Shown here piece by piece: positions 1 through 64,000 of a stretch of DNA of 64,000 nt; positions within the stretch are counted from its first letter, which is position 1, and each line of letters begins with the position of its first letter. Under the pieces are notes generated by a model. It was given only the letters and a program-made list of their open reading frames with translations, had not been told where the DNA came from and did no database searches. The position numbers and the translations under genes are program-made. Origin of the DNA: Mytilus edulis (taxonomy: Eukaryota); contig NC_092346.1 of assembly GCF_963676685.1 (NCBI RefSeq), positions 104,284,001 to 104,348,000 on the forward strand, given 5' to 3'.

Positions 1-1591
1 TTTCAGTTGCCAGACATCCTTAATTAATGAATTGTACAATTCCATTATGCATTTTGATCATACAGTGATCCTTCACCAATCAGAAATAATATATATACAA
101 CATGTACAACTTATTCAAGTTATTGACAAAAGATTAATTTTTCAAAAGTTTTTGTTTAAAAGTCAGTTTGTATTGTTTCTCTAAAAAATAGGTTTTTATT
201 GCATAAGTTTTAGTTTTAAGCAGCCTATTCACCCTATACCAGTCACTTCATTTCATGAAATATACTTTTTTAATATAAAATATATAGTATGAAACAGACA
301 TGTATCTTACATTTTGTAGATAACAATTTGTTTTGTAATAGTTTGTTAATTGGTCAATTAATTGATACTAAAATTTAAGAATTCTAGTGCTTTCTGGAAT
401 TTAATTTACGACCAAAGAATTTCCCTTAGAAAAACACTCCTGTGTCATTTAATGTTACTATCTTTAGATAATGCAATTGTGTAGATATACAAAAGATATG
501 AACTCATATAAGTATCTCTTTAATTTACCTGTCAATCTGACAAAACTTTACACCGTACAAAGTTTATTCAAATTATCTATATTCATGACAGGACAGGTTT
601 CTGGAGTATTTTCATGTAAATGACCTACAATGAATAAACATTATAAAACAGGTCAAACAAAATACATTCACTGAGAAAAACACAAACAAGGTTTTCAGAA
701 AATTAATGATTTTACAATGATAGGTAGTTTGTCTTGTTTGAACAGATTCTTCCAACAAATATCTTTATTTAATATCATTAAGACCAGTATTGAAATATGT
801 GCTAAGAATGGCCCTATACATGTTTTTTTTTGTTTTTTATAGTTTAAGACATTTTTACATTGGATATAAAAGGTGTATCATATTAGTAAATTAAAAAAAA
901 TGTTTTTCTCAGACCTACTTGTATGTTTTAGATTCTGTACAAGCCTCCATAGTAGACATATCAAAAACTTTACTGAACAGATGAGCATTTTCTTATTTAT
1001 TCCTCCATTCCTTCAAACTTTTCCAGTAAATTTAGAATTTATAGAAAACATTTCTTATTACAGTTTCTTATTATTTCTTTAGCATTTCTTAACATTTCTG
1101 TTGCAATGTTCATTTCAAATATTACCTTAATGATGATGGCTCCTGCAATGGCTGCACAGTTCTAGATTTTTCTCTGAATAATTCCTCTTTTCCAAACTTG
1201 ATTGGTCCAACCAGGTAACTATTATACTGACAACACAAAATATTACTAACAGTTATATTTGATCTAAGAAATTTACCATGTTTACCTGAAATATGCATCA
1301 ATTGTATCTATGTTTAAAATTTGATTTATACAAGATAAATTGAAACACTGTTAATTTTATTTCTAGATTACTACTAAACATACTTAAATTCTGATTGTCA
1401 CAAAATCTCCACATACACCAAGTTTACGTACATGTACATATGCATGTAAATAAATCTGTATGTGTTTTGTAACTATACATGGAAATAATATTAAAATTAC
1501 ATCAGTTAGCTTTGTTCATATTTATGTTTTAAAGAAATCAGTCATTTTATAAGGATCTTGATCGTCTTAATTATTCTGCTAAATTATGAAA

Positions 1592-1856
1592 AACAAGAAT
1601 GTGTCCCAAGTACACGGATGCCCCACTCGCATCATTTTCTATGTTCAGTGGACCGTGAAATTGGGGTAAAAACTCTTATTTGGCATTAAAATTAGAAAGA
1701 TCATATCATAGGGAACATGTGTACAAAGTTTCAAGTTGATTGGACTTCAACTTCATCAAAAACTACCTTGACTGCAACTTTAACCTGAAGCGGGACGAAC
1801 GGATGGACGAACAGACCAGAAAACATATTATTACTATTGTAGGTGGGGCATAAAAA
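1592..1856 (+). mobile_element. Short non-autonomous Helentron/HINE-type (pearl-like) element
   Basis: Starts AACAAG, has a GACG/GACA-type microsatellite near its 3' end (1794-1816) and ends GGTGGGGCATAAAAA, the usual layout of bivalve HINE elements. Confidence 0.6.
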
Positions 1857-3334
1857 TCTAAAATTATCATTGGTTCTGTGGTCTACTGAATAGCTGCTTT
1901 CAACAATTCATAAAGATCATGAAGATAGAAGACAGTTATTTTTACTGATTCTGATGTTATTATTCTTTTTTAGTCAGATATATTGTTATCACTGTGTGAT
2001 AACAGATTTTTTAACATATATGTACAAATGTACTTAAAACATAAATTTCAAGTCACAACTTGTGTATTGGAAGAAATGTAATCACTTTTTTGTATTTTCT
2101 AAAAAGGATAAGATTTCACTTGTTCTTTTATGAATAGCAATATATCATTTACTTCAGATAATATATGTTTTTTTCACATAAATATGAGATTACAATATGT
2201 ATGCTGTAGAATAAATAAAGCTAAGTTTCAATTTCAAAATTGTAATTAGTAGTAAGTCATACCAAGTTCCTTACTGAAATTAGATATATCAAATCAAAGC
2301 AATTTAAAGCATTTAATATTTTTATGAGTTGTTTTTTAACATACCGTCAACCTTGCATATGATATTTTTACAAGTAACTAAATTTCAATAATAGGTTTAT
2401 TATTTGAAGTAATAACCATGTCATGCAATCAAAATATAAGATCTTTTGTAAAACCCCAAAAGAGCAAAACAAAGACGGTGGAATTTCAAGTTGAAAATGT
2501 GTCGATAACATACAAACTTATTTTTACATATGTCAAATTCAAAAATATGACTTAACAATATTTTTGTTTTTGTAAACTATAAATAAGCTCCAAATCCCAA
2601 TATCTATAAACAGGTCTGACTAAGGTTGTGTATCAGAACGAGGTTTGAACCACGTCATTGGCAATGTGAAATCCCAGATTTTGATTAATGAACAATTTAA
2701 AACCTAAAAATAAAATTGCAAAATAAAACTGATGAAATATAGCTATATATATAGAAAAATCAATGAATCTGGAATTTAAATTGATAAGATTAGCCTGGTT
2801 ATTTTCAAATAATTAAAAAAAAATAATAATAAATTGTCCCACATTCATTGACATTGTGCATGTTGTGAAATAGAAATTTGTAGATATATACATTGTAGAT
2901 TACCAATTGCAGAAATATACATTATTTAGTATTTACATGTGTAATAAAAACAGTATAGCAACCATATAGGATAATTTGATAAATCTGAAATAAGAGTGCC
3001 ATCAATTACTGTTACTTTCTAAATGAAGGAAAGTGAAATATACTGTAACTGTTCATCAGGGCAAACATGGGGAAACACACTTTATTTCAAACATGCTTCT
3101 TGTCAAACATTTTTATTCTGAAATTGACTTCTCTATGGTCAGGTTGTTGCCGCTTTGACACATTACCCATTTCCTTTCTCAATTTTATTCCAATCTCATG
3201 AATTACTTGAAATAATGGTTAAATTTGAAAGAAAGAAAATATATATATTGATACAATTGATCATATGCATATATGATTGTCTTAACATAAAGTGATAAAC
3301 CTGAGAAATTGAAAGGAGGAGCTTTTAAAACATA

Positions 3335-3750
3335 GTATAGATTCTACCCCTGCATCGAGTGTGATCTATATTTATCCACTCTAGACATTTAATTTTCAAA
3401 TTTAAAAAACAAGGCTGGCAGTGTTTTAAATATGTAAAATTTAAATGTTGAGAGTGGATAAATATTGTATTACACAAGATTTAGTGTTGGACTCTGTTTC
3501 TCTAAAGATTTTTGAACAATATGCAGGCAAACTTTTTTTTTTCAAATGATCTACAAAAAGATGTTTTCTTTCTACATGTATGTGATGTCATCAGACATAG
3601 TCACCCTTTTTCATGCTGTCTCAATAGGAAAGCAAGAAAATCAACGTCACAATCAAATTTTGACCAGTAAAGAACTGAGATCAAAAGAGCCACACGTTAA
3701 TTAAGTAAAAATAATCAACATGTTAGGAAAAGGATAAATTGTGTAAGAAT
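3335..3750 (+). repeat. Interspersed repeat with internal imperfect palindrome (copy 1)
   Basis: Homologous to 33965-34390 (TAGATTCTAyCmCTGCATCGAGTGTGAT...). ATTTATCCACTCT...AGAGTGGATAAAT forms an inverted pair. Confidence 0.7.
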
Positions 3751-5785
3751 TGTTCATACATGTACAATGTATATGTTAACTTTAATTTAGTATTCACAAA
3801 ATGTAGCTGTAAGTAATCATAATAATATGCACTCTAGATTTAAGTCATCTTCTCCATGATTAAAGAATAACATTGCAAGTGCTCTTGTTGTACTAATTTT
3901 ATAGTATGTAAATTAAGATTTGATATACATGGTATAATTGAAAAAGTTACAACTCTTCACCAGACACCAAATGGCATAGAAGTTTACAACATAAGTCACA
4001 GCTTGGTTTCCAACCATAAGCAAAATACAAACTGATATAAAGCAATAAAAAACCCAAACTAACTGCATGATTTATATACAAAACCATTGAAAGAGAAAAC
4101 AAATATGATATACAGCAACAAACAACAACCACAAAATTACATATTCCTGTCTTCTGACAGGCACATAGTTTATACAGAATGGTGTTGGGTTAAACTTGTT
4201 GATGCCACCTCCCCCCCCAAACCTGAGTTAGTTGTGTATAATTACAATATAAGAACAAACTATGCAATTTTGTAAGGTTTTGTGGAACCCTGCGTCTTGC
4301 CTGCAACACAGTGTAAAAGTGCAATGTTGACTTAAAAAGTTAATCCATTTTTCAGGAAAAATACAGATTAAAAAATATTTAAAAAAAACTATCGATACTA
4401 CATTTTTTTTTTATTTTTAGGGCATGCAGATAAGCTTTTGTCCAAGTTTTATAAAAATCTATGAAGATTTAATTTAAATACTAATTATGTAAACAATTGT
4501 TCTGTAACTAATTCATCATTTATTCTTCATGTGATCATCATTTTATATTGTTAACGTTTCATTGCGTACATCGCTTTATGAGCGCCAGTTTTAGGAGTTT
4601 TATACAGGACAATGTAGGAATCCGTATTACTTTCCCCTCTCTTCTGAGTGACGAAACTGCTCAGCGAGTCGTGTGCACAACTACAAGGAACATTCATCGG
4701 ACATGTTGTCTAAAGGAACAATTCATGGCTAACCACAGCGTGAGTTACATTTAAAACATTACAAATCATGTCTTTACATTAGCGATGAACTGTTTTAATA
4801 TATTTTCCTATGTTATAAAGAAACTATGATCATTTTACCGTTCAAAGTGTTCGTATCTGCGATAACACAATTTAATTCAAGACAGAACCCGACGTGTGCA
4901 AGAATATTCATCTATATATTATTATAAAGAACTTTAACAGCTTTATATATCTACGAACTTTTTATCCGTATTTTTAATGGACTTTAATTATCATTGAACA
5001 CATTGTAAAATTGTATTTATATTTGTATTTTCAGTTTTTCACCATTTGGATAGGGTAGTGAAATAAAAGTCAGCTCCTGATTGTTTTATCTTTACTTAAA
5101 CCCAGTCATCTTGGTTACACTCACTGGTGCGGCCAGTACAACAATCTATTCAAAACTTTCAGTAAAAAAAAACCACCACAAAACACAAAATCTTTACATG
5201 TACATTGACCAATGAACTGTGAAAATAAGTCAAGCTCATAAGAAACCAGCCAAAACAGAAATGTACAGCTAACATTATTTCATACACCGAACTTAACTGA
5301 CTTATTAATACATGTATATGTATATAATAAACAGAGCAAAAACACAAAAATTTAACTTTTATCATTGAACTTTGAAAATGAGGTCAAGGTGAAATGACAC
5401 CTGCATGTACAATGTACCAACTGGAAATGTACACCTCTTAATCATTCCATATACCAAACATAGTACTAGTACACCTATTGCCTATAGTTTCTGAGATATG
5501 GACTTGACCAAAAAAACCTTAACCTTTTTCACTGATCCATGAAACGAGGTAGAGGTTGAGTGAAAACTGTCTGACAGACATGAAGATTTTGTAAAAACCA
5601 AATATAGTTATTCTATTACTCATATTAAGAGGGAAATTAACATTTATACAAAATATCTTATCTCTTTTTCAAGTTTTCACTTATCTATGAAAATGAGGAC
5701 AATGGACATATGACAGACACTTCATAATATAAGGTGTCTATAAACAAAGTATGAAGTGTCCAGGTCTTCTACCTTCTGAAATATA

Positions 5786-7068
5786 AACTAGAGGCTCTAA
5801 AGAGCCTGTGTTGCTCACCTTGGTCGATGTGCAAATTTAACAAAGGAAGCAGATGGATTCATGACAAAACTGTGTTTTGGTGATCCTTGGTGATGGTGAT
5901 GCGTTTGTAGATCTTACTTTACTAAACATCCTTGATGCTTACAATTTTCTCTAGCTATAATGAACTTGGCCAAGTAGTTTCGGTGGAATATTTTGTAAAA
6001 ATTTACAAAATTTATGAAAATTGTTAAAAATTGATTATAAAGAGCAATAACTCCTTAAGGGATCAATTGACCATTTTGTTCATTTTGACTTATTTGTAGG
6101 TCTTACTTTGCTGTACATTATTGCTGTTTCCAGTTTATCTCTATCTATAATAATATTCAAAATAATAACCAAAAGCTGAAATTTTTTCTTAAAATTACCA
6201 ATTCAGGAGCAGCCACCCAACAACAGATTGCCTGAATGGTCTAAAAATTTAAGGGTAGATAGATCTTGACGGGAAATTTTTTTTTAAAGATTTGCGCGAA
6301 ATGCTTTTGGTTTAGATATACATGTACATGCATGAGCCAAAAACTGCATTTTACCCTATGTACTTTTATTAGCCATGTCAGCCACTTTGGTTCACTGGCT
6401 GGGTCATCAGACACAATTTTTAAACTACTTAGCCTAATGATGATTGTTTACAACTATGGTTAAATTCATCTTAGTAGTTTCAGGAGAATATTTTTGTAAA
6501 AGATAACAAAAATTTATGAAAAATTGTTAAAAATTGACTACAGTATAAAAGGCAATAACTCCTTATGGGGTCAACTGACCATTTTGGTCATGTTAACTTG
6601 TTTGTAGAACTTACTTACTTTGCTGAACATTATTGCTGTTTACAGTTTATCTCTATCTATAATAATATTCAAGATAATAACCAAAAACAGCAAAATGTCT
6701 TTAAAATTACCAATTCAGGGGCAGCAACCCAACAACAGGTTGTCCAATTCATCTGAAAATTTCAGGGCAGATAGATCTTGACCTGACAAACATGTTTACT
6801 CCCATGTCAGATTTGCTCTAAATGCTTTAGTTTTTGAGTTATAAGCCAAAAACTGCATTTTACCCCTATGTTCTATTTTTAGTCATGGCGGCCATCTTGG
6901 TTGGTTGGCCAGGTCACCGGAATCATTTTTTTAAACTAGATACCCCAATGATAATTGTGGCCAAGTCTGGTTTAATTTGGCCCAGTAGTTTCAGAGGAGA
7001 TTTTTGTAAAAGTTAACGACGACGGACGCCATACGCAAAGTGATGAGAAAAGCTCACTTGAGCTAAAA
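5786..7068 (+). mobile_element. HINE-type element carrying two ~520-bp internal tandem units
   Basis: Starts AACTAGAGGCTCTAAAGAGCC (hairpin), 5990-6500 is repeated at 6500-7010, GACG microsatellite at 7017-7029, ends AGCTCACTTGAGCTAAAAA. Confidence 0.65.
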
Positions 7069-7565
7069 ATGAAAATGGAAATAGGGAATGTGTCAAAAAG
7101 AAAAAAAACCTGAACAAAGAGTAGAAAAAAGCTGAAAGCCACTAATGTGTCTTCATTACAGCAAGAAAATCCCACACTTGGAGGTGTGCTTCAGCTGGCC
7201 CCAAAACAAAAATAAGTACTAGTTCAGTGAAAATGGATGTCATACTAAACTCCAGAAATATATAAAAGAAACTAAAATTAAAAGCATACAACACTAACTA
7301 AGGCCAGAGGCTCTTGACTTGGGACAGGTGTAAAAATGCAGCAGAGTTAAACATGTTTTTTTAGATCTCAACCCTCCCCTATACCTCCAGCCAATGTAGA
7401 AAAAACAAACACACAGCAAAACACACAGTAAAACTCAGTTTAAAAGAAGTCTGAGTCCAATTTCAGAATAGGTAACAAAAGAAACTTAATAAAATGACAA
7501 TGATATATAAATTAACAAAAGACTACTAACAGTCACTGACATGCCGGCTCTAGACCTCAATTCGC
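7065..7565 (+). repeat. Abundant interspersed repeat family A (AAAATTGAGAATGGAAATGGGGAATGTG...)
   Basis: Related copies on the opposite strand at about 29745-29950, 33830-33950, 49538-49768 and 56130-56620, plus fragments at 3130-3190, 34664-34715 and 52880-52940. Confidence 0.7.
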
Positions 7566-10032
7566 CTTTTCAGAATCTAAAGGACTATGGGTAATATCAT
7601 TGTTTGTACACAAAAATGGAAATATAACACCATGTCATTGTTTGAATTTCCATAGTTTAGAATGTTTAAACCAATGACAACGTTTTGGTGTACGTTTTTA
7701 AAAATATTAGCCAGAATCCATTACATTCTAAAACGTTGAAATATACTGATTGAAAGATAATGTCTTCATCATATGAATTATATCAAGCACAATCAATCCC
7801 GTTATGTATCATTCCAAGTATAAACAGAGCACTAGAAAACAAAGTTCTGATTTAGGCAAAAGAGATGTTGTAGACCTGGAGATATAAAGGTAGTCTACCT
7901 AGTTGAGTAAGGGGAGATCTTATTTTTCACACCATTTTTACCTCTATTATGAAAATCTGCCCCCTATCCAATATGGCCGAACTAACCGTGAAGAGCCCTA
8001 TTGGTTAGAGCACTGCCTTTAGATCCTGAGATTGAGGGTTTAAATCCCACTGGTACCATCCATGGATTTTACCATCAGAGATGTCCCTAATTTGAGGATA
8101 CATTACATTTTTTTGGGAACTATTACCTACGTGTATTTGGAGAGTTGTCCGCAACCTGATTACCTGTTTAAATTACATTGTGACAATTATTCGGATATAT
8201 CGCCTCAATCGCCGTGTTTCGGCATTTAACTATATTGTTTAGCTTATCCATCGGTAGAACTGCGAAAACGTCGAATGGCAATCGCTGTTGGAAAGCTTAA
8301 TGTCATATTGAAATTACTATTTCCATTGTTTTTGTTCGACTATCTCGTTTTTTTTCAAATTGAGCGGCTTTCTCTAACGCTGATTTACAGGCTCTTTGAT
8401 GCGCTTATTGCAAGTACGATAACTCTAATTTACCGGAAATGTACATTTCAAGGGAAGTTACTCTTTCACTCATTTGAATTTTATTTGACATATGGACAGT
8501 TCAAAATGTATATTAGTGAATATTTCTTATAAATTCATTAATCATGGTTTATTAAAAAGTAAAATAATGAAAATACCAAACTCCACGGAAAATTTGGTTT
8601 GTAAAGTCTCTTACATTTTGTTTGTGCATTATGTTTGTTTATACAATCATGTAGGGTCTAGATGATGATATATTGAAATACAAAAAGTTTCAAAAAATTC
8701 AAAAGTTTCAAATGTTTGTATCCACATAAAATCTATAGAACACTGTCGTCTATTTATCTAAACTTCCGATCTTTAAACTTGAACAGTTATTTTAGTATTT
8801 TAGGGGGGGGGGGGGGGGGGGTGTTAAAAGAGATATTAAAATTATAATAATAAAAAATTTTGGACAGTTTTTAAATCTTGAAAATTTAAGATAATTTGAA
8901 ATTTAGTATTTTGTCGAAATTTGCATATGGTTTAATAGTTTGTAAGTGAATACATTACTTAGATACGCATCGGTAATATTTTTCTTTTGTTGAATTACTA
9001 TTTCAAAGTGCTTCCTTGTGTGTTACATTTATATATTGTCTCTTTTAAATAACCAAAGAATGTAACGCAACAACAGACATTATATGACAACTCGTAAGCA
9101 TATTGACTTCCTGTTCAATTTCTATCGGTTCTCTTATTACTAGCCTGACTGTGTCTACATTTTTTTCTTTTACCTTTTCGGCTGTTTTTAATAAGCTTTG
9201 GATTTTCAAATATTTTGACCTGAGCATCACTGAAGAGACGTTTAATATTAAAAGGAAAGGCGAATCTGGTGCAAAACATGGTACAACAATGTTATTTGCT
9301 TTGTTTTGTTCCCTGTTAGAATTTCAACCGTTTGATTCACAAACTACCATCAAATTTAAATATGACAAGTAAACCAATTTCAGAATTGACAATGCGTTTT
9401 CGATTTCTCATTTAAATGATTCAGCAAACAATTTGTTTCTTATTCGGGCTATATATATTTATTTGCATATAATCTGAATAAAATATAATCATAGTTACTT
9501 CTTCTGATGTTATGAGTTTCTTATCGTCTTATTTCCAAAATCACAAAACGTCAGATGATGGAGTAAATATTGCTTTAAACAGTATGTTTCTAGTGAAATT
9601 TTAATTAAGAAAAATACTCTTTAACAAAATTTTATTTGTAATCAATAAAACTAGTCTAAATCATACATTTATACATGCAGTCATTCAATCCTTTAGTCTT
9701 TAGGTTTCAATGTAAATTGACAAGATGATATTTGAACTTGCACACACAAGGTTTTGTTATGATATGATAATACATAAGCACAAAATGAAAAAAAATCGTA
9801 ATAAATACAGGTTTCACGTCTTATGAGATACAATAAAAAAATGCATACTCTAACATATCTTAGGCAAGTTTTCATACATCTATAATATACATCAAAAGAT
9901 TCAGATAATTACCACGAAGGTCATTTAAATGATAAAACGTATAAAGGCTGTTTTCAGTTTCAATTGAACAACGTATCAGTTTCAAAATAATCACTGCGGT
10001 ATTAAGATTTACATAAAAGTTATTCTTTTTGT

Positions 10033-11190
10033 TTAACTGTTCGACTTCTCAATACTTTCTTTTTTGTTTTTTCTGTCTCTCTTCCGTTGAGCTATAACAT
10101 CAGGATCAAGATGTAAATCTGGATAACCATCCTCATCTGAAATCAAATGAAACCCTGTATTAACAGTGACACATTCGGTTTTTAAATTTAATTTTGTTGG
10201 CTGTTATAGAATGTTTATGCTGCCCATGACATTTGATAAACTCAGGTTGCCTATCTTTAGTCTGTCCTCTTCTGGTTTGTGATATTTTTTCCAGATTTCA
10301 GCCTGGACTAAGATGATGACTTATATTTATGTTATAAAGCACTTACGATCATCACCGGTGTAAAAATTATTGGTAGAATGCAGTTAAGATTTACAGGAAC
10401 AGAAAGCCAGACAAGAAAGAAAAAGTGTACATCACACGAAATATAAATATATCCAGTTATATACGTACGACAATATATAATTTTAAAATTGGTGTACTAA
10501 ATCTTATGCTTTTGGCTTTGTTTTTGTATTTTGTTTACTATTTTCACGCTGGTCTTGTAGTCGTACTTAATCATCTTTTTAACGATTACATTTACGAGGT
10601 TGCTGTTTCATTATTAATCAATTTCAATTAGGCTTGTATTGACCACTACTGTTATGTCGTTTGCCTTTTTAAGTTAATTTGTTATCATTTTTTTTTCATT
10701 TTCCTGCCGATTTTAATATTACGTACACATATTTTTCCCTCGCCGCGATATAGCCTTTTTGTGCTAATGCGGCGTAAAGCAACCAACAATCAATCAATCA
10801 ATCACATATTTTTCCCTAGGTGTTTGACATGTTAATACAATTTGCAGTTGTTTACTGTTAACACCGATTGGTCCCTTAGGAAGTTTATCGATACAATTTT
10901 TGCATTATTTTTGAATATCAATACTTTATCACTCCTAATATTTTATTGATAAAAAATCTTAAAATTTATGATAACTTTTTCATTCATGCTGCAAACGACT
11001 TTTGAGTTATGCAATACAACGACGAATTATATTTTAACTTACCATCAGACGGAATCGAGTCCTGTTCGTTTTCCTTCGCTTTTGGTAATTTTTTATTTAG
11101 TTCTACTGCAACAACTTTAGAGGCGCCATGTGATGTTATATTATCATCTATATCACATTTCCTTTTCACAGGATCTCTAGCATCCGCCAT
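10033..11190 (-). CDS. Candidate two-exon 83-aa acidic/basic protein, join(11190..11043,10136..10033)
   Basis: Start context AAAATGGCGG, donor G|GTAAGT after 11043, acceptor TTTCATTTGATTTCAG before 10136. Phases are compatible and give ...DSIPSD-DEDGYPDLHLDPDVIAQRKRDRKNKKESIEKSNS*. No recognised domain. Confidence 0.5.
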
Positions 11191-12069
11191 TTTAAAGTTA
11201 TTATTGATACACACGTCACTCCCTGCTAAAAATTTCCTCTTCATTGCCTACAAACAACATATTAAAAATAGTTCAGGTAAAGGAAATTATTCTTTGTTTA
11301 TTTCAACGTGACTGCAATTGATTTAGATATTTAAACACAGCCTTGTTATTTTTATTCTTATATATACAAAAATAAAGAGAATTTATACACATACACACAC
11401 CCACACATATATTCAAATGTTTAAATGTCTGATTTGAAACGTAAACTAGTAGTATGTTTTGAATTAATATTATTTAACATGTTAACTTAAATTACATAGG
11501 ATTTAGTAATTGTATATACCTTTCAATAGTATCCGGATCCGGAGTAATTCTATTTGGGGACAAGGGGAGGGGTTAAAGATAATTTAAGTTTTTAGGTTGA
11601 TTAACATCTACATGTTTTTGACGAAATATCTGTTTTACACTTATCGATGATGGTTATTATAAAGCATTACATTGGTTTAGTTTTGCCTTGTATCACACAC
11701 ATATAAGAACTGACATAAAAGAGATAGTAAAAGGCTTGATACTAACACGCTCAGGTAACTTGACAACACAATCTCGTGATACATTTATTGCATGGTGTCC
11801 CTTTTCTGTTATTTCAACATTTAATTGCCATCATTTAATCAAACAAAGGTAATTCTTATTTATAACTTTGTTGTGTCATATATAGTCTGTGAATAATTCC
11901 CACATGCCAGACAAAATTTGGGGTTCTTTAAACAGATTCTGGAATATCATAAAATGTATTAATAACATCCAATGAAACTGTTCATTTCTTCTTATTTAAC
12001 ATGCAACTTTCAGTCTTATCAATCAATGCTTTACAATCCACAACACTTTCCACATTTTGAAATATTGAT

Positions 12070-12399
12070 ATGTCGAATCCAACTAATATTGACGAGTTTC
12101 ACAGTGACAATATGAATATAGAAACACATGGCTTAGATTGTCAAATAAAAACAGAAATTGGCTTCGTGGATGACAAATACAAAGTTATTGTTATTTTTAT
12201 GGTATGTCTCTGCGGTTTGAAAAAGAGAAACGTTCATAAAGAGTTTAAGATACAAGGATCAACTTATCTAGGTGAAAGCATAGACCTACACATTAGCGGA
12301 AAACACTGTACATATGATACGGAGAGAGTATCACGTTACAAGCAGAAATTTTTGCGACGTTGTTATTGTAGACATGAATCATACTCATACTCAAGATAA
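12070..12399 (+). CDS. Double H-C-CxC motif protein, cluster gene 1 (109 aa, long linker)
   Basis: ATG-started ORF with an acidic N-terminus and HGLDC-x21-CLC-x25-HISGKHC-x17-CYC. Same Cys/His skeleton as the five downstream paralogs. Confidence 0.75.
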   Translation: MSNPTNIDEFHSDNMNIETHGLDCQIKTEIGFVDDKYKVIVIFMVCLCGLKKRNVHKEFKIQGSTYLGESIDLHISGKHCTYDTERVSRYKQKFLRRCYCRHESYSYSR

Positions 12400-14432
12400 G
12401 GCTACAAGTAAAAAGGTATATTATTCTTTTCTTATATATCAACTAAAGTATCAAGAATACAAAACATTGTATGTATAGCGAATAAAAAAATAGTGAACTG
12501 AAAATAGAATGTTTCTGCTTTATCATATTATTCAGTTATTGCTTCTTTTTTTATTAAAAACGTATGACAAAAATCGAACTCCATAGTAAATTAAAAAGAG
12601 AAGGTTCATAAAAACTGACAAAACCGAACATTCAGCTTAGTTGACGGAAAACAATTGTCGTATTCCAAACTTAGAACATATATTTACTGAAGAAAATAAT
12701 GTGTTAAACCTGTTTAAAACCAATCTCATTACACTATAAACCGATAAGATGACATAGGCTTTCTGATTATTGCGCATGTAAATACTATTGTTTTCAAATG
12801 AGAACGTCATTTGGTTAGATGTAACTAATTATTGATGTGTCAACTTAAAAAAATGTTTTGCAATGACAAAGTGGTAATTAGTTACCATTTAGGAGAGAAG
12901 CATATGACGAGTGTCGAATGAAAGATTTTTAGCCGCATGTATTTTTTCATATCTTCTTTTGAAATATTGTCGATATGTCAAAACTTCATTCTAATGCAAT
13001 TCTTATGTAACAATTGTTTTAATTGGCTAAAATTTACCAATATATCTACGCGTCGCCAGTTAAACTGCATTTGCGCCTATTGAAGGTAGCATCATCATCA
13101 ACTACAGTACTGGTATTCTTAAATTATATATTTGTTTAATGTTTTGTTATTGTTTTTTGTTTTATGTCATTTCAAACTAAGTCCTGACGATTTCTGGTTT
13201 TGTTGAACTTATGATTATCGATTTCTAATTAGTTAATTTCTCTCTCTTTTAACTTACAATTATTTGCATTTTCAAATATAACATACACTTTTCATAATTA
13301 CTATACATTTTTACAGGTATAATGAAGAAGCATGACAAAAAGTTCAAATGCCAAGACGAAGCTGAGTTACCATCAAAATAATATTTAATTAATCTGCAAC
13401 TGAACCAGAAAGACAAGTTTGATTTCTTTTGGCACATTTAAAGGATAGGATAGAGATTAAAAAATGTATTCAAAATATGGTTGAACTAATAGCTGCACAG
13501 TTTTACAGATATTTACAAAGTGACGACGGAAAAAAAGAACAGATTTTTAAAAGACTTTTCGAAAGTACATCAATGTTTTCAATTGACGTTTAATTTGTAT
13601 TAGTTATAATTTAAAGAATAAATATTTATTGAAACAAATCTTTAATTATTGTAATAGAGTATATGCCTATTGAATATTGATAAATTTGAATACCAAGGAA
13701 GCTAGTGATTTTGTGCCATTGCCTTTGTACCCAAAATGACAATTTCGTACCTTAAACTTTTCATTTTGTTCACATGAACAAAGCCATATTGTATCACATT
13801 TGACAGCTGCATATACCATTTCGTACGTGTTTTGCATGTCGTTTTATATATTTGATAATTGTTAAAATTTTATACTAACATCGGATTTGGGATATTGTAA
13901 AATAAAGGTTTATCTTAAAATTTAAAAAAATTATCATTTGTTCTGCCTAACATGCATTTAATTTTTTATTTATTTAATGTGTTACTGTTCAGTAGCCGTG
14001 ACAATGATTCATTCCCTTACCTATTCTCGTTTAAAAAATTGATTCCACTACACTATTTAGAAAATCAAATTAATAGAAATTTATCAGTAACCTAAGATAT
14101 GGTTTACAATCAAAATGAAATGTCAAACTGAACATATCGTCTCATAAATAAAGACAACGCTCTTCGAAATTCACAAATCGATTGACAAAAAACAAATCCG
14201 GGTTAAAAACTAAAACAGAGAGAAACACATCAATTATAAGAGGCGAACAATGACACAACACACACACTAAAATGCAACACACACAGAAACTAACTTTAAA
14301 ATAACAATAGCCTTTTTCCTGACTTTGTATAGGATATTTTTAGAAAAAAATGGTGGGTTGAACACTGGAAAATATTGATGGTCTATTACGTTTAAAAATT
14401 CTATGCTGTTCGACTGCGCCGATATAAATAAA

Positions 14433-14490
14433 AAGTAGGAGGAGCTGAAGACTTAACATGATTATATCTTGTTACAACGATATATATAAT
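14433..14490 (+). promoter_or_regulatory. Putative promoter of gene 2 (AAGTAGGAGGAG box plus TATA)
   Basis: AAGTAGGAGGAGCT starts 130 nt before the ATG and is identical to the motif 128 nt before gene 5. TATATATAA at 14481. Confidence 0.5.
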
Positions 14491-14562
14491 ATATTTGTTT
14501 TTACAAAGAAACAAAACCAAATACAATTAGCCCAATTTCAAATACTTCTATAAAACAAATCA

Positions 14563-15428
14563 ATGGATTCTAATTTTACTGATACTCAAGAAGCATATGA
14601 ATATACAGAAGAACTAATGGATGAGGCATGCTGTATAAAATACAAAGGTATGCACCCAACATATGAAGGTGCTTACTTGTTTGAGTTAAAATGCTACTGC
14701 AGTTTGCAGCGACCAGTTCGCCAATTTGTCCACGTTGGTCCTCATTGTAGACAACATAGAGAAGCCAGATATAAACGTGGAAAAAAAGTGATACATCTTC
14801 TGATGATATGCTATTGTGGAAATGTTAACAGATCATATAATAGACTAGGTAAGTCGACATTTTATTGATTTGAACATTTTGTGAATTGAACAGATTTCTA
14901 AATGAATAAGAGTACATTATTAAGCAATTATAATATTAGTATGCAATGCTATTAGATTTAAGTTTTCATGAAACTCCACCAATCTTAAATTCTACCATTA
15001 AATTAATGGTTCTGTTTTTAAAACATAGATTTTCAAGGAACACCATCATCGATTTAGTTTATTCGGATTTAACACTGTCGTGTAATGTTGTCATTTTAAG
15101 GTTATAATTAACACTGCCATTAAAGTGGGAGGTTTGGCATGCCATTAAACCAGGTTTAACCCTCCATTTTTTCATAAAATGCCCTGTACCAAGTCACGAA
15201 AATGTCCATTGTTACATGAAAGTTCGTTTCTGTGTGTGTTACATTTCGGTGTTGTGTCTCAGTTGTGTCGTAGTTCTCTTATATTTGATACGTTTCCCTC
15301 AGTTTTAGTTTGTAACCCGGATTTGTTTTTTCTCTGTCGATTTATGAATTTTGAACAGTGGTATACTATTGTTGCCTTTATTTATCTGGAATGATATACA
15401 TATCATGTTCTTCATTGCAGGCAACTAA
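14563..15428 (+). CDS. Double H-C-CxC motif protein, cluster gene 2 (97 aa), join(14563..14848,15421..15428)
   Basis: C-x20-CYC-x10-HVGPHC-x20-CYC (first His absent, CC present). Donor AG|GTAAGT at 14849 and acceptor TTCTTCATTGCAG ending 15420 give ...YNRLGN*. The unspliced ORF ends at 14868. Confidence 0.8.
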
Positions 15429-17498
15429 AGAAAGATGTTCCACAAAGAAAAAGAAAACTATGTTTATTAGAAGATGTACAAGATATACATATTCTCTGCT
15501 ATTTCAAGAAAAAAATTAAGAAAGTATATCAAATGATGGTCGCAAAACTGAGTATTTGTACATTTGTCATACTGCAGTGTTTGATAACAATTGCTATTTA
15601 TATTCTTAAATGGTCACTAGCTCAAAATCAAAAGTACGATTTCATTTTTTGTTCAATCATTAATCAAAGTGAAATAGTGAAACTAAATCCTTGTTAGCAG
15701 CCAGTATGGTTAATTTTGTCAAATTACGCTAAGAAACATTGATGATTAATTAATCACTTGCAAGTTGTTTATTTTACACTTTTTACAAATTGAATAAATG
15801 TTTTGCATGGTTATAAATCAAACATGAGAATTTTAAGCCAAATCTGTGAGCATGAATTTGACAGCTAGATGAGCTAGTGCCCATTTAAGATGATAACATG
15901 AACTCTTTCTTTTGTATAAAACATAGCTGCTAATGTATCTTGTTCGTGATTTTCGGCTTAATAAATGAATGGTGTTTATCGTTTTTCTTTTGCAAATGTT
16001 TATGTCAGGTTATCAAAATGAGAAACCAATATTTGTATTACATTGGGTTATTTCATTTTGTCCTACGACTTTTCGATTATGAGCGTTACTCATGAACGTA
16101 AATTCAGATACATCAAATGTATAATGCGAGTTAAAATGTAAGATGATAAAAAACCAAATATTTCTGATATGTTTCCAGTTCATTTCACACATGATTCAGG
16201 AAATATCTGCATCAGGCACACATGAAACAAAAAGTTGGAAAGCCAAAAGTATAATACGTTTGAGAACCATAAAATTGAAACCTCTTCGACTAAAACCCAA
16301 ATCGTTAAATATCCACGTCATTTGGTCTACGGGGGATAGTTATCGCATGTGCAATCATACCACAACATATCATTTATTTGTTCAACATATTGACTGGTAT
16401 CACTGTTATGTAATTTCATGACCTGGATGTGAGTTTCAATATGTCCAAATATGACATTTTCACCACAGTATTTAACTATTATTCTCATATTTAAATTTCT
16501 ATATGGTGATAAGCGGTAAAAAGTCTGGAAAATCCAATGTTTAAGAAAGATAAAGTCGTACACACTGTATTATATGTTTTTGTTTTTGAATACACATATA
16601 AACCGAACCGTTGGAAGTCAATAGTTTGTCAGATAAGTTTAGCGACTTTTTGACTGCAAGAAAATGCGTTTAAATCTTAGAAAGGACCGATGATATCATT
16701 AGTAAAGTCCTCCGTTTTAAATGATGCTTTATTAATAGAAGATAAAACAAATTAGGTTGGTAGGCTAGAGGATTACTGAATGTATTATCGATTTTTGTGT
16801 AAAAATATGAAAACAATGTTTCCATGCATTATTAGCTAAAACCGCAAATGATGTATCGCACAGCCTTAGGATAAACATACCTATAGATACCTTTGGCAAC
16901 TGAATTATGGTGTCCAAATTCGTACTGCATAACTAAAGATAACCGTATAATCAGATTGTAACTAAACAAGACATGAGGTTCAAAACTATCCATTGCCCAT
17001 AACGGAGTATAAATTCAGTAAAAACAAAATGAATACATTTTCGGAACATTTCTTCATTCTGAAAACGACACGACACATACATTTTTTTTTATTATTTTTA
17101 TATAAGTTGGATTAATGTAGACCTTTGTTTCACTTATTAAGCTATCGCTTCTTAAATAAAGACACACAAATTTCTATATTGACGTCGCGACGAATATCTA
17201 AAAAGTGTTCCTTAAAAATTACCTAAAATTTAACAAATAAAGTCCAGCCTTCGTTGACAGTCTTCGCTAAATTACAAGTATTGATTTACTTATCACGTCA
17301 GAACCACTTGGAAAAAAACGTGTAACAAAACGATTGGGAGATTAATTATACTTAACAGAAAATCCAGAATTTAAATATAATCATATACAACAGAAATATA
17401 TATATATATATATGATAGCGAAGATATAAAACATATGTTTTCTTTTATACAAGTATTAGTTAAAAGTACTGAATTTGAAAAACAATCAAAATTTTGAT

Positions 17499-17982
17499 AT
17501 GCAAAGTTTAATAAGTGTCGAAGAAAATGATGATGATAGTGTATATGAAAAGCACTTTAGTAATAAGTGTAAAATGATAAGAAAGTGTTTTATTAGAAAT
17601 GACCGAACTTACTATATCTTTCTTAGACATTGTTATTGCAACCAATATCCCTATGTCTTAAATAGAGATGTCAATTTTCGGGAGATGTCGGATATGAATA
17701 AGGACGGAGTTTTCATCCATCTTCATGCTGACTGTTTTCGTAAACATAGGCAGCATAAAGCATTTATAATTACTAGTAAATGTAGTTGCGATGCACGTCA
17801 AGAATACATGTCTAACACTAGGTAAGTTATAATTTGAGGTATTTTCCTTTAACTTATCTCTTCATAGCTCAGGTATAGTTCACTTTAAGGAGAGTTGTCT
17901 CATTGGCAATCATACCACATATTCTTTTTAATATTTAGTTAATTAGACATTTTTTAACAGAACGATTTGGGAAAAGAAGTAA
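17499..17982 (+). CDS. Double H-C-CxC motif protein, cluster gene 3 (114 aa if spliced), join(17499..17821,17961..17982)
   Basis: First ATG at 17499. HFSNKC-x20-CYC-x26-HLHADC-x15-CSC. Donor AG|GTAAGT at 17822 and candidate acceptor TTTTTTAACAG ending 17960 give ...SNTRTIWEKK*. The second exon is less certain than the first. Confidence 0.72.
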
Positions 17983-19065
17983 AAATTTAAAAGGGACAAA
18001 AAAATATGTTACTAACATCAAATTCTATAAAAAAAAAAATACAACTTATATATGATTATAAACTACAATGGGAATCGTATTGCTTATTCTTTAGTTTTCT
18101 CTGTTGTGGCATGTGTTCTATTATTTGTCTGTTTGTCTTCTTTCATTTTTAGCCATGGCGTTGTCAGTTTATTTTCGATTTATGAGTTTGACTGTCCCTT
18201 TGGTATCTTTCGTCCCTCTTTCCTAACCTGAGGAACTGTACAATTTTACACATGCCTTTTTACATTTCACGTTGACTACATTCACCTCTTTTCTCGATCA
18301 GCTGTTTAACCGTAATTGTCACAAAAAAATCATTCACAACAGTCAGGGCGGTCTCAAATTCTTCGGTTAATTCATTTGATAAAACCCTTTTCACCTGCCT
18401 TAACAAAATCAAAATATATTGAACGACTCTCACTGATATAATGTTCCTTTTTTTCCCTTTTTTTCATAATGCTTAACCTGTTTGACGGTAACATTATGAA
18501 AACAAGTTGTAAAGACTAAATATCGTCTTCACTAGACCATGTGTGTATATGTGTTGCCATATGTATTTTTAAGATGGTAAGAAGACAAAGATATTAACTT
18601 GATAATTAAATGCTGAAAATGTATAAATTCCTAATAATATTCAGATGATTGATTGATTGCAGGATGCTTAATGCAATGTGGCAAAAATTACGACGACATA
18701 TTTCATAAAAATAACTATCAATAAATTGATGCATCCATAGCGCTTTTCAAAATTCACTTAACCAGGTAGGCCCGAAACCTAAAATTGTCAGCATTAGATA
18801 TCTATACATTAATCAACATTTAATGAGCTTAATGCGAAACAAAGTCCTTTAAGTTGAGTTAATACAGATATGGAAAAATTTACCTGAGGCACTTTGAACC
18901 TAGGTCTAACAATTTCTAACTTAATTTACAAAATTAACCAACTGTTCTGTTATTTTTTGCTAAGGTTATGTATTTAAAAAAAAATGATATTACCAAAACC
19001 ATGATTTATATAGACTAGTGTTTTTATAATTTGTACAAATTTGTTATCTGTTTGTAATGAAACGG

Positions 19066-19098
19066 TCCAATCAATAGGTCACCAACGAAGTATATAAT
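19066..19098 (+). promoter_or_regulatory. CCAAT box plus TATA box upstream of the membrane micro-ORF
   Basis: CCAAT at 19067 and TATATAA at 19091, about 80 nt before ATG 19174. Confidence 0.35.
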
Positions 19099-19173
19099 TT
19101 GATATGTTTACCTCACAGTGCATTGTTAACGCAGAATAACAACCGTTTATTCCTTTAAATTGACTATTTTATA

Positions 19174-19314
19174 ATGGTGACCGGAGGAATACTCGCCCTT
19201 GCAATAGTATTACCTGTAGTAGGAGTACCATTACTGGTCGTTCTAATCTGGTTCTTAGTAAAACAGTACAGGAAGAAACATGCAAGAGGATTTAGAGATG
19301 TTCATACAAAATAA
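19174..19314 (+). CDS. 46-aa single-pass transmembrane microprotein
   Basis: Hand translation gives MVTGGILALAIVLPVVGVPLLVVLIWFLVKQYRKKHARGFRDVHTK*: 24 apolar residues followed by a basic stop-transfer cluster. Kozak-like ATAATGG, in-frame upstream stop at 19156. Confidence 0.65.
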   Translation: MVTGGILALAIVLPVVGVPLLVVLIWFLVKQYRKKHARGFRDVHTK

Positions 19315-21100
19315 TTCGGATAGCCTTGTGTTTTTAATACAAGTACATTTTTTGTTCATTCAAGTATAATAGTTAATTTTTCGCTTGACACAACCTGCAG
19401 ATTCTTTACAATGGAACAACATATGATTTGTATTTTGTTAATTAATCGTAGAAGGAATACCTGTCAGTATGACTTACAGTAAGGAATCATTTAAGATATG
19501 ATAAAAATATTTCGGAAACATTGTAGACATTTGCTTTGGCATTTGGGTAATTCCATTCAGTATATCAGTGATAACTCTGACTTTTGAATTGCTGTATGTC
19601 ATGAATATTTTTTTATCTTAATTCATGTTATAGTAATGATTTACCTTTATAAATATAGCTATAAATAATCGAACTTGTATACTATAAAATCAGGATCATG
19701 TTGGTACTGTTTATTTTTTTTTTCGAACTGTTGCATCCATTGGACAATGCCTATGCTAGGTTTTGGATTTTATGTATGTTTTGTATGGCTTTTATTCGTT
19801 CATTGGCCTTATTCATTTCTGTCTGTTTTTGGTTCAAAGAGATTATAGAATTATTCTACAAAACCTATGTTCTACTTTTTGTTAAAAAAAAACATTATTG
19901 AAATGAATGAATTTTTTATATCATTAGAAGACTATGCCAGTTATATTTATAAATAATGTTTCAGTAGATAATTATTATAAGAAAAATATCGAACTCGAGG
20001 TTAAATCAAAAAGGTGAATTGCAGAACAATTGATATTAGAATTATTAAGCGAACGGAAAGCAACTGTCACATTCCTGATCTGGAACAGGTATTTTCAGAC
20101 TAAAATGGTGGTTCATACTGGGTTTCATGGCTAGCCGAACCTCCCACTTAATGGCAGTACTTTATATTTCCGTTTTTAATTGGTTTGGCTCTTTACCCTT
20201 TTTATTCGAGCGTCACTTATGTGTCTTTTGTAGACCAACGCGTATCTGATGTACACAATTTTAATCCTGGATTTTTCACTATACGTTTGTTTACAATATA
20301 TTCAGACAAAATCATAAAAATTCAAGATGCATATTACATAAATCATATTATTTGCCTTTTGTTTAATTTTAACAACGTAAAAAGCAGTAGTATCACCTCC
20401 TGGTTGTAATGGAAATTATTAAGGTATTTTTAGATAGTTGTCATTTGGAAATTTCGGGAAAATTTCGTTACACAATGGCGTGATTGATCCATGGTATATG
20501 TTTATAAGGCGGTTGCGACATGAAATGGGTCAATCGAAATATCTGAATAGTGTTTACTTATTGATATCGACTGATATATGGCAAATATCCAAATGTCATT
20601 TGTACAAATATGTTTTAAGCACATAGAGTATAGATATGAAAAATGAAGGAAAAGCGTTAAATTTCATCTTTTTGAGATATTAAAAACTGTTCGGACAAAA
20701 ATAAGACGATTGAACAAAAAGCCTCATTCAGTAAAATACAACTAGTGAACAGAATCTAACGATAACACATTACCTTTAAAAACTAGAATTCTTTTTATTA
20801 TTAAAATTATCAATGCAAAAATCGCTGCATCGAGGCAAAACTAAAACTCAATATCATATCAAAACATTCTCGCGTACAATGAAATAAACTCAAGATACTT
20901 ATCCTGCTGATATGAATTTATGATATCTTACTCTCTGATATTAATGGTTGTAGTTGAGGGTAAATTTCTTTAAATAAATGTTACCTCTATAACATCCAGA
21001 AATTATTATTTGAAGATATAACTGAAAGTTTCTGCCAAAAAATCTGCAGTCAACGATTATGTTTGCAATTCTTTACTTTTCATTGGAATCAATTTAACTT

Positions 21101-21148
21101 AAGTAGGAAGAGATATTTTAATACATTAGTCATGTGTCTGTATAAAAG
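21101..21148 (+). promoter_or_regulatory. Conserved promoter block of gene 4
   Basis: AAGTAGGAAGAG ... AGTCATGTGTC (E-box) TG TATAAAAG, conserved before genes 5 and 6. Confidence 0.6.
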
Positions 21149-21248
21149 TAATACAGCAGTAAAAGCTAACCATAACGTAGAGTTAACCAGAATATACCGA
21201 AACGGTTCCATTTTGATGACTTTAAGATTATTATATTTATTTTTGAAA

Positions 21249-21544
21249 ATGGCATACAATGAAACGTGTACTGAATTTGATGATATTTATGATGATTACA
21301 TTCGTGAAAGCAACTCGTGTTCAATTAGATACATAATCAAAACGTTTTTTGATTATTACTAGTATTATTATTATGAAACGGATTGCCACTGTAAAATCAA
21401 GAAACCAGTTCGGATATTTTATCACACAAAAGGTGTTTGCAAACCCTACATTATAAAGAAAATGAGTCATGGGCGTTTGCATCAACGTCTTTTTATATGA
21501 GATGCTATTGTGGCTATGAGAAAAATTCATGTATAATTACTTAA
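21249..21544 (+). pseudogene. Pseudogene paralog of gene 5 (cluster gene 4)
   Basis: MAYNETCTEFDD...TFFDYY*YYYYETDCHCKIKKPVRIFYHTKGVCKPYI...RLHQRL/YMRCYCGYEK. In-frame TAG at 21360, +2 T frameshift at 21490-21494, first His replaced by Arg, donor retained at 21551. Confidence 0.85.
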
Positions 21545-22787
21545 TATAAGGTAAGATATTGCTTATAAACAAAAATAATGTAAAATTAACAATAGCAATT
21601 TACATCTCAGGTTTACGTTTTGTAAAGCGCCGCAGTACTGCCATTCTTAATAGTAGATATTTTTTCAAAACTATTTAAAAAAAAAAATGTAGATGTTTAT
21701 TCAATGTCAGAATATCGATACGGTACATATTATTTTATACTGGATGTTTGTTGAAAATATTTTAAGATAAAATCATGACAATTCAAGTTGCATATAACAA
21801 AAACCATATTATATGCATTTTGTTTAATTCTAACATAACAGTAGTATAACCTGCTAGTTGTTATGGAAATTATTTAGGTGAATTTAGATAATTGTCATTT
21901 GAAAATTTCAATACAAAATGGCGTGATTGGTCTATTTTCCTGTTTACAAGACGGTTGTGACATGAAATGAGTCACTTGAAATATCTGATAGTGTTTTTAT
22001 TTATATGAGAGTTCAAAATCATATCGAATGACATATGGCAAAGATCCAAATGTCATGTGTACAAATATGTTTTAAGTACATAGAGTATAGATGTGACAAA
22101 GGAAGGAAAAATAAACTTTGTTAAAAGTCTTCCTTTTGAAATATAAAGAACTGTTCGTTAAAAAATAAGATAATTACACAAAAATCCTCACTCAGAAAAT
22201 GCAATAAGTATACAGAATTTAAACGAAAACACATTAATTTTAAAAATTTTAATTCTTTTGAATATTCCAAAAGTCAAAACAAAAATCGCGACATTGAGTA
22301 TATTTCAAACTAAAAGGTTTCAAACATATAAGTATGATGTACGCGGTAAAACATTTCTAGGCTGTTAGAAGATTTTACTAGAATGGTTTTGACAATTTAA
22401 TATCTGATGTTACTACCATATTCCTTAGATGATAATATCAATTAAGATATTACAACAGACACTGCAATATACCAAAAAGAACGTAAACAACAGAACACTA
22501 AAATCATTTCTTGAGATAGATTTATAGATTGCAGAACAAAAACTCAATACCATATCAAAACATGCTCGCGTATAACGAAATAAACTCAAGGTACTTAACC
22601 TGCTGATATGAATTCATGACATCTTACTCTCTGATATTAATTGTTGTAGTTGAGGGTAGATTTCTTTAAATAAATTTTCCTCTATAACATCAAGAAATTG
22701 TTATTTGAAGATATAACTGAAAGTTTATGCCTAAAAATCTCCAGTCAACGATTAATTCTTTACTTTTCATCGGAATCAATTTAACTA

Positions 22788-22835
22788 AAGTAGGAGGAGC
22801 TATTTAAATACACAAGTCATGTGTCTGCATTAAAG
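22788..22835 (+). promoter_or_regulatory. Conserved promoter block of gene 5
   Basis: AAGTAGGAGGAGC-TATTTAAA...AGTCATGTGTC. The TATA position reads CATTAAAG. Confidence 0.55.
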
Positions 22836-22915
22836 TCATACAGCAGAAACAGCTTATCATAACATAGAGTTAACCAGAATATATCGAAACGGTTCCATTT
22901 TGATTACTTTAGAAA

Positions 22916-23203
22916 ATGGCAAACAATGAAATAAACACTGAACCGGATGATATTTATGATGATAACAATCATGAAAGTAACTTATGTTCAATTAAATACA
23001 AGGGCTTAACGTTTTTCAGTTATCATTTCTATAAAACGGAATGTCACTGTAAAAGCCCGAAACCAGTTCGGGAATTTTATCACACAAAAAGTGTTTGCCA
23101 ACCCTACATTAAGAAAGAAATGATTCGTGAACGTTTGTATCAGCGTCTTTATATGAGATGCTATTGTGGCTATGAGAAACGTTCATATTGTATAATTCTT
23201 TAA
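22916..23203 (+). CDS. Double H-C-CxC motif protein, cluster gene 5 (95 aa)
   Basis: AAAATGG start, HESNLC-x18-CHC-x10-HTKSVC-x20-CYC, donor AG|GTAAGC at 23210, six nt after the stop. Confidence 0.85.
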   Translation: MANNEINTEPDDIYDDNNHESNLCSIKYKGLTFFSYHFYKTECHCKSPKPVREFYHTKSVCQPYIKKEMIRERLYQRLYMRCYCGYEKRSYCIIL

Positions 23204-25299
23204 TATAAGGTAAGCTATTGCTTATAAACAAAAATAATGTTAAATTAACAATAGCAATTTACAACTCGGGTTTACGTTTTGTAAGGTAGTACTGTCATTC
23301 TTGATAGTAGATAATTTTTCAAAACTATTTGTAATTTTGAATTTTGTAAAAGAAAAGATGTAGTTGTATATTCAATGTCAAAATGTCGATACGGTACATA
23401 TCATATTAATAGTGTATGTTGAGTCCTAGTAAGGAGGTAGAGGATACCAAAGGGATATTCAAACTCATAAGTCAAAAACAAACTGAGTGAGCCACGACCA
23501 AACAAAAAAAATTATGAAAAGATAAACACAATATCGAAAACTAAAGAATGATCAAAACAGACCCTTCACAATCCGAGGAAAATACAGATAGTCTGATTAA
23601 ATGAGAACAAAAAATATCAATATTTCAATTTTTATGCCTACTATGTTACACTAGAATTTTTCAAAATATCTTTATATAAGCTTTGCTAACATTAGTTTGG
23701 GTTTTCCTGAAGAAGTGATACTAGTTTAGCAAAAAATGCAAATAATACATTAAAGAGGGAGGACATATTTCCTCTATGTTATACTCACAGGCTAGACATT
23801 TTTAAGTCGGTTAAACTTATAAACAGTTGGATAACAAAGAGAATTAACAATATTAATAAAACAATAAGTCTACATTTTTGCATCTTTCTATAAATTGAAC
23901 TGTAAACTGCTGCTAATGGCAATAATGAAAAAATGTGTTTTGTTGCTTTGCATCGAATGTTTTGAATGAATGAATCTAAGCTGTTTTGCATCTGAAAGAG
24001 CTTTCCGTCAGTTATAATGTATCCTGTTTGAACTGTTATGACAGAATAAAAGATTGAAAGTGCATAATAACCGAGCTGAACTCATTTATCAATCGTATAA
24101 GATAAATTGATATCTTTTTGCAAATAAAGTAACTAGAGTGTCTACATACTATATTGTTTTTCTTTGTTGACATAGTTGAGTGTTGTTATAGTGAGTAAGA
24201 TAACAACACAATTTTGACAACCGCACTGCTCGGTTTTTGACGTGTATATCTATAATGTCTGTTTGCTTTTTTTTATTATGAAATTTTAGGCGACTGTCAT
24301 ACAAGTGAGATGTTTTGCTAGCTATAATACCAGGTTTAATCCGCCATTTTGAGCATAAGGAAATATTTGTACCAAGTATGGAACATTAAAATTGCTAACC
24401 ATTTGTTTGATGTGTTTGACCTTTTGATATTTCCATTTGTTAAGGGTCTTTTCATTTATAATATCCCTTGTTCGGAATTTTTTATTATTTTACTGTTTAG
24501 ACCTTATTATCAAACCAATTCAACCATGCAAACTAGGTAAAAGTCAGACGAAAAACATGTTTATCTTACAATTATAATGTAACCCAAATATGACTACATT
24601 TTTTTCTTTAAACTGAGAGTTTGGCATTACTACTAACACTTAATGTGAATTTAATAACGCAATGAAATATAAAAATGTGACCAAAAGAAATAAATTGCTG
24701 CATGAAAACATCTGTTCACAACCTATAGGTATATAAAGCAATGCATGAGAGTTTTTTTAGTTTTCTTTCAGAAGAACCAACACATCGTCTATCTGCTTAA
24801 AATTTACTAGACAAAATGTAAACATTAGTTCCTGAATGCTGAAAAGATAGATCAAAGAAATCTTTTATAAAGAAAAGGGCATATGATTAATTATTTTATA
24901 AAAAAAAAATCAAAGGAAAGGTTATGAAAGATGTTCTTAAAAAAAAACACTAGACAGAAGAAGCAACGTTATAATCTCATGTGAAAAGAATCAGAGTGTT
25001 CTTTAATACTTGAAAATAAAATATTTGCAGTAATTTTCATTTCAAATTTTCCGTTGATTAGAACAATAAACTAATTAAACATTTTGCAAGTAGGAAAGAG
25101 ATATTATAAATTGATTAAAGTATGTATACGTATGAATAAAAGGAGATGTAATCTAAATGTCAAAAATATATATCTATAAGTTATAAAAAACACAACTATT
25201 ATTTGGTATAAAAGCTATTTGAGAAATAATGCCGACACTTCAAATCTAGTATAGTTGACAACACATAGACTACTTCTAATTATATTCTCTTTTTTGTAG

Positions 25300-25500
25300 G
25301 TAAAGATATCATCAAGATGTGTTTTGAAATAGATATATCGACAGTAGCTTCTTTTCAGATGATAACGGAAAATACAGATTATTATATAATTTTTGACATT
25401 AAAATTGTTTTAAAAATGTGAAACATCTGATGAAAAAATGTAAAAGGTGTGTGTCTAAGGAATAACAATTGATAAACGTTAATAAAACTTATTGCAATTA
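25300..25500 (+). other. Putative non-coding 3'-UTR exon of gene 5
   Basis: CTAAT branch-like site, pyrimidine tract and TAG ending 25299. Homologous to 36712-36900. AATAAA at 25481. Confidence 0.6.
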
Positions 25501-26092
25501 AAAATCTATACTAGTAATTCAGAGAACCATTAAAGATCTTTCCACATCAATTTTCAAAGTTGTATTAAAGAAGCTTCTTTTGCTTACTGATTAAAAAATA
25601 TATGTTTTCTATGTATTTTTGTCTAAAAAAAAAGTGTGTATTTGGTACTTGTAGTTTAAATAATGTCACTTCCAGTCTTGTATGATAAATTATTTCACAG
25701 ATTCCAAAAAGTATATGGTTTTTATATAATTCAGCATGTAAAAAAGAGATACCTTGCAACATCCGGTTTAGTAAATGTCACTTTCGGTCTCATATTTACA
25801 TTCTTTTGCCTGTAATAAGGGAAATAATTACTACTTCCGGTTTAATGAAGGTGAAATCTGGTCTCAAATGATCGGTTTATATTTGTCTATCTAAAATAAA
25901 TATGGTTTCTATTCACTTTTTATGCAAAAAAATGCAAAAAAGGACACTTCCTGAAGTTTTGAAGGTTATATGACAACTAACGTTTTTTAAAAGACCTTTT
26001 GAATGTGTTATGAACTAACTTGAAGTAATAATCAATTAACCTTGTATCTAAACATTTTAGGTGCAATAACTCCTATAAAACTTCTTTATAAA

Positions 26093-26610
26093 AAAGATGA
26101 TGTTGTATGATTGCCAATGCCTCTACAAGAGACCAAATGACACAGAAATTGACAAAACTAGAGGTCACTGTAGGGCCTTCAACAATAAGCAAATTCCATA
26201 CCGGATAGTCAGCTATAAAATGAACAAAAATGACAAATGTAAAACAATTCAAACGAGAAAACTAACGGCCTTATATATGTACAAAAAATAACGAAAAACA
26301 AATATGTAACACATTGACAAACGACAACCACTGAATTACAGGCTCCTGACTTGGGACAGGCACATACCTACAGAATGTGGTGGGGTTAAACATGTTATCG
26401 GGATCCAACCCTCTCTTACCTAGAACAGTGGTGTAACAGTACAACATAAGAACGAACTATAAAAATCAATTGAAAAATGCTCAACTCATCAGAAGAATAT
26501 ACATATAATGAAGTGTAAAGACGTCATAAACAGTCAGAGAAGAACATGACCTTGTGTAATGCCAAGATACAGGTATCGACAGATTGTAGATCCATGAATG
26601 TGTATATGTA
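26093..26610 (+). repeat. Interspersed repeat family B (AGATGTGGTATGATTGCCAATGAGACAACT...)
   Basis: Homologous to 40122-40470, with related copies at 36020-36430, 53270-53680 (-) and 60520-61225 (interrupted). Confidence 0.75.
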
Positions 26611-27989
26611 TATAAAAATAAGATTATATTGTTTCAGACCAAACTTATCATATCTTCAACACAATCAAACAAACAATTACACTAGTTCTTTTTATATATA
26701 TCTTTAAAAGTGTCAGAGTAGATACAAAAAAAAAAAAAAAAATCAAAATTGAGAACATGACCTTGACCTGCAATATTGAACTCAGTTTCTATGTTAATAT
26801 CCATGGGCCTCAAATGAAAAAAGTTCTAGGGTAATACAGCTAACGGTTTAAAAGTTACAAAAATATACCGACTAATTTATTTGGTAAAGTAAGAAAACTC
26901 CCGTAAGATTTCACTGTATCGCTTTGATCCAAAATTCCTGATGATGTAAGGAACAATTCAGAAAAAGAAGTTTTGACGATATCTTCTTTTTTTGTTCCGA
27001 ATCAGATTCCTACTAGATGAACTGTGAATGGGGATATAACTCTTACAAAGAAAATTGTGTAGCTTAAATGGATGAAAGTTAAAAGTGCATACACTACGAT
27101 ACATTATAACAAATATCTAGGCGACATATTGCACAACAAAACAAAGTTTGACGGAAGAAAAAAAAATATCATCATAACTCATACAATAGGTCTTTCAAAA
27201 GGAAAGTGGACAGAAATTATTATTTAGAAATAAAAACTAATTGTCAATGGCACAACTATTACGTTGGTGGGATTTTTGTTGCTTCATCTTTAATTCTAAA
27301 TGTAAAGTTTGTGATTTCGGGGTTGAACCTTTGAATTGTTCGTTGTGTAACTAGTGTTTAGTTGACGGCTAACAATTCATGATTTTTCAATAACTCTCAA
27401 AGGTAGATAACGAGAACGTATATCAAACCAAAGCAAATTAAAGGTAATAGACAACAACATTAGTCAAACATTCCTAATCAAAATGATTTTTATAGTTGTT
27501 ATTACTTGTTATGATAAACACACGAGACAAAAAATGGCTGAAAAGGCAATTTGAAAAAGAAAAACTTACAACTGTCAAGTCTTAGTTCTGGTAAAAATCC
27601 ATTTTAAATAAAATAACTACTAAAAAATTTGGTCATGTATATATTGTTAAAAATAGATAAAAGGAGATATGCTTATAAAACCAAAAGTTACCAGAAATAT
27701 TACGATTTGTTATATAATCTGTAAATGTAATTTACATAGGTAGCACAAAACGTACTCTAGATAAAATTTCTTATAAGTAAGAACTGATCTGGAGCTCTGG
27801 ATCATTAACTTCCTTAGAATTTGTATTCATTTGATCTAGATAAATTGATCTATTACAATTATAAGCCAGTGTTAAAAAATATGAATTATAAATAAATAAA
27901 ACTTTTTAAAAAATTGTCAAAACAGTATCTCCTTTAAAAGATCATGATTTTGACAACATATATATTAAATCATATTTTTCTATAAATCC

Positions 27990-28170
27990 GTAGTCCATAT
28001 GAGATATTATGTGCTATTGAACCAATAAAACTTATGCCTTCATTTTGAGAAAATAAACCAGATACAGCCAGATGATTTATTTGTATATCAAAAGTGTTAT
28101 ATTTGTGGTTTAGAATGTTAAAATGCATTTATACAAGGACTGAAACTTACATGGATAAGAGGTTGCATAT
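27990..28170 (+). mobile_element. Decayed L1/Tx1-like LINE ORF2 fragment
   Basis: Broken frames read NKPD ... GL ... NAFIQGLKLTWIR, resembling the FIWxxKPDKI...GGL...ALKLTWIRR region of Tx1-like ORF2. Confidence 0.4.
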
Positions 28171-30357
28171 ACTCATAATGAATATGGGTAAGGAAAGTCT
28201 GTTTCGAAGAACAAGTGATATCTATTGAACTAATCTTAAAACGCCCATGAAAACGTCAAAAAAAATAATTGAAGATTTTGTTTTTACTTTGAAAACCCTT
28301 CATCAAATAAGAAAACCATTGTTTTATATTTTTCATGATGGGGTTTTTTAAGCCGACTATATGGTATGGGTTTTTATCATTGTAAAACGTCGTACGTTTG
28401 CATATAATTGCTTGCATTCACATCATTAGAACTATGGTGGTAGTTTCATTTGCAATCATGACACATCTCCTTATTTTAAGCTTGAATATGAAAGTGTATG
28501 ACTTGACAATGAATCAACACAGTATTCAATATTCAAAAACTTCCACATCTATTAAAGCTAAGATTTATGATAATAAACATTTGTTGCAGGATTTGAAAAA
28601 AATAAATATTTCAGTCTGAAACCTCCTCATTGCACTAGTTCTAGGCTAGTTCCTCATTCATATAGAATCCGACTGGCCAAGTTATTACTTGTGACCTTAG
28701 CATTGTCAATAACATTTTTCTGCGAAATGTGTTATTCAAAGGTCAGAAATATAGTGAGCTCATTTCAATAGGAAACAAAACTTGCAATATTAATGAATTC
28801 AGTCGATGATTATACCAGGCAATGGGTTTAAAGCGAAAAGAAGGCAGAGATACTCTTAAAGATGGCTGTGAGTTTGTTGATCAAAACTAAAGGAAAAAAC
28901 TGAATGAATCAATGAATACACATGATTCATCTATCTTCAAACTCCAAATGTTGTCCTACCTATATATACATCAACGACGCTAACCAAATATAACATTTTT
29001 AACGATCACAAGACTGTTTTATGCTCTTCTGAAGTTTTAACAAAAGATGATGAACCTAACCGTCTTTCACTGGCTGGATACCCAAAACTACATACATTTA
29101 TTAGCATTCAAATCTAGGCTTAACGTTTAATTTTAATCTACCATATCTAGGGCGCTGTTTATCAGTTGTGGATGCTGGAATATTCGACGAAAGACCTGTT
29201 AGAGTACATAACTCAAAGTTTCTATCATCTTTCAATATAACCGTTTTCACTTGTATACCACATTCTTAACTTAAAGACAGATTGAAAGATAACAAGTAAA
29301 ATAACAAAAATACCGAACACTATGCAAAATTCAAAACTCAAAACTGAAAGTCTTTTTCCAAATGCCAAACTCAAACTCTCAAATAAATCAAACGAATGGA
29401 AAACAACTGATACTAGAATATATAAAGAGTTTTGAACAAAACTATCGGTATTGTTATTTGAACTCATTTTCAAAATAAGCTAGAATTATACATTAACTTC
29501 TCTTTCCACTATACAGATGATGCTCTCTCATTAAATCAGATTTATGAGTTTAAATGTCCGTTTTATATCTTTCGTCGTTCTTCAACAAATTTAGAAATTA
29601 TAACGGAATTTAGATGGTGTATTATTTTAGATCCTCCTATTTAGTCATTTCTTTTTTAATAAATTTTACGAATTAAATATTTTATAGCTAACTTTAGCTT
29701 CAGACCACGTCTCAATGCAGATTATGAACAAAAAAGATAGGCTTTCTTGTGTACAATTTGGAAATTAGTATGGCGTTCATTATCACTGAACTAGTATATA
29801 TTTGTTTAGGGGCCAGCTGAAGGACGCCTCCGAGTGCGGGAATTTCTCTCTACATTGAAGACCTGTTGGTGACCTTCTGCTGTTGGTTTTTTTTCTATGG
29901 TCGGGTTGTTGTCTCTTTGGCACATTCCCCATTTCCATTCTCAATTTTATTTCTGTTTCAACGCATTTCAAACAGACAGTGCAAAGTAAATTTATTACTA
30001 AGAAATAAAGTCTTTTCTAAATTTCGAAAAACAGCTGTCATGTTTCTGGCTTGGTAAAGGCAGCTGTTTTTAAGAAAATTATGGATTAAAAATTGTTTTA
30101 TTGCTAGCAAAAATACGTAGAGACAGGGAGGGCCCTATATTCTGACTAAGACGTAGCATAAGAAGGTGTTATAATTTATCTCACTCTTAATTGTCTTAAA
30201 AAGGATAAATCTTTATCAATATCATGAAATAAGGACGCCTTAAGATAGTCATAAAATCCTTTCCGTCACAAATATTGTTTTGTATAGCCGTTTGATGTCT
30301 TCAAAATGACATTAGATTGAATACTTTTTTTTTATAAAAATGAGATTTGCAGTTCGG

Positions 30358-30672
30358 TTAACGACAATGTATAAAAAAATGTTCCGAAGAATTCAACCTG
30401 TGAAAACTCATTAAAGACACCAGCTGTATATGAAGTGTATGTAAAACTGTCAAGCTCAATTCATCTAACGGTTGAAGATTAATGTTAAATGAGGTAAAAT
30501 AATTTTTTAACGTAACTATTGATTGCCTTAAACAACATAAAAGAGCAGTCGGTGAAAAAATGGTGACATTCAATGTATATTTTGTTTTCAATTCTTTTTG
30601 ATAAATCATGAGAGTCTCTAAATCTCCTTGAATATAACTATTTCCTGGTGTCCAAACTCTCACAAAAGACAT
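30358..30672 (-). mobile_element. Probable decayed LINE remnant
   Basis: The ORF contains IQGDLETL and ends EHFFIHC, resembling post-RT and C-terminal zinc-knuckle motifs of LINE ORF2. Confidence 0.3.
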
Positions 30673-31903
30673 TCAACATCATATTATAGAATTATCCTAA
30701 CACAAACGTTTCTTTAAGTCTACAAATGCGTGATATATATCTGTTCTCTATATTTCATCTTCATTGTATTTTATTGTCGTTATTATAGTTATATAAATAA
30801 TTATTAATCTTACTGTATATCATAATACCTGTATTCATATTTAAATATATTGGACTTATTATTCTGCTGTAGAAGAAGATGAATTGTTGTAAATAAAATT
30901 TTATTAACACCTCCAGGCTTGGATAGTCATAAGATTACCCTTGCTCGGACTATCTAAGGACATAATTTTTGACAGCAAAAACATGTCGCTAGTGAGTTGA
31001 AACGTATCCTATTTGGAATGTAATCATATGTAATTTTAGATAATAGTCAATTGGAAAATTTCAAGCATATTTCAAAACATAGTGGTGTGGTTATTCCGTT
31101 TTAATTGTAACCTCGTTTAAAGTTTCATATAATAAGTAATATCTATCTATAAGAATGACTTCAAAACCAAATCAAACGGAAATTGGAAAATGGCGTAGTT
31201 CCAAATTTCTAGTCCATTTTTCTTTGTTATATTTACAGGTTAATTTCACAAACGAATAAATGTTATACAATGACAAAACGTTAACTTGAAATTTTTGAAT
31301 ACTTTCGAAGCAAAATATCATTGAATCGAGGCAATTTTTGCCGAAAAGCCTCACAGATAATCATAATTTTCAGAAGTAAAAATCATGATTCGAAAAGGGC
31401 AGACAACATCATGGCAAAAAAAACGAAAAAAAACCCACGATAAACAGAAAATTAATGCACGAAGCTCTTGGAGGTAAAGCAGTTTTTCATCAGATGATTG
31501 ACCTTTTGATTTTAAACGACCTCAACTACTGGTTAATAGTGGTCTTATTGTAGTATCTGATATAAGTTTTCAAAGTGATTTTTTCATTTCGGAAAGCTCA
31601 AGCAAAGTGAAAAAAGATAGAAAGTATACGTCAATGAGACAAAAACAAATCGATTTAAAATACCAAAAGTATATACAGTACAACAAACTTTTTCAACAAT
31701 AGAAATATATCTATACAATATGTCAACTTTTAAATCATCACTGGTGTAGAATATTTATGACTGTCTGAGATCTGCTATGAAAAAAAACTTCCTTAAATTA
31801 TCACATATTTGATTCAACACTATACACTCACTGACGATCTTCTTCCATTGGCACAAAACATGACACATCAAGTCAACGATGACCTTTTTTTAATTCTCAG
31901 AAT

Positions 31904-31949
31904 GAAGGAGGAGATATTCAAATTAAAAAGTCATGTGTCTGTATAAAAG
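31904..31949 (+). promoter_or_regulatory. Conserved promoter block of gene 6
   Basis: GAAGGAGGAGATATT...AGTCATGTGTCTG-TATAAAAG. An upstream AGTCAACGAT (31871) is also found at 21048 and 22743. Confidence 0.6.
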
Positions 31950-32026
31950 TGATATACACGAAAACATTTAATCATACTATAGAGGTTACCAGGATATTTC
32001 AAAACGGATTCATTTTTGATAGAAAT

Positions 32027-32299
32027 ATGACAACCAACGAAACGTTCATTCCGAAAGATATTTATAACAAAAATGAGCATCACGGCGGAAACTGTTCAAT
32101 TGTATTTAAGGGTAAATCGTGCTGTGAGCGATATTATATCTTTGAACCGAATTGTCAATGCGCTATCCCAAAACCTGTTCAAAAATGGTATCACAAGAGC
32201 AGTTATTGTCAACCTTATATTAAAAAAGAAATTGTTAACGGACGTTTGTTTATTTATCTATGTATGAGATGCTACTGTTATGAGAAACACTCATCTTGA
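32027..32299 (+). CDS. Double H-C-CxC motif protein, cluster gene 6 (90 aa)
   Basis: True ATG at 32027. HHGGNC-x19-CQC-x10-HKSSYC-x20-CYC, shares CQPYIKKE and MRCYC with gene 5, donor AG|GTAAGA at 32318. Confidence 0.85.
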   Translation: MTTNETFIPKDIYNKNEHHGGNCSIVFKGKSCCERYYIFEPNCQCAIPKPVQKWYHKSSYCQPYIKKEIVNGRLFIYLCMRCYCYEKHSS

Positions 32300-32671
32300 A
32301 TGAATGTTTGATATGAGGTAAGATATCGTATATCAACAAAATAACACAATATTAACAAAAATAAATAACAATTCACTTTAAATAATAAAACTATACTGTC
32401 ATTTTTATAATATGTTTTGTAAAACTACTGTTAAATCAAAACTTAACCGAATAACGTAGATTTTACAAGTATGTAGTTTTAAAATTACTATAGGGTAAAT
32501 GATAAATGATATAGTAAAATAAAAGTCCTAGTGAGGTTGATAGCATGAAAAAAATATAAATACTTCATGCTAAGTTTGTTTTATTGAATATCTCAAAACA
32601 TATATGCTTTTCAAATATTAGTTTCGAGATAGGAATTAGCAATTGCAACGAATTCCCAAAAGAGCAAAACT

Positions 32672-33240
32672 AAAGTATGGGTCCGGTAAGGGCCGATTTT
32701 GGCCTCAAACTTCAGGTTCATCTGATGAAAGATTTTGGTCACTTTTTAAACACTTTTGTCTACTTCAGTCGATTCAATTAGTTTACGTGAAAGATTTGAA
32801 CTGATTTAGCCAAATTCAAGCTTAAATATGAAAAATATTTCAAATATACCATAATATGTCACTTTTCAAATGTTTTTTTTTTTTAATGAAAGTGGCCGCA
32901 TTCATGTACAAATTCAACCCTTAGATATGTTATGTATTATCATCAAATACACTTACATTTAAATATTAAGAAGGAACACAAATGCGGCCACTTCCATTTA
33001 ACAAGTAAACCGTCTTAAAATTACTAGTACCTCAAATGATAAAATTGTGAAGATTTCAGTAATTTAGCATGACTTCATATAAAGTACCCGATACATGTGC
33101 ATTGTATTGTCAAAAATATCCCATATCTATGTAACAGAAATATTCCACACTCCGATAAATAGCTAATAGTTTACATTCTAACATTTTTGTAAAACCGCTA
33201 TATTTTGGGGCAAAAGGGGTCTTACTGGGCATACTCCTTT
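32672..33240 (+). mobile_element. MITE, degraded copy inside the gene 6 intron
   Basis: Collinear with 58534-59116, with imperfect terminal inverted repeats. Confidence 0.75.
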
Positions 33241-33964
33241 CTTCTGCACTTGTTTTACTCACAGGGTAAACCTTTTAAAGTTGATAAAACTTTCATGTAT
33301 ACAAAAAATCTTTATAACATCAAAAAACATAATTAGTCTACAGTTTTTTATGTTTTTATAAAATCAAAACGTTATACAGAGCTACCAATTGCAGTTTACG
33401 TCAATTTTGAAACATTATCGCAAATTATAAAAGCTCTTGGGTTTTTACATCGAATACATTCAGTTAATCAAAATTAAATCATTTTGTATCTGACAGAAAT
33501 ATAGAACTACTTCAAATAGGATGGTAATTTGGTTTTGAATATCCTTTTTTTAGTTTTATTGAATTATACCAAACTATTATAACTTAACTTTTGTGAAAGT
33601 TTAGGACTGTACCAGATCATATTGCACTGTTGTCTCTTTTGTAAATACTTAACCATCGTCCACTTTGGTTTTTAAAATGTATAACGTTTACTATTTTTTA
33701 GTCAAATCAGAATAAATGTGATTAATTTTACATCATTATTATCATACTGATAAGGATATCTGTTAATTTATATATTCATTCATATTTTATAGATTTATTT
33801 GTGATGTCCTTTTTCTCATTTTTGTTTATTGGCCAGCTACAGCCTGTTTTCGGGTGTGTGATTTTCTCGCTGTGTTGAAGACCCATTGGTGTCTGGGCTG
33901 TACTTTGGTCGGGTTTTGTCTCTTTGACAATTTTCCATTTTCAATTACATACATATATATATAA

Positions 33965-34390
33965 ATATAGATTCTATCACTGCATCGAGTGTGATACGAT
34001 ATTTATTCACTCGAGACAGTTAAATTTTCAAATTTAAAACGCGAGCTTTTTAAATATTTAAAATTTAACTGTCGAGTGAATAAAAAACGTATTACACGAG
34101 ATTTGGTGGTGGAATCGGTTTCTCTAATGATTTTCTAATAACATGCAGGCAAACTTATTCCTCCTTTTCGAAGGATCTGCAAAAAGATGGTTTTTTTTCT
34201 ATGTGACGTCATCAGGCATGGTCACCTTTTTCATGCTGTTACAATAGGAAATTAAGAAGAAAGCAAGACATTTCGACGTCATAATCGGATTTAAACCAAT
34301 GAATAACTGAGATTAAACTAACCACACATTGATTAAATTTCTTTTATACAAAGGGCGAAGAAAGGGAAAAATTGACGAAGAATTAGAGAA
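33965..34390 (+). repeat. Interspersed repeat with internal palindrome (copy 2)
   Basis: Homologous to 3335-3750. Confidence 0.7.
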
Positions 34391-34539
34391 ATGTATATAT
34401 GTAATGCGTAGAAAATCAGTAGATATGATTCCTTACTTCCTCTCCGACCGGGGCTGGAACCTCTACTTTTAACTTCATACTTCTACGAAAACACTGCCTA
34501 GACCTGAGCAAACATCGTTGAGCTAAATTTGAGATAGCA

Positions 34540-34581
<42 letters not shown>

Positions 34582-36711
34582 CTAGTACGTTGTTGTTAGC
34601 CCTATATAACCACCTATTATCCGATGGTCTGTAATAAGGTTGTATCATGTTTAGACGTAAATAAAATTGAGAATGGAAATGTGGATTATGTCAAAGAGAC
34701 AACAACCCGACCAAAGCATATTCATATATACTTATTTACATATATAAAGATAGCGAGCATGTACAATCGAATTTTGCTAAGTCTGTTTGATTTCATGTGT
34801 AAGTTAAAAATGGAATCTTCTTTTTATCTACATAAAACTGATTACTTATGGACCAGATAAGTCTGTAAATATGCTATTTTAAGTGTTTTCTTTTATTCAA
34901 TTTTCAATGTTTGCATACTTTTGTTTTAAATATGTGAACATGCTGACGCATACATGCGCAAATATATCCAAACTGAAGGTTGTATGAATACGGAATTAAA
35001 TTAGTTTACTTGAAAGTCAATATTACATAATTCATGGCTTTTTATGATTTTATTTTGACGCAAATGATCAAACTGATTGCTAATAAAGAAATATTGTTTA
35101 TTCTGATTTGATAAATGTTTACAATACAAAACTCGTATTTTTTGTCGATTTCGTAGCAAATAACACTTTGAATTTCTTGTAAGCGATAAATTGAACAAAA
35201 GAAATGGAAATTTCGAAGTATTATAAAAAGAAAAACATTACAAACTGTATATTCCAAAATTTATCACAAATTGGAATATTTATTTGCTTGCTATTATTTG
35301 TGGTGATTGAAAATATATCTTTCAAATGTATGAATTCACACAAATATGAATAAAAGAACATCTTTGCTATAAACGTCAATGAGATAACTACTCTCAGAAG
35401 ATTAACAACGAAAGATATCTAAAGGGCAAACTACATTAGTCTGTAACAAATGACAGGTTTCTTTATAACATGTCCTGATCAAGTTGTCCAAAAGTTGTGA
35501 ATAAATGAAGAACAAAATATAAAAGATCTTCCACCAACACAAACTATTTTGGAGGTATGGTTATTCTCGTTTACTTATTATACTGTTGTTCATTATACCG
35601 GATAATTTCCGTACATAAAGCGTTTGATCTATTTGTTCCATTCCTTGTCTGAACATTTTGTTATCACATATGCACACAAGTCTTAAATCAATGAACACAA
35701 TGTTTGTTCTTTTAATAAAACTATTTCGAAGCATTTTGAACTTTTGAACATCTGGTGCAGGAAAATTGGTACCGTTAATGTTATTAACTCATCCAAAGTA
35801 TACATAATAATTCAATTGATATTTCAACTTTAATTGTGTTATTCAAATTGACTAATAGGATTTAAAACAATACTGAAACATTTTACTCGTCGAAATATGC
35901 CCATCGATTTGTATCAAAGAATGAGTGAAAGGTTTGGCTTCTGAAAGTATGTGGACTGTGCTCAGGACTTTATTTCACAATAGATATCTCTCAATCCAAG
36001 TAACAATGTTTAAAAGTAAACCATTATAGATCAAGGTACTTCAACACGGAACATTGGCTCACACCGAACAGCAAGCTATAAAGGGCCACAAAAATTACTA
36101 GTGTAAAACCATACAAACGGGAAAACCAACGGTCTAATCTATATAAAAACAAAAAAACGAAAAACACTTATAAACCAAATAAACAGACGAAAACCACTGA
36201 ACATCAGATTCCTGACTTAGGACAGGTGCAAACAATTGCAGCGGGATTAAACGTTTAAATGGTTCTAAACTTTCTCCCTTTTCTGAAACAATAGTATAAC
36301 ATAACAACATAGAAAGACACACTATAAAATATCAATTTGAATGACTTTACTAAATCAAAAAACGTAGTGACACAAATTTACACACAATGAAAGAATAAAT
36401 TTGATCTGTGATACAATGTAAACACATAGTTAATAATAATAAGGGATGATTAAAGTAAAAGTATAAAACTGCTGTGTAATGTTAAACAATTTTAGAAAAA
36501 CATCAACTATAAAAACAAAAATACGTCATATTATACACAGGTAAAGGAAAATAATTTTGTTGTTAAGTATACTTCTTCTGTCTATATTATTTTTCGTTTA
36601 GAGCTATAAACAAATCTACTTTAGCGATTTTTTTGTTAAATGCTGACACTTCATACCTGTTATAATTAATAACTGCTAGATTTATAATACTAATTATATT
36701 CTATTTTCTAG

Positions 36712-36900
36712 GTAAACAAAATCATCAAGATGTGTCTTAAATGGATTGTTCGATTATCGATTGTGGTTGCGTCTCAGAAAAAAAGAAGACGAATATAAAT
36801 TATGTTATTATTATTGACATTCAAATGGTTTAGAAAATGTTGAACATGTCTGAAGTTAAAAACGTAAAATGTGTGTGTATAAGTAGAAAATTTGAATGTA
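36712..36900 (+). other. Putative non-coding 3'-UTR exon of gene 6
   Basis: CTAAT plus TTCTATTTTCTAG ending 36711. GTAAACAAAATCATCAAGATGTG matches GTAAAGATATCATCAAGATGTG at 25300. Confidence 0.6.
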
Positions 36901-37779
36901 AGATAATGACAAATTTATTTTAAAATGCTTCCCAATGGTACAACCACTACGTTGGTTGCGTAAGTGTTTTGCTATCTTCAGTTGCATGTGTATTGTTTGT
37001 AAATTGGTGTTTTTGTCTTCAAATGTTTCCTTTAGCAATAGTGTTGTTTGAACTTCGTTGACATTCTAATCATTCATGTTTTTTAATTACTTAAAAAATA
37101 AAGACTAACAGAACTTAGAAAATAAATCTAACCAAATAAAAGACAAAAGACAGAACAGTAATGGCGGCCAAACATTTTGACCCAAACAGTTTTAGTTAAT
37201 CGATAAAGTTATTATAGCTCGTGAACAAACTAAACACACACGGTCACAAAAAAAGAAAAAAATAACTATTTAGTAATTCGGAGCACTTGTAAAGAAGGCG
37301 AAATAAGTTGCCACGTCCCGACATCAACCGAAATAATTTTCATATGAATTCAAAGAAAACAAAAAACACCATTTTAGCAGCACATTATGTACCCGTACCC
37401 GTGCAAATTTGGACATTAAGACAAAAAGTTCAGACGTACTCATCTTTGTAATTCACACTAATTCTACTTTGCTGGTTTAAACTTTTCCATTTAAAGGAAG
37501 TATGTCCTTGGATTTTCAATATTTTTCTTTAATTTTCATGCACTAGTCATCAAGATACCTTTAAGGTCAATTTATTTGGCAACCATTATATATTTCATCT
37601 ATATTGCGTTTTTGAAGATATAAATAAGAAGATTTGGTGTAATTCACAATAACAACTATCCACCAGAGACCATATGACATATATTTAAGCAAACACGGGT
37701 CATCGTACAGCCTTCAACATTTAGCAAAATTATAAAAAAAAACCAAAAGACCAATTCCAAAGTAAATCTAAAGAAAGGG

Positions 37780-38290
37780 AAAGTAAAATCACAAAAATAC
37801 TGAACTCCGAGAAAAATTCAAAACGGAAAGTACCTAATCAAATGGCAAAATCAAAGGATAAAACACATCAAACGAATGGACAACTCTCATATTCCTGACT
37901 TGGTAAAGGCATTTTCAAATGTAGAAAATGGTTGATTGAACCTAGTTTTATAGCACTTAACCTCTCACTTTTATGACAGTCGCATCAAATTCCGTTATTT
38001 TTACAACGATGCGAGAACAAAACAGACACAATCGGTAAAATAGTCAAAATATGGTTACAGCAGCCATCACTGTGTTACAATTTCATGCAAACAAACATTT
38101 ACAAAAAACACAAAAAGCATCAATCAAATTAAAAAACACATTCTTTGTTTTGCGTGATTGGCGTCAGAAAATCCAAACGTCACAAAAAGGAAATTTTCTC
38201 GTTCACTGTCTATTCAAAACAAATATGACTCACATAGGTCATAGTGGTATGCAAGGTTATAAAATCAAAAGTTATTACAATTAATTTTAG
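37780..38290 (+). repeat. Interspersed repeat family C (AAAGTAAAATCACAAAAATACTGAACT...)
   Basis: A reverse copy at 42210-42890 interrupts the LINE. Fragments at 24230-24500 and 50000-50290. Confidence 0.75.
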
Positions 38291-39196
38291 AAGCAGACCG
38301 TGAAAAAAAAAATTATCCAGCAGTTCTTTAGAAATTTTAAGAATCCATATATGGTTAATACTACTACGCGAGTGAAATAATTTTGTCGTTTGTCGTTCAA
38401 AGTATTGTCAAATTTATAATAGACCAATAACATAGTGACATATAATAGAACAACAACATAATGACGTGATCTTTTAAAGTACAGAGTCACGTTGTAAGAA
38501 ACAAGGAAACACAAAAAGTCGTTTCTGACTATGTTTGCGTTTGCTTTTGAAGCACTCTCTGTGTTTCTATTGTTCCGTTGTTGTCCTTTTGTAGTTGATG
38601 ACTTTCTCTCGGTTCTGGTTTTTGATCCGGATTGTTATATAGCTTAATTGATTTAAGACTATTGAATAATGTTACACATCTGTTGCACTTTTTTAACCTT
38701 TATGGAATATCATTTTCAATCTTTGTTACAACAATCCCGAACCTTTTCAAGAATTTGATCCACTGAATTATACTTATGACCGGGGTTATACCTACATGAG
38801 CAAACTGATCACTGTCCCATATGGAGCAGGATCAGCTTACCCTTTAGTTTTCTATATTGTGTTTTGTAAGGGTTATCCTAAGGATTAGTCTTTTAGGTCT
38901 TTTTATTTTCCATGACGTTACTTTTATATCTTCAACCAGTGGGTTTAAATGTCCCGTTTGGTATAATTGAAATATTTACATCAGTTTATTTAGTTGCATT
39001 AATAACATGTATATGGTAACTCATAGAATTTAGAAGTAATTTGTTTAAAGTGACAAAAACCCTAAATATTATAAAGATCGGATGTAAAAATAAAACGTAG
39101 CTTCAACAGGTTTGTACATGTAAAAGTGTCCTCAATCCATAACTAAAGACAAGTTTGGTCCTTATCAACCCTTATGTAATTCCAATATGTAAATTT

Positions 39197-39939
39197 AATT
39201 ATCTTTGGCTCAGAATATAAAACAAGATAAATAAAACTTTTATTTTGGCCGAAAATTATTGTACAAGTTCATTTAACAAATAATTTATACACATACATGC
39301 CATAGAGTAAACACAATTGCGGGCCCTACAAAAATAAACCGCACAAATTAAATCTGTCAATATTAAACTCACAAGTACAATAATTAAACATTAGGGATGG
39401 GTGGGAGGGTAACTAATCGAAAATATATCTAATAATGATTACAAAGTTACTAAGAAGTACTCACTGAACATATACTATAGATAGTGGAGAATTACGAAAT
39501 GTCGAAGAAAACGAACTTCGCATATAATTATGCGTTTTTAGAATTAAAAACTATACAATTATCTTTGGCTCAGAATATAAAACAAGATAAATAAAACTTT
39601 TATTTTGGCCGAAAATTATTGTACAAGTTCATTTAACAAATAATTTATACACATACATGCCATAGAGTAAACACAATTGCGGGCCCTACAAAAATAAACC
39701 GCCAAACAAGCCCGCAAAAGACAAAAAGAAAAAAAAGAAAAAGAAAAATAAATAATAAAAAAAAGAAACACCATATAGTGCACTGCTTTTAACTAATCGA
39801 AAATATATCTAATAATGATTACAAAGTTACTAAGAAGTACTCACTGAACATATACTATAGATAGTGGAGAATTACGAAATGTCGAAGAAAACGAACTTCG
39901 CATATAATTATGCGTTTTTAGAATTAAAAACTATACAAT
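39197..39939 (+). repeat. Tandem duplication A-x-B-A-y-B
   Basis: 39197-39342 equals 39557-39702 and 39411-39559 equals 39791-39939. The middles (68 and 88 bp) differ. Confidence 0.9.
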
Positions 39940-40121
39940 AAAATAGAAAATAAAATTTTAGATTTTAAATATACAGCCAATATAATGTTTGTCCATTGGG
40001 TGAAGATCACTTTATAAAGTCTTAATCTTCTTTTGCATCATTATTCTCTGAGTATGAGTCCATAACAAAGATCTCTACTTAGATTTTCTATTTGAGTAAT
40101 TGTCTCTGGACCTAATATAAA

Positions 40122-40470
40122 AAAGAAGATGTGGTATGATTGCCAATGAGACAACTGTCCACAAGAGACTAAAGTGACAGAGACATTAACAACTATAGGT
40201 CACCGTATGGCCTTCAACAATGAGCAAAGCCCATACCGAAAAATCAGCTATAAAAGGCCCTGATATGACAATGTAAAACAATTCAAACGAGAAAACTAAC
40301 GGCCTTATTTGTATAAAAAAAATGAATGAAAAACAAATGTGTAACACATAAACAAACTACAACCACTAAATTAAAGGCTCCTGGCTTGGGACAGGCATTA
40401 TCATAAATAATGTGGCGGGGTTAAACATGTTAGCGGGATCCCAACCCTCCCCTAACCTGGGACAGTGGTA
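40122..40470 (+). repeat. Repeat family B, well-preserved copy
   Basis: Homologous to 26093-26450. Confidence 0.75.
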
Positions 40471-43440
40471 AAGTTCATTTCTTGGGCTACTGTTGTGCAG
40501 TCTATAATTATTTGAATATTTAATGTCTGGTTCCCTTTCAAAGTTTCATTTCATTTGCTATGTCTAACAGACTGTATGTTGAGTTTTTTTTCAAATCCAG
40601 GAAACCTATTTGTCGTTTATCATAAAGAGCTGGGCACTTGAGTAAGAAGTGTTCTAGAGTATCTATTTCCAACTGACACAAGCACAATTTGCTTTTTCTT
40701 GTTCCCTTTTGAATTTGTGTATGTCACATTCTAATAGATATGTACCGGTAAGTAATCTGGCTTTGAATTGTGCCCTTTTTTTATACCTCATATGTAACTG
40801 ATGGTAAAGAGTTCCATACTGGATGATTCTGATGTATTTTTAGGTCTGTTGTATTGTAAAATTTAAGAGTGGATTTTTCTTTCGTTTCGGTTTGTAGCCT
40901 TCGTGTCCATTTATCGGCTATGGCTGTGTTCATTTGCTTTTTCTTAGAAATTTTATTGGAAGATATTTTTTTTCAGCTCGTGAATTGGCATTAGACTGTA
41001 ATATTGTAAGATTTCTTTCACCCTTAGAAAGAAACTTTCTTGATTTTCTGAGTTGACAATCAGTTGTTTTTCCATTAAAGTTCTTAGTTTGGTGTTTTCA
41101 CTTACTAGAATAGAATAAAGCAGGCAAAGTTCTTTCTTATAAAGTTCTGCTTAAATTGGTATTGCACCAATAAGCATATATACTGCCGCTATTGAAGTTC
41201 TTTTTGAAAGGGTTGGAAGCATCTGATAGTTTTGATGTGGAATTGCCTTAATTACCCTACTTATGTCAAATTCAGCGGAAGTATTCCAGGCCGTATAGTA
41301 GTCTTGGAAGAACGTTCGCTTTGTAGATCTTTTAAGCTTTTTTGTGGTTAAGACCTCCTTTTCTATTTAGTCCCACTTCAAGAGTCTTTCTTGCAATATC
41401 AATATGTTCTTGTATAATTCCTTTATGTGTGGCGTAGTTGTTAGATTGTATTGCTTCATTTCCTAATTTAATAATTTAGGGTTGTAGATAGAAGTTTTAT
41501 TTTTGTTAACTTGCCTGTAGTATGCCATCAGAAAAATAAGAGCAGGCAGCCATTATTGGTGAGAGACCCTTTGTAAACCAAAATTGGAGTCCAGTCTGAT
41601 GAGTATTCAAGTCAGGCATTTTTTTCTGATAATGCATATTAAAAAATTTCCCCTAAGACAGAGGTGACTGCAATTCCCCTGAAGTTGTTGTTAAGGTTGG
41701 ATGTATTTTTCTTTTTATGAACTGGAGTAAGAATGCCTGTTTTGAAGATATCAGGTGTTGTTCCTTTTCAGCATGATATTGTTAAAGAGATAAGCAATGT
41801 CTGGTAATATTGTATTACCGGCATGTTTAAAGTGCTCGGCTGTTAAGAAGTAGCCATCCTATGTTTTCCCTGTATTCAGTTCATTGATGGTTTTTTTTTA
41901 TCTCTTCTTCTGTAAATTGTGTGATGTCATTTCTATTGATTGTAGATTGATATACAATTGCGTTGATTTGTTTGTATCTAAATTCACATTGCTTCATATA
42001 TTCTGCGTCATAATGGTCCTTTGTAGCTTGGGTTGCTAATGTTTCGTAGAATTCTGCAAGGATGTCCGTTTACTTTTCTTGTTCTACAATATGTTCTCCA
42101 TTTGTATTCTTTAATATCAATGTTGCTTCCAGCTATAAAAAGCATTCTTTTTGATTTGAGTTCTTTAACCTTCTCATAGGCTTTCCACTTTGGTCCGTTT
42201 AAAAGATCCCGTCAGTATGATATTGTTCTATTTTATGTCATTATGATATATTTCTATTATGAATTACAATATACGTTAAACCATAAACGTCAAAATCATT
42301 AAATCGCGTAGTGGAATTAACTATTTGTGGATTCTTATAAATTCTATATATAACTTTTGGACTATTTTCAATCTCGGTCTATTTCTGAAATTTATTCTCA
42401 CATACTTTTGATTTTTTAACCCTATATGCTAACATTGCCTATGTAAATTTTAAAATTGTTTGTATGCACATTGAACAATAAATCTATGTGACGTAAAACA
42501 ATTTCTGACGTCAGACACACACACCAATGAATGTGTTTGCAGATAGATGTTTTTGTGTTCTGTTAAATTGTTCCTTTTAAAATTGTTATACGATCATGAC
42601 TGATGTACCCATATTTTGACTATTTTATTAATTGTGTCTGTTTAGTTAACGCATCAATGTAAATATAATGGAATTTGATGAGACTGTCATCAAAGTGAGA
42701 GGGTTAGCGCTATAAAACCAGGTTTAATCCACCATTTTCTACATTTAAAAATGCCTGTACCAAGTCAGGAATATGACAGTTCTTGTCCATTCGTTTTTGA
42801 TGCGTTTTTTTATTTGATTTTGCCATGTGATTATGGACTTTCCGAATTGATTTTCCTCTAAGTTCAGTATTTTTGTGATTTTACTTTTTTTGTACACTTG
42901 ACACTTGTATTTCTGGCTTTGGATATAATATCGACGATGTTTAATGCCTGTTCTTAGATGTCTTTTATTGAATCAGGGATTTTACGTTGCTCCTGTAGAG
43001 TTTCTACATCTTTTTGATATAACCCTATATTGGTTTCTTCTATATGAGTATGGTTCTTGGTTTTGACTATTTTCATTTGATCTTATCAGACGCTATTGAC
43101 ATTACATTAGTTTTAGCTCTTATTAGAACTTGTGCTGACTCATTTGTATGGTATTGGTCTTCTATTGCGGTACTCCTTTATTCTCCAGGATATAGTCTAT
43201 CTGTGAGCATGATTTACTTTTATGATGGTCAAATGTAGAGCCTCAAATGTATGGTTTAGATGATGTTTTCTGCAGAGCTCTTTCAGAAGTTCAAGTATAT
43301 CATGGTTTTTATTTCTGGTTAATAACAAAGAACCATTTAGGTCGTCAGTTGTAAAAATACTATGAGTGTCATCATACTTATCTATTGATGATATGTTATC
43401 TAGATGCTCTCTATATCGAGGTTCATATCCTATCATCATT
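40470..43440 (-). mobile_element. Decayed, internally deleted APE-RT non-LTR retrotransposon
   Basis: Minus-strand motifs in the expected order: DDLN and SQIDYIL (endonuclease, ~43200-43350), LTAEHFKHAG, FKTGILTPV, NFRGIAVTSVLG (RT N-terminus, ~41650-41850), VLPRLLYGLE (~41290), LEHFLLKCP (zinc knuckle, ~40640). Many stops and frameshifts. Confidence 0.8.
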
Positions 43441-45289
43441 GTTGGTACATAATTATTGATAATTTTATGTGAAAAAGTTTTGGGCCAAAGAGATATTTTC
43501 CTTCATTTCCACTTCTGTTGTGATTTCTATATCAATGTTGAAAAAGGGCCTTCATTATCGTATTGATATAAGCAGAAAAAAACACAAACCGGAAAAAGCA
43601 GCAAATTTATATATTCATCATACCAAAAAGGTACACAGTACAGATCTAACAGTACTCGTCGTTACTGACAGCAAATTACAAATAATAACAAAAAGCATGT
43701 ATAATAAAACCAAAATAGCAATCAGTACACATAAAACATCCAATGAATTTAGTGTTAAGACGTCATTAATAAACAGGGGAAAATATGACTATGTGCAATG
43801 CTAAAAAAGGTTATTGTGCCTATGTGCCTATGTGTATAACAATATCATTTAGTGTGGTTTTGATTTACTGATAACAAAATAAATACTTATACAAATAAAA
43901 ACAATATTGAAAGATATAATTACAGATTTTGTTTTAAGTATTTATAAGTTTACTCGAATCGTTTCTTATTTCAAGGCCCGATAAACAACATCAACGGAAA
44001 AAAAGGATGTACTATTCTGTTTGAAAGAAGTACAAGCACAGCCAAACATCAAAAACCAAATCTTGAAATCTATGGAAAAACTTACTGAAAAATTATAGTA
44101 ACTTGAAATGCCTGACTTAATAATTTACCAGTTCATAAATCATTATCATTGACATCCAATCTTTACGGCATAGTGAAAGAGTTGGGACATAAAACACTCT
44201 AAGACGTTGACAAATGAATACCAATGTCGTTCTTTGTTTTTTGATACATTTTTGGGTAGATTTTCTCGTGTAAAAACGGAAATATCTCAATCTAGAAAAG
44301 AAAAGTTATTGCTGTTTGTGTGCAATTGGGTTAGTGTTGGCAGTATATTAAGAAAATTTATAGTTTTGATCATTTCATCACACATCCAGTAAGTATGTCT
44401 AGCATATGTAAGACAGTTTTTTAACGGCCATTAAACTAAATTGGAAAAATATGTTAATGACATTTTGTGGAACTGTAGTTTAAAGAGTAAAAAAGTGAAA
44501 ACCGTCAACCGTATAAAAAAATCAAAGGCACGTAGTTTTTCTAAAACATCCAAAGAACTGAATGTTGCCTTTATTTACACTCTAAAAAAGTTAATTTCAC
44601 TTTTTCCGTCTGTATTCTTTCAAAAGTTAATGTAAAGTTCATTAGTCGTAGCTAAGCTACTAGTTGAAATAGCCTTAAAAGATTTGATGAAATGTTAAGT
44701 TTAGCAACAGAATCGGGAAAAACAGTGTTTTCAATGTTGCAGCAATGGACATGACTATTTATTTATTCATTTCAATGAATTTTATCCACGTATTAAGATA
44801 TCACAGGTTTTGTTTTAGAAAGTAACAGAAGTAGAAATCAGCAGTATGTTTTACAGTTGAAAAGGAAGCATTTAATATAAAGCCATATTTATTCGATTCT
44901 TAAGTGGATAAAAGTAGTGTTGACAATCTCGCTACAGCAAGAGACTGTCTCATAAAAAGGGAAAATATTAAATACTTTGTTAGTCTGCTAAAAGATAAGC
45001 CAACCTAACTGATGATGCTGTTAGAGCAGATAACGCTGAAATAATATACCGTATAGAGCAAGAGAATTTGCTCAATAATTCAGTTGATCATGTCGCATGT
45101 TTGACCACTTAGCATATAGACCAACATCCTTCAACATTTAAATAGTATTTTAGCATTCGAAAGGGAAGTTGAAGTGACATATCTATATAATTGATACTAC
45201 ATTTTTGCTTCAACATGTTTATGTAATGCTATTATTTATGACCTCATGTTACTATGGTACGCCACAGCTGTCTTATGTGGAACTCTGAT

Positions 45290-45780
45290 ATTACCTTATG
45301 TTGTTTTATTATTACTTAATGATGTTTTGTCTTTACTTAATATGGTTTTGACATTACGTAATGATGTTTAAATATAACTCATCATGGAAAAGTCATTACT
45401 TAATGATATTTCGATATTACACGATATGGTTTCGTATTGACTTGTTATAATTTTGTCATTACTCAATATGGTCTTTTCATTACTCGATGTGGTTTCACCA
45501 TTATTTGATATGGTTGTGTCATTAGTCAATGTTGCTTTAACATTACTTGATGTGTATGTGACTTAACGTAATGTAGTTGTTTCATTACATGATGTGGTTT
45601 TGTTATTTCGTAATGTTGATTTGTTTATTCTTTATATGGTTTTAACATTAAGTAATGATGTTTCAAAATTTGACGATTTTACACTACTTGATGTATTTGT
45701 TTCATTATTTGATGTGGTCTTGTCATTCTTTGATGTGGTCCTGTCATTCTTTGATGTGGTTATCCCATTACTTGATGCGG
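45290..45780. repeat. Degenerate 21-bp minisatellite (TGATGTGGTyTTGTCATTmCT)
   Basis: Clear 21-nt periodicity at 45711-45775 that decays leftward. The minus strand reads as TTSKND-like heptads. Confidence 0.75.
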
Positions 45781-45837
45781 TAAAATCACGTGACCAATTC
45801 GGAAAAGCCTGTTCTATTTTTAGATAGATTTCCATGT

Positions 45838-48382
45838 TGTATGTGCCTTGAATGCGTGTGGCCATCCATCTAATTAGTGTTTAAATTAAAGTTCGGGTTA
45901 CTGTTTGAGTTAAACTTTGAGTTAGTTTTCGAATTCAAGTCATGCTTAGAATTAAAATTCTAGTAAGCGTTGAGTTTCGAGTTGGACTTCGAGTTTGAGT
46001 CACATTTAACGGAAGAGTTCAACGCAACATAGAAGTTTAAATGCAGTGGATGTAAGAAATAATATAAAGGCAACCGTACAGCATTCAACACTCCGTATAG
46101 TCAAATACAAAAGGCCACCATGCACTATGTGAAAAAAAATCAAACGAAAAAACAAACGGTTTATTTTACAAAAAAAAAAAAAATATGACACATATGTATA
46201 CAACGACAACAATTGAACTTCATGCTCCTGACTAGGGGCAGGTGCACAAAGAAAGTGCACGTGGCGGAGTTTAACATGTATGTGAGCGAACATCGGACTG
46301 TAACAATAGTGTTACAGCACAACACGAGAAAAAAAACGTAAACTAGACAAAGTGATGCCCCCGCACTCCACTCATTTTACCGCTTATACCCCAAAAAGAA
46401 AAAAGTTCAATTTTTCTCCAAAAAGAGGAAAAATAATAAAAAGAAAAAACCCTGACTACATGTACACCTTCAATACCTGTACAAACAGCTAGCAGAATGA
46501 TAAATTCCTATCATTCAAACTGTAAGAGGAGTTATCTGGAAACGCCGCCCTACTTATGCAAGTAAATTTCCCAAAAATGACAAAGTTCAACTTTCTCCCA
46601 AAAGAGCACATATTAATAACAATTAAACCCTGACCACATGCAGCACACCTTCAATATATTCTCAAACAGACAGTAAAGGGAAAACGTCCTAGAATTCAAA
46701 CTGTTGGAGGAGTTATGCAGAATAAATATATACCGATAATGGGACGGAAAGACGGACGGACGGACAGAGGTAAAACACTATGCCCCCAACTTTCAGTTGC
46801 GGTAAAATTGTGGTAGCTTAAAAGACAGTTTCAATTGACTGACTCAATAGATCGGTATGACTGGGTTATTTAAATCCATCGGGTGATCTCGTGTTCCCCA
46901 GAAAGGTAAGGAGATTCTGCTCAACGTGTGGCACCCGTCGTGTTATTCGCGAAATTACAAACCGAGTGATTTGGTTTTATTTGGAAGTTCACATTCGAGT
47001 AAAAGATGAAGGTATTATGGTTACGACAACTGAAACATGTTCGTCATCACATGTGAAACAGATATTCCAAAACGTTTATTTTTCAATTTTATAGTATTGA
47101 TGCTTTGTCGCTTAGTCCGAGCCCCCTCCCCCGATTTTCCTGTGACTGAAGTGTGAGTTGATATGAAGTGTCTCATTTGTTAACAAAAATGTATTAGTCT
47201 TTTGATTTGTGTCGAGCCTGCAACATCATTGTAGCGGCAGTGAGAGACAACAACGTCGTCAAAAGTGGCGTCATTTCGGGGCCTTTTATAGCTTACTATG
47301 GGGTATGGGTTTTGCTCATTGTTGAAAACCATACAGCTTATTTTAATTAAATAAAAGCGAATTAAACTGTTTTGACATGATATATTTATTACCTCCATGA
47401 AGTGTTTTAAAACTTGTATAGGAGTTTTTCCTCAATATCAAGAAAAAGCATTTACAGAATGTATGTACAGCCGATCAACATTACGATTTTACACTGAATT
47501 CAGCAATATCAGGCGAAACACAGCGTTCCGTGGACTATTTTACAAATTTATTATAATACTGCTTCTATTTGACAACTTCGGATCAAATACAACAGGACCT
47601 AGAGTTTGGGATATCCCAATTATGTCCGAAATACTGTAAAAGTTTTAGGATTTTTTTTTTATTATTATTGTCTGCAGTTCCCCTTTTTCATACTAAATAA
47701 CTCTGAACAACCAAGCGATCTTTAATTTGAACTTTAACTTTGGCAATACTCATTCAAAGCACTTTAAACAAACTACATATTGAAATCTGTTAAAAAATAG
47801 ATTATTTTTTTTCGCATAGTGCATGGTGGCCTTTTGTAGCTGACTATACGGAGTGTTGAAGGCTGTATGGTTGCCTTTATATCATTTCTTACGTCCACTG
47901 CATTTAAACTCTGCTGGATAGTTGTCTCATTGGCAACCACACCACATCTAAATTTATTTCAACTCCTCGTTTTGTACACTGCAACATTGTTTATTTAGTA
48001 CGCATATTCCGGAGCCCTCTTTTCGGAAGCCCTAGCAAAAGCCCTTGTTCCACGATAGAAAATTTAATTACGAACTCAAAAAGACATATAAAATAGCTCG
48101 ACATTCTACTCGAAATTTTAATTAATCTAAATGAGACTTAAATTCGTATCTTACTCAAACTCTACCTCAAGAAGTGACTCAAATTCAAAGTTTTAACAAG
48201 AACTCTTCCTTTAAATGTGAGAAAAACTCGAAGTACAACTCGAAACTCAATGCTAGCTAGAACTTTAATTCTAAGCATGACTTGAATTCGAAAACTAACT
48301 CAAAGTTTAACTAAAACAGTAACACGAACTTTAATTTGAACACTAATTAGATAGATGGCCACACGCATTTAAGGCACATACA
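45838..48382. repeat. Long imperfect inverted repeat (arms about 45838-46140 and 47800-48382)
   Basis: 45838-46020 is the reverse complement of 48200-48382, and 46030-46140 of 47800-47910. Confidence 0.85.
46341..46806 (+). mobile_element. HINE-type element with two ~180-bp internal units
   Basis: Starts AACTAG, ATGCCCCC occurs near both ends, and a (GGAC)n microsatellite lies at 46742-46766. Confidence 0.6.
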
Positions 48383-48867
48383 TATATTTCATTACAGAAG
48401 AAAGCTACTACTATTATTATTAAAAATATTTATATGATATATATATGATATTAAATGATTCTTTCTAGATTTTATACACAGGCACTTGTATCAGAAAAAA
48501 ATCATATATACACATGTACCTTAATATTATAATTGTTATATTAAGGTATATAGGAAAAAATTTCTGAGACAAGTTCCTGTGATTTTATATATATATACAT
48601 TTAGCATTGTCATGTTTTTTCTTCCAAACACAACGAAAATATAACAAGGATTTTATGAGATTTTCAAATATGGCTTTTAAAACTATATGTGATAAAACTG
48701 TGAAAAGAAAAGTAGGGGCTAGCGGGCTAATTTTTTTTTAATATGAAACTGCATGAATAAAACCAGTGAACTTCGAAAATCAGACAAATATTTAAAAACA
48801 GAAGGAGCAAACATCCTTTATATATTTGAATGTATTGGTTCAAACATTCCCTCAGTATTATGATTAC

Positions 48868-49065
48868 CAAATAGTTATCAAAGGTACCAGGTTTATAATT
48901 TAGTACGCCAGACGCGCGTTTCGTCTAAATAAGACTCATCAGTGACGCTCATATCAAAATATTTATAAAGCCAAACAAGTACAAAGTTGAAAAGCATTGA
49001 GTATCCAAAATTCCCAAAAGTTGTGCCAAATACGGTTAAGATTATCTATGCCTGAGATAAGAAAA
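48868..49065 (-). mobile_element. Hammerhead-containing retrozyme/Penelope-LTR-like repeat (truncated)
   Basis: Reverse-complement homolog of 51720-51918. Confidence 0.7.
48905..48950 (-). ncRNA. Minimal type I hammerhead ribozyme
   Basis: Minus strand GCGUCA-CUGAUGA-GUCU(uauuu)AGAC-GAAA-CGCGC-GUC/UGGCGU: complete core, stems I and II paired, palindromic stem III. Confidence 0.85.
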
Positions 49066-51586
49066 ACTCGATTCTTGTGACGTTCATAATTCAATAAGAG
49101 AACTTATGTTTGATAAGATCGTGTGGAAGTGTAGAATGTACGGTATGACTCATAATAATGTCAGATATTGCTACCTTTAATTGTAACAGAAAAATGCCGT
49201 TGAATTGAAATGTCTTTTCGAAAACGCGCACCACACCTATTTCCTTGTTGGATTGATGTAAAATTTTGCACAAAAGTACAAATGTCTTTTGAGGCCAATA
49301 CAATATGATTTTCAATCTTAATCCTAAATGAACAGGCAGTGATGATTTTTTGGTACTATATGGGGACAAAAAGCTGTCATTTTGACACTTTCATGCAATC
49401 TTTTAAAACATTTCCGGGATACTGAATACAAAGTAAAAGAGACAATACATGAAGTTTTCTTACTTTTGACTTGAGGGTATTATAGGTCTGTATAAATTCA
49501 TTGTATGAAGTGCGGATTTTTCGCCGTTTTGTTAAAAGCAGGCCTTTGTTAGTCTTGTATTATTTTAATTTTAGTTTCTTGTCTACAATTTGGAAATTAG
49601 TATGGCGTTCATTATCACTGAATTAGTATATATTTGTTTAGGGGCCAGCTGAAGGACGCCTCCGGGTGCGGGAATTTCTCGCTACATTGAAGACCTGTTG
49701 GTAACCTTCTGTTGTTGTTTTTTTTTCTATGGTCGGGTTTCTTTCCCTATTTCCATTCTCAATTTTATTAACATACACGGAGGAGAGAACTTGTTAATGC
49801 AGTTCATAACGTCCCTGATATATTACGCTTGTATCAACTTACAACCTTGTGAGGCATTTTCTTTGGTCAATATTCTTTATAAATAACCAGCAATCGTAAT
49901 ATAATTTTATTTTCCAATTATATTTTTTATTAAGTACGTTTTACTGGTGAAGTATTCGATGCCGAAAAATATATATCATCATAAAATTGGCACACTTTTG
50001 ACTGCTATACCCTTATTTTTGACATTTTCACCTAATACCTCTGTGAGTTTTCTTCACAAATCGTTGTCAGTATGAAATTTTATGCGACTGTCACACAAGT
50101 GGGAGGATAAGCTAGCTATAAAAACCAGGTTTAATCTACTATTTTTAAAATAATAAGCCTGTACTAAGTCAGGAATGTGACATTTGTTGTCCACTCGTTT
50201 GATGTGCTTGAGCTTTTGTTTTTGCCATTTGATTAGGATCTTAAGTATTTATTATTTTTTTTTTATTAAGTATTTTTGTGAATTTACTTTTCACTCTTTT
50301 TTTAGCCTTACAGGTTTTGTGAAAGCATGAAAATTAACTTTTGATATTTCCGCAAGACACAGCAGCCCTATTGTTATGAATTGAAGATTTAGCTCAATTT
50401 ATTTGATAATTTTAGTGTAAGGAGTCTGCATATAGTACAAAAGAATTTAAAATTATCATTTTTTAAGCTTCCAAACTAAATTTCTCCGGGGACATTTCTG
50501 TTCATCATATTCTTTTATAATTACCACGCAAACTTAAGACGGGGGCAGCCATGCAGACCATTGCATGAATGTTTGACGTCATAGAACGTTCATGCGATAT
50601 TTCGAAGAGTTGTGTGATTATTGGAGGGAATTGGCTTCCAACATCTATATATATTATATTTTTATTTTTCTCTACTTTTTTATGTGAGAATTTAACAAAC
50701 AATCTGTGTTTTAATAAATAATTTGACAAATCTATTTCATCATTTCGAACAAAAGTTTCCGTCAAATTTTTACTAAGCGCTATTATTCGTTGTTGTACCA
50801 ATATCTAACGTTGCGTCAGAGTCGAAGAGTAGTAGACGATTTACCAATGGTCCATCAAAAGCATGTAATTTATCCAAAATACCCAAAGAGATGTTTACAC
50901 TCTAAAAATCAATAATTGCAATATTTTCATAGGCTTTATTACAAAAATTAGAAGTTCCTATTAGAAGTCGGTTAAGTGGCACATACCAAAATAAAACAAT
51001 ATCACACATCATAATATAAGTAAAAAAATACAAAAAAGAGGTGTAAATCTAAGTAACAATATCAGTAACTAGCAACAACTGACTTATGAGACAATTCCAA
51101 TTAAAGACTTATTCTTTTAAACATTCAATATAAATGAATAAATACAACTTTTATAATAAAAGAACATGCTATTCACAATATTTGCTGCAAGTAAATATAA
51201 GATATAAAATTTCTAACGAAAAAGGGTTGTAAATGAATTTGTCAACATGATTAAAATAGTAACATTTTTGTGTACATTTTACTTGCTTTCAAAAATAAAT
51301 CATATCGCATATCTAAATAAATTTCACAATGCATTGAGACGTGTTGTTCGTCTACGATACTATCATTTGTACAATATTTACATTCTCGGTCAATAAGAAG
51401 ACTTTTTGGCTCAGTGTAAAGACGTGTCTCTATTCCTAAAGGTATGCACTCACTTTCAGAATTAGATAAAATACATCTAGGTTGTCTATCATTTACATTT
51501 TTCAGATACGAATTTGTTATTTACTCCTCTTTATACCTTTTATAAATACTGAACTGGTTACTATTTGATTCGTTTCTATTTGGATA

Positions 51587-51918
51587 CTAGTGGACGTTTC
51601 GTCCCCGAGGGTATGACTAACCCAGTAGTCAGCACTTTGGTGTTGACATGAATATCAATTATATGGTCATTTTTATCAATTTACTTTTGCAAAAGTTTGA
51701 ATTTTCGAAATACTTAGGATTTTCGTATCCCAGGCATAGATAACCTAAGCCGTATTTGGCACAATTTTTGGGAATTTCGGGTCCTCCATGCTCTTCAACT
51801 TTATGATTTTTTTTAGCTTTTTAACTATTTTGATTTTAGCGTCACTGATGAGTCTTATGTAGACGAAACGTGCGTCTGACGTAATAAATCATAAACCTGG
51901 TACCTTTAATAACTATTT
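51587..51918 (+). mobile_element. Hammerhead-containing retrozyme/Penelope-LTR-like repeat (~330 bp)
   Basis: Contains the hammerhead at 51839-51882 and is homologous to 48868-49065. Confidence 0.7.
51839..51882 (+). ncRNA. Minimal type I hammerhead ribozyme
   Basis: GCGUCA-CUGAUGA(51845-51851)-GUCU(uaugu)AGAC-GAAA-CGUGC-GUC/UGACGU, with predicted cleavage after C51876. Confidence 0.85.
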
Positions 51919-53546
51919 CAACAAATTTTTGTTTGTCCATTTCACATAATTATGATTTAATATCATAGATTATATTGACAATCAATAATATCATTTATAC
52001 CAAATTAATGCTCGTCCCCATAAAACGGGGCCATGTAAAAAGTAAAATATCAAAAAGAGTTTTATATAGTTTTGTATAAACATCAAATGACATCCCTCAA
52101 TATGCTACAGTTTTAAGTGATTACTGTTGGAAGCGCCCTGCTTGCGGATTTTGTTATCTCTCGGATTGTATATTTGTGCTCCATAAACTTGTTTATATGT
52201 AATCCTATTATCGGAATTCATTGTCAAAGCTAATAGAAATGTTACCACATTCAACCTTAAAATCTGATCTCGAAGCCGTTTTGTTACAAAAATGTATAAT
52301 TTTAGTTTTAGTCTCATTTAAATTCATTCTTCATTTCATACACCAAGAATTATTACAGTTTAACATCCTTTAAAAACTATTTTTATTTCGTGCAATTAAA
52401 AATGTTAACAACATGTTATATCATAAACGGATAATTTTAGAAAGGAATCTTATGAATAATGTCAGCACCAGAGTACTGACTTTTGAGTTAATGATACCGC
52501 CGGGGACTCCACCGGTAGATGAATCAACCCATATTTTTCTATATAGAGATTAACTCCTAACTATACTACTGCCTGTATATAGATACTTTTATTTTTGGCA
52601 TTTCGCAAGTCATGTCTTTCTTGATTGTCCATGACCTTAAAAAAACTAAATTCCTAGGATGTGTTTTGGTATTTCACAATAATGTCTTCCTTGATTGTCC
52701 TTGACCTTAAAAAACTATTCCTGGGATGTATTTTAGTTGATGTTTGTCTCTGACGCATGATCTTTTTTTTTTTTTTATTGTGTTTGGCTTTTAACTAGCT
52801 TTCAGGTACTGCGAGTACTCTCAAATCATATTTTTTTGTTTTTGTTAATCTGACCTGTTGATACAATTTGTAATGATGTTTAAAATTGAGAAAGGATATG
52901 GGGAATGTGTCAAAACGACAACAACCCGACCATAGAGCAGAAAACCTCGTCTCTTTATTTTTTTAATATATACCAGCTTCGATAAGTGTTTGGTATGACT
53001 ATAAATTTTCAATTCTGTTCTCATACTATGAACAACTAAATTATACATTTTGTAAAAAATAACACCGTTCTCCATTTATACTGTATATCTTATTACAAAA
53101 TCATTTTCATCTACCTGTGTACATTATTCTATTTGGCGTCATTTTGTTCAAAGTAAGTTTGTTTTTCAGAAATTGTTTTAAGATCTTACCCCTTTTTTAT
53201 TGATTTTGTATTTACATTGTGTCATCGGATCAAAATTCGTTTAGTGTATGTTCACTTGTTTTAATATGTCTTTTGAGTGAGTTGAGCCATTTCGATCTAT
53301 ATTTTGTAGTGTTTCTTTCTATGTTGTGATGTGACACAATTGTTTCAGATAAGGGTGCAGGTTGGTACCTAATAAAACGCTTAAACCCGCTGCACGTGTA
53401 TGTTTGCACCTGTCCTAAGTCAGAAATCTTATGTTTAGTAGTTGTCGTTTGTTGATATGGTTCATAAGTGTTTCTCGTTTTTCTTTTTTTACATTAGATT
53501 AGACCGTTAGTTTTCTCGTTTGAACGGTTTTACACTAGTATTTTGG

Positions 53547-53975
53547 GGCCCTTTATAGCTTGCTGTTCGGTGTGAGCCAATGCTCTGTGATCAGACAGCA
53601 CTCTGACCTATAATGGTTCACATTTACAAATTGTGACTTGGATAGAGAGTTGTCTCATCAACACTCTTACCATATCTATGTTATATACATTTCATGCGTC
53701 CGAAATATTTGTAAGCTATAGATTGATAAGAATCGAAATAATTGAAGTTGAACGGATTTACAACAGTCATTTGTTTGGCCCTTTATAGCTTGCTGTTCGG
53801 TGTAAGCCAATGCTCCGTGATCAGACAGCACTCTGACCTATAATGGTTTCCTTGTACATATTGTAACTTAGATGGAGAGTTGTATCATTAGCAGTCTTAT
53901 CATATCTATGTTATATACATTTTATGCGTCCGAAATATTTGAAAGCCATTGATTTATAAGAACGGAAACAATTGA
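53547..53975 (+). repeat. ~230-bp tandem duplication within a family B-related repeat
   Basis: GGCCCTTTATAGCTTGCTGTTCGGTGT... at 53547 and 53777. Confidence 0.75.
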
Positions 53976-54465
53976 AGAGCTATAGAATAGAATAGAATAG
54001 AATATAATAGAATATTTTTAATGACCAAATTAGGGCCCCAGGAGGGCATATAGCATACAAACAATATATTATAAATAATAAAATATACAATACACAGACA
54101 ATAGATATGTAACATGTGTATTAAAATAAAATAAAATAGTATAATATACTATAGAAAGTACAATCAACAAAATAGTAGCAGTGTGTTATTATTCAATGAA
54201 TACTATGTTGAAATTGACTCAAGTGTATTTTCACTTTGGAAAAGACAAACAAGAGGCATTAGTAGTTTGTGCGGAGAAATCTCAATATGGAAAAAACAAT
54301 TAAAGCACTTGCACATTTGACTATGAGGTATCAGAGACATATAATATTAGTATAATATGTCTCTGGATGTATATTGCAAATAACAAGTTTATTTAATAAA
54401 GGATAATAGAGTCGGTGCTTAAAGGGAAGTCCCTACTTGTACTAAATGCAGATGAGACAAGATCC

Positions 54466-54990
54466 TTTATGAGTTACAATTTATGACTAAAATTAGCAAA
54501 GACCCATCGAAACAACATTTAAATTTAACAATACTTTTAGATAATTGGATGATATATTGGCTCTCAATAATGACGACTTCAGTATGTATACTAAAGAAAT
54601 TTATCCCGTTGAACTTACTTTAAATAAAGCTAATACTAACAATGACCACTGCCCTTTCCTCGATCTTGATATCTATATCATTAACGGGAAGCGTAATACA
54701 AAAATTTATGATAAAAGAGATGATTTTTCATTTCCTATCGTTAATTATCCATTTTTAGATGGTGACGTTCCCTTGTCACCATCTTATGGTGTTTATATAT
54801 CTCAACTTGTACGATTCGCTCGTGTATGTAACAACATATTAGATTTTAGCGAGAGAAATTTATGTATTACTGAAAAGTTATTACATCAGGGTTTTCGATA
54901 CCACAAACTAGTCAAAACATTTACTAAATTTTATCATCGGTATAAGGAAATAATTCGTAAATATAACTCAACATGCAAACATCTTATACG
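54466..54990 (+). mobile_element. Penelope-like element reverse transcriptase/thumb fragment
   Basis: (Y)LDDIL, PFLDLDI, KIYDKRDDFSFPIVNYPFL, YGVYISQLVRFARVC are typical PLE RT C-terminal motifs. Frameshifted just before the DD motif and 5'-truncated. Confidence 0.88.
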
Positions 54991-56816
54991 TTTCATTCAT
55001 GTGTTTAGTTTGATGTTGTATTTGTGGTTCTCGTCGGATTTTGTCAAATTTGTTGACGTCTTTTCTATTACTAGTATATTCATGTGTTATGGTAAATAAA
55101 ATTAATCACCGCCTTCATTTATTAGATTTGATTTTGTTCAACGTAATCTACGATAATTTACGTTTGAAGTTGAATTCAAAACAAACTTGACATATATATA
55201 TTATAGTTAATTGTTATTAATAAGTATTGCAATGTGCATTGTGTTTAAATGTAAAATCAGTATTTAGTTCTATTATAATCTTAAATCAATCCTAATTCTA
55301 TCTTACTTTTGAGATATAGTTTTTCAAATGTGACGTCATTTTTGTGATGTTTCAGAAATTCATGTGACGTAATTTTTCTGCCTTTTCACCATTCGTATGT
55401 GACGTCATTTCTATGATTTTTTTGCGTTGAGGCCTGGACTAAGTCGAGTGTGTCTATTTTTCTGTGTTGGTCTTTGCATTATGTATTCGGGTTTTGATTT
55501 CTGTAATTAGTTAATACTTCAGGTATTCAACCCACCATTTTTATCTTTAAAAATGTCCTGTACCAAGTCAGGAAAATGGCCATTGTTATGTAATAGTTCG
55601 TTTCTGTGTGTGTGACATTTTAACGTTGTGTTTCCGTTGTGTCGTTTGTTTTCTCTTATATTTGAGTGTGAATTCACATTGCTGTAAGACGTGTAACGGT
55701 ACTTTTCTGTCCAAAGTTCATGTATTTGGTTTTGATGTTATATTTGTTATTCTCATCGGATTTTGTATAATGCTTAGTCCGTTTCTGTGTATGTTACATT
55801 TTAATGTTGTGTCGTTGTTCTCCTCTTATATTTAATGCGTTTCCCTCAGTTTTAGTTTGTTACCCCAATTTTGTTTTTGTCCATAGATATACGAGTTTTG
55901 AACAGCGGTATACTACTGTTGCCTTTATTTAATATTGATTCACTTATAAGGTCTTTGCATCGGAACATAGGGTCTTTGCATCAGAACTAAACACATGTAT
56001 TTGAAAAACAGTTGTTGGCATGACACGGGTTATGTTCTTCTTATATATTTTATGATAGTATGATACTAAACCCCTAACGGGAGGGATTGTACCTGATATT
56101 CATATGATGAAGACATAATCTTTCAATCAGTTTATTTGAGGTCTGGAGCAGGCATGTCAGTTAACTGCTAGTAGTCTGTTGTTATTTATGTATTATTGTC
56201 ATTTTATTTATTTTCTTTTGTTCTTGTCAGTGACATCGGACTCGGACTTCTCTTGAACTGAATTTTAATGTGCGTATTGTTATGCGTTTACTTTTCTATG
56301 TTGGCTAGAGGTATAGGGGAAAGTTGAGGTCTCATAAACATATTAAACGCCGCCGCAATTTTGCACCTGTCCCAAGTCAGTAGCCTATGACCTTTGTTAG
56401 TCTTGTATGATTTTTAATTTTAGTTTCTTATATAAATTAATTTGGAGTTTAGTATGACGTCCATTATCACTGTACTAGTATACATAATTTCAAGGGGCCA
56501 GCTGAAGGACACCTACGGGTGCGGGAGTTTCTCGCTACATTGAAGCGGCTGTTGTCTCACTCTGCTCTAGGGTCGGGTTGTTGTCGTTTTGACACATTCC
56601 CCATTTCCTTTCTCAATTTTATGCTAAATTATTTCAAATATATTTTAAAAAACATATTTTTAAGATTATGGATTTTGTGTCCAGCCAGCAAGGATCATCA
56701 AGGGACGGTGCCAGAGAATTTGAAATTCTCCTTATGATCTGTGCAGGCTTAACAGGGTATCCATATTCATATTAAAGAGTTATATTGAAATTAGTTATTG
56801 CAGATTATGTTTTTCT

Positions 56817-57025
56817 TCAATTTTTAGTATCTTCTATATATTTATAAAATGCAAATAGTACATTGGGATCCTCATTATTCATTATCCAAATTAATTTGAT
56901 ATTAATATTTAAATTTTGAAAGTTTTGACATGATTTTAATATATTCTGCATCAATTCCTCTCTTCTTAATAAATGAGTGTCACATTTAGATAAAAAATGA
57001 ACTTCATCCTCAAACTCACCTGAGG
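56817..57025 (-). mobile_element. LINE ORF2 3'-terminal fragment
   Basis: EDEVHFLSKC zinc-knuckle half followed by a typical terminal KLIWIM helix. Confidence 0.65.
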
Positions 57026-57329
57026 CTATATAACCAAAAGGAACTTCAAGGGGCCTAAAAATATCCAAATCCATTTAAGTATAACTTTTCCTAATGAAGT
57101 TGAAACGTTATTTTTATGATTTCAAAATTTGTAAACGGTAAGTTTTAGAAAAGATTGTTATAAATTATGTCAGTACCGGAGAACTAGCTACTGAGCTGAT
57201 GATACCCTTGTGGACTGATAGTCCACCAGCAAAGGTATAGACCTAGTAGTAATAACAAAACAATACAGTATGTTGTACATTTATAAATTCCATGAGTCCA
57301 AAGCGCTTTTCTGGATTTACCTTCATAAG

Positions 57330-57650
57330 GTAGAACCTTTCAGAGAACAGCTCACACCAGTTGTTCTCCACAAATTCATTTAACTTATTAGTAGCCTATA
57401 CGTCTGAGTCAGTGACAACCCTACAACAGATGTATCCATCGGATCGCCATCAATGATGGTGATACATGGCTGTGTACATAATGTATATACAACTCGTCTA
57501 AACATCAACCCAACAATGTTAGATCTGTAAATTTGCTTTCGCAAATTTTTGGTTCTTCCCTCGCCGGGATTCGAACCCATGCTACTGTGATATCGTGACA
57601 CCAAATCGCCTGCACTGCAGCCGTCCCGCTAGACCACACGACCACCTGGG
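57330..57650 (-). mobile_element. tRNA-derived SINE-like element
   Basis: A-box TGGTCGTGTGG and B-box GGTTCGAATCC followed by a long non-tRNA body. Confidence 0.65.
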
Positions 57651-57679
57651 TTCTTATAAATAGAGCTTTCGCTGGCCGT

Positions 57680-57830
57680 GGTGGTCGTGTGGTCTAGCGG
57701 GACGGCTGCAGTGCAGGCGATTTGGTGTCACGATATCACAGTAGCATGGGTTCGAATCCCGGCGAGGGAAGAACCAAAAATTTGCGAAAGCAAATTTACA
57801 GATCTAACATTGTTGGGTTGATGTTTAGAC
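57680..57830 (+). mobile_element. Second SINE-like head, exact inverted copy of 57496-57646
   Basis: 151-bp reverse complement with no mismatch seen, followed by (TA)n. Confidence 0.75.
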
Positions 57831-57887
57831 AAATTGTATATATATATAGGCCACGCTGCGCAATACAGTTGATAATATATATATAGT

Positions 57888-57921
<34 letters not shown>

Positions 57922-58533
57922 CCACGCTGCGCAATACAGTTGATAATCTTCAGATCAATGAAGGACTACTGAAAACCTAAAGAAGATAAGGAATGCTCGG
58001 AGTCAAATATTTGTGAAAAAAATCGGCATATAGAAAAAATGAAATATTGATCTATACTACTAAAGAAAGACACCGATTTCATTGAGCCGCAATATGAATT
58101 TCGGTATTTGTCCCCATCGCAACCATATGCGAGGGACATAGAAATTACGGGCATCTGTCCGTCTGATCTTATTACCGCTCTTATTTGTACATTTTTTGCC
58201 AGTCTTTTTATTCTTATATCAGATTTATACATGTTATATGGAATGTCTTGGACGAGTTCGAAAATCAGTGCCGATCAACTGCATCGTTAGCGCTCTCAGT
58301 TGTACAATTCTTGGCAGATAATTAATTTTAAAACTTTATATAATAGGTTTATATCAGCAATGATTGGGTGAGTTCGAAAATCTGTGACAATCAAGATTCA
58401 ATATTTTATTAGAGTCTCACCACTTGTAATACATATAATACCATCATCATAATATATACATTGAATAAAATAGTAAAATTTAGTAATCAATTGTTTTAAA
58501 AAAGAAAGTGCTTCGAAACATTATTTCTATGGC

Positions 58534-59116
58534 AAAGGAGTAGGTCCGGTAAGGACCGATTTTGGCCTCAAAGTTCAGATTTATCTGACAAAAGATTTTG
58601 ACCACTTTTTAAACACTTAAGAGTCTATTTCATTTGAATCAATTAGTTTATGTGAAAGATTTGAACTGATTTAGACATTAAAAACGATCCGATTCAAGCT
58701 CAAATATGAAAAATCAACCAAATATGCCGAAAATGTCACTTTTCGGATGTTTTTTGTCAAAAATGAAAGTGGCCGCATCCGTGTTCATCCTCAACCTTTA
58801 TATATGTTATGTATTATCATAAAATACAACTTCCATTTCAATATTAAGGATGAACACGAATGCGGCCACTTTCGTTTTACACGAAAACCGTCTAAAATTT
58901 AACTAAAATGCTAGAATTGTGAAGAATTCAGTAATTTAGCATGACTTTAAGGTGCCAGTACCCGATATATGTTCATTGTATTGTCAAAAATAGCCCATAT
59001 TTATGTAGCAGAAGCACTCTACTGTTCAATAAATAACTAAAAGTTTACATTTTATCAATTTTGTAAAACTGCTATATTTTGAGGCCAAAAAGGGCTCTTA
59101 CTGGGCCTACTCCTTT
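58534..59116 (+). mobile_element. MITE with ~40-bp terminal inverted repeats
   Basis: AAAGGAGTAGGTCCGGTAAG...TTTTGGCCTCAAA pairs with TTTGAGGCCAAAA...CTTACTGGGCCTACTCCTTT. Internal inverted pair at 58762-58791 and 58847-58876. Second copy at 32672. Confidence 0.8.
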
Positions 59117-60424
59117 TTAACACTTAGCTGTCTTTTGTGTGCAATTCTTGGCAGATATTTATGAAACTTTTATTGTAGATTTATATCAGGAATGTCTCGC
59201 ACGAGTTCAAAATCAGTGCCAATTAACTTTTTTTTAAAAGAGTTATGTCTCTTAAACATATATATATATATTTGCTCTAGCACGGACATTTTTGCCAGAT
59301 TTGAATCAAATTCACATCAAAGGTACACTAACAGCAAATTGTCTTGGACAATTTAGAAAATACGAAAATAAATTTCCTGTATATTCAAGTTCCTAAATGG
59401 TCTGCAAATCCAATTTTAATATAAAAGGTTACATGTGCATCATGCGCCCTCTGATGTGAAATAATAATTTGTAGTTGTTTGTAATATACTAAAGATTAGT
59501 TTCCTCCCAACATAACCAATGGGATCGAAACTGATCAAAACTGTAACCTCTAACTAAGTAATTAAGCCGACGCAAACAATCAAATAGTGCGGCTTACTAA
59601 GGGAGACAATTAATTTAATAGGTTAATTAATTATTGAAATACTTCCCTCATCTCACTTTTTTTAATATTCTTAATCTACCGCGATTTTTTAAAGTTTGCA
59701 TGCGACTGCCAAATAATAAGTATGTGTAGTCTAGTACGTGAAATCAATTTGGGGAAAAAAACCAGAACCTATTGCACCATATGCCATAGCACTGTACGCG
59801 GTAGAAGGTTGCTATAGGCTATGAATTGATAAGTTCTAGGGGGCATCTTGTCAACATAATTTACTTCCTTGTTTACGTAAGTTTATATTATTTCTACGGT
59901 TGTCTCCCTTATAGCGTCGCAAAGCGCTAACTTTGTTATAATTTTATAACAATCAGCGTCTCGAGACCACCGGACTAGAAAATACTTATTCATGTTTGGG
60001 TATGGGAGTGCGGGAGTAATGAAGTCACAGAATATACGCCAAAATGATTAAATATATTATTGAACGCATCTGTTTATGAATTCAGCGCTGACTCACGGAA
60101 CTTTCTATCGGGTAAATTATGTTTAAGAACAATTAATATACCTGATCCGTTTGATATTTTATCATTTTGGAGGATATTCTGTGACATCGCTGAACAAACT
60201 ATCAATGTACATGTATTATATTGGAACTATAACTCATTTAAGCGGAATAGTATACCGGTTTCATCGTTTCATTTGCGATTTATTTTTATTTTTATGATCA
60301 AAATCTTCGAATAATATTTCATTATTATTGTGTAAATTTGTCCTTGTTACAATCAAGTACAATTTCATATAATAATAATTATGTGTATAAGATGGTGGCC
60401 TGTATACCTGTCTTCAACATAGAA

Positions 60425-60427
<3 letters not shown>

Positions 60428-60470
<43 letters not shown>
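60428..60470. repeat. (TA)n microsatellite
   Basis: Directly visible. Others lie at 34548-34579 and 57890-57919, with poly-G runs at 8803-8822 and 63435-63458. Confidence 0.95.
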
Positions 60471-60473
<3 letters not shown>

Positions 60474-60770
60474 GAATACCATTAGCAAGAGTTGTGATAA
60501 TTTTAAACTACTTATGAAAATAAGGAGATGTGGTAGGATTGCCAATGAGACAACTATATTTATTCCATATTGGTATTATTTTAGTAGGTTTCTCTATATG
60601 AATTGAAATTTGAATAAAAAAGCATATTCACCTGAGAAAGTGTTATTCACCGCGCTAAACGTCACGCGCTTTTACATGCAACGTTATAGTAAAATGTTTC
60701 ATGTAAAATCTGTTTTGGTATATGTTTGTCATTAGATACATTTTTTTTTCTCTCGGAATATGAAATAAAA

Positions 60771-60915
60771 CAATTACTGTCTTTTGTTTCGGTAAATATG
60801 GGGTTTAATTGACTTTTGAAAAACTGATATTCACTTCGGCCGTCGGCCTCAGTGAATATCACTTTTTCAAAAGTCAATAAAACCGCATATTTACCTCATC
60901 AAAAGACAGTAATTG
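60771..60915. repeat. 145-bp imperfect palindrome, probably the terminal hairpin of a non-autonomous DNA element
   Basis: CAATTACTGTCTTTTG...TGATATTCACT pairs with AGTGAATATCA...CAAAAGACAGTAATTG around a GC-rich loop. Confidence 0.8.
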
Positions 60916-62194
60916 TATAATATCCACCTGTGTTTCGAAATGAAGGCAATGTAACAATATTATAAACCAGTGTACGGTATTAAATCTTAAAAAAAAAACT
61001 TCAATAATGAGGGGGAAAACACACCGTATAAACGGCTTTAAAAGGCACTGACATGAAAAATACGAAGCTGAGTACGAAGCAATTCAAATGAGTAAAGTAA
61101 CAATCTAATACATATAACATATAAAAAAAAAAAATACGAACAAACAGGAAAGCCATGCACCAACGACAACCACTGAACTACAGGCCCCTGACTTTGGACA
61201 GTCATATAAAGAGTGTGGCGGTGATATTCGTTTAATAAAGTATCTTTTTATGAATGTCATTGTTGGGCTTAATTAAGACCTCGAAATGGGATATTTTCCG
61301 GTTTTATTTATACAAAAAAAAATCAATGAGGCGCCTGTCTGATGTAGACTAAAACTAAATTTACGAGCACTGATAAAGAACAGGGTGAAATTCCAAAGGT
61401 TTGTATTTATCATAATATTACAAAATAAAATTATATACATTATATTTTCCTACTTGTCAAAACTTGTAAACTAAATTATTGGTTCATAGTACATAGTACA
61501 CCTTCCACATATCTTTAACGTTTAATAGTTGCAAGACTGTAATTATGTCAAGCATCAATGATTTCTCTTACAATACATTTTAACACTAAATCATAAATAT
61601 ATTATTTCTATTTTTTTCTCTTGAGATAAAAATCAGCCCCAAAACAATTGCAGTTATCAATTAGAATGATATGAATCAGAAAAAAAGGGAAAAAAGATAT
61701 ACAGGTTTAAAAGATTTTCCATATTCATCATTAAAGTTCCCATAGTTAAATGCAATGCTAAAAGGGTGAACTATCGATTTATTTGTTTGTTAATTCTATT
61801 GTTGTAATGATACAGTGCTGAGCAGTAGAGGAGGACTGAGCACAAACAAAACCCTCCACATTCTATATGTGCCGTTTTCAAGTCTCGAGTCTGTTATTCA
61901 GTGGTTGTGGCTGGTTGTTATCTATTATATTTGGGTTTTTTTTGTATATTGTTTTAGCATTAATCTGGCCATTGTTTTCCTTGTTTAAATAGTTTTGCAT
62001 TTTGTCATATCGGGACCTTCTATATAGCTATCAATTTGGTATGGGTTTGGCTTATTTGTAAACGCTGCAAGATGACCTGTAAATGTATATATCCACACCA
62101 ATTGGATAGTTGTTACATTAGCAATCAGACCACAGCTTAAAGAAATTATAAATTGGAAACCTATTTATTGTTAAATATAAACAGAAAATTAATA

Positions 62195-62530
62195 GGGCAT
62201 TTTGCTAAAATTCGCATTAGTAATAGTGTTCTTAGAATTAGAACAAGGGCGTCACACTAAAACCCCTTTAGAATAAAGAATTTGTCCTTTGTGTCTCAAA
62301 AGTAGAAGATGAATTTAATTTCACTTTATAATGTACAAAACTAAATATAATTACAAACCAATTGTCAAAGTTTTCCAAAATTAGTGAAATAGTTCCCTCT
62401 TTTTTAAATATAACTAATGAAGCAAGATTTAAATTTTTGTATACGTGTGGTAAGACTGATACAATTAGAATTGTTGTTAAATTGATAAGCGACATGTACA
62501 TTTCTAGAAATGCTTTATTAAGTACTAAAG
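62195..62530 (+). mobile_element. Decayed LINE ORF2 3' fragment
   Basis: Broken frames read FAKIRISNSVLRI..GRHTKTPLE*RICPLC..VEDEF.FTL*C. Confidence 0.7.
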
Positions 62531-64000
62531 AACTTTGTGGTACCACCTCCTCAATGTTTATGAATTTGGTATGATATATATGTCTGTATGTGTGTCATGT
62601 TTGTGTATAAACAATGTGTATTGTCTTGGTATCAATCCTGTAATTTTGGATTTCAAACCATTAAAAATTACTTACTTACCACACCTCCTTACCGAATTTT
62701 GTAACCCCCACCTATTTCGTTTATATATATGTGTATTTAGGTCCTTCATTTAAGATTTATTTGCCACTGGATGTTCTTCAAACAACAATTATTTAAACTT
62801 ATCATCATAAAATATAGTATCAAAAACAAACCCTTGAAGTCGTATAAGTCATTATATAAGATTTTGCTATCATCCTTAGGCTCCAATGTCAGCCCGAGGC
62901 GTCAATGAAAAATAAAAATTAATAAATACATTCGGTTTCAATTTTGACAAGCTTATTTTTTCATATAATTTCCGGTTTTATTTTTTTTTTTACTTTTGTG
63001 TACATTTAATAACCAAAGTATTATTTTAAAATAGAGATGACTTGATCTGACGTGCTGAAAGGAAGTCTTCTTAGAAATAGATCATTAATGAGTTGCCTAG
63101 CTACAGTGGATTTTGAATTATAGACGACCTTTATCTGATCTTGAAATGAAACATCCCCCAACTGCGTAGCATTTTTATTTTCGCTCAATTAAACCAGATC
63201 AATAAAGCATCAAAATTCAATGATTTGAAAGTGTTCGTCAGAAGTTATTAACTTTATGATAAAAATCAATTCGAATGTGCTGTTCAATTAATCAATTTCA
63301 CACAAAGACAGTGTAAATCGATGTTTAAAAATTGAAAAAGTCATAACTTCCCATCAAAATAATTGTATCGACATTGTAACTAACTACAATACGATAACCA
63401 ATTTAAGGAGCAATCATTATACTTTAAAAAGTAGGGGGGGGGGGGGGGGGGGGGGGGGCTATGGTTTTTGTCTGAGACAGAAAATTCTTCGACTCTGTCA
63501 ATCAATTTTTTTTTCAAATTTAACATTATGAGGTATTAGGAAAAACTGGATTCAGAAACGTTTTTTATTTGTCATCTGTTTGATCACAATATTTTTTTTT
63601 TATCAGATTGGGGATCCGAATTTGGTTTTAGAAAAAAACATTACACTGCCCCACCCTTTTTGAAGTTAAATGGTCGTTCCGTTAGGACTTTTTACGATTA
63701 TTTTTGTATTTGCAGTACGAATCCAATTCGTTGAGAATATTTTTATGAGACATAACAACCGATTATGAAATTCTAAATAATTCTGAAGTAATGAAATTGT
63801 GAAGTTCGTGATAAAGATTTTTACGAATTCGGGAGAAAATGTCAATAAGCTATCTACATAGTTGTTGTTCTAGTGGTCAATGAACAATTGTCTCATTTGT
63901 AATCATTCCACATCTTCTAATTGTTACAATTCGCCGCCAGTTCAAAATCTAATGCCTTCCTCAATGGATAACATTTTAAAAGCGTACACCAAACCGCAGT

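Follow-up and report, generated by a model that had tools for sequence, protein, structure and literature searches.

A 64,000 nt window of the Mytilus edulis genome carries six co-oriented paralogous reading frames on its plus strand, here called g1 to g6. The reading we favor, with somewhat better than even confidence, is that they are real genes of a family found only in mussels, and that they encode a beta protein without a signal peptide which binds metal through two units of one His and three Cys. Judging from residue conservation and from the positions of the predicted strands, the duplicated His-Cys3 unit probably holds two metal ions, and a new zinc-binding module in a lineage-restricted family is plausible.

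The gene cluster and its putative exons

Five of the six frames are intact (90-109 aa), and g4 is broken (Table 1). The initial annotation of this DNA had proposed six co-oriented paralogs, and the starts that it gave coincide with the frames that we observe, but it had missed that g4 is a pseudogene. The g4 copy is part of a tandem duplicate, of ~1.5-1.7 kb, of the g5 unit (20271-21748 vs. 21732-23420, 76-82% identity), and its C-terminal RCYC...stop (21542-21544) can be reached only via the frame change.

Translated in six frames, the window shows the C..CxC..H..C..CxC pattern five times, once in each of the five intact genes, and the pattern appears in 0/100 first-order Markov simulations of the window. 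ATG-initiated frames of at least 90 aa number 10 in the window vs. a simulated mean of 2.5. When the whole genome (1.37 Gb) is searched with the family profile, six loci are matched, and all of them are g1-g6. In the region around the cluster, we found neither recognizable genes nor a transposase.

By inspection of the sequence, a splice donor is found in all six copies, either at the stop or close to it. In g3, the stop TAA sits inside a consensus donor AG/GTAAGT (GT at 17822), and because of this its C-terminus is uncertain. For g2, g5, and g6 we find candidate downstream terminal exons. In g2, the spliced product would have 97 aa and end in NRLGN, which is the length and the C-terminal end of VDH89556.1, an annotated protein of M. 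galloprovincialis; by our estimate, an acceptor like this would turn up by chance within 600 nt with a probability of about 0.02. The acceptor sequence is conserved between g5 and g6. In addition, a conserved 11-mer is found 124-147 nt upstream of g2, g4, g5, and g6, even though the g2 and g5 proteins are only about 30% identical; it is absent from g1 and g3. Donors, candidate terminal exons, and shared upstream motif are new in this analysis; the initial annotation did not mention the donors at the gene ends or the candidate exons.

Table 1. Features of the gene cluster, in window coordinates (a slash marks a putative splice junction)
Feature	Position	Strand	Remarks
g1 CDS	12070..12399	+	109 aa; long-linker subtype
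g1 donor-like site	GT at 12416	+	16 nt after stop
Upstream motif AGTAGGAGGAG	14434..14444	+	129 nt before g2 ATG
g2 continuous ORF	14563-14868	+	101 aa
g2 putative exon 1	14563..14848	+	codons 1-95 and first base of codon 96; donor CTAG/GTAAGT
g2 putative intron	14849..15420	+	572 nt; pyrimidine-rich acceptor ...ttcattgcag/
g2 putative exon 2, coding part	15421..15428	+	completes Gly, then Asn, TAA
g3 CDS	17499..17825	+	108 aa as continuous ORF; long-linker subtype
Upstream motif AGTAGGAAGAG	21102..21112	+	1 mismatch; 147 nt before g4 ATG
g4 pseudogene	21249..21544	+	in-frame stop after codon 37; frame change near 21480-21500
Upstream motif AGTAGGAGGAG	22789..22799	+	127 nt before g5 ATG; then TATA-like TATTTAAATA
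g5 CDS	22916..23203	+	95 aa; short-linker subtype; query for structure models
g5 putative 3' intron	23210..23790	+	581 nt; donor TATAAG/GTAAGC, 6 nt after stop; acceptor ACTCACAG/G
Upstream motif TGAAGGAGGAG	31903..31913	+	2 mismatches; 124 nt before g6 ATG; then TATAAAAG
g6 CDS	32027..32299	+	90 aa; short-linker subtype
g6 putative 3' intron	32318..33264	+	947 nt; donor GAG/GTAAGA, 18 nt after stop; acceptor ACTCACAG/G

Ligand pattern and family relationships

Each protein had been described as containing two copies of a His-Cys unit. Module 1 and module 2 do align in register (hhalign probability 92%, E 5.3e-7), and by this comparison the two halves of the protein are homologous and the module is internally duplicated. 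The full pattern, H-x(3-5)-C-x(17-23)-CxC-x(10-26)-H-x(3-5)-C-x(15-20)-CxC, fits 22 of 23 family representatives, which have 16-53% identity to g5 except for the close g5 ortholog P0003 (87%). Residues C24, C43, C45, H56, C61, C82, and C84 are invariant in all 23, against a background identity of 20-30%, which agrees with the earlier observation that the six Cys and the second His stay fixed while the rest diverges. At least 90% of the representatives also have H19 and S90; the initial annotation had overlooked that the first His, too, is characteristic of the whole family. Its position is occupied by Leu in g2 and by Arg in g4, the two genes reported to lack it. P0004, the M. galloprovincialis ortholog of g2, retains the first His, and the g2 frame in the window is still open despite the replacement.

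In all members, the N-terminal 21-28 residues are acidic (net charge -1 to -8), as the initial annotation had it, and the core is basic (net +2 to +15). The same annotation was right about the signal peptide: none of the members begins with a hydrophobic leader, and the start Met is conserved. In g1, g2, and g5, in-frame stops are found 2-4 codons before it. Because it has no signal peptide, the product is presumably cytosolic or nuclear.

With its relatives in public data, the family comprises about 40 sequences, and the overall identity is merely 20-30%. A search of 1.84 billion representatives gave 10 matches, and the only named ones are two "hypothetical" proteins of Mytilus galloprovincialis. 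In line with the lineage restriction suggested before, the family is, by these searches, known so far only from mussels. The g1 ortholog in M. galloprovincialis is P0006 (VDH89555.1), and g1 and g2 have about 86-90% protein identity to their orthologs in that species (by manual count). With identity between orthologs no higher than this, the family evolves fast.

Homology among the paralogs is detected at one level and not at another. BLAST detects no similarity of g1 and g3 to g2, g5, and g6, but profiles do join g1 and g3 to the others, the subfamilies being bridged by the P0009 group at 96-98% probability. There are two subtypes, one with a short linker between modules (g2, g5, and g6) and the other with a long one (g1 and g3); g4 is assigned to the short-linker subtype by its sequence similarity to g5. 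In the tree, each gene of the window clusters tightly with other sequences from public sources (terminal branches 0.00-0.29), and the internal branches between paralog clades measure about 0.5-1.8 changes per site. Provided that these close public sequences are orthologous, as is the case for the named M. galloprovincialis proteins, the copies are old and have been retained. A dN/dS calculation had also been proposed. For the g5 and g6 pair, dN/dS is about 0.48 (dN 0.39, dS 0.81). As the value of a single pair, this indicates only moderate constraint, and all the other pairs are saturated.

Are these functional genes at all? They could be decaying duplicates, untranscribed frames, or exons of a larger unrecognized transcript. 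As we have seen, g4 is already broken, g2 has lost one ligand in this window, and the surroundings are devoid of recognizable genes; besides, more than 5000 genes of M. galloprovincialis belong to uncharacterized families specific to the Mytilus lineage (PMC7653742). We find this reading very unlikely, though, when five frames of 90-109 codons are open in DNA of 30% GC, when eight residues are kept throughout about 40 sequences from several sources, and when each paralog has close counterparts. The donor is conserved in the six copies, and the acceptor and the upstream motif in subsets of them. As for the larger transcript, the stop precedes the donor in g1, g4, g5, and g6, which prevents the reading frame from extending into a larger protein.

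Domain searches and predicted fold

The ligand spacing had been said to fit no known class of zinc finger, with profile and Foldseek searches for a characterized domain suggested as a check. Searches of this kind gave no significant match in Pfam, PDB sequences, the ESM Atlas, Foldseek (PDB and BFVD), or VIA-align, the family profile in particular having 0 matches among PDB sequences. The claim about zinc-finger classes is upheld by the Pfam, PDB, and fold searches alike.

The AlphaFold2 model for g5 (built with 23 sequences) is all-beta, with pLDDT 82, pTM 0.68, and core blocks at 89-93. It has predicted strands at 52-56, 62-70, and 73-82, such that H56 lies at the end of a strand, C61 at the start of one, and C82/C84 at the end of another. 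The best structural neighbor of the whole model is the N-terminal domain of vaccinia A46 (Z 5.5 over 65 residues, rmsd 2.7), and alpha-crystallin/CS (p23-like) domains score Z 3.2-4.8. By the reference given for the structure-search tool, a best Z of 7-8 is typical for models without a clear relative, and these scores are under that level, with about 4-14% identity in the alignments. Neither A46 nor the alpha-crystallin/CS domains are known to have Cys/His metal sites. The fold, as modeled, is one without a recognizable relative.

With this model in hand, we can ask whether the six Cys make three disulfides rather than bind metal. The proteins would then be oxidized mini-proteins, exported or compartmentalized, such as immune effectors, that use a non-classical route or have a signal exon that is not seen. 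The number of core Cys is even, the orthologs diverge fast, and the predicted strand positions put cross-strand Cys pairs at the bases of hairpins, where they would be able to form disulfides. Cys-rich effector families that are tandem, fast-evolving, and variable in presence or absence are many in mussels (PMC7653742 and other reports). On the other hand, the N-terminus has no hydrophobic leader and begins with a conserved Met, which in g1, g2, and g5 closely follows in-frame stops. The defensin-like matches in Pfam are single-member and non-significant. Moreover, a disulfide scaffold has no need of a His at a fixed distance from the first Cys of each unit. We consider disulfides unlikely; the conservation of that His in each unit favors metal ligation over them.

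Metal ligation could also serve a different end. The His-Cys3 sites may be those of a buffer, sensor, or transfer protein for soft metals (Cu(I), Cd, Zn), that is, a small metallochaperone or detoxification protein in an animal that accumulates metals. The ligand set would be identical, several copper proteins bind Cu(I) through Cys-x-Cys motifs, and a tandem gene array could raise dosage. Yet there are merely two sites per 100 residues, the remainder is a well-packed predicted beta core, unlike that of metallothionein-type binders, and neither Pfam nor PDB sequences reveal similarity to any metal-trafficking family. Such a role strikes us as improbable.

A third alternative is a diverged and domesticated DNA-binding finger of the WRKY-GCM1/FLYWCH type, for instance from a Mutator-like transposase, tandemly duplicated within one protein. 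The spacing L-x4-L-x(about 20)-L-x-L (L, ligand) and the placement of the ligands on the strands match those described for WRKY in PMC1702500, and this superfamily has been recruited from transposons repeatedly (PMC1702500). In structural superposition, WRKY1 matches the first model weakly (Z 3.3; alignment of 53 of 61 residues), and it is not among the best 50 matches of the better second model. An hmmscan of 35 members against Pfam-A reports no WRKY, FLYWCH, GCM, or MULE family, even for E up to 10, and there is no PDB sequence match and no transposase nearby. The first WRKY strand, which contacts DNA, has no clear counterpart, and the ligands come as His/Cys then Cys/Cys instead of Cys/Cys then His/His or His/Cys. 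We give this origin very little credence.

Proposed mechanism and comparison with known systems

Returning to the double His-Cys3 metal-binding protein, we infer the splicing, the binding of metal and its identity, the localization, and the binding partner as follows. The family would have grown through old tandem duplications that gave rise to the two linker subtypes. In each gene, a promoter-proximal exon would bear the entire reading frame. In g2, g5, and g6, it would be followed by a 0.57-0.95 kb intron and then by a short last exon, almost wholly 3' UTR. The product, of 90-115 aa, has an acidic tail (about 20 residues) and a basic core rich in aromatic residues. This core comprises two homologous units, each predicted as a strand, His-x4-Cys, a beta-hairpin, and Cys-x-Cys, and each unit would hold one Zn2+ with three Cys and one His. 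Two of these ligands, the first His and Cys, would flank the loop entering the hairpin, with the Cys-x-Cys dyad where the second strand of the hairpin ends, and the two units may pack together as one small beta-sandwich. The basic, aromatic beta surface, with the acidic tail opposed to it, could bind nucleic acid or an acidic or basic partner protein; this is the weakest step of the proposal.

A bolder version, which we hold only tentatively and would not bet on, is that this is an undescribed class of zinc-binding fold born within mussels, and that the products of its tandem, fast-diverging genes bind nucleic acid or protein inside the cell and act in lineage-specific conflict or regulation. 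Examples of such roles are antiviral defense, control of mobile elements, and germline function.

If the sites do bind zinc, the list of zinc fingers would gain a compact all-beta module of only about 35 residues per unit and with no detectable relative, and we would have a clear case of a module arising and diversifying in one animal lineage. The family would likewise offer a concrete and easily expressed target among the >5000 uncharacterized genes of the Mytilus lineage (M. galloprovincialis, PMC7653742). The common upstream motif offers a handle on the regulation of the cluster. If the sites bind no metal, what is left is another orphan family that evolves fast, and its interest is only local.

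How does this family compare with what is known? In its predicted form, it is like the WRKY-GCM1 superfamily (WRKY, GCM1, FLYWCH, and MULE fingers), which is all-beta with one metal per unit. In both, two ligands lie on either side of a loop of 4-5 residues that joins two strands; a hairpin follows, and it ends in a ligand-x-ligand dyad about 20 residues farther on. The resemblance is one of topology only, with no sequence or significant structural similarity. The mussel family uses His/Cys plus Cys/Cys as ligands and conserves no strand motif like WRKYGQK, and it has two units fused in a stand-alone protein of 90-115 aa.

The C1 domain of protein kinase C and the CHORD domain each have two Cys3-His zinc sites. 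The six Cys and two His conserved in the mussel family likewise suggest two metal sites in a small module. However, C1 and CHORD use CxxC knuckles and interleaved ligands, whereas the mussel spacing is H-x4-C...CxC, sequentially repeated, and Pfam reports no match to either domain.

Finally, the myticins, mytilins, mytimycins, big defensins, and CRP-I come from the same taxon and share with this family the tandem arrays, fast divergence, and small size. Those secreted peptides have signal peptides and disulfide arrays, whereas the family described here has a leaderless acidic N-terminus and a His in each unit.

The His-Cys3 family and its six loci

The six loci analyzed here (g1-g6) belong to a lineage-restricted family of leaderless proteins that carry a duplicated His-Cys3 unit and have no known relative. 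The window has an AT-rich base composition (~30% GC), and it lies on a contig of more than 104 Mb in an assembly of 1.37 Gb. We confirm six plus-strand ORFs at the ATGs proposed in the initial annotation, five of them intact. In the broken copy, g4, a frame change near 21480-21500 is required to reach the C-terminal RCYC and the stop.

Loci of the His-Cys3 family in the window. A slash marks the exon-intron boundary.
Copy	Reading frame	Strand of frame and donor	Donor relative to stop	11-mer AGTAGGAGGAG
g1	12070-12399, intact	+	after stop, GT at 12416	
g2	14563-14868, intact	+	before stop, CTAG/GTAAGT	14434-14444
g3	17499-17825, intact	+	overlaps stop, ACTAG/GTAAGT; stop TAA within consensus donor (17820-17825)	
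g4	from 21249, broken: in-frame stop after codon 37; stop 21542-21544	+	after stop, GT at 21551	21102-21112
g5	22916-23203, intact	+	after stop, GT at 23210	22789-22799
g6	32027-32299, intact	+	after stop, GT at 32318	31903-31913

Translating the window in all six frames gives five occurrences of the six-Cys-plus-His pattern, one in each intact copy, and none of 100 simulated sequences contains it. ATG ORFs of 90 aa or longer number 10 in the window, vs. 2.5 on average in the simulations. The longest, at 54545-55099 on the plus strand (184 aa), has no Pfam match, and we take it to resemble a type of repeat-associated ORF that is common among bivalves; the remaining long ORFs have no Pfam match at the curated cut-off either. 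Copies g4 and g5 form a recent head-to-tail tandem duplicate (20271-23420, 76-82% identity), with a unit of ~1.5-1.7 kb that spans the upstream region, the coding sequence, and ~200 nt downstream. A short interspersed repeat with 76-78% identity is found at 15113-15200 in the predicted g2 intron, at 24293-24350 downstream of g5, and, in inverted orientation, upstream of g4 (20072-20158, minus strand).

Conservation was evaluated on 23 representatives with 16-53% identity to g5, except for the close ortholog P0003 at 87%. Seven residues are invariant (C24, C43, C45, H56, C61, C82, and C84 in g5 numbering), and H19 and S90 are retained in at least 90% of the set. The spacing H-x(3-5)-C-x(17-23)-CxC-x(10-26)-H-x(3-5)-C-x(15-20)-CxC matches 22 of the 23, the exception being the window's own g2, in which Leu replaces the first His. 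That residue is retained in the M. galloprovincialis ortholog of g2. The two halves of the protein align in register by hhalign (probability 92%, E-value 5.3e-7), thus the protein is an internal duplication, as the duplicated unit of the initial annotation had implied. The acidic N-terminus described there is also present in every member (net charge -1 to -8), followed by a core that is basic and rich in aromatics.

Distribution and divergence

BLAST connects g2, g4, g5, and g6 and leaves out g1 and g3, and a word-indexed protein search with g5 reports two proteins. Searching 1.84 billion representatives with a profile results in only ten matches, all of 87-115 aa, and an additional profile search together with cluster look-ups brings the family to ~40 sequences. 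The named members are only two, VDH89555.1 (the g1 ortholog) and VDH89556.1 (the g2 ortholog), both annotated as "hypothetical predicted protein" in Mytilus galloprovincialis. These counts support the lineage restriction that had been proposed. Profile-profile comparisons via the group of P0009, a relative from public protein data, link the short-linker sequences (96% probability), the g1-like sequences (95.6%), and the g3-like sequences (97.6%). When the family profile is compared to the whole genome, the matches are the six window loci only. Metagenome contigs queried with another relative, P0032, reported no related locus.

The consecutive accessions of VDH89555.1 and VDH89556.1, and the longest contig of 262,891 nt common to both, suggest that the two are neighbours. 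Two further relatives, P0017 (of the P0008 type) and P0022 (of the P0009 type), are both listed in an ENA assembly with 382,999 nt as the longest contig, so the family is probably clustered in that organism too.

A literature search by the two accessions returned nothing, and the portions of the literature on mussel Cys-rich families available to us deal with secreted families and unrelated topics, with no description of the His-Cys3 family. An orphan family is in itself unsurprising, as the M. galloprovincialis genome is reported to contain more than 5000 genes in uncharacterised Mytilus-lineage-specific families (PMC7653742).

In a tree of the family, every window gene has a close counterpart, with terminal branches of 0.00-0.29, and the internal branches between paralog clades measure ~0.5-1.8 changes per site. 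If the close counterparts are orthologs, the duplications would be old and the copies retained. Between g5 and g6, dN is 0.39 and dS is 0.81 (ratio ~0.48); all other gene pairs are saturated. By our count, g1 and g2 are only ~86-90% identical to their M. galloprovincialis orthologs. Such divergence suggests a family that evolves fast while its ligand positions stay fixed, although paralogy or haplotype divergence could also underlie it.

Gene structure

The initial annotation had reported no signal peptide, and the sequences around the start agree. The ATG is aligned across all copies, in-frame stops occur 2-4 codons 5′ of it in g1, g2, and g5, and no hydrophobic leader is found at the family N-termini.

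All six copies have a GT donor at or near the stop codon. For g2, a strong candidate acceptor is found at 15420, 572 nt downstream of the donor, where we estimate the chance of a comparable acceptor within 600 nt at ~0.02. Splicing at that site would complete a Gly-Asn-stop and result in a 97-aa product ending in NRLGN, a prediction that coincides with VDH89556.1 in length and C-terminal end. The acceptor ACTCACAG/G is conserved between g5 (23790) and g6 (33264). In g3, several candidate acceptors lie between 17939 and 20234, and if the donor over the stop were used, the frame would run on into a further downstream exon.

From these sites we infer a gene model in which one exon contains the whole frame; in g2, g5, and g6 an intron of 0.57-0.95 kb would follow, and then a short terminal exon made up nearly entirely of 3′ UTR. 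Copy g4 seems to lack a terminal exon of its own. We also considered a protocadherin-like array, in which variable first exons would be joined to shared constant exons. It is rejected because the g2 acceptor precedes g3, because g5 and g6 have conserved acceptors of their own, and because the stop comes before the donor in g1, g4, g5, and g6; the model of one frame-containing exon, an intron, and a terminal exon leaves no place for shared constant exons.

The 11-mer AGTAGGAGGAG occurs with 0-2 mismatches 124-147 nt upstream of the ATG in g2, g4, g5, and g6, with TATA-like sequences coming after it; the regions upstream of g1 and g3 lack it. Allowing up to 2 mismatches, the window as a whole contains 12 matches vs. 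4.5 expected. The 11-mer may be a family-specific promoter element. The gene structure, that is, the donors, the candidate terminal exons, and the upstream 11-mer, is new here.

Predicted fold and comparison with known systems

Neither the sequence searches nor the fold searches yielded a significant relative. Pfam has no family matching the five intact proteins, nor, for 35 members and E-values up to 10, a family common to more than one member. The family profile has no match to PDB sequences, and neither g5 nor P0009 has a usable match in the ESM Atlas. AlphaFold2 models of g5 have a pLDDT of 71 using 8 sequences (first model) and 82 using 23 sequences (second model; core blocks 89-93). The predicted fold is all-beta (strands 11-14, 25-31, 37-42, 52-56, 62-70, 73-82, and 91-94). 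Foldseek reports nothing at E ≤0.001 against the PDB with both models, or against BFVD with the second. The best VIA-align Z-scores are 4.6 (first model) and 5.5 (second), below the level typical of the tool when a model has no clear relative. A new fold class is a genuine possibility for the His-Cys3 module.

In the second unit of the predicted model, H56 is at a strand end, C61 opens the next strand four residues on, and C82/C84 end the following strand. The first unit keeps the same sequence order, with H19 in a coil region, C24 just before the hairpin, and C43/C45 just after it. The observation in the initial annotation is confirmed and extended, and its interpretation is partly supported, in the lineage restriction, the lack of a leader, the duplicated unit, and the absence of a known relative. 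Conservation suggests metal binding by the Cys/His set; a role in binding nucleic acid or a partner is weaker still. As hypotheses on metal binding and function, we propose that two structural Zn sites would hold a small beta-sandwich together, that its basic aromatic surface could bind nucleic acid or a partner protein, and that the acidic tail might be autoinhibitory. The family is unusual in that its duplicated ligand signature is clean and sits on a fold predicted with confidence that has no recognised relative.

How does the family compare with known proteins? Mussel foot protein 6 is Tyr/Cys/Lys-rich, ~100 aa long, and secreted with a leader; we dropped it as a candidate because the His-Cys3 family has no leader. 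Against the second model, the top VIA-align score belongs to the N-terminal domain of vaccinia A46 (Z 5.5), and the alpha-crystallin/CS sandwiches score Z 3.2-4.8, none of them significant. The ligand topology and spacing of the His-Cys3 unit, as modeled, are WRKY-like. Membership in the WRKY-GCM1 superfamily is nevertheless unsupported: there is no sequence signal in Pfam or PDB sequences, WRKY1 reaches only Z 3.3 against the first model and drops out of the top 50 against the second, and the ligand chemistry differs, with no match identified for the first strand of WRKY.
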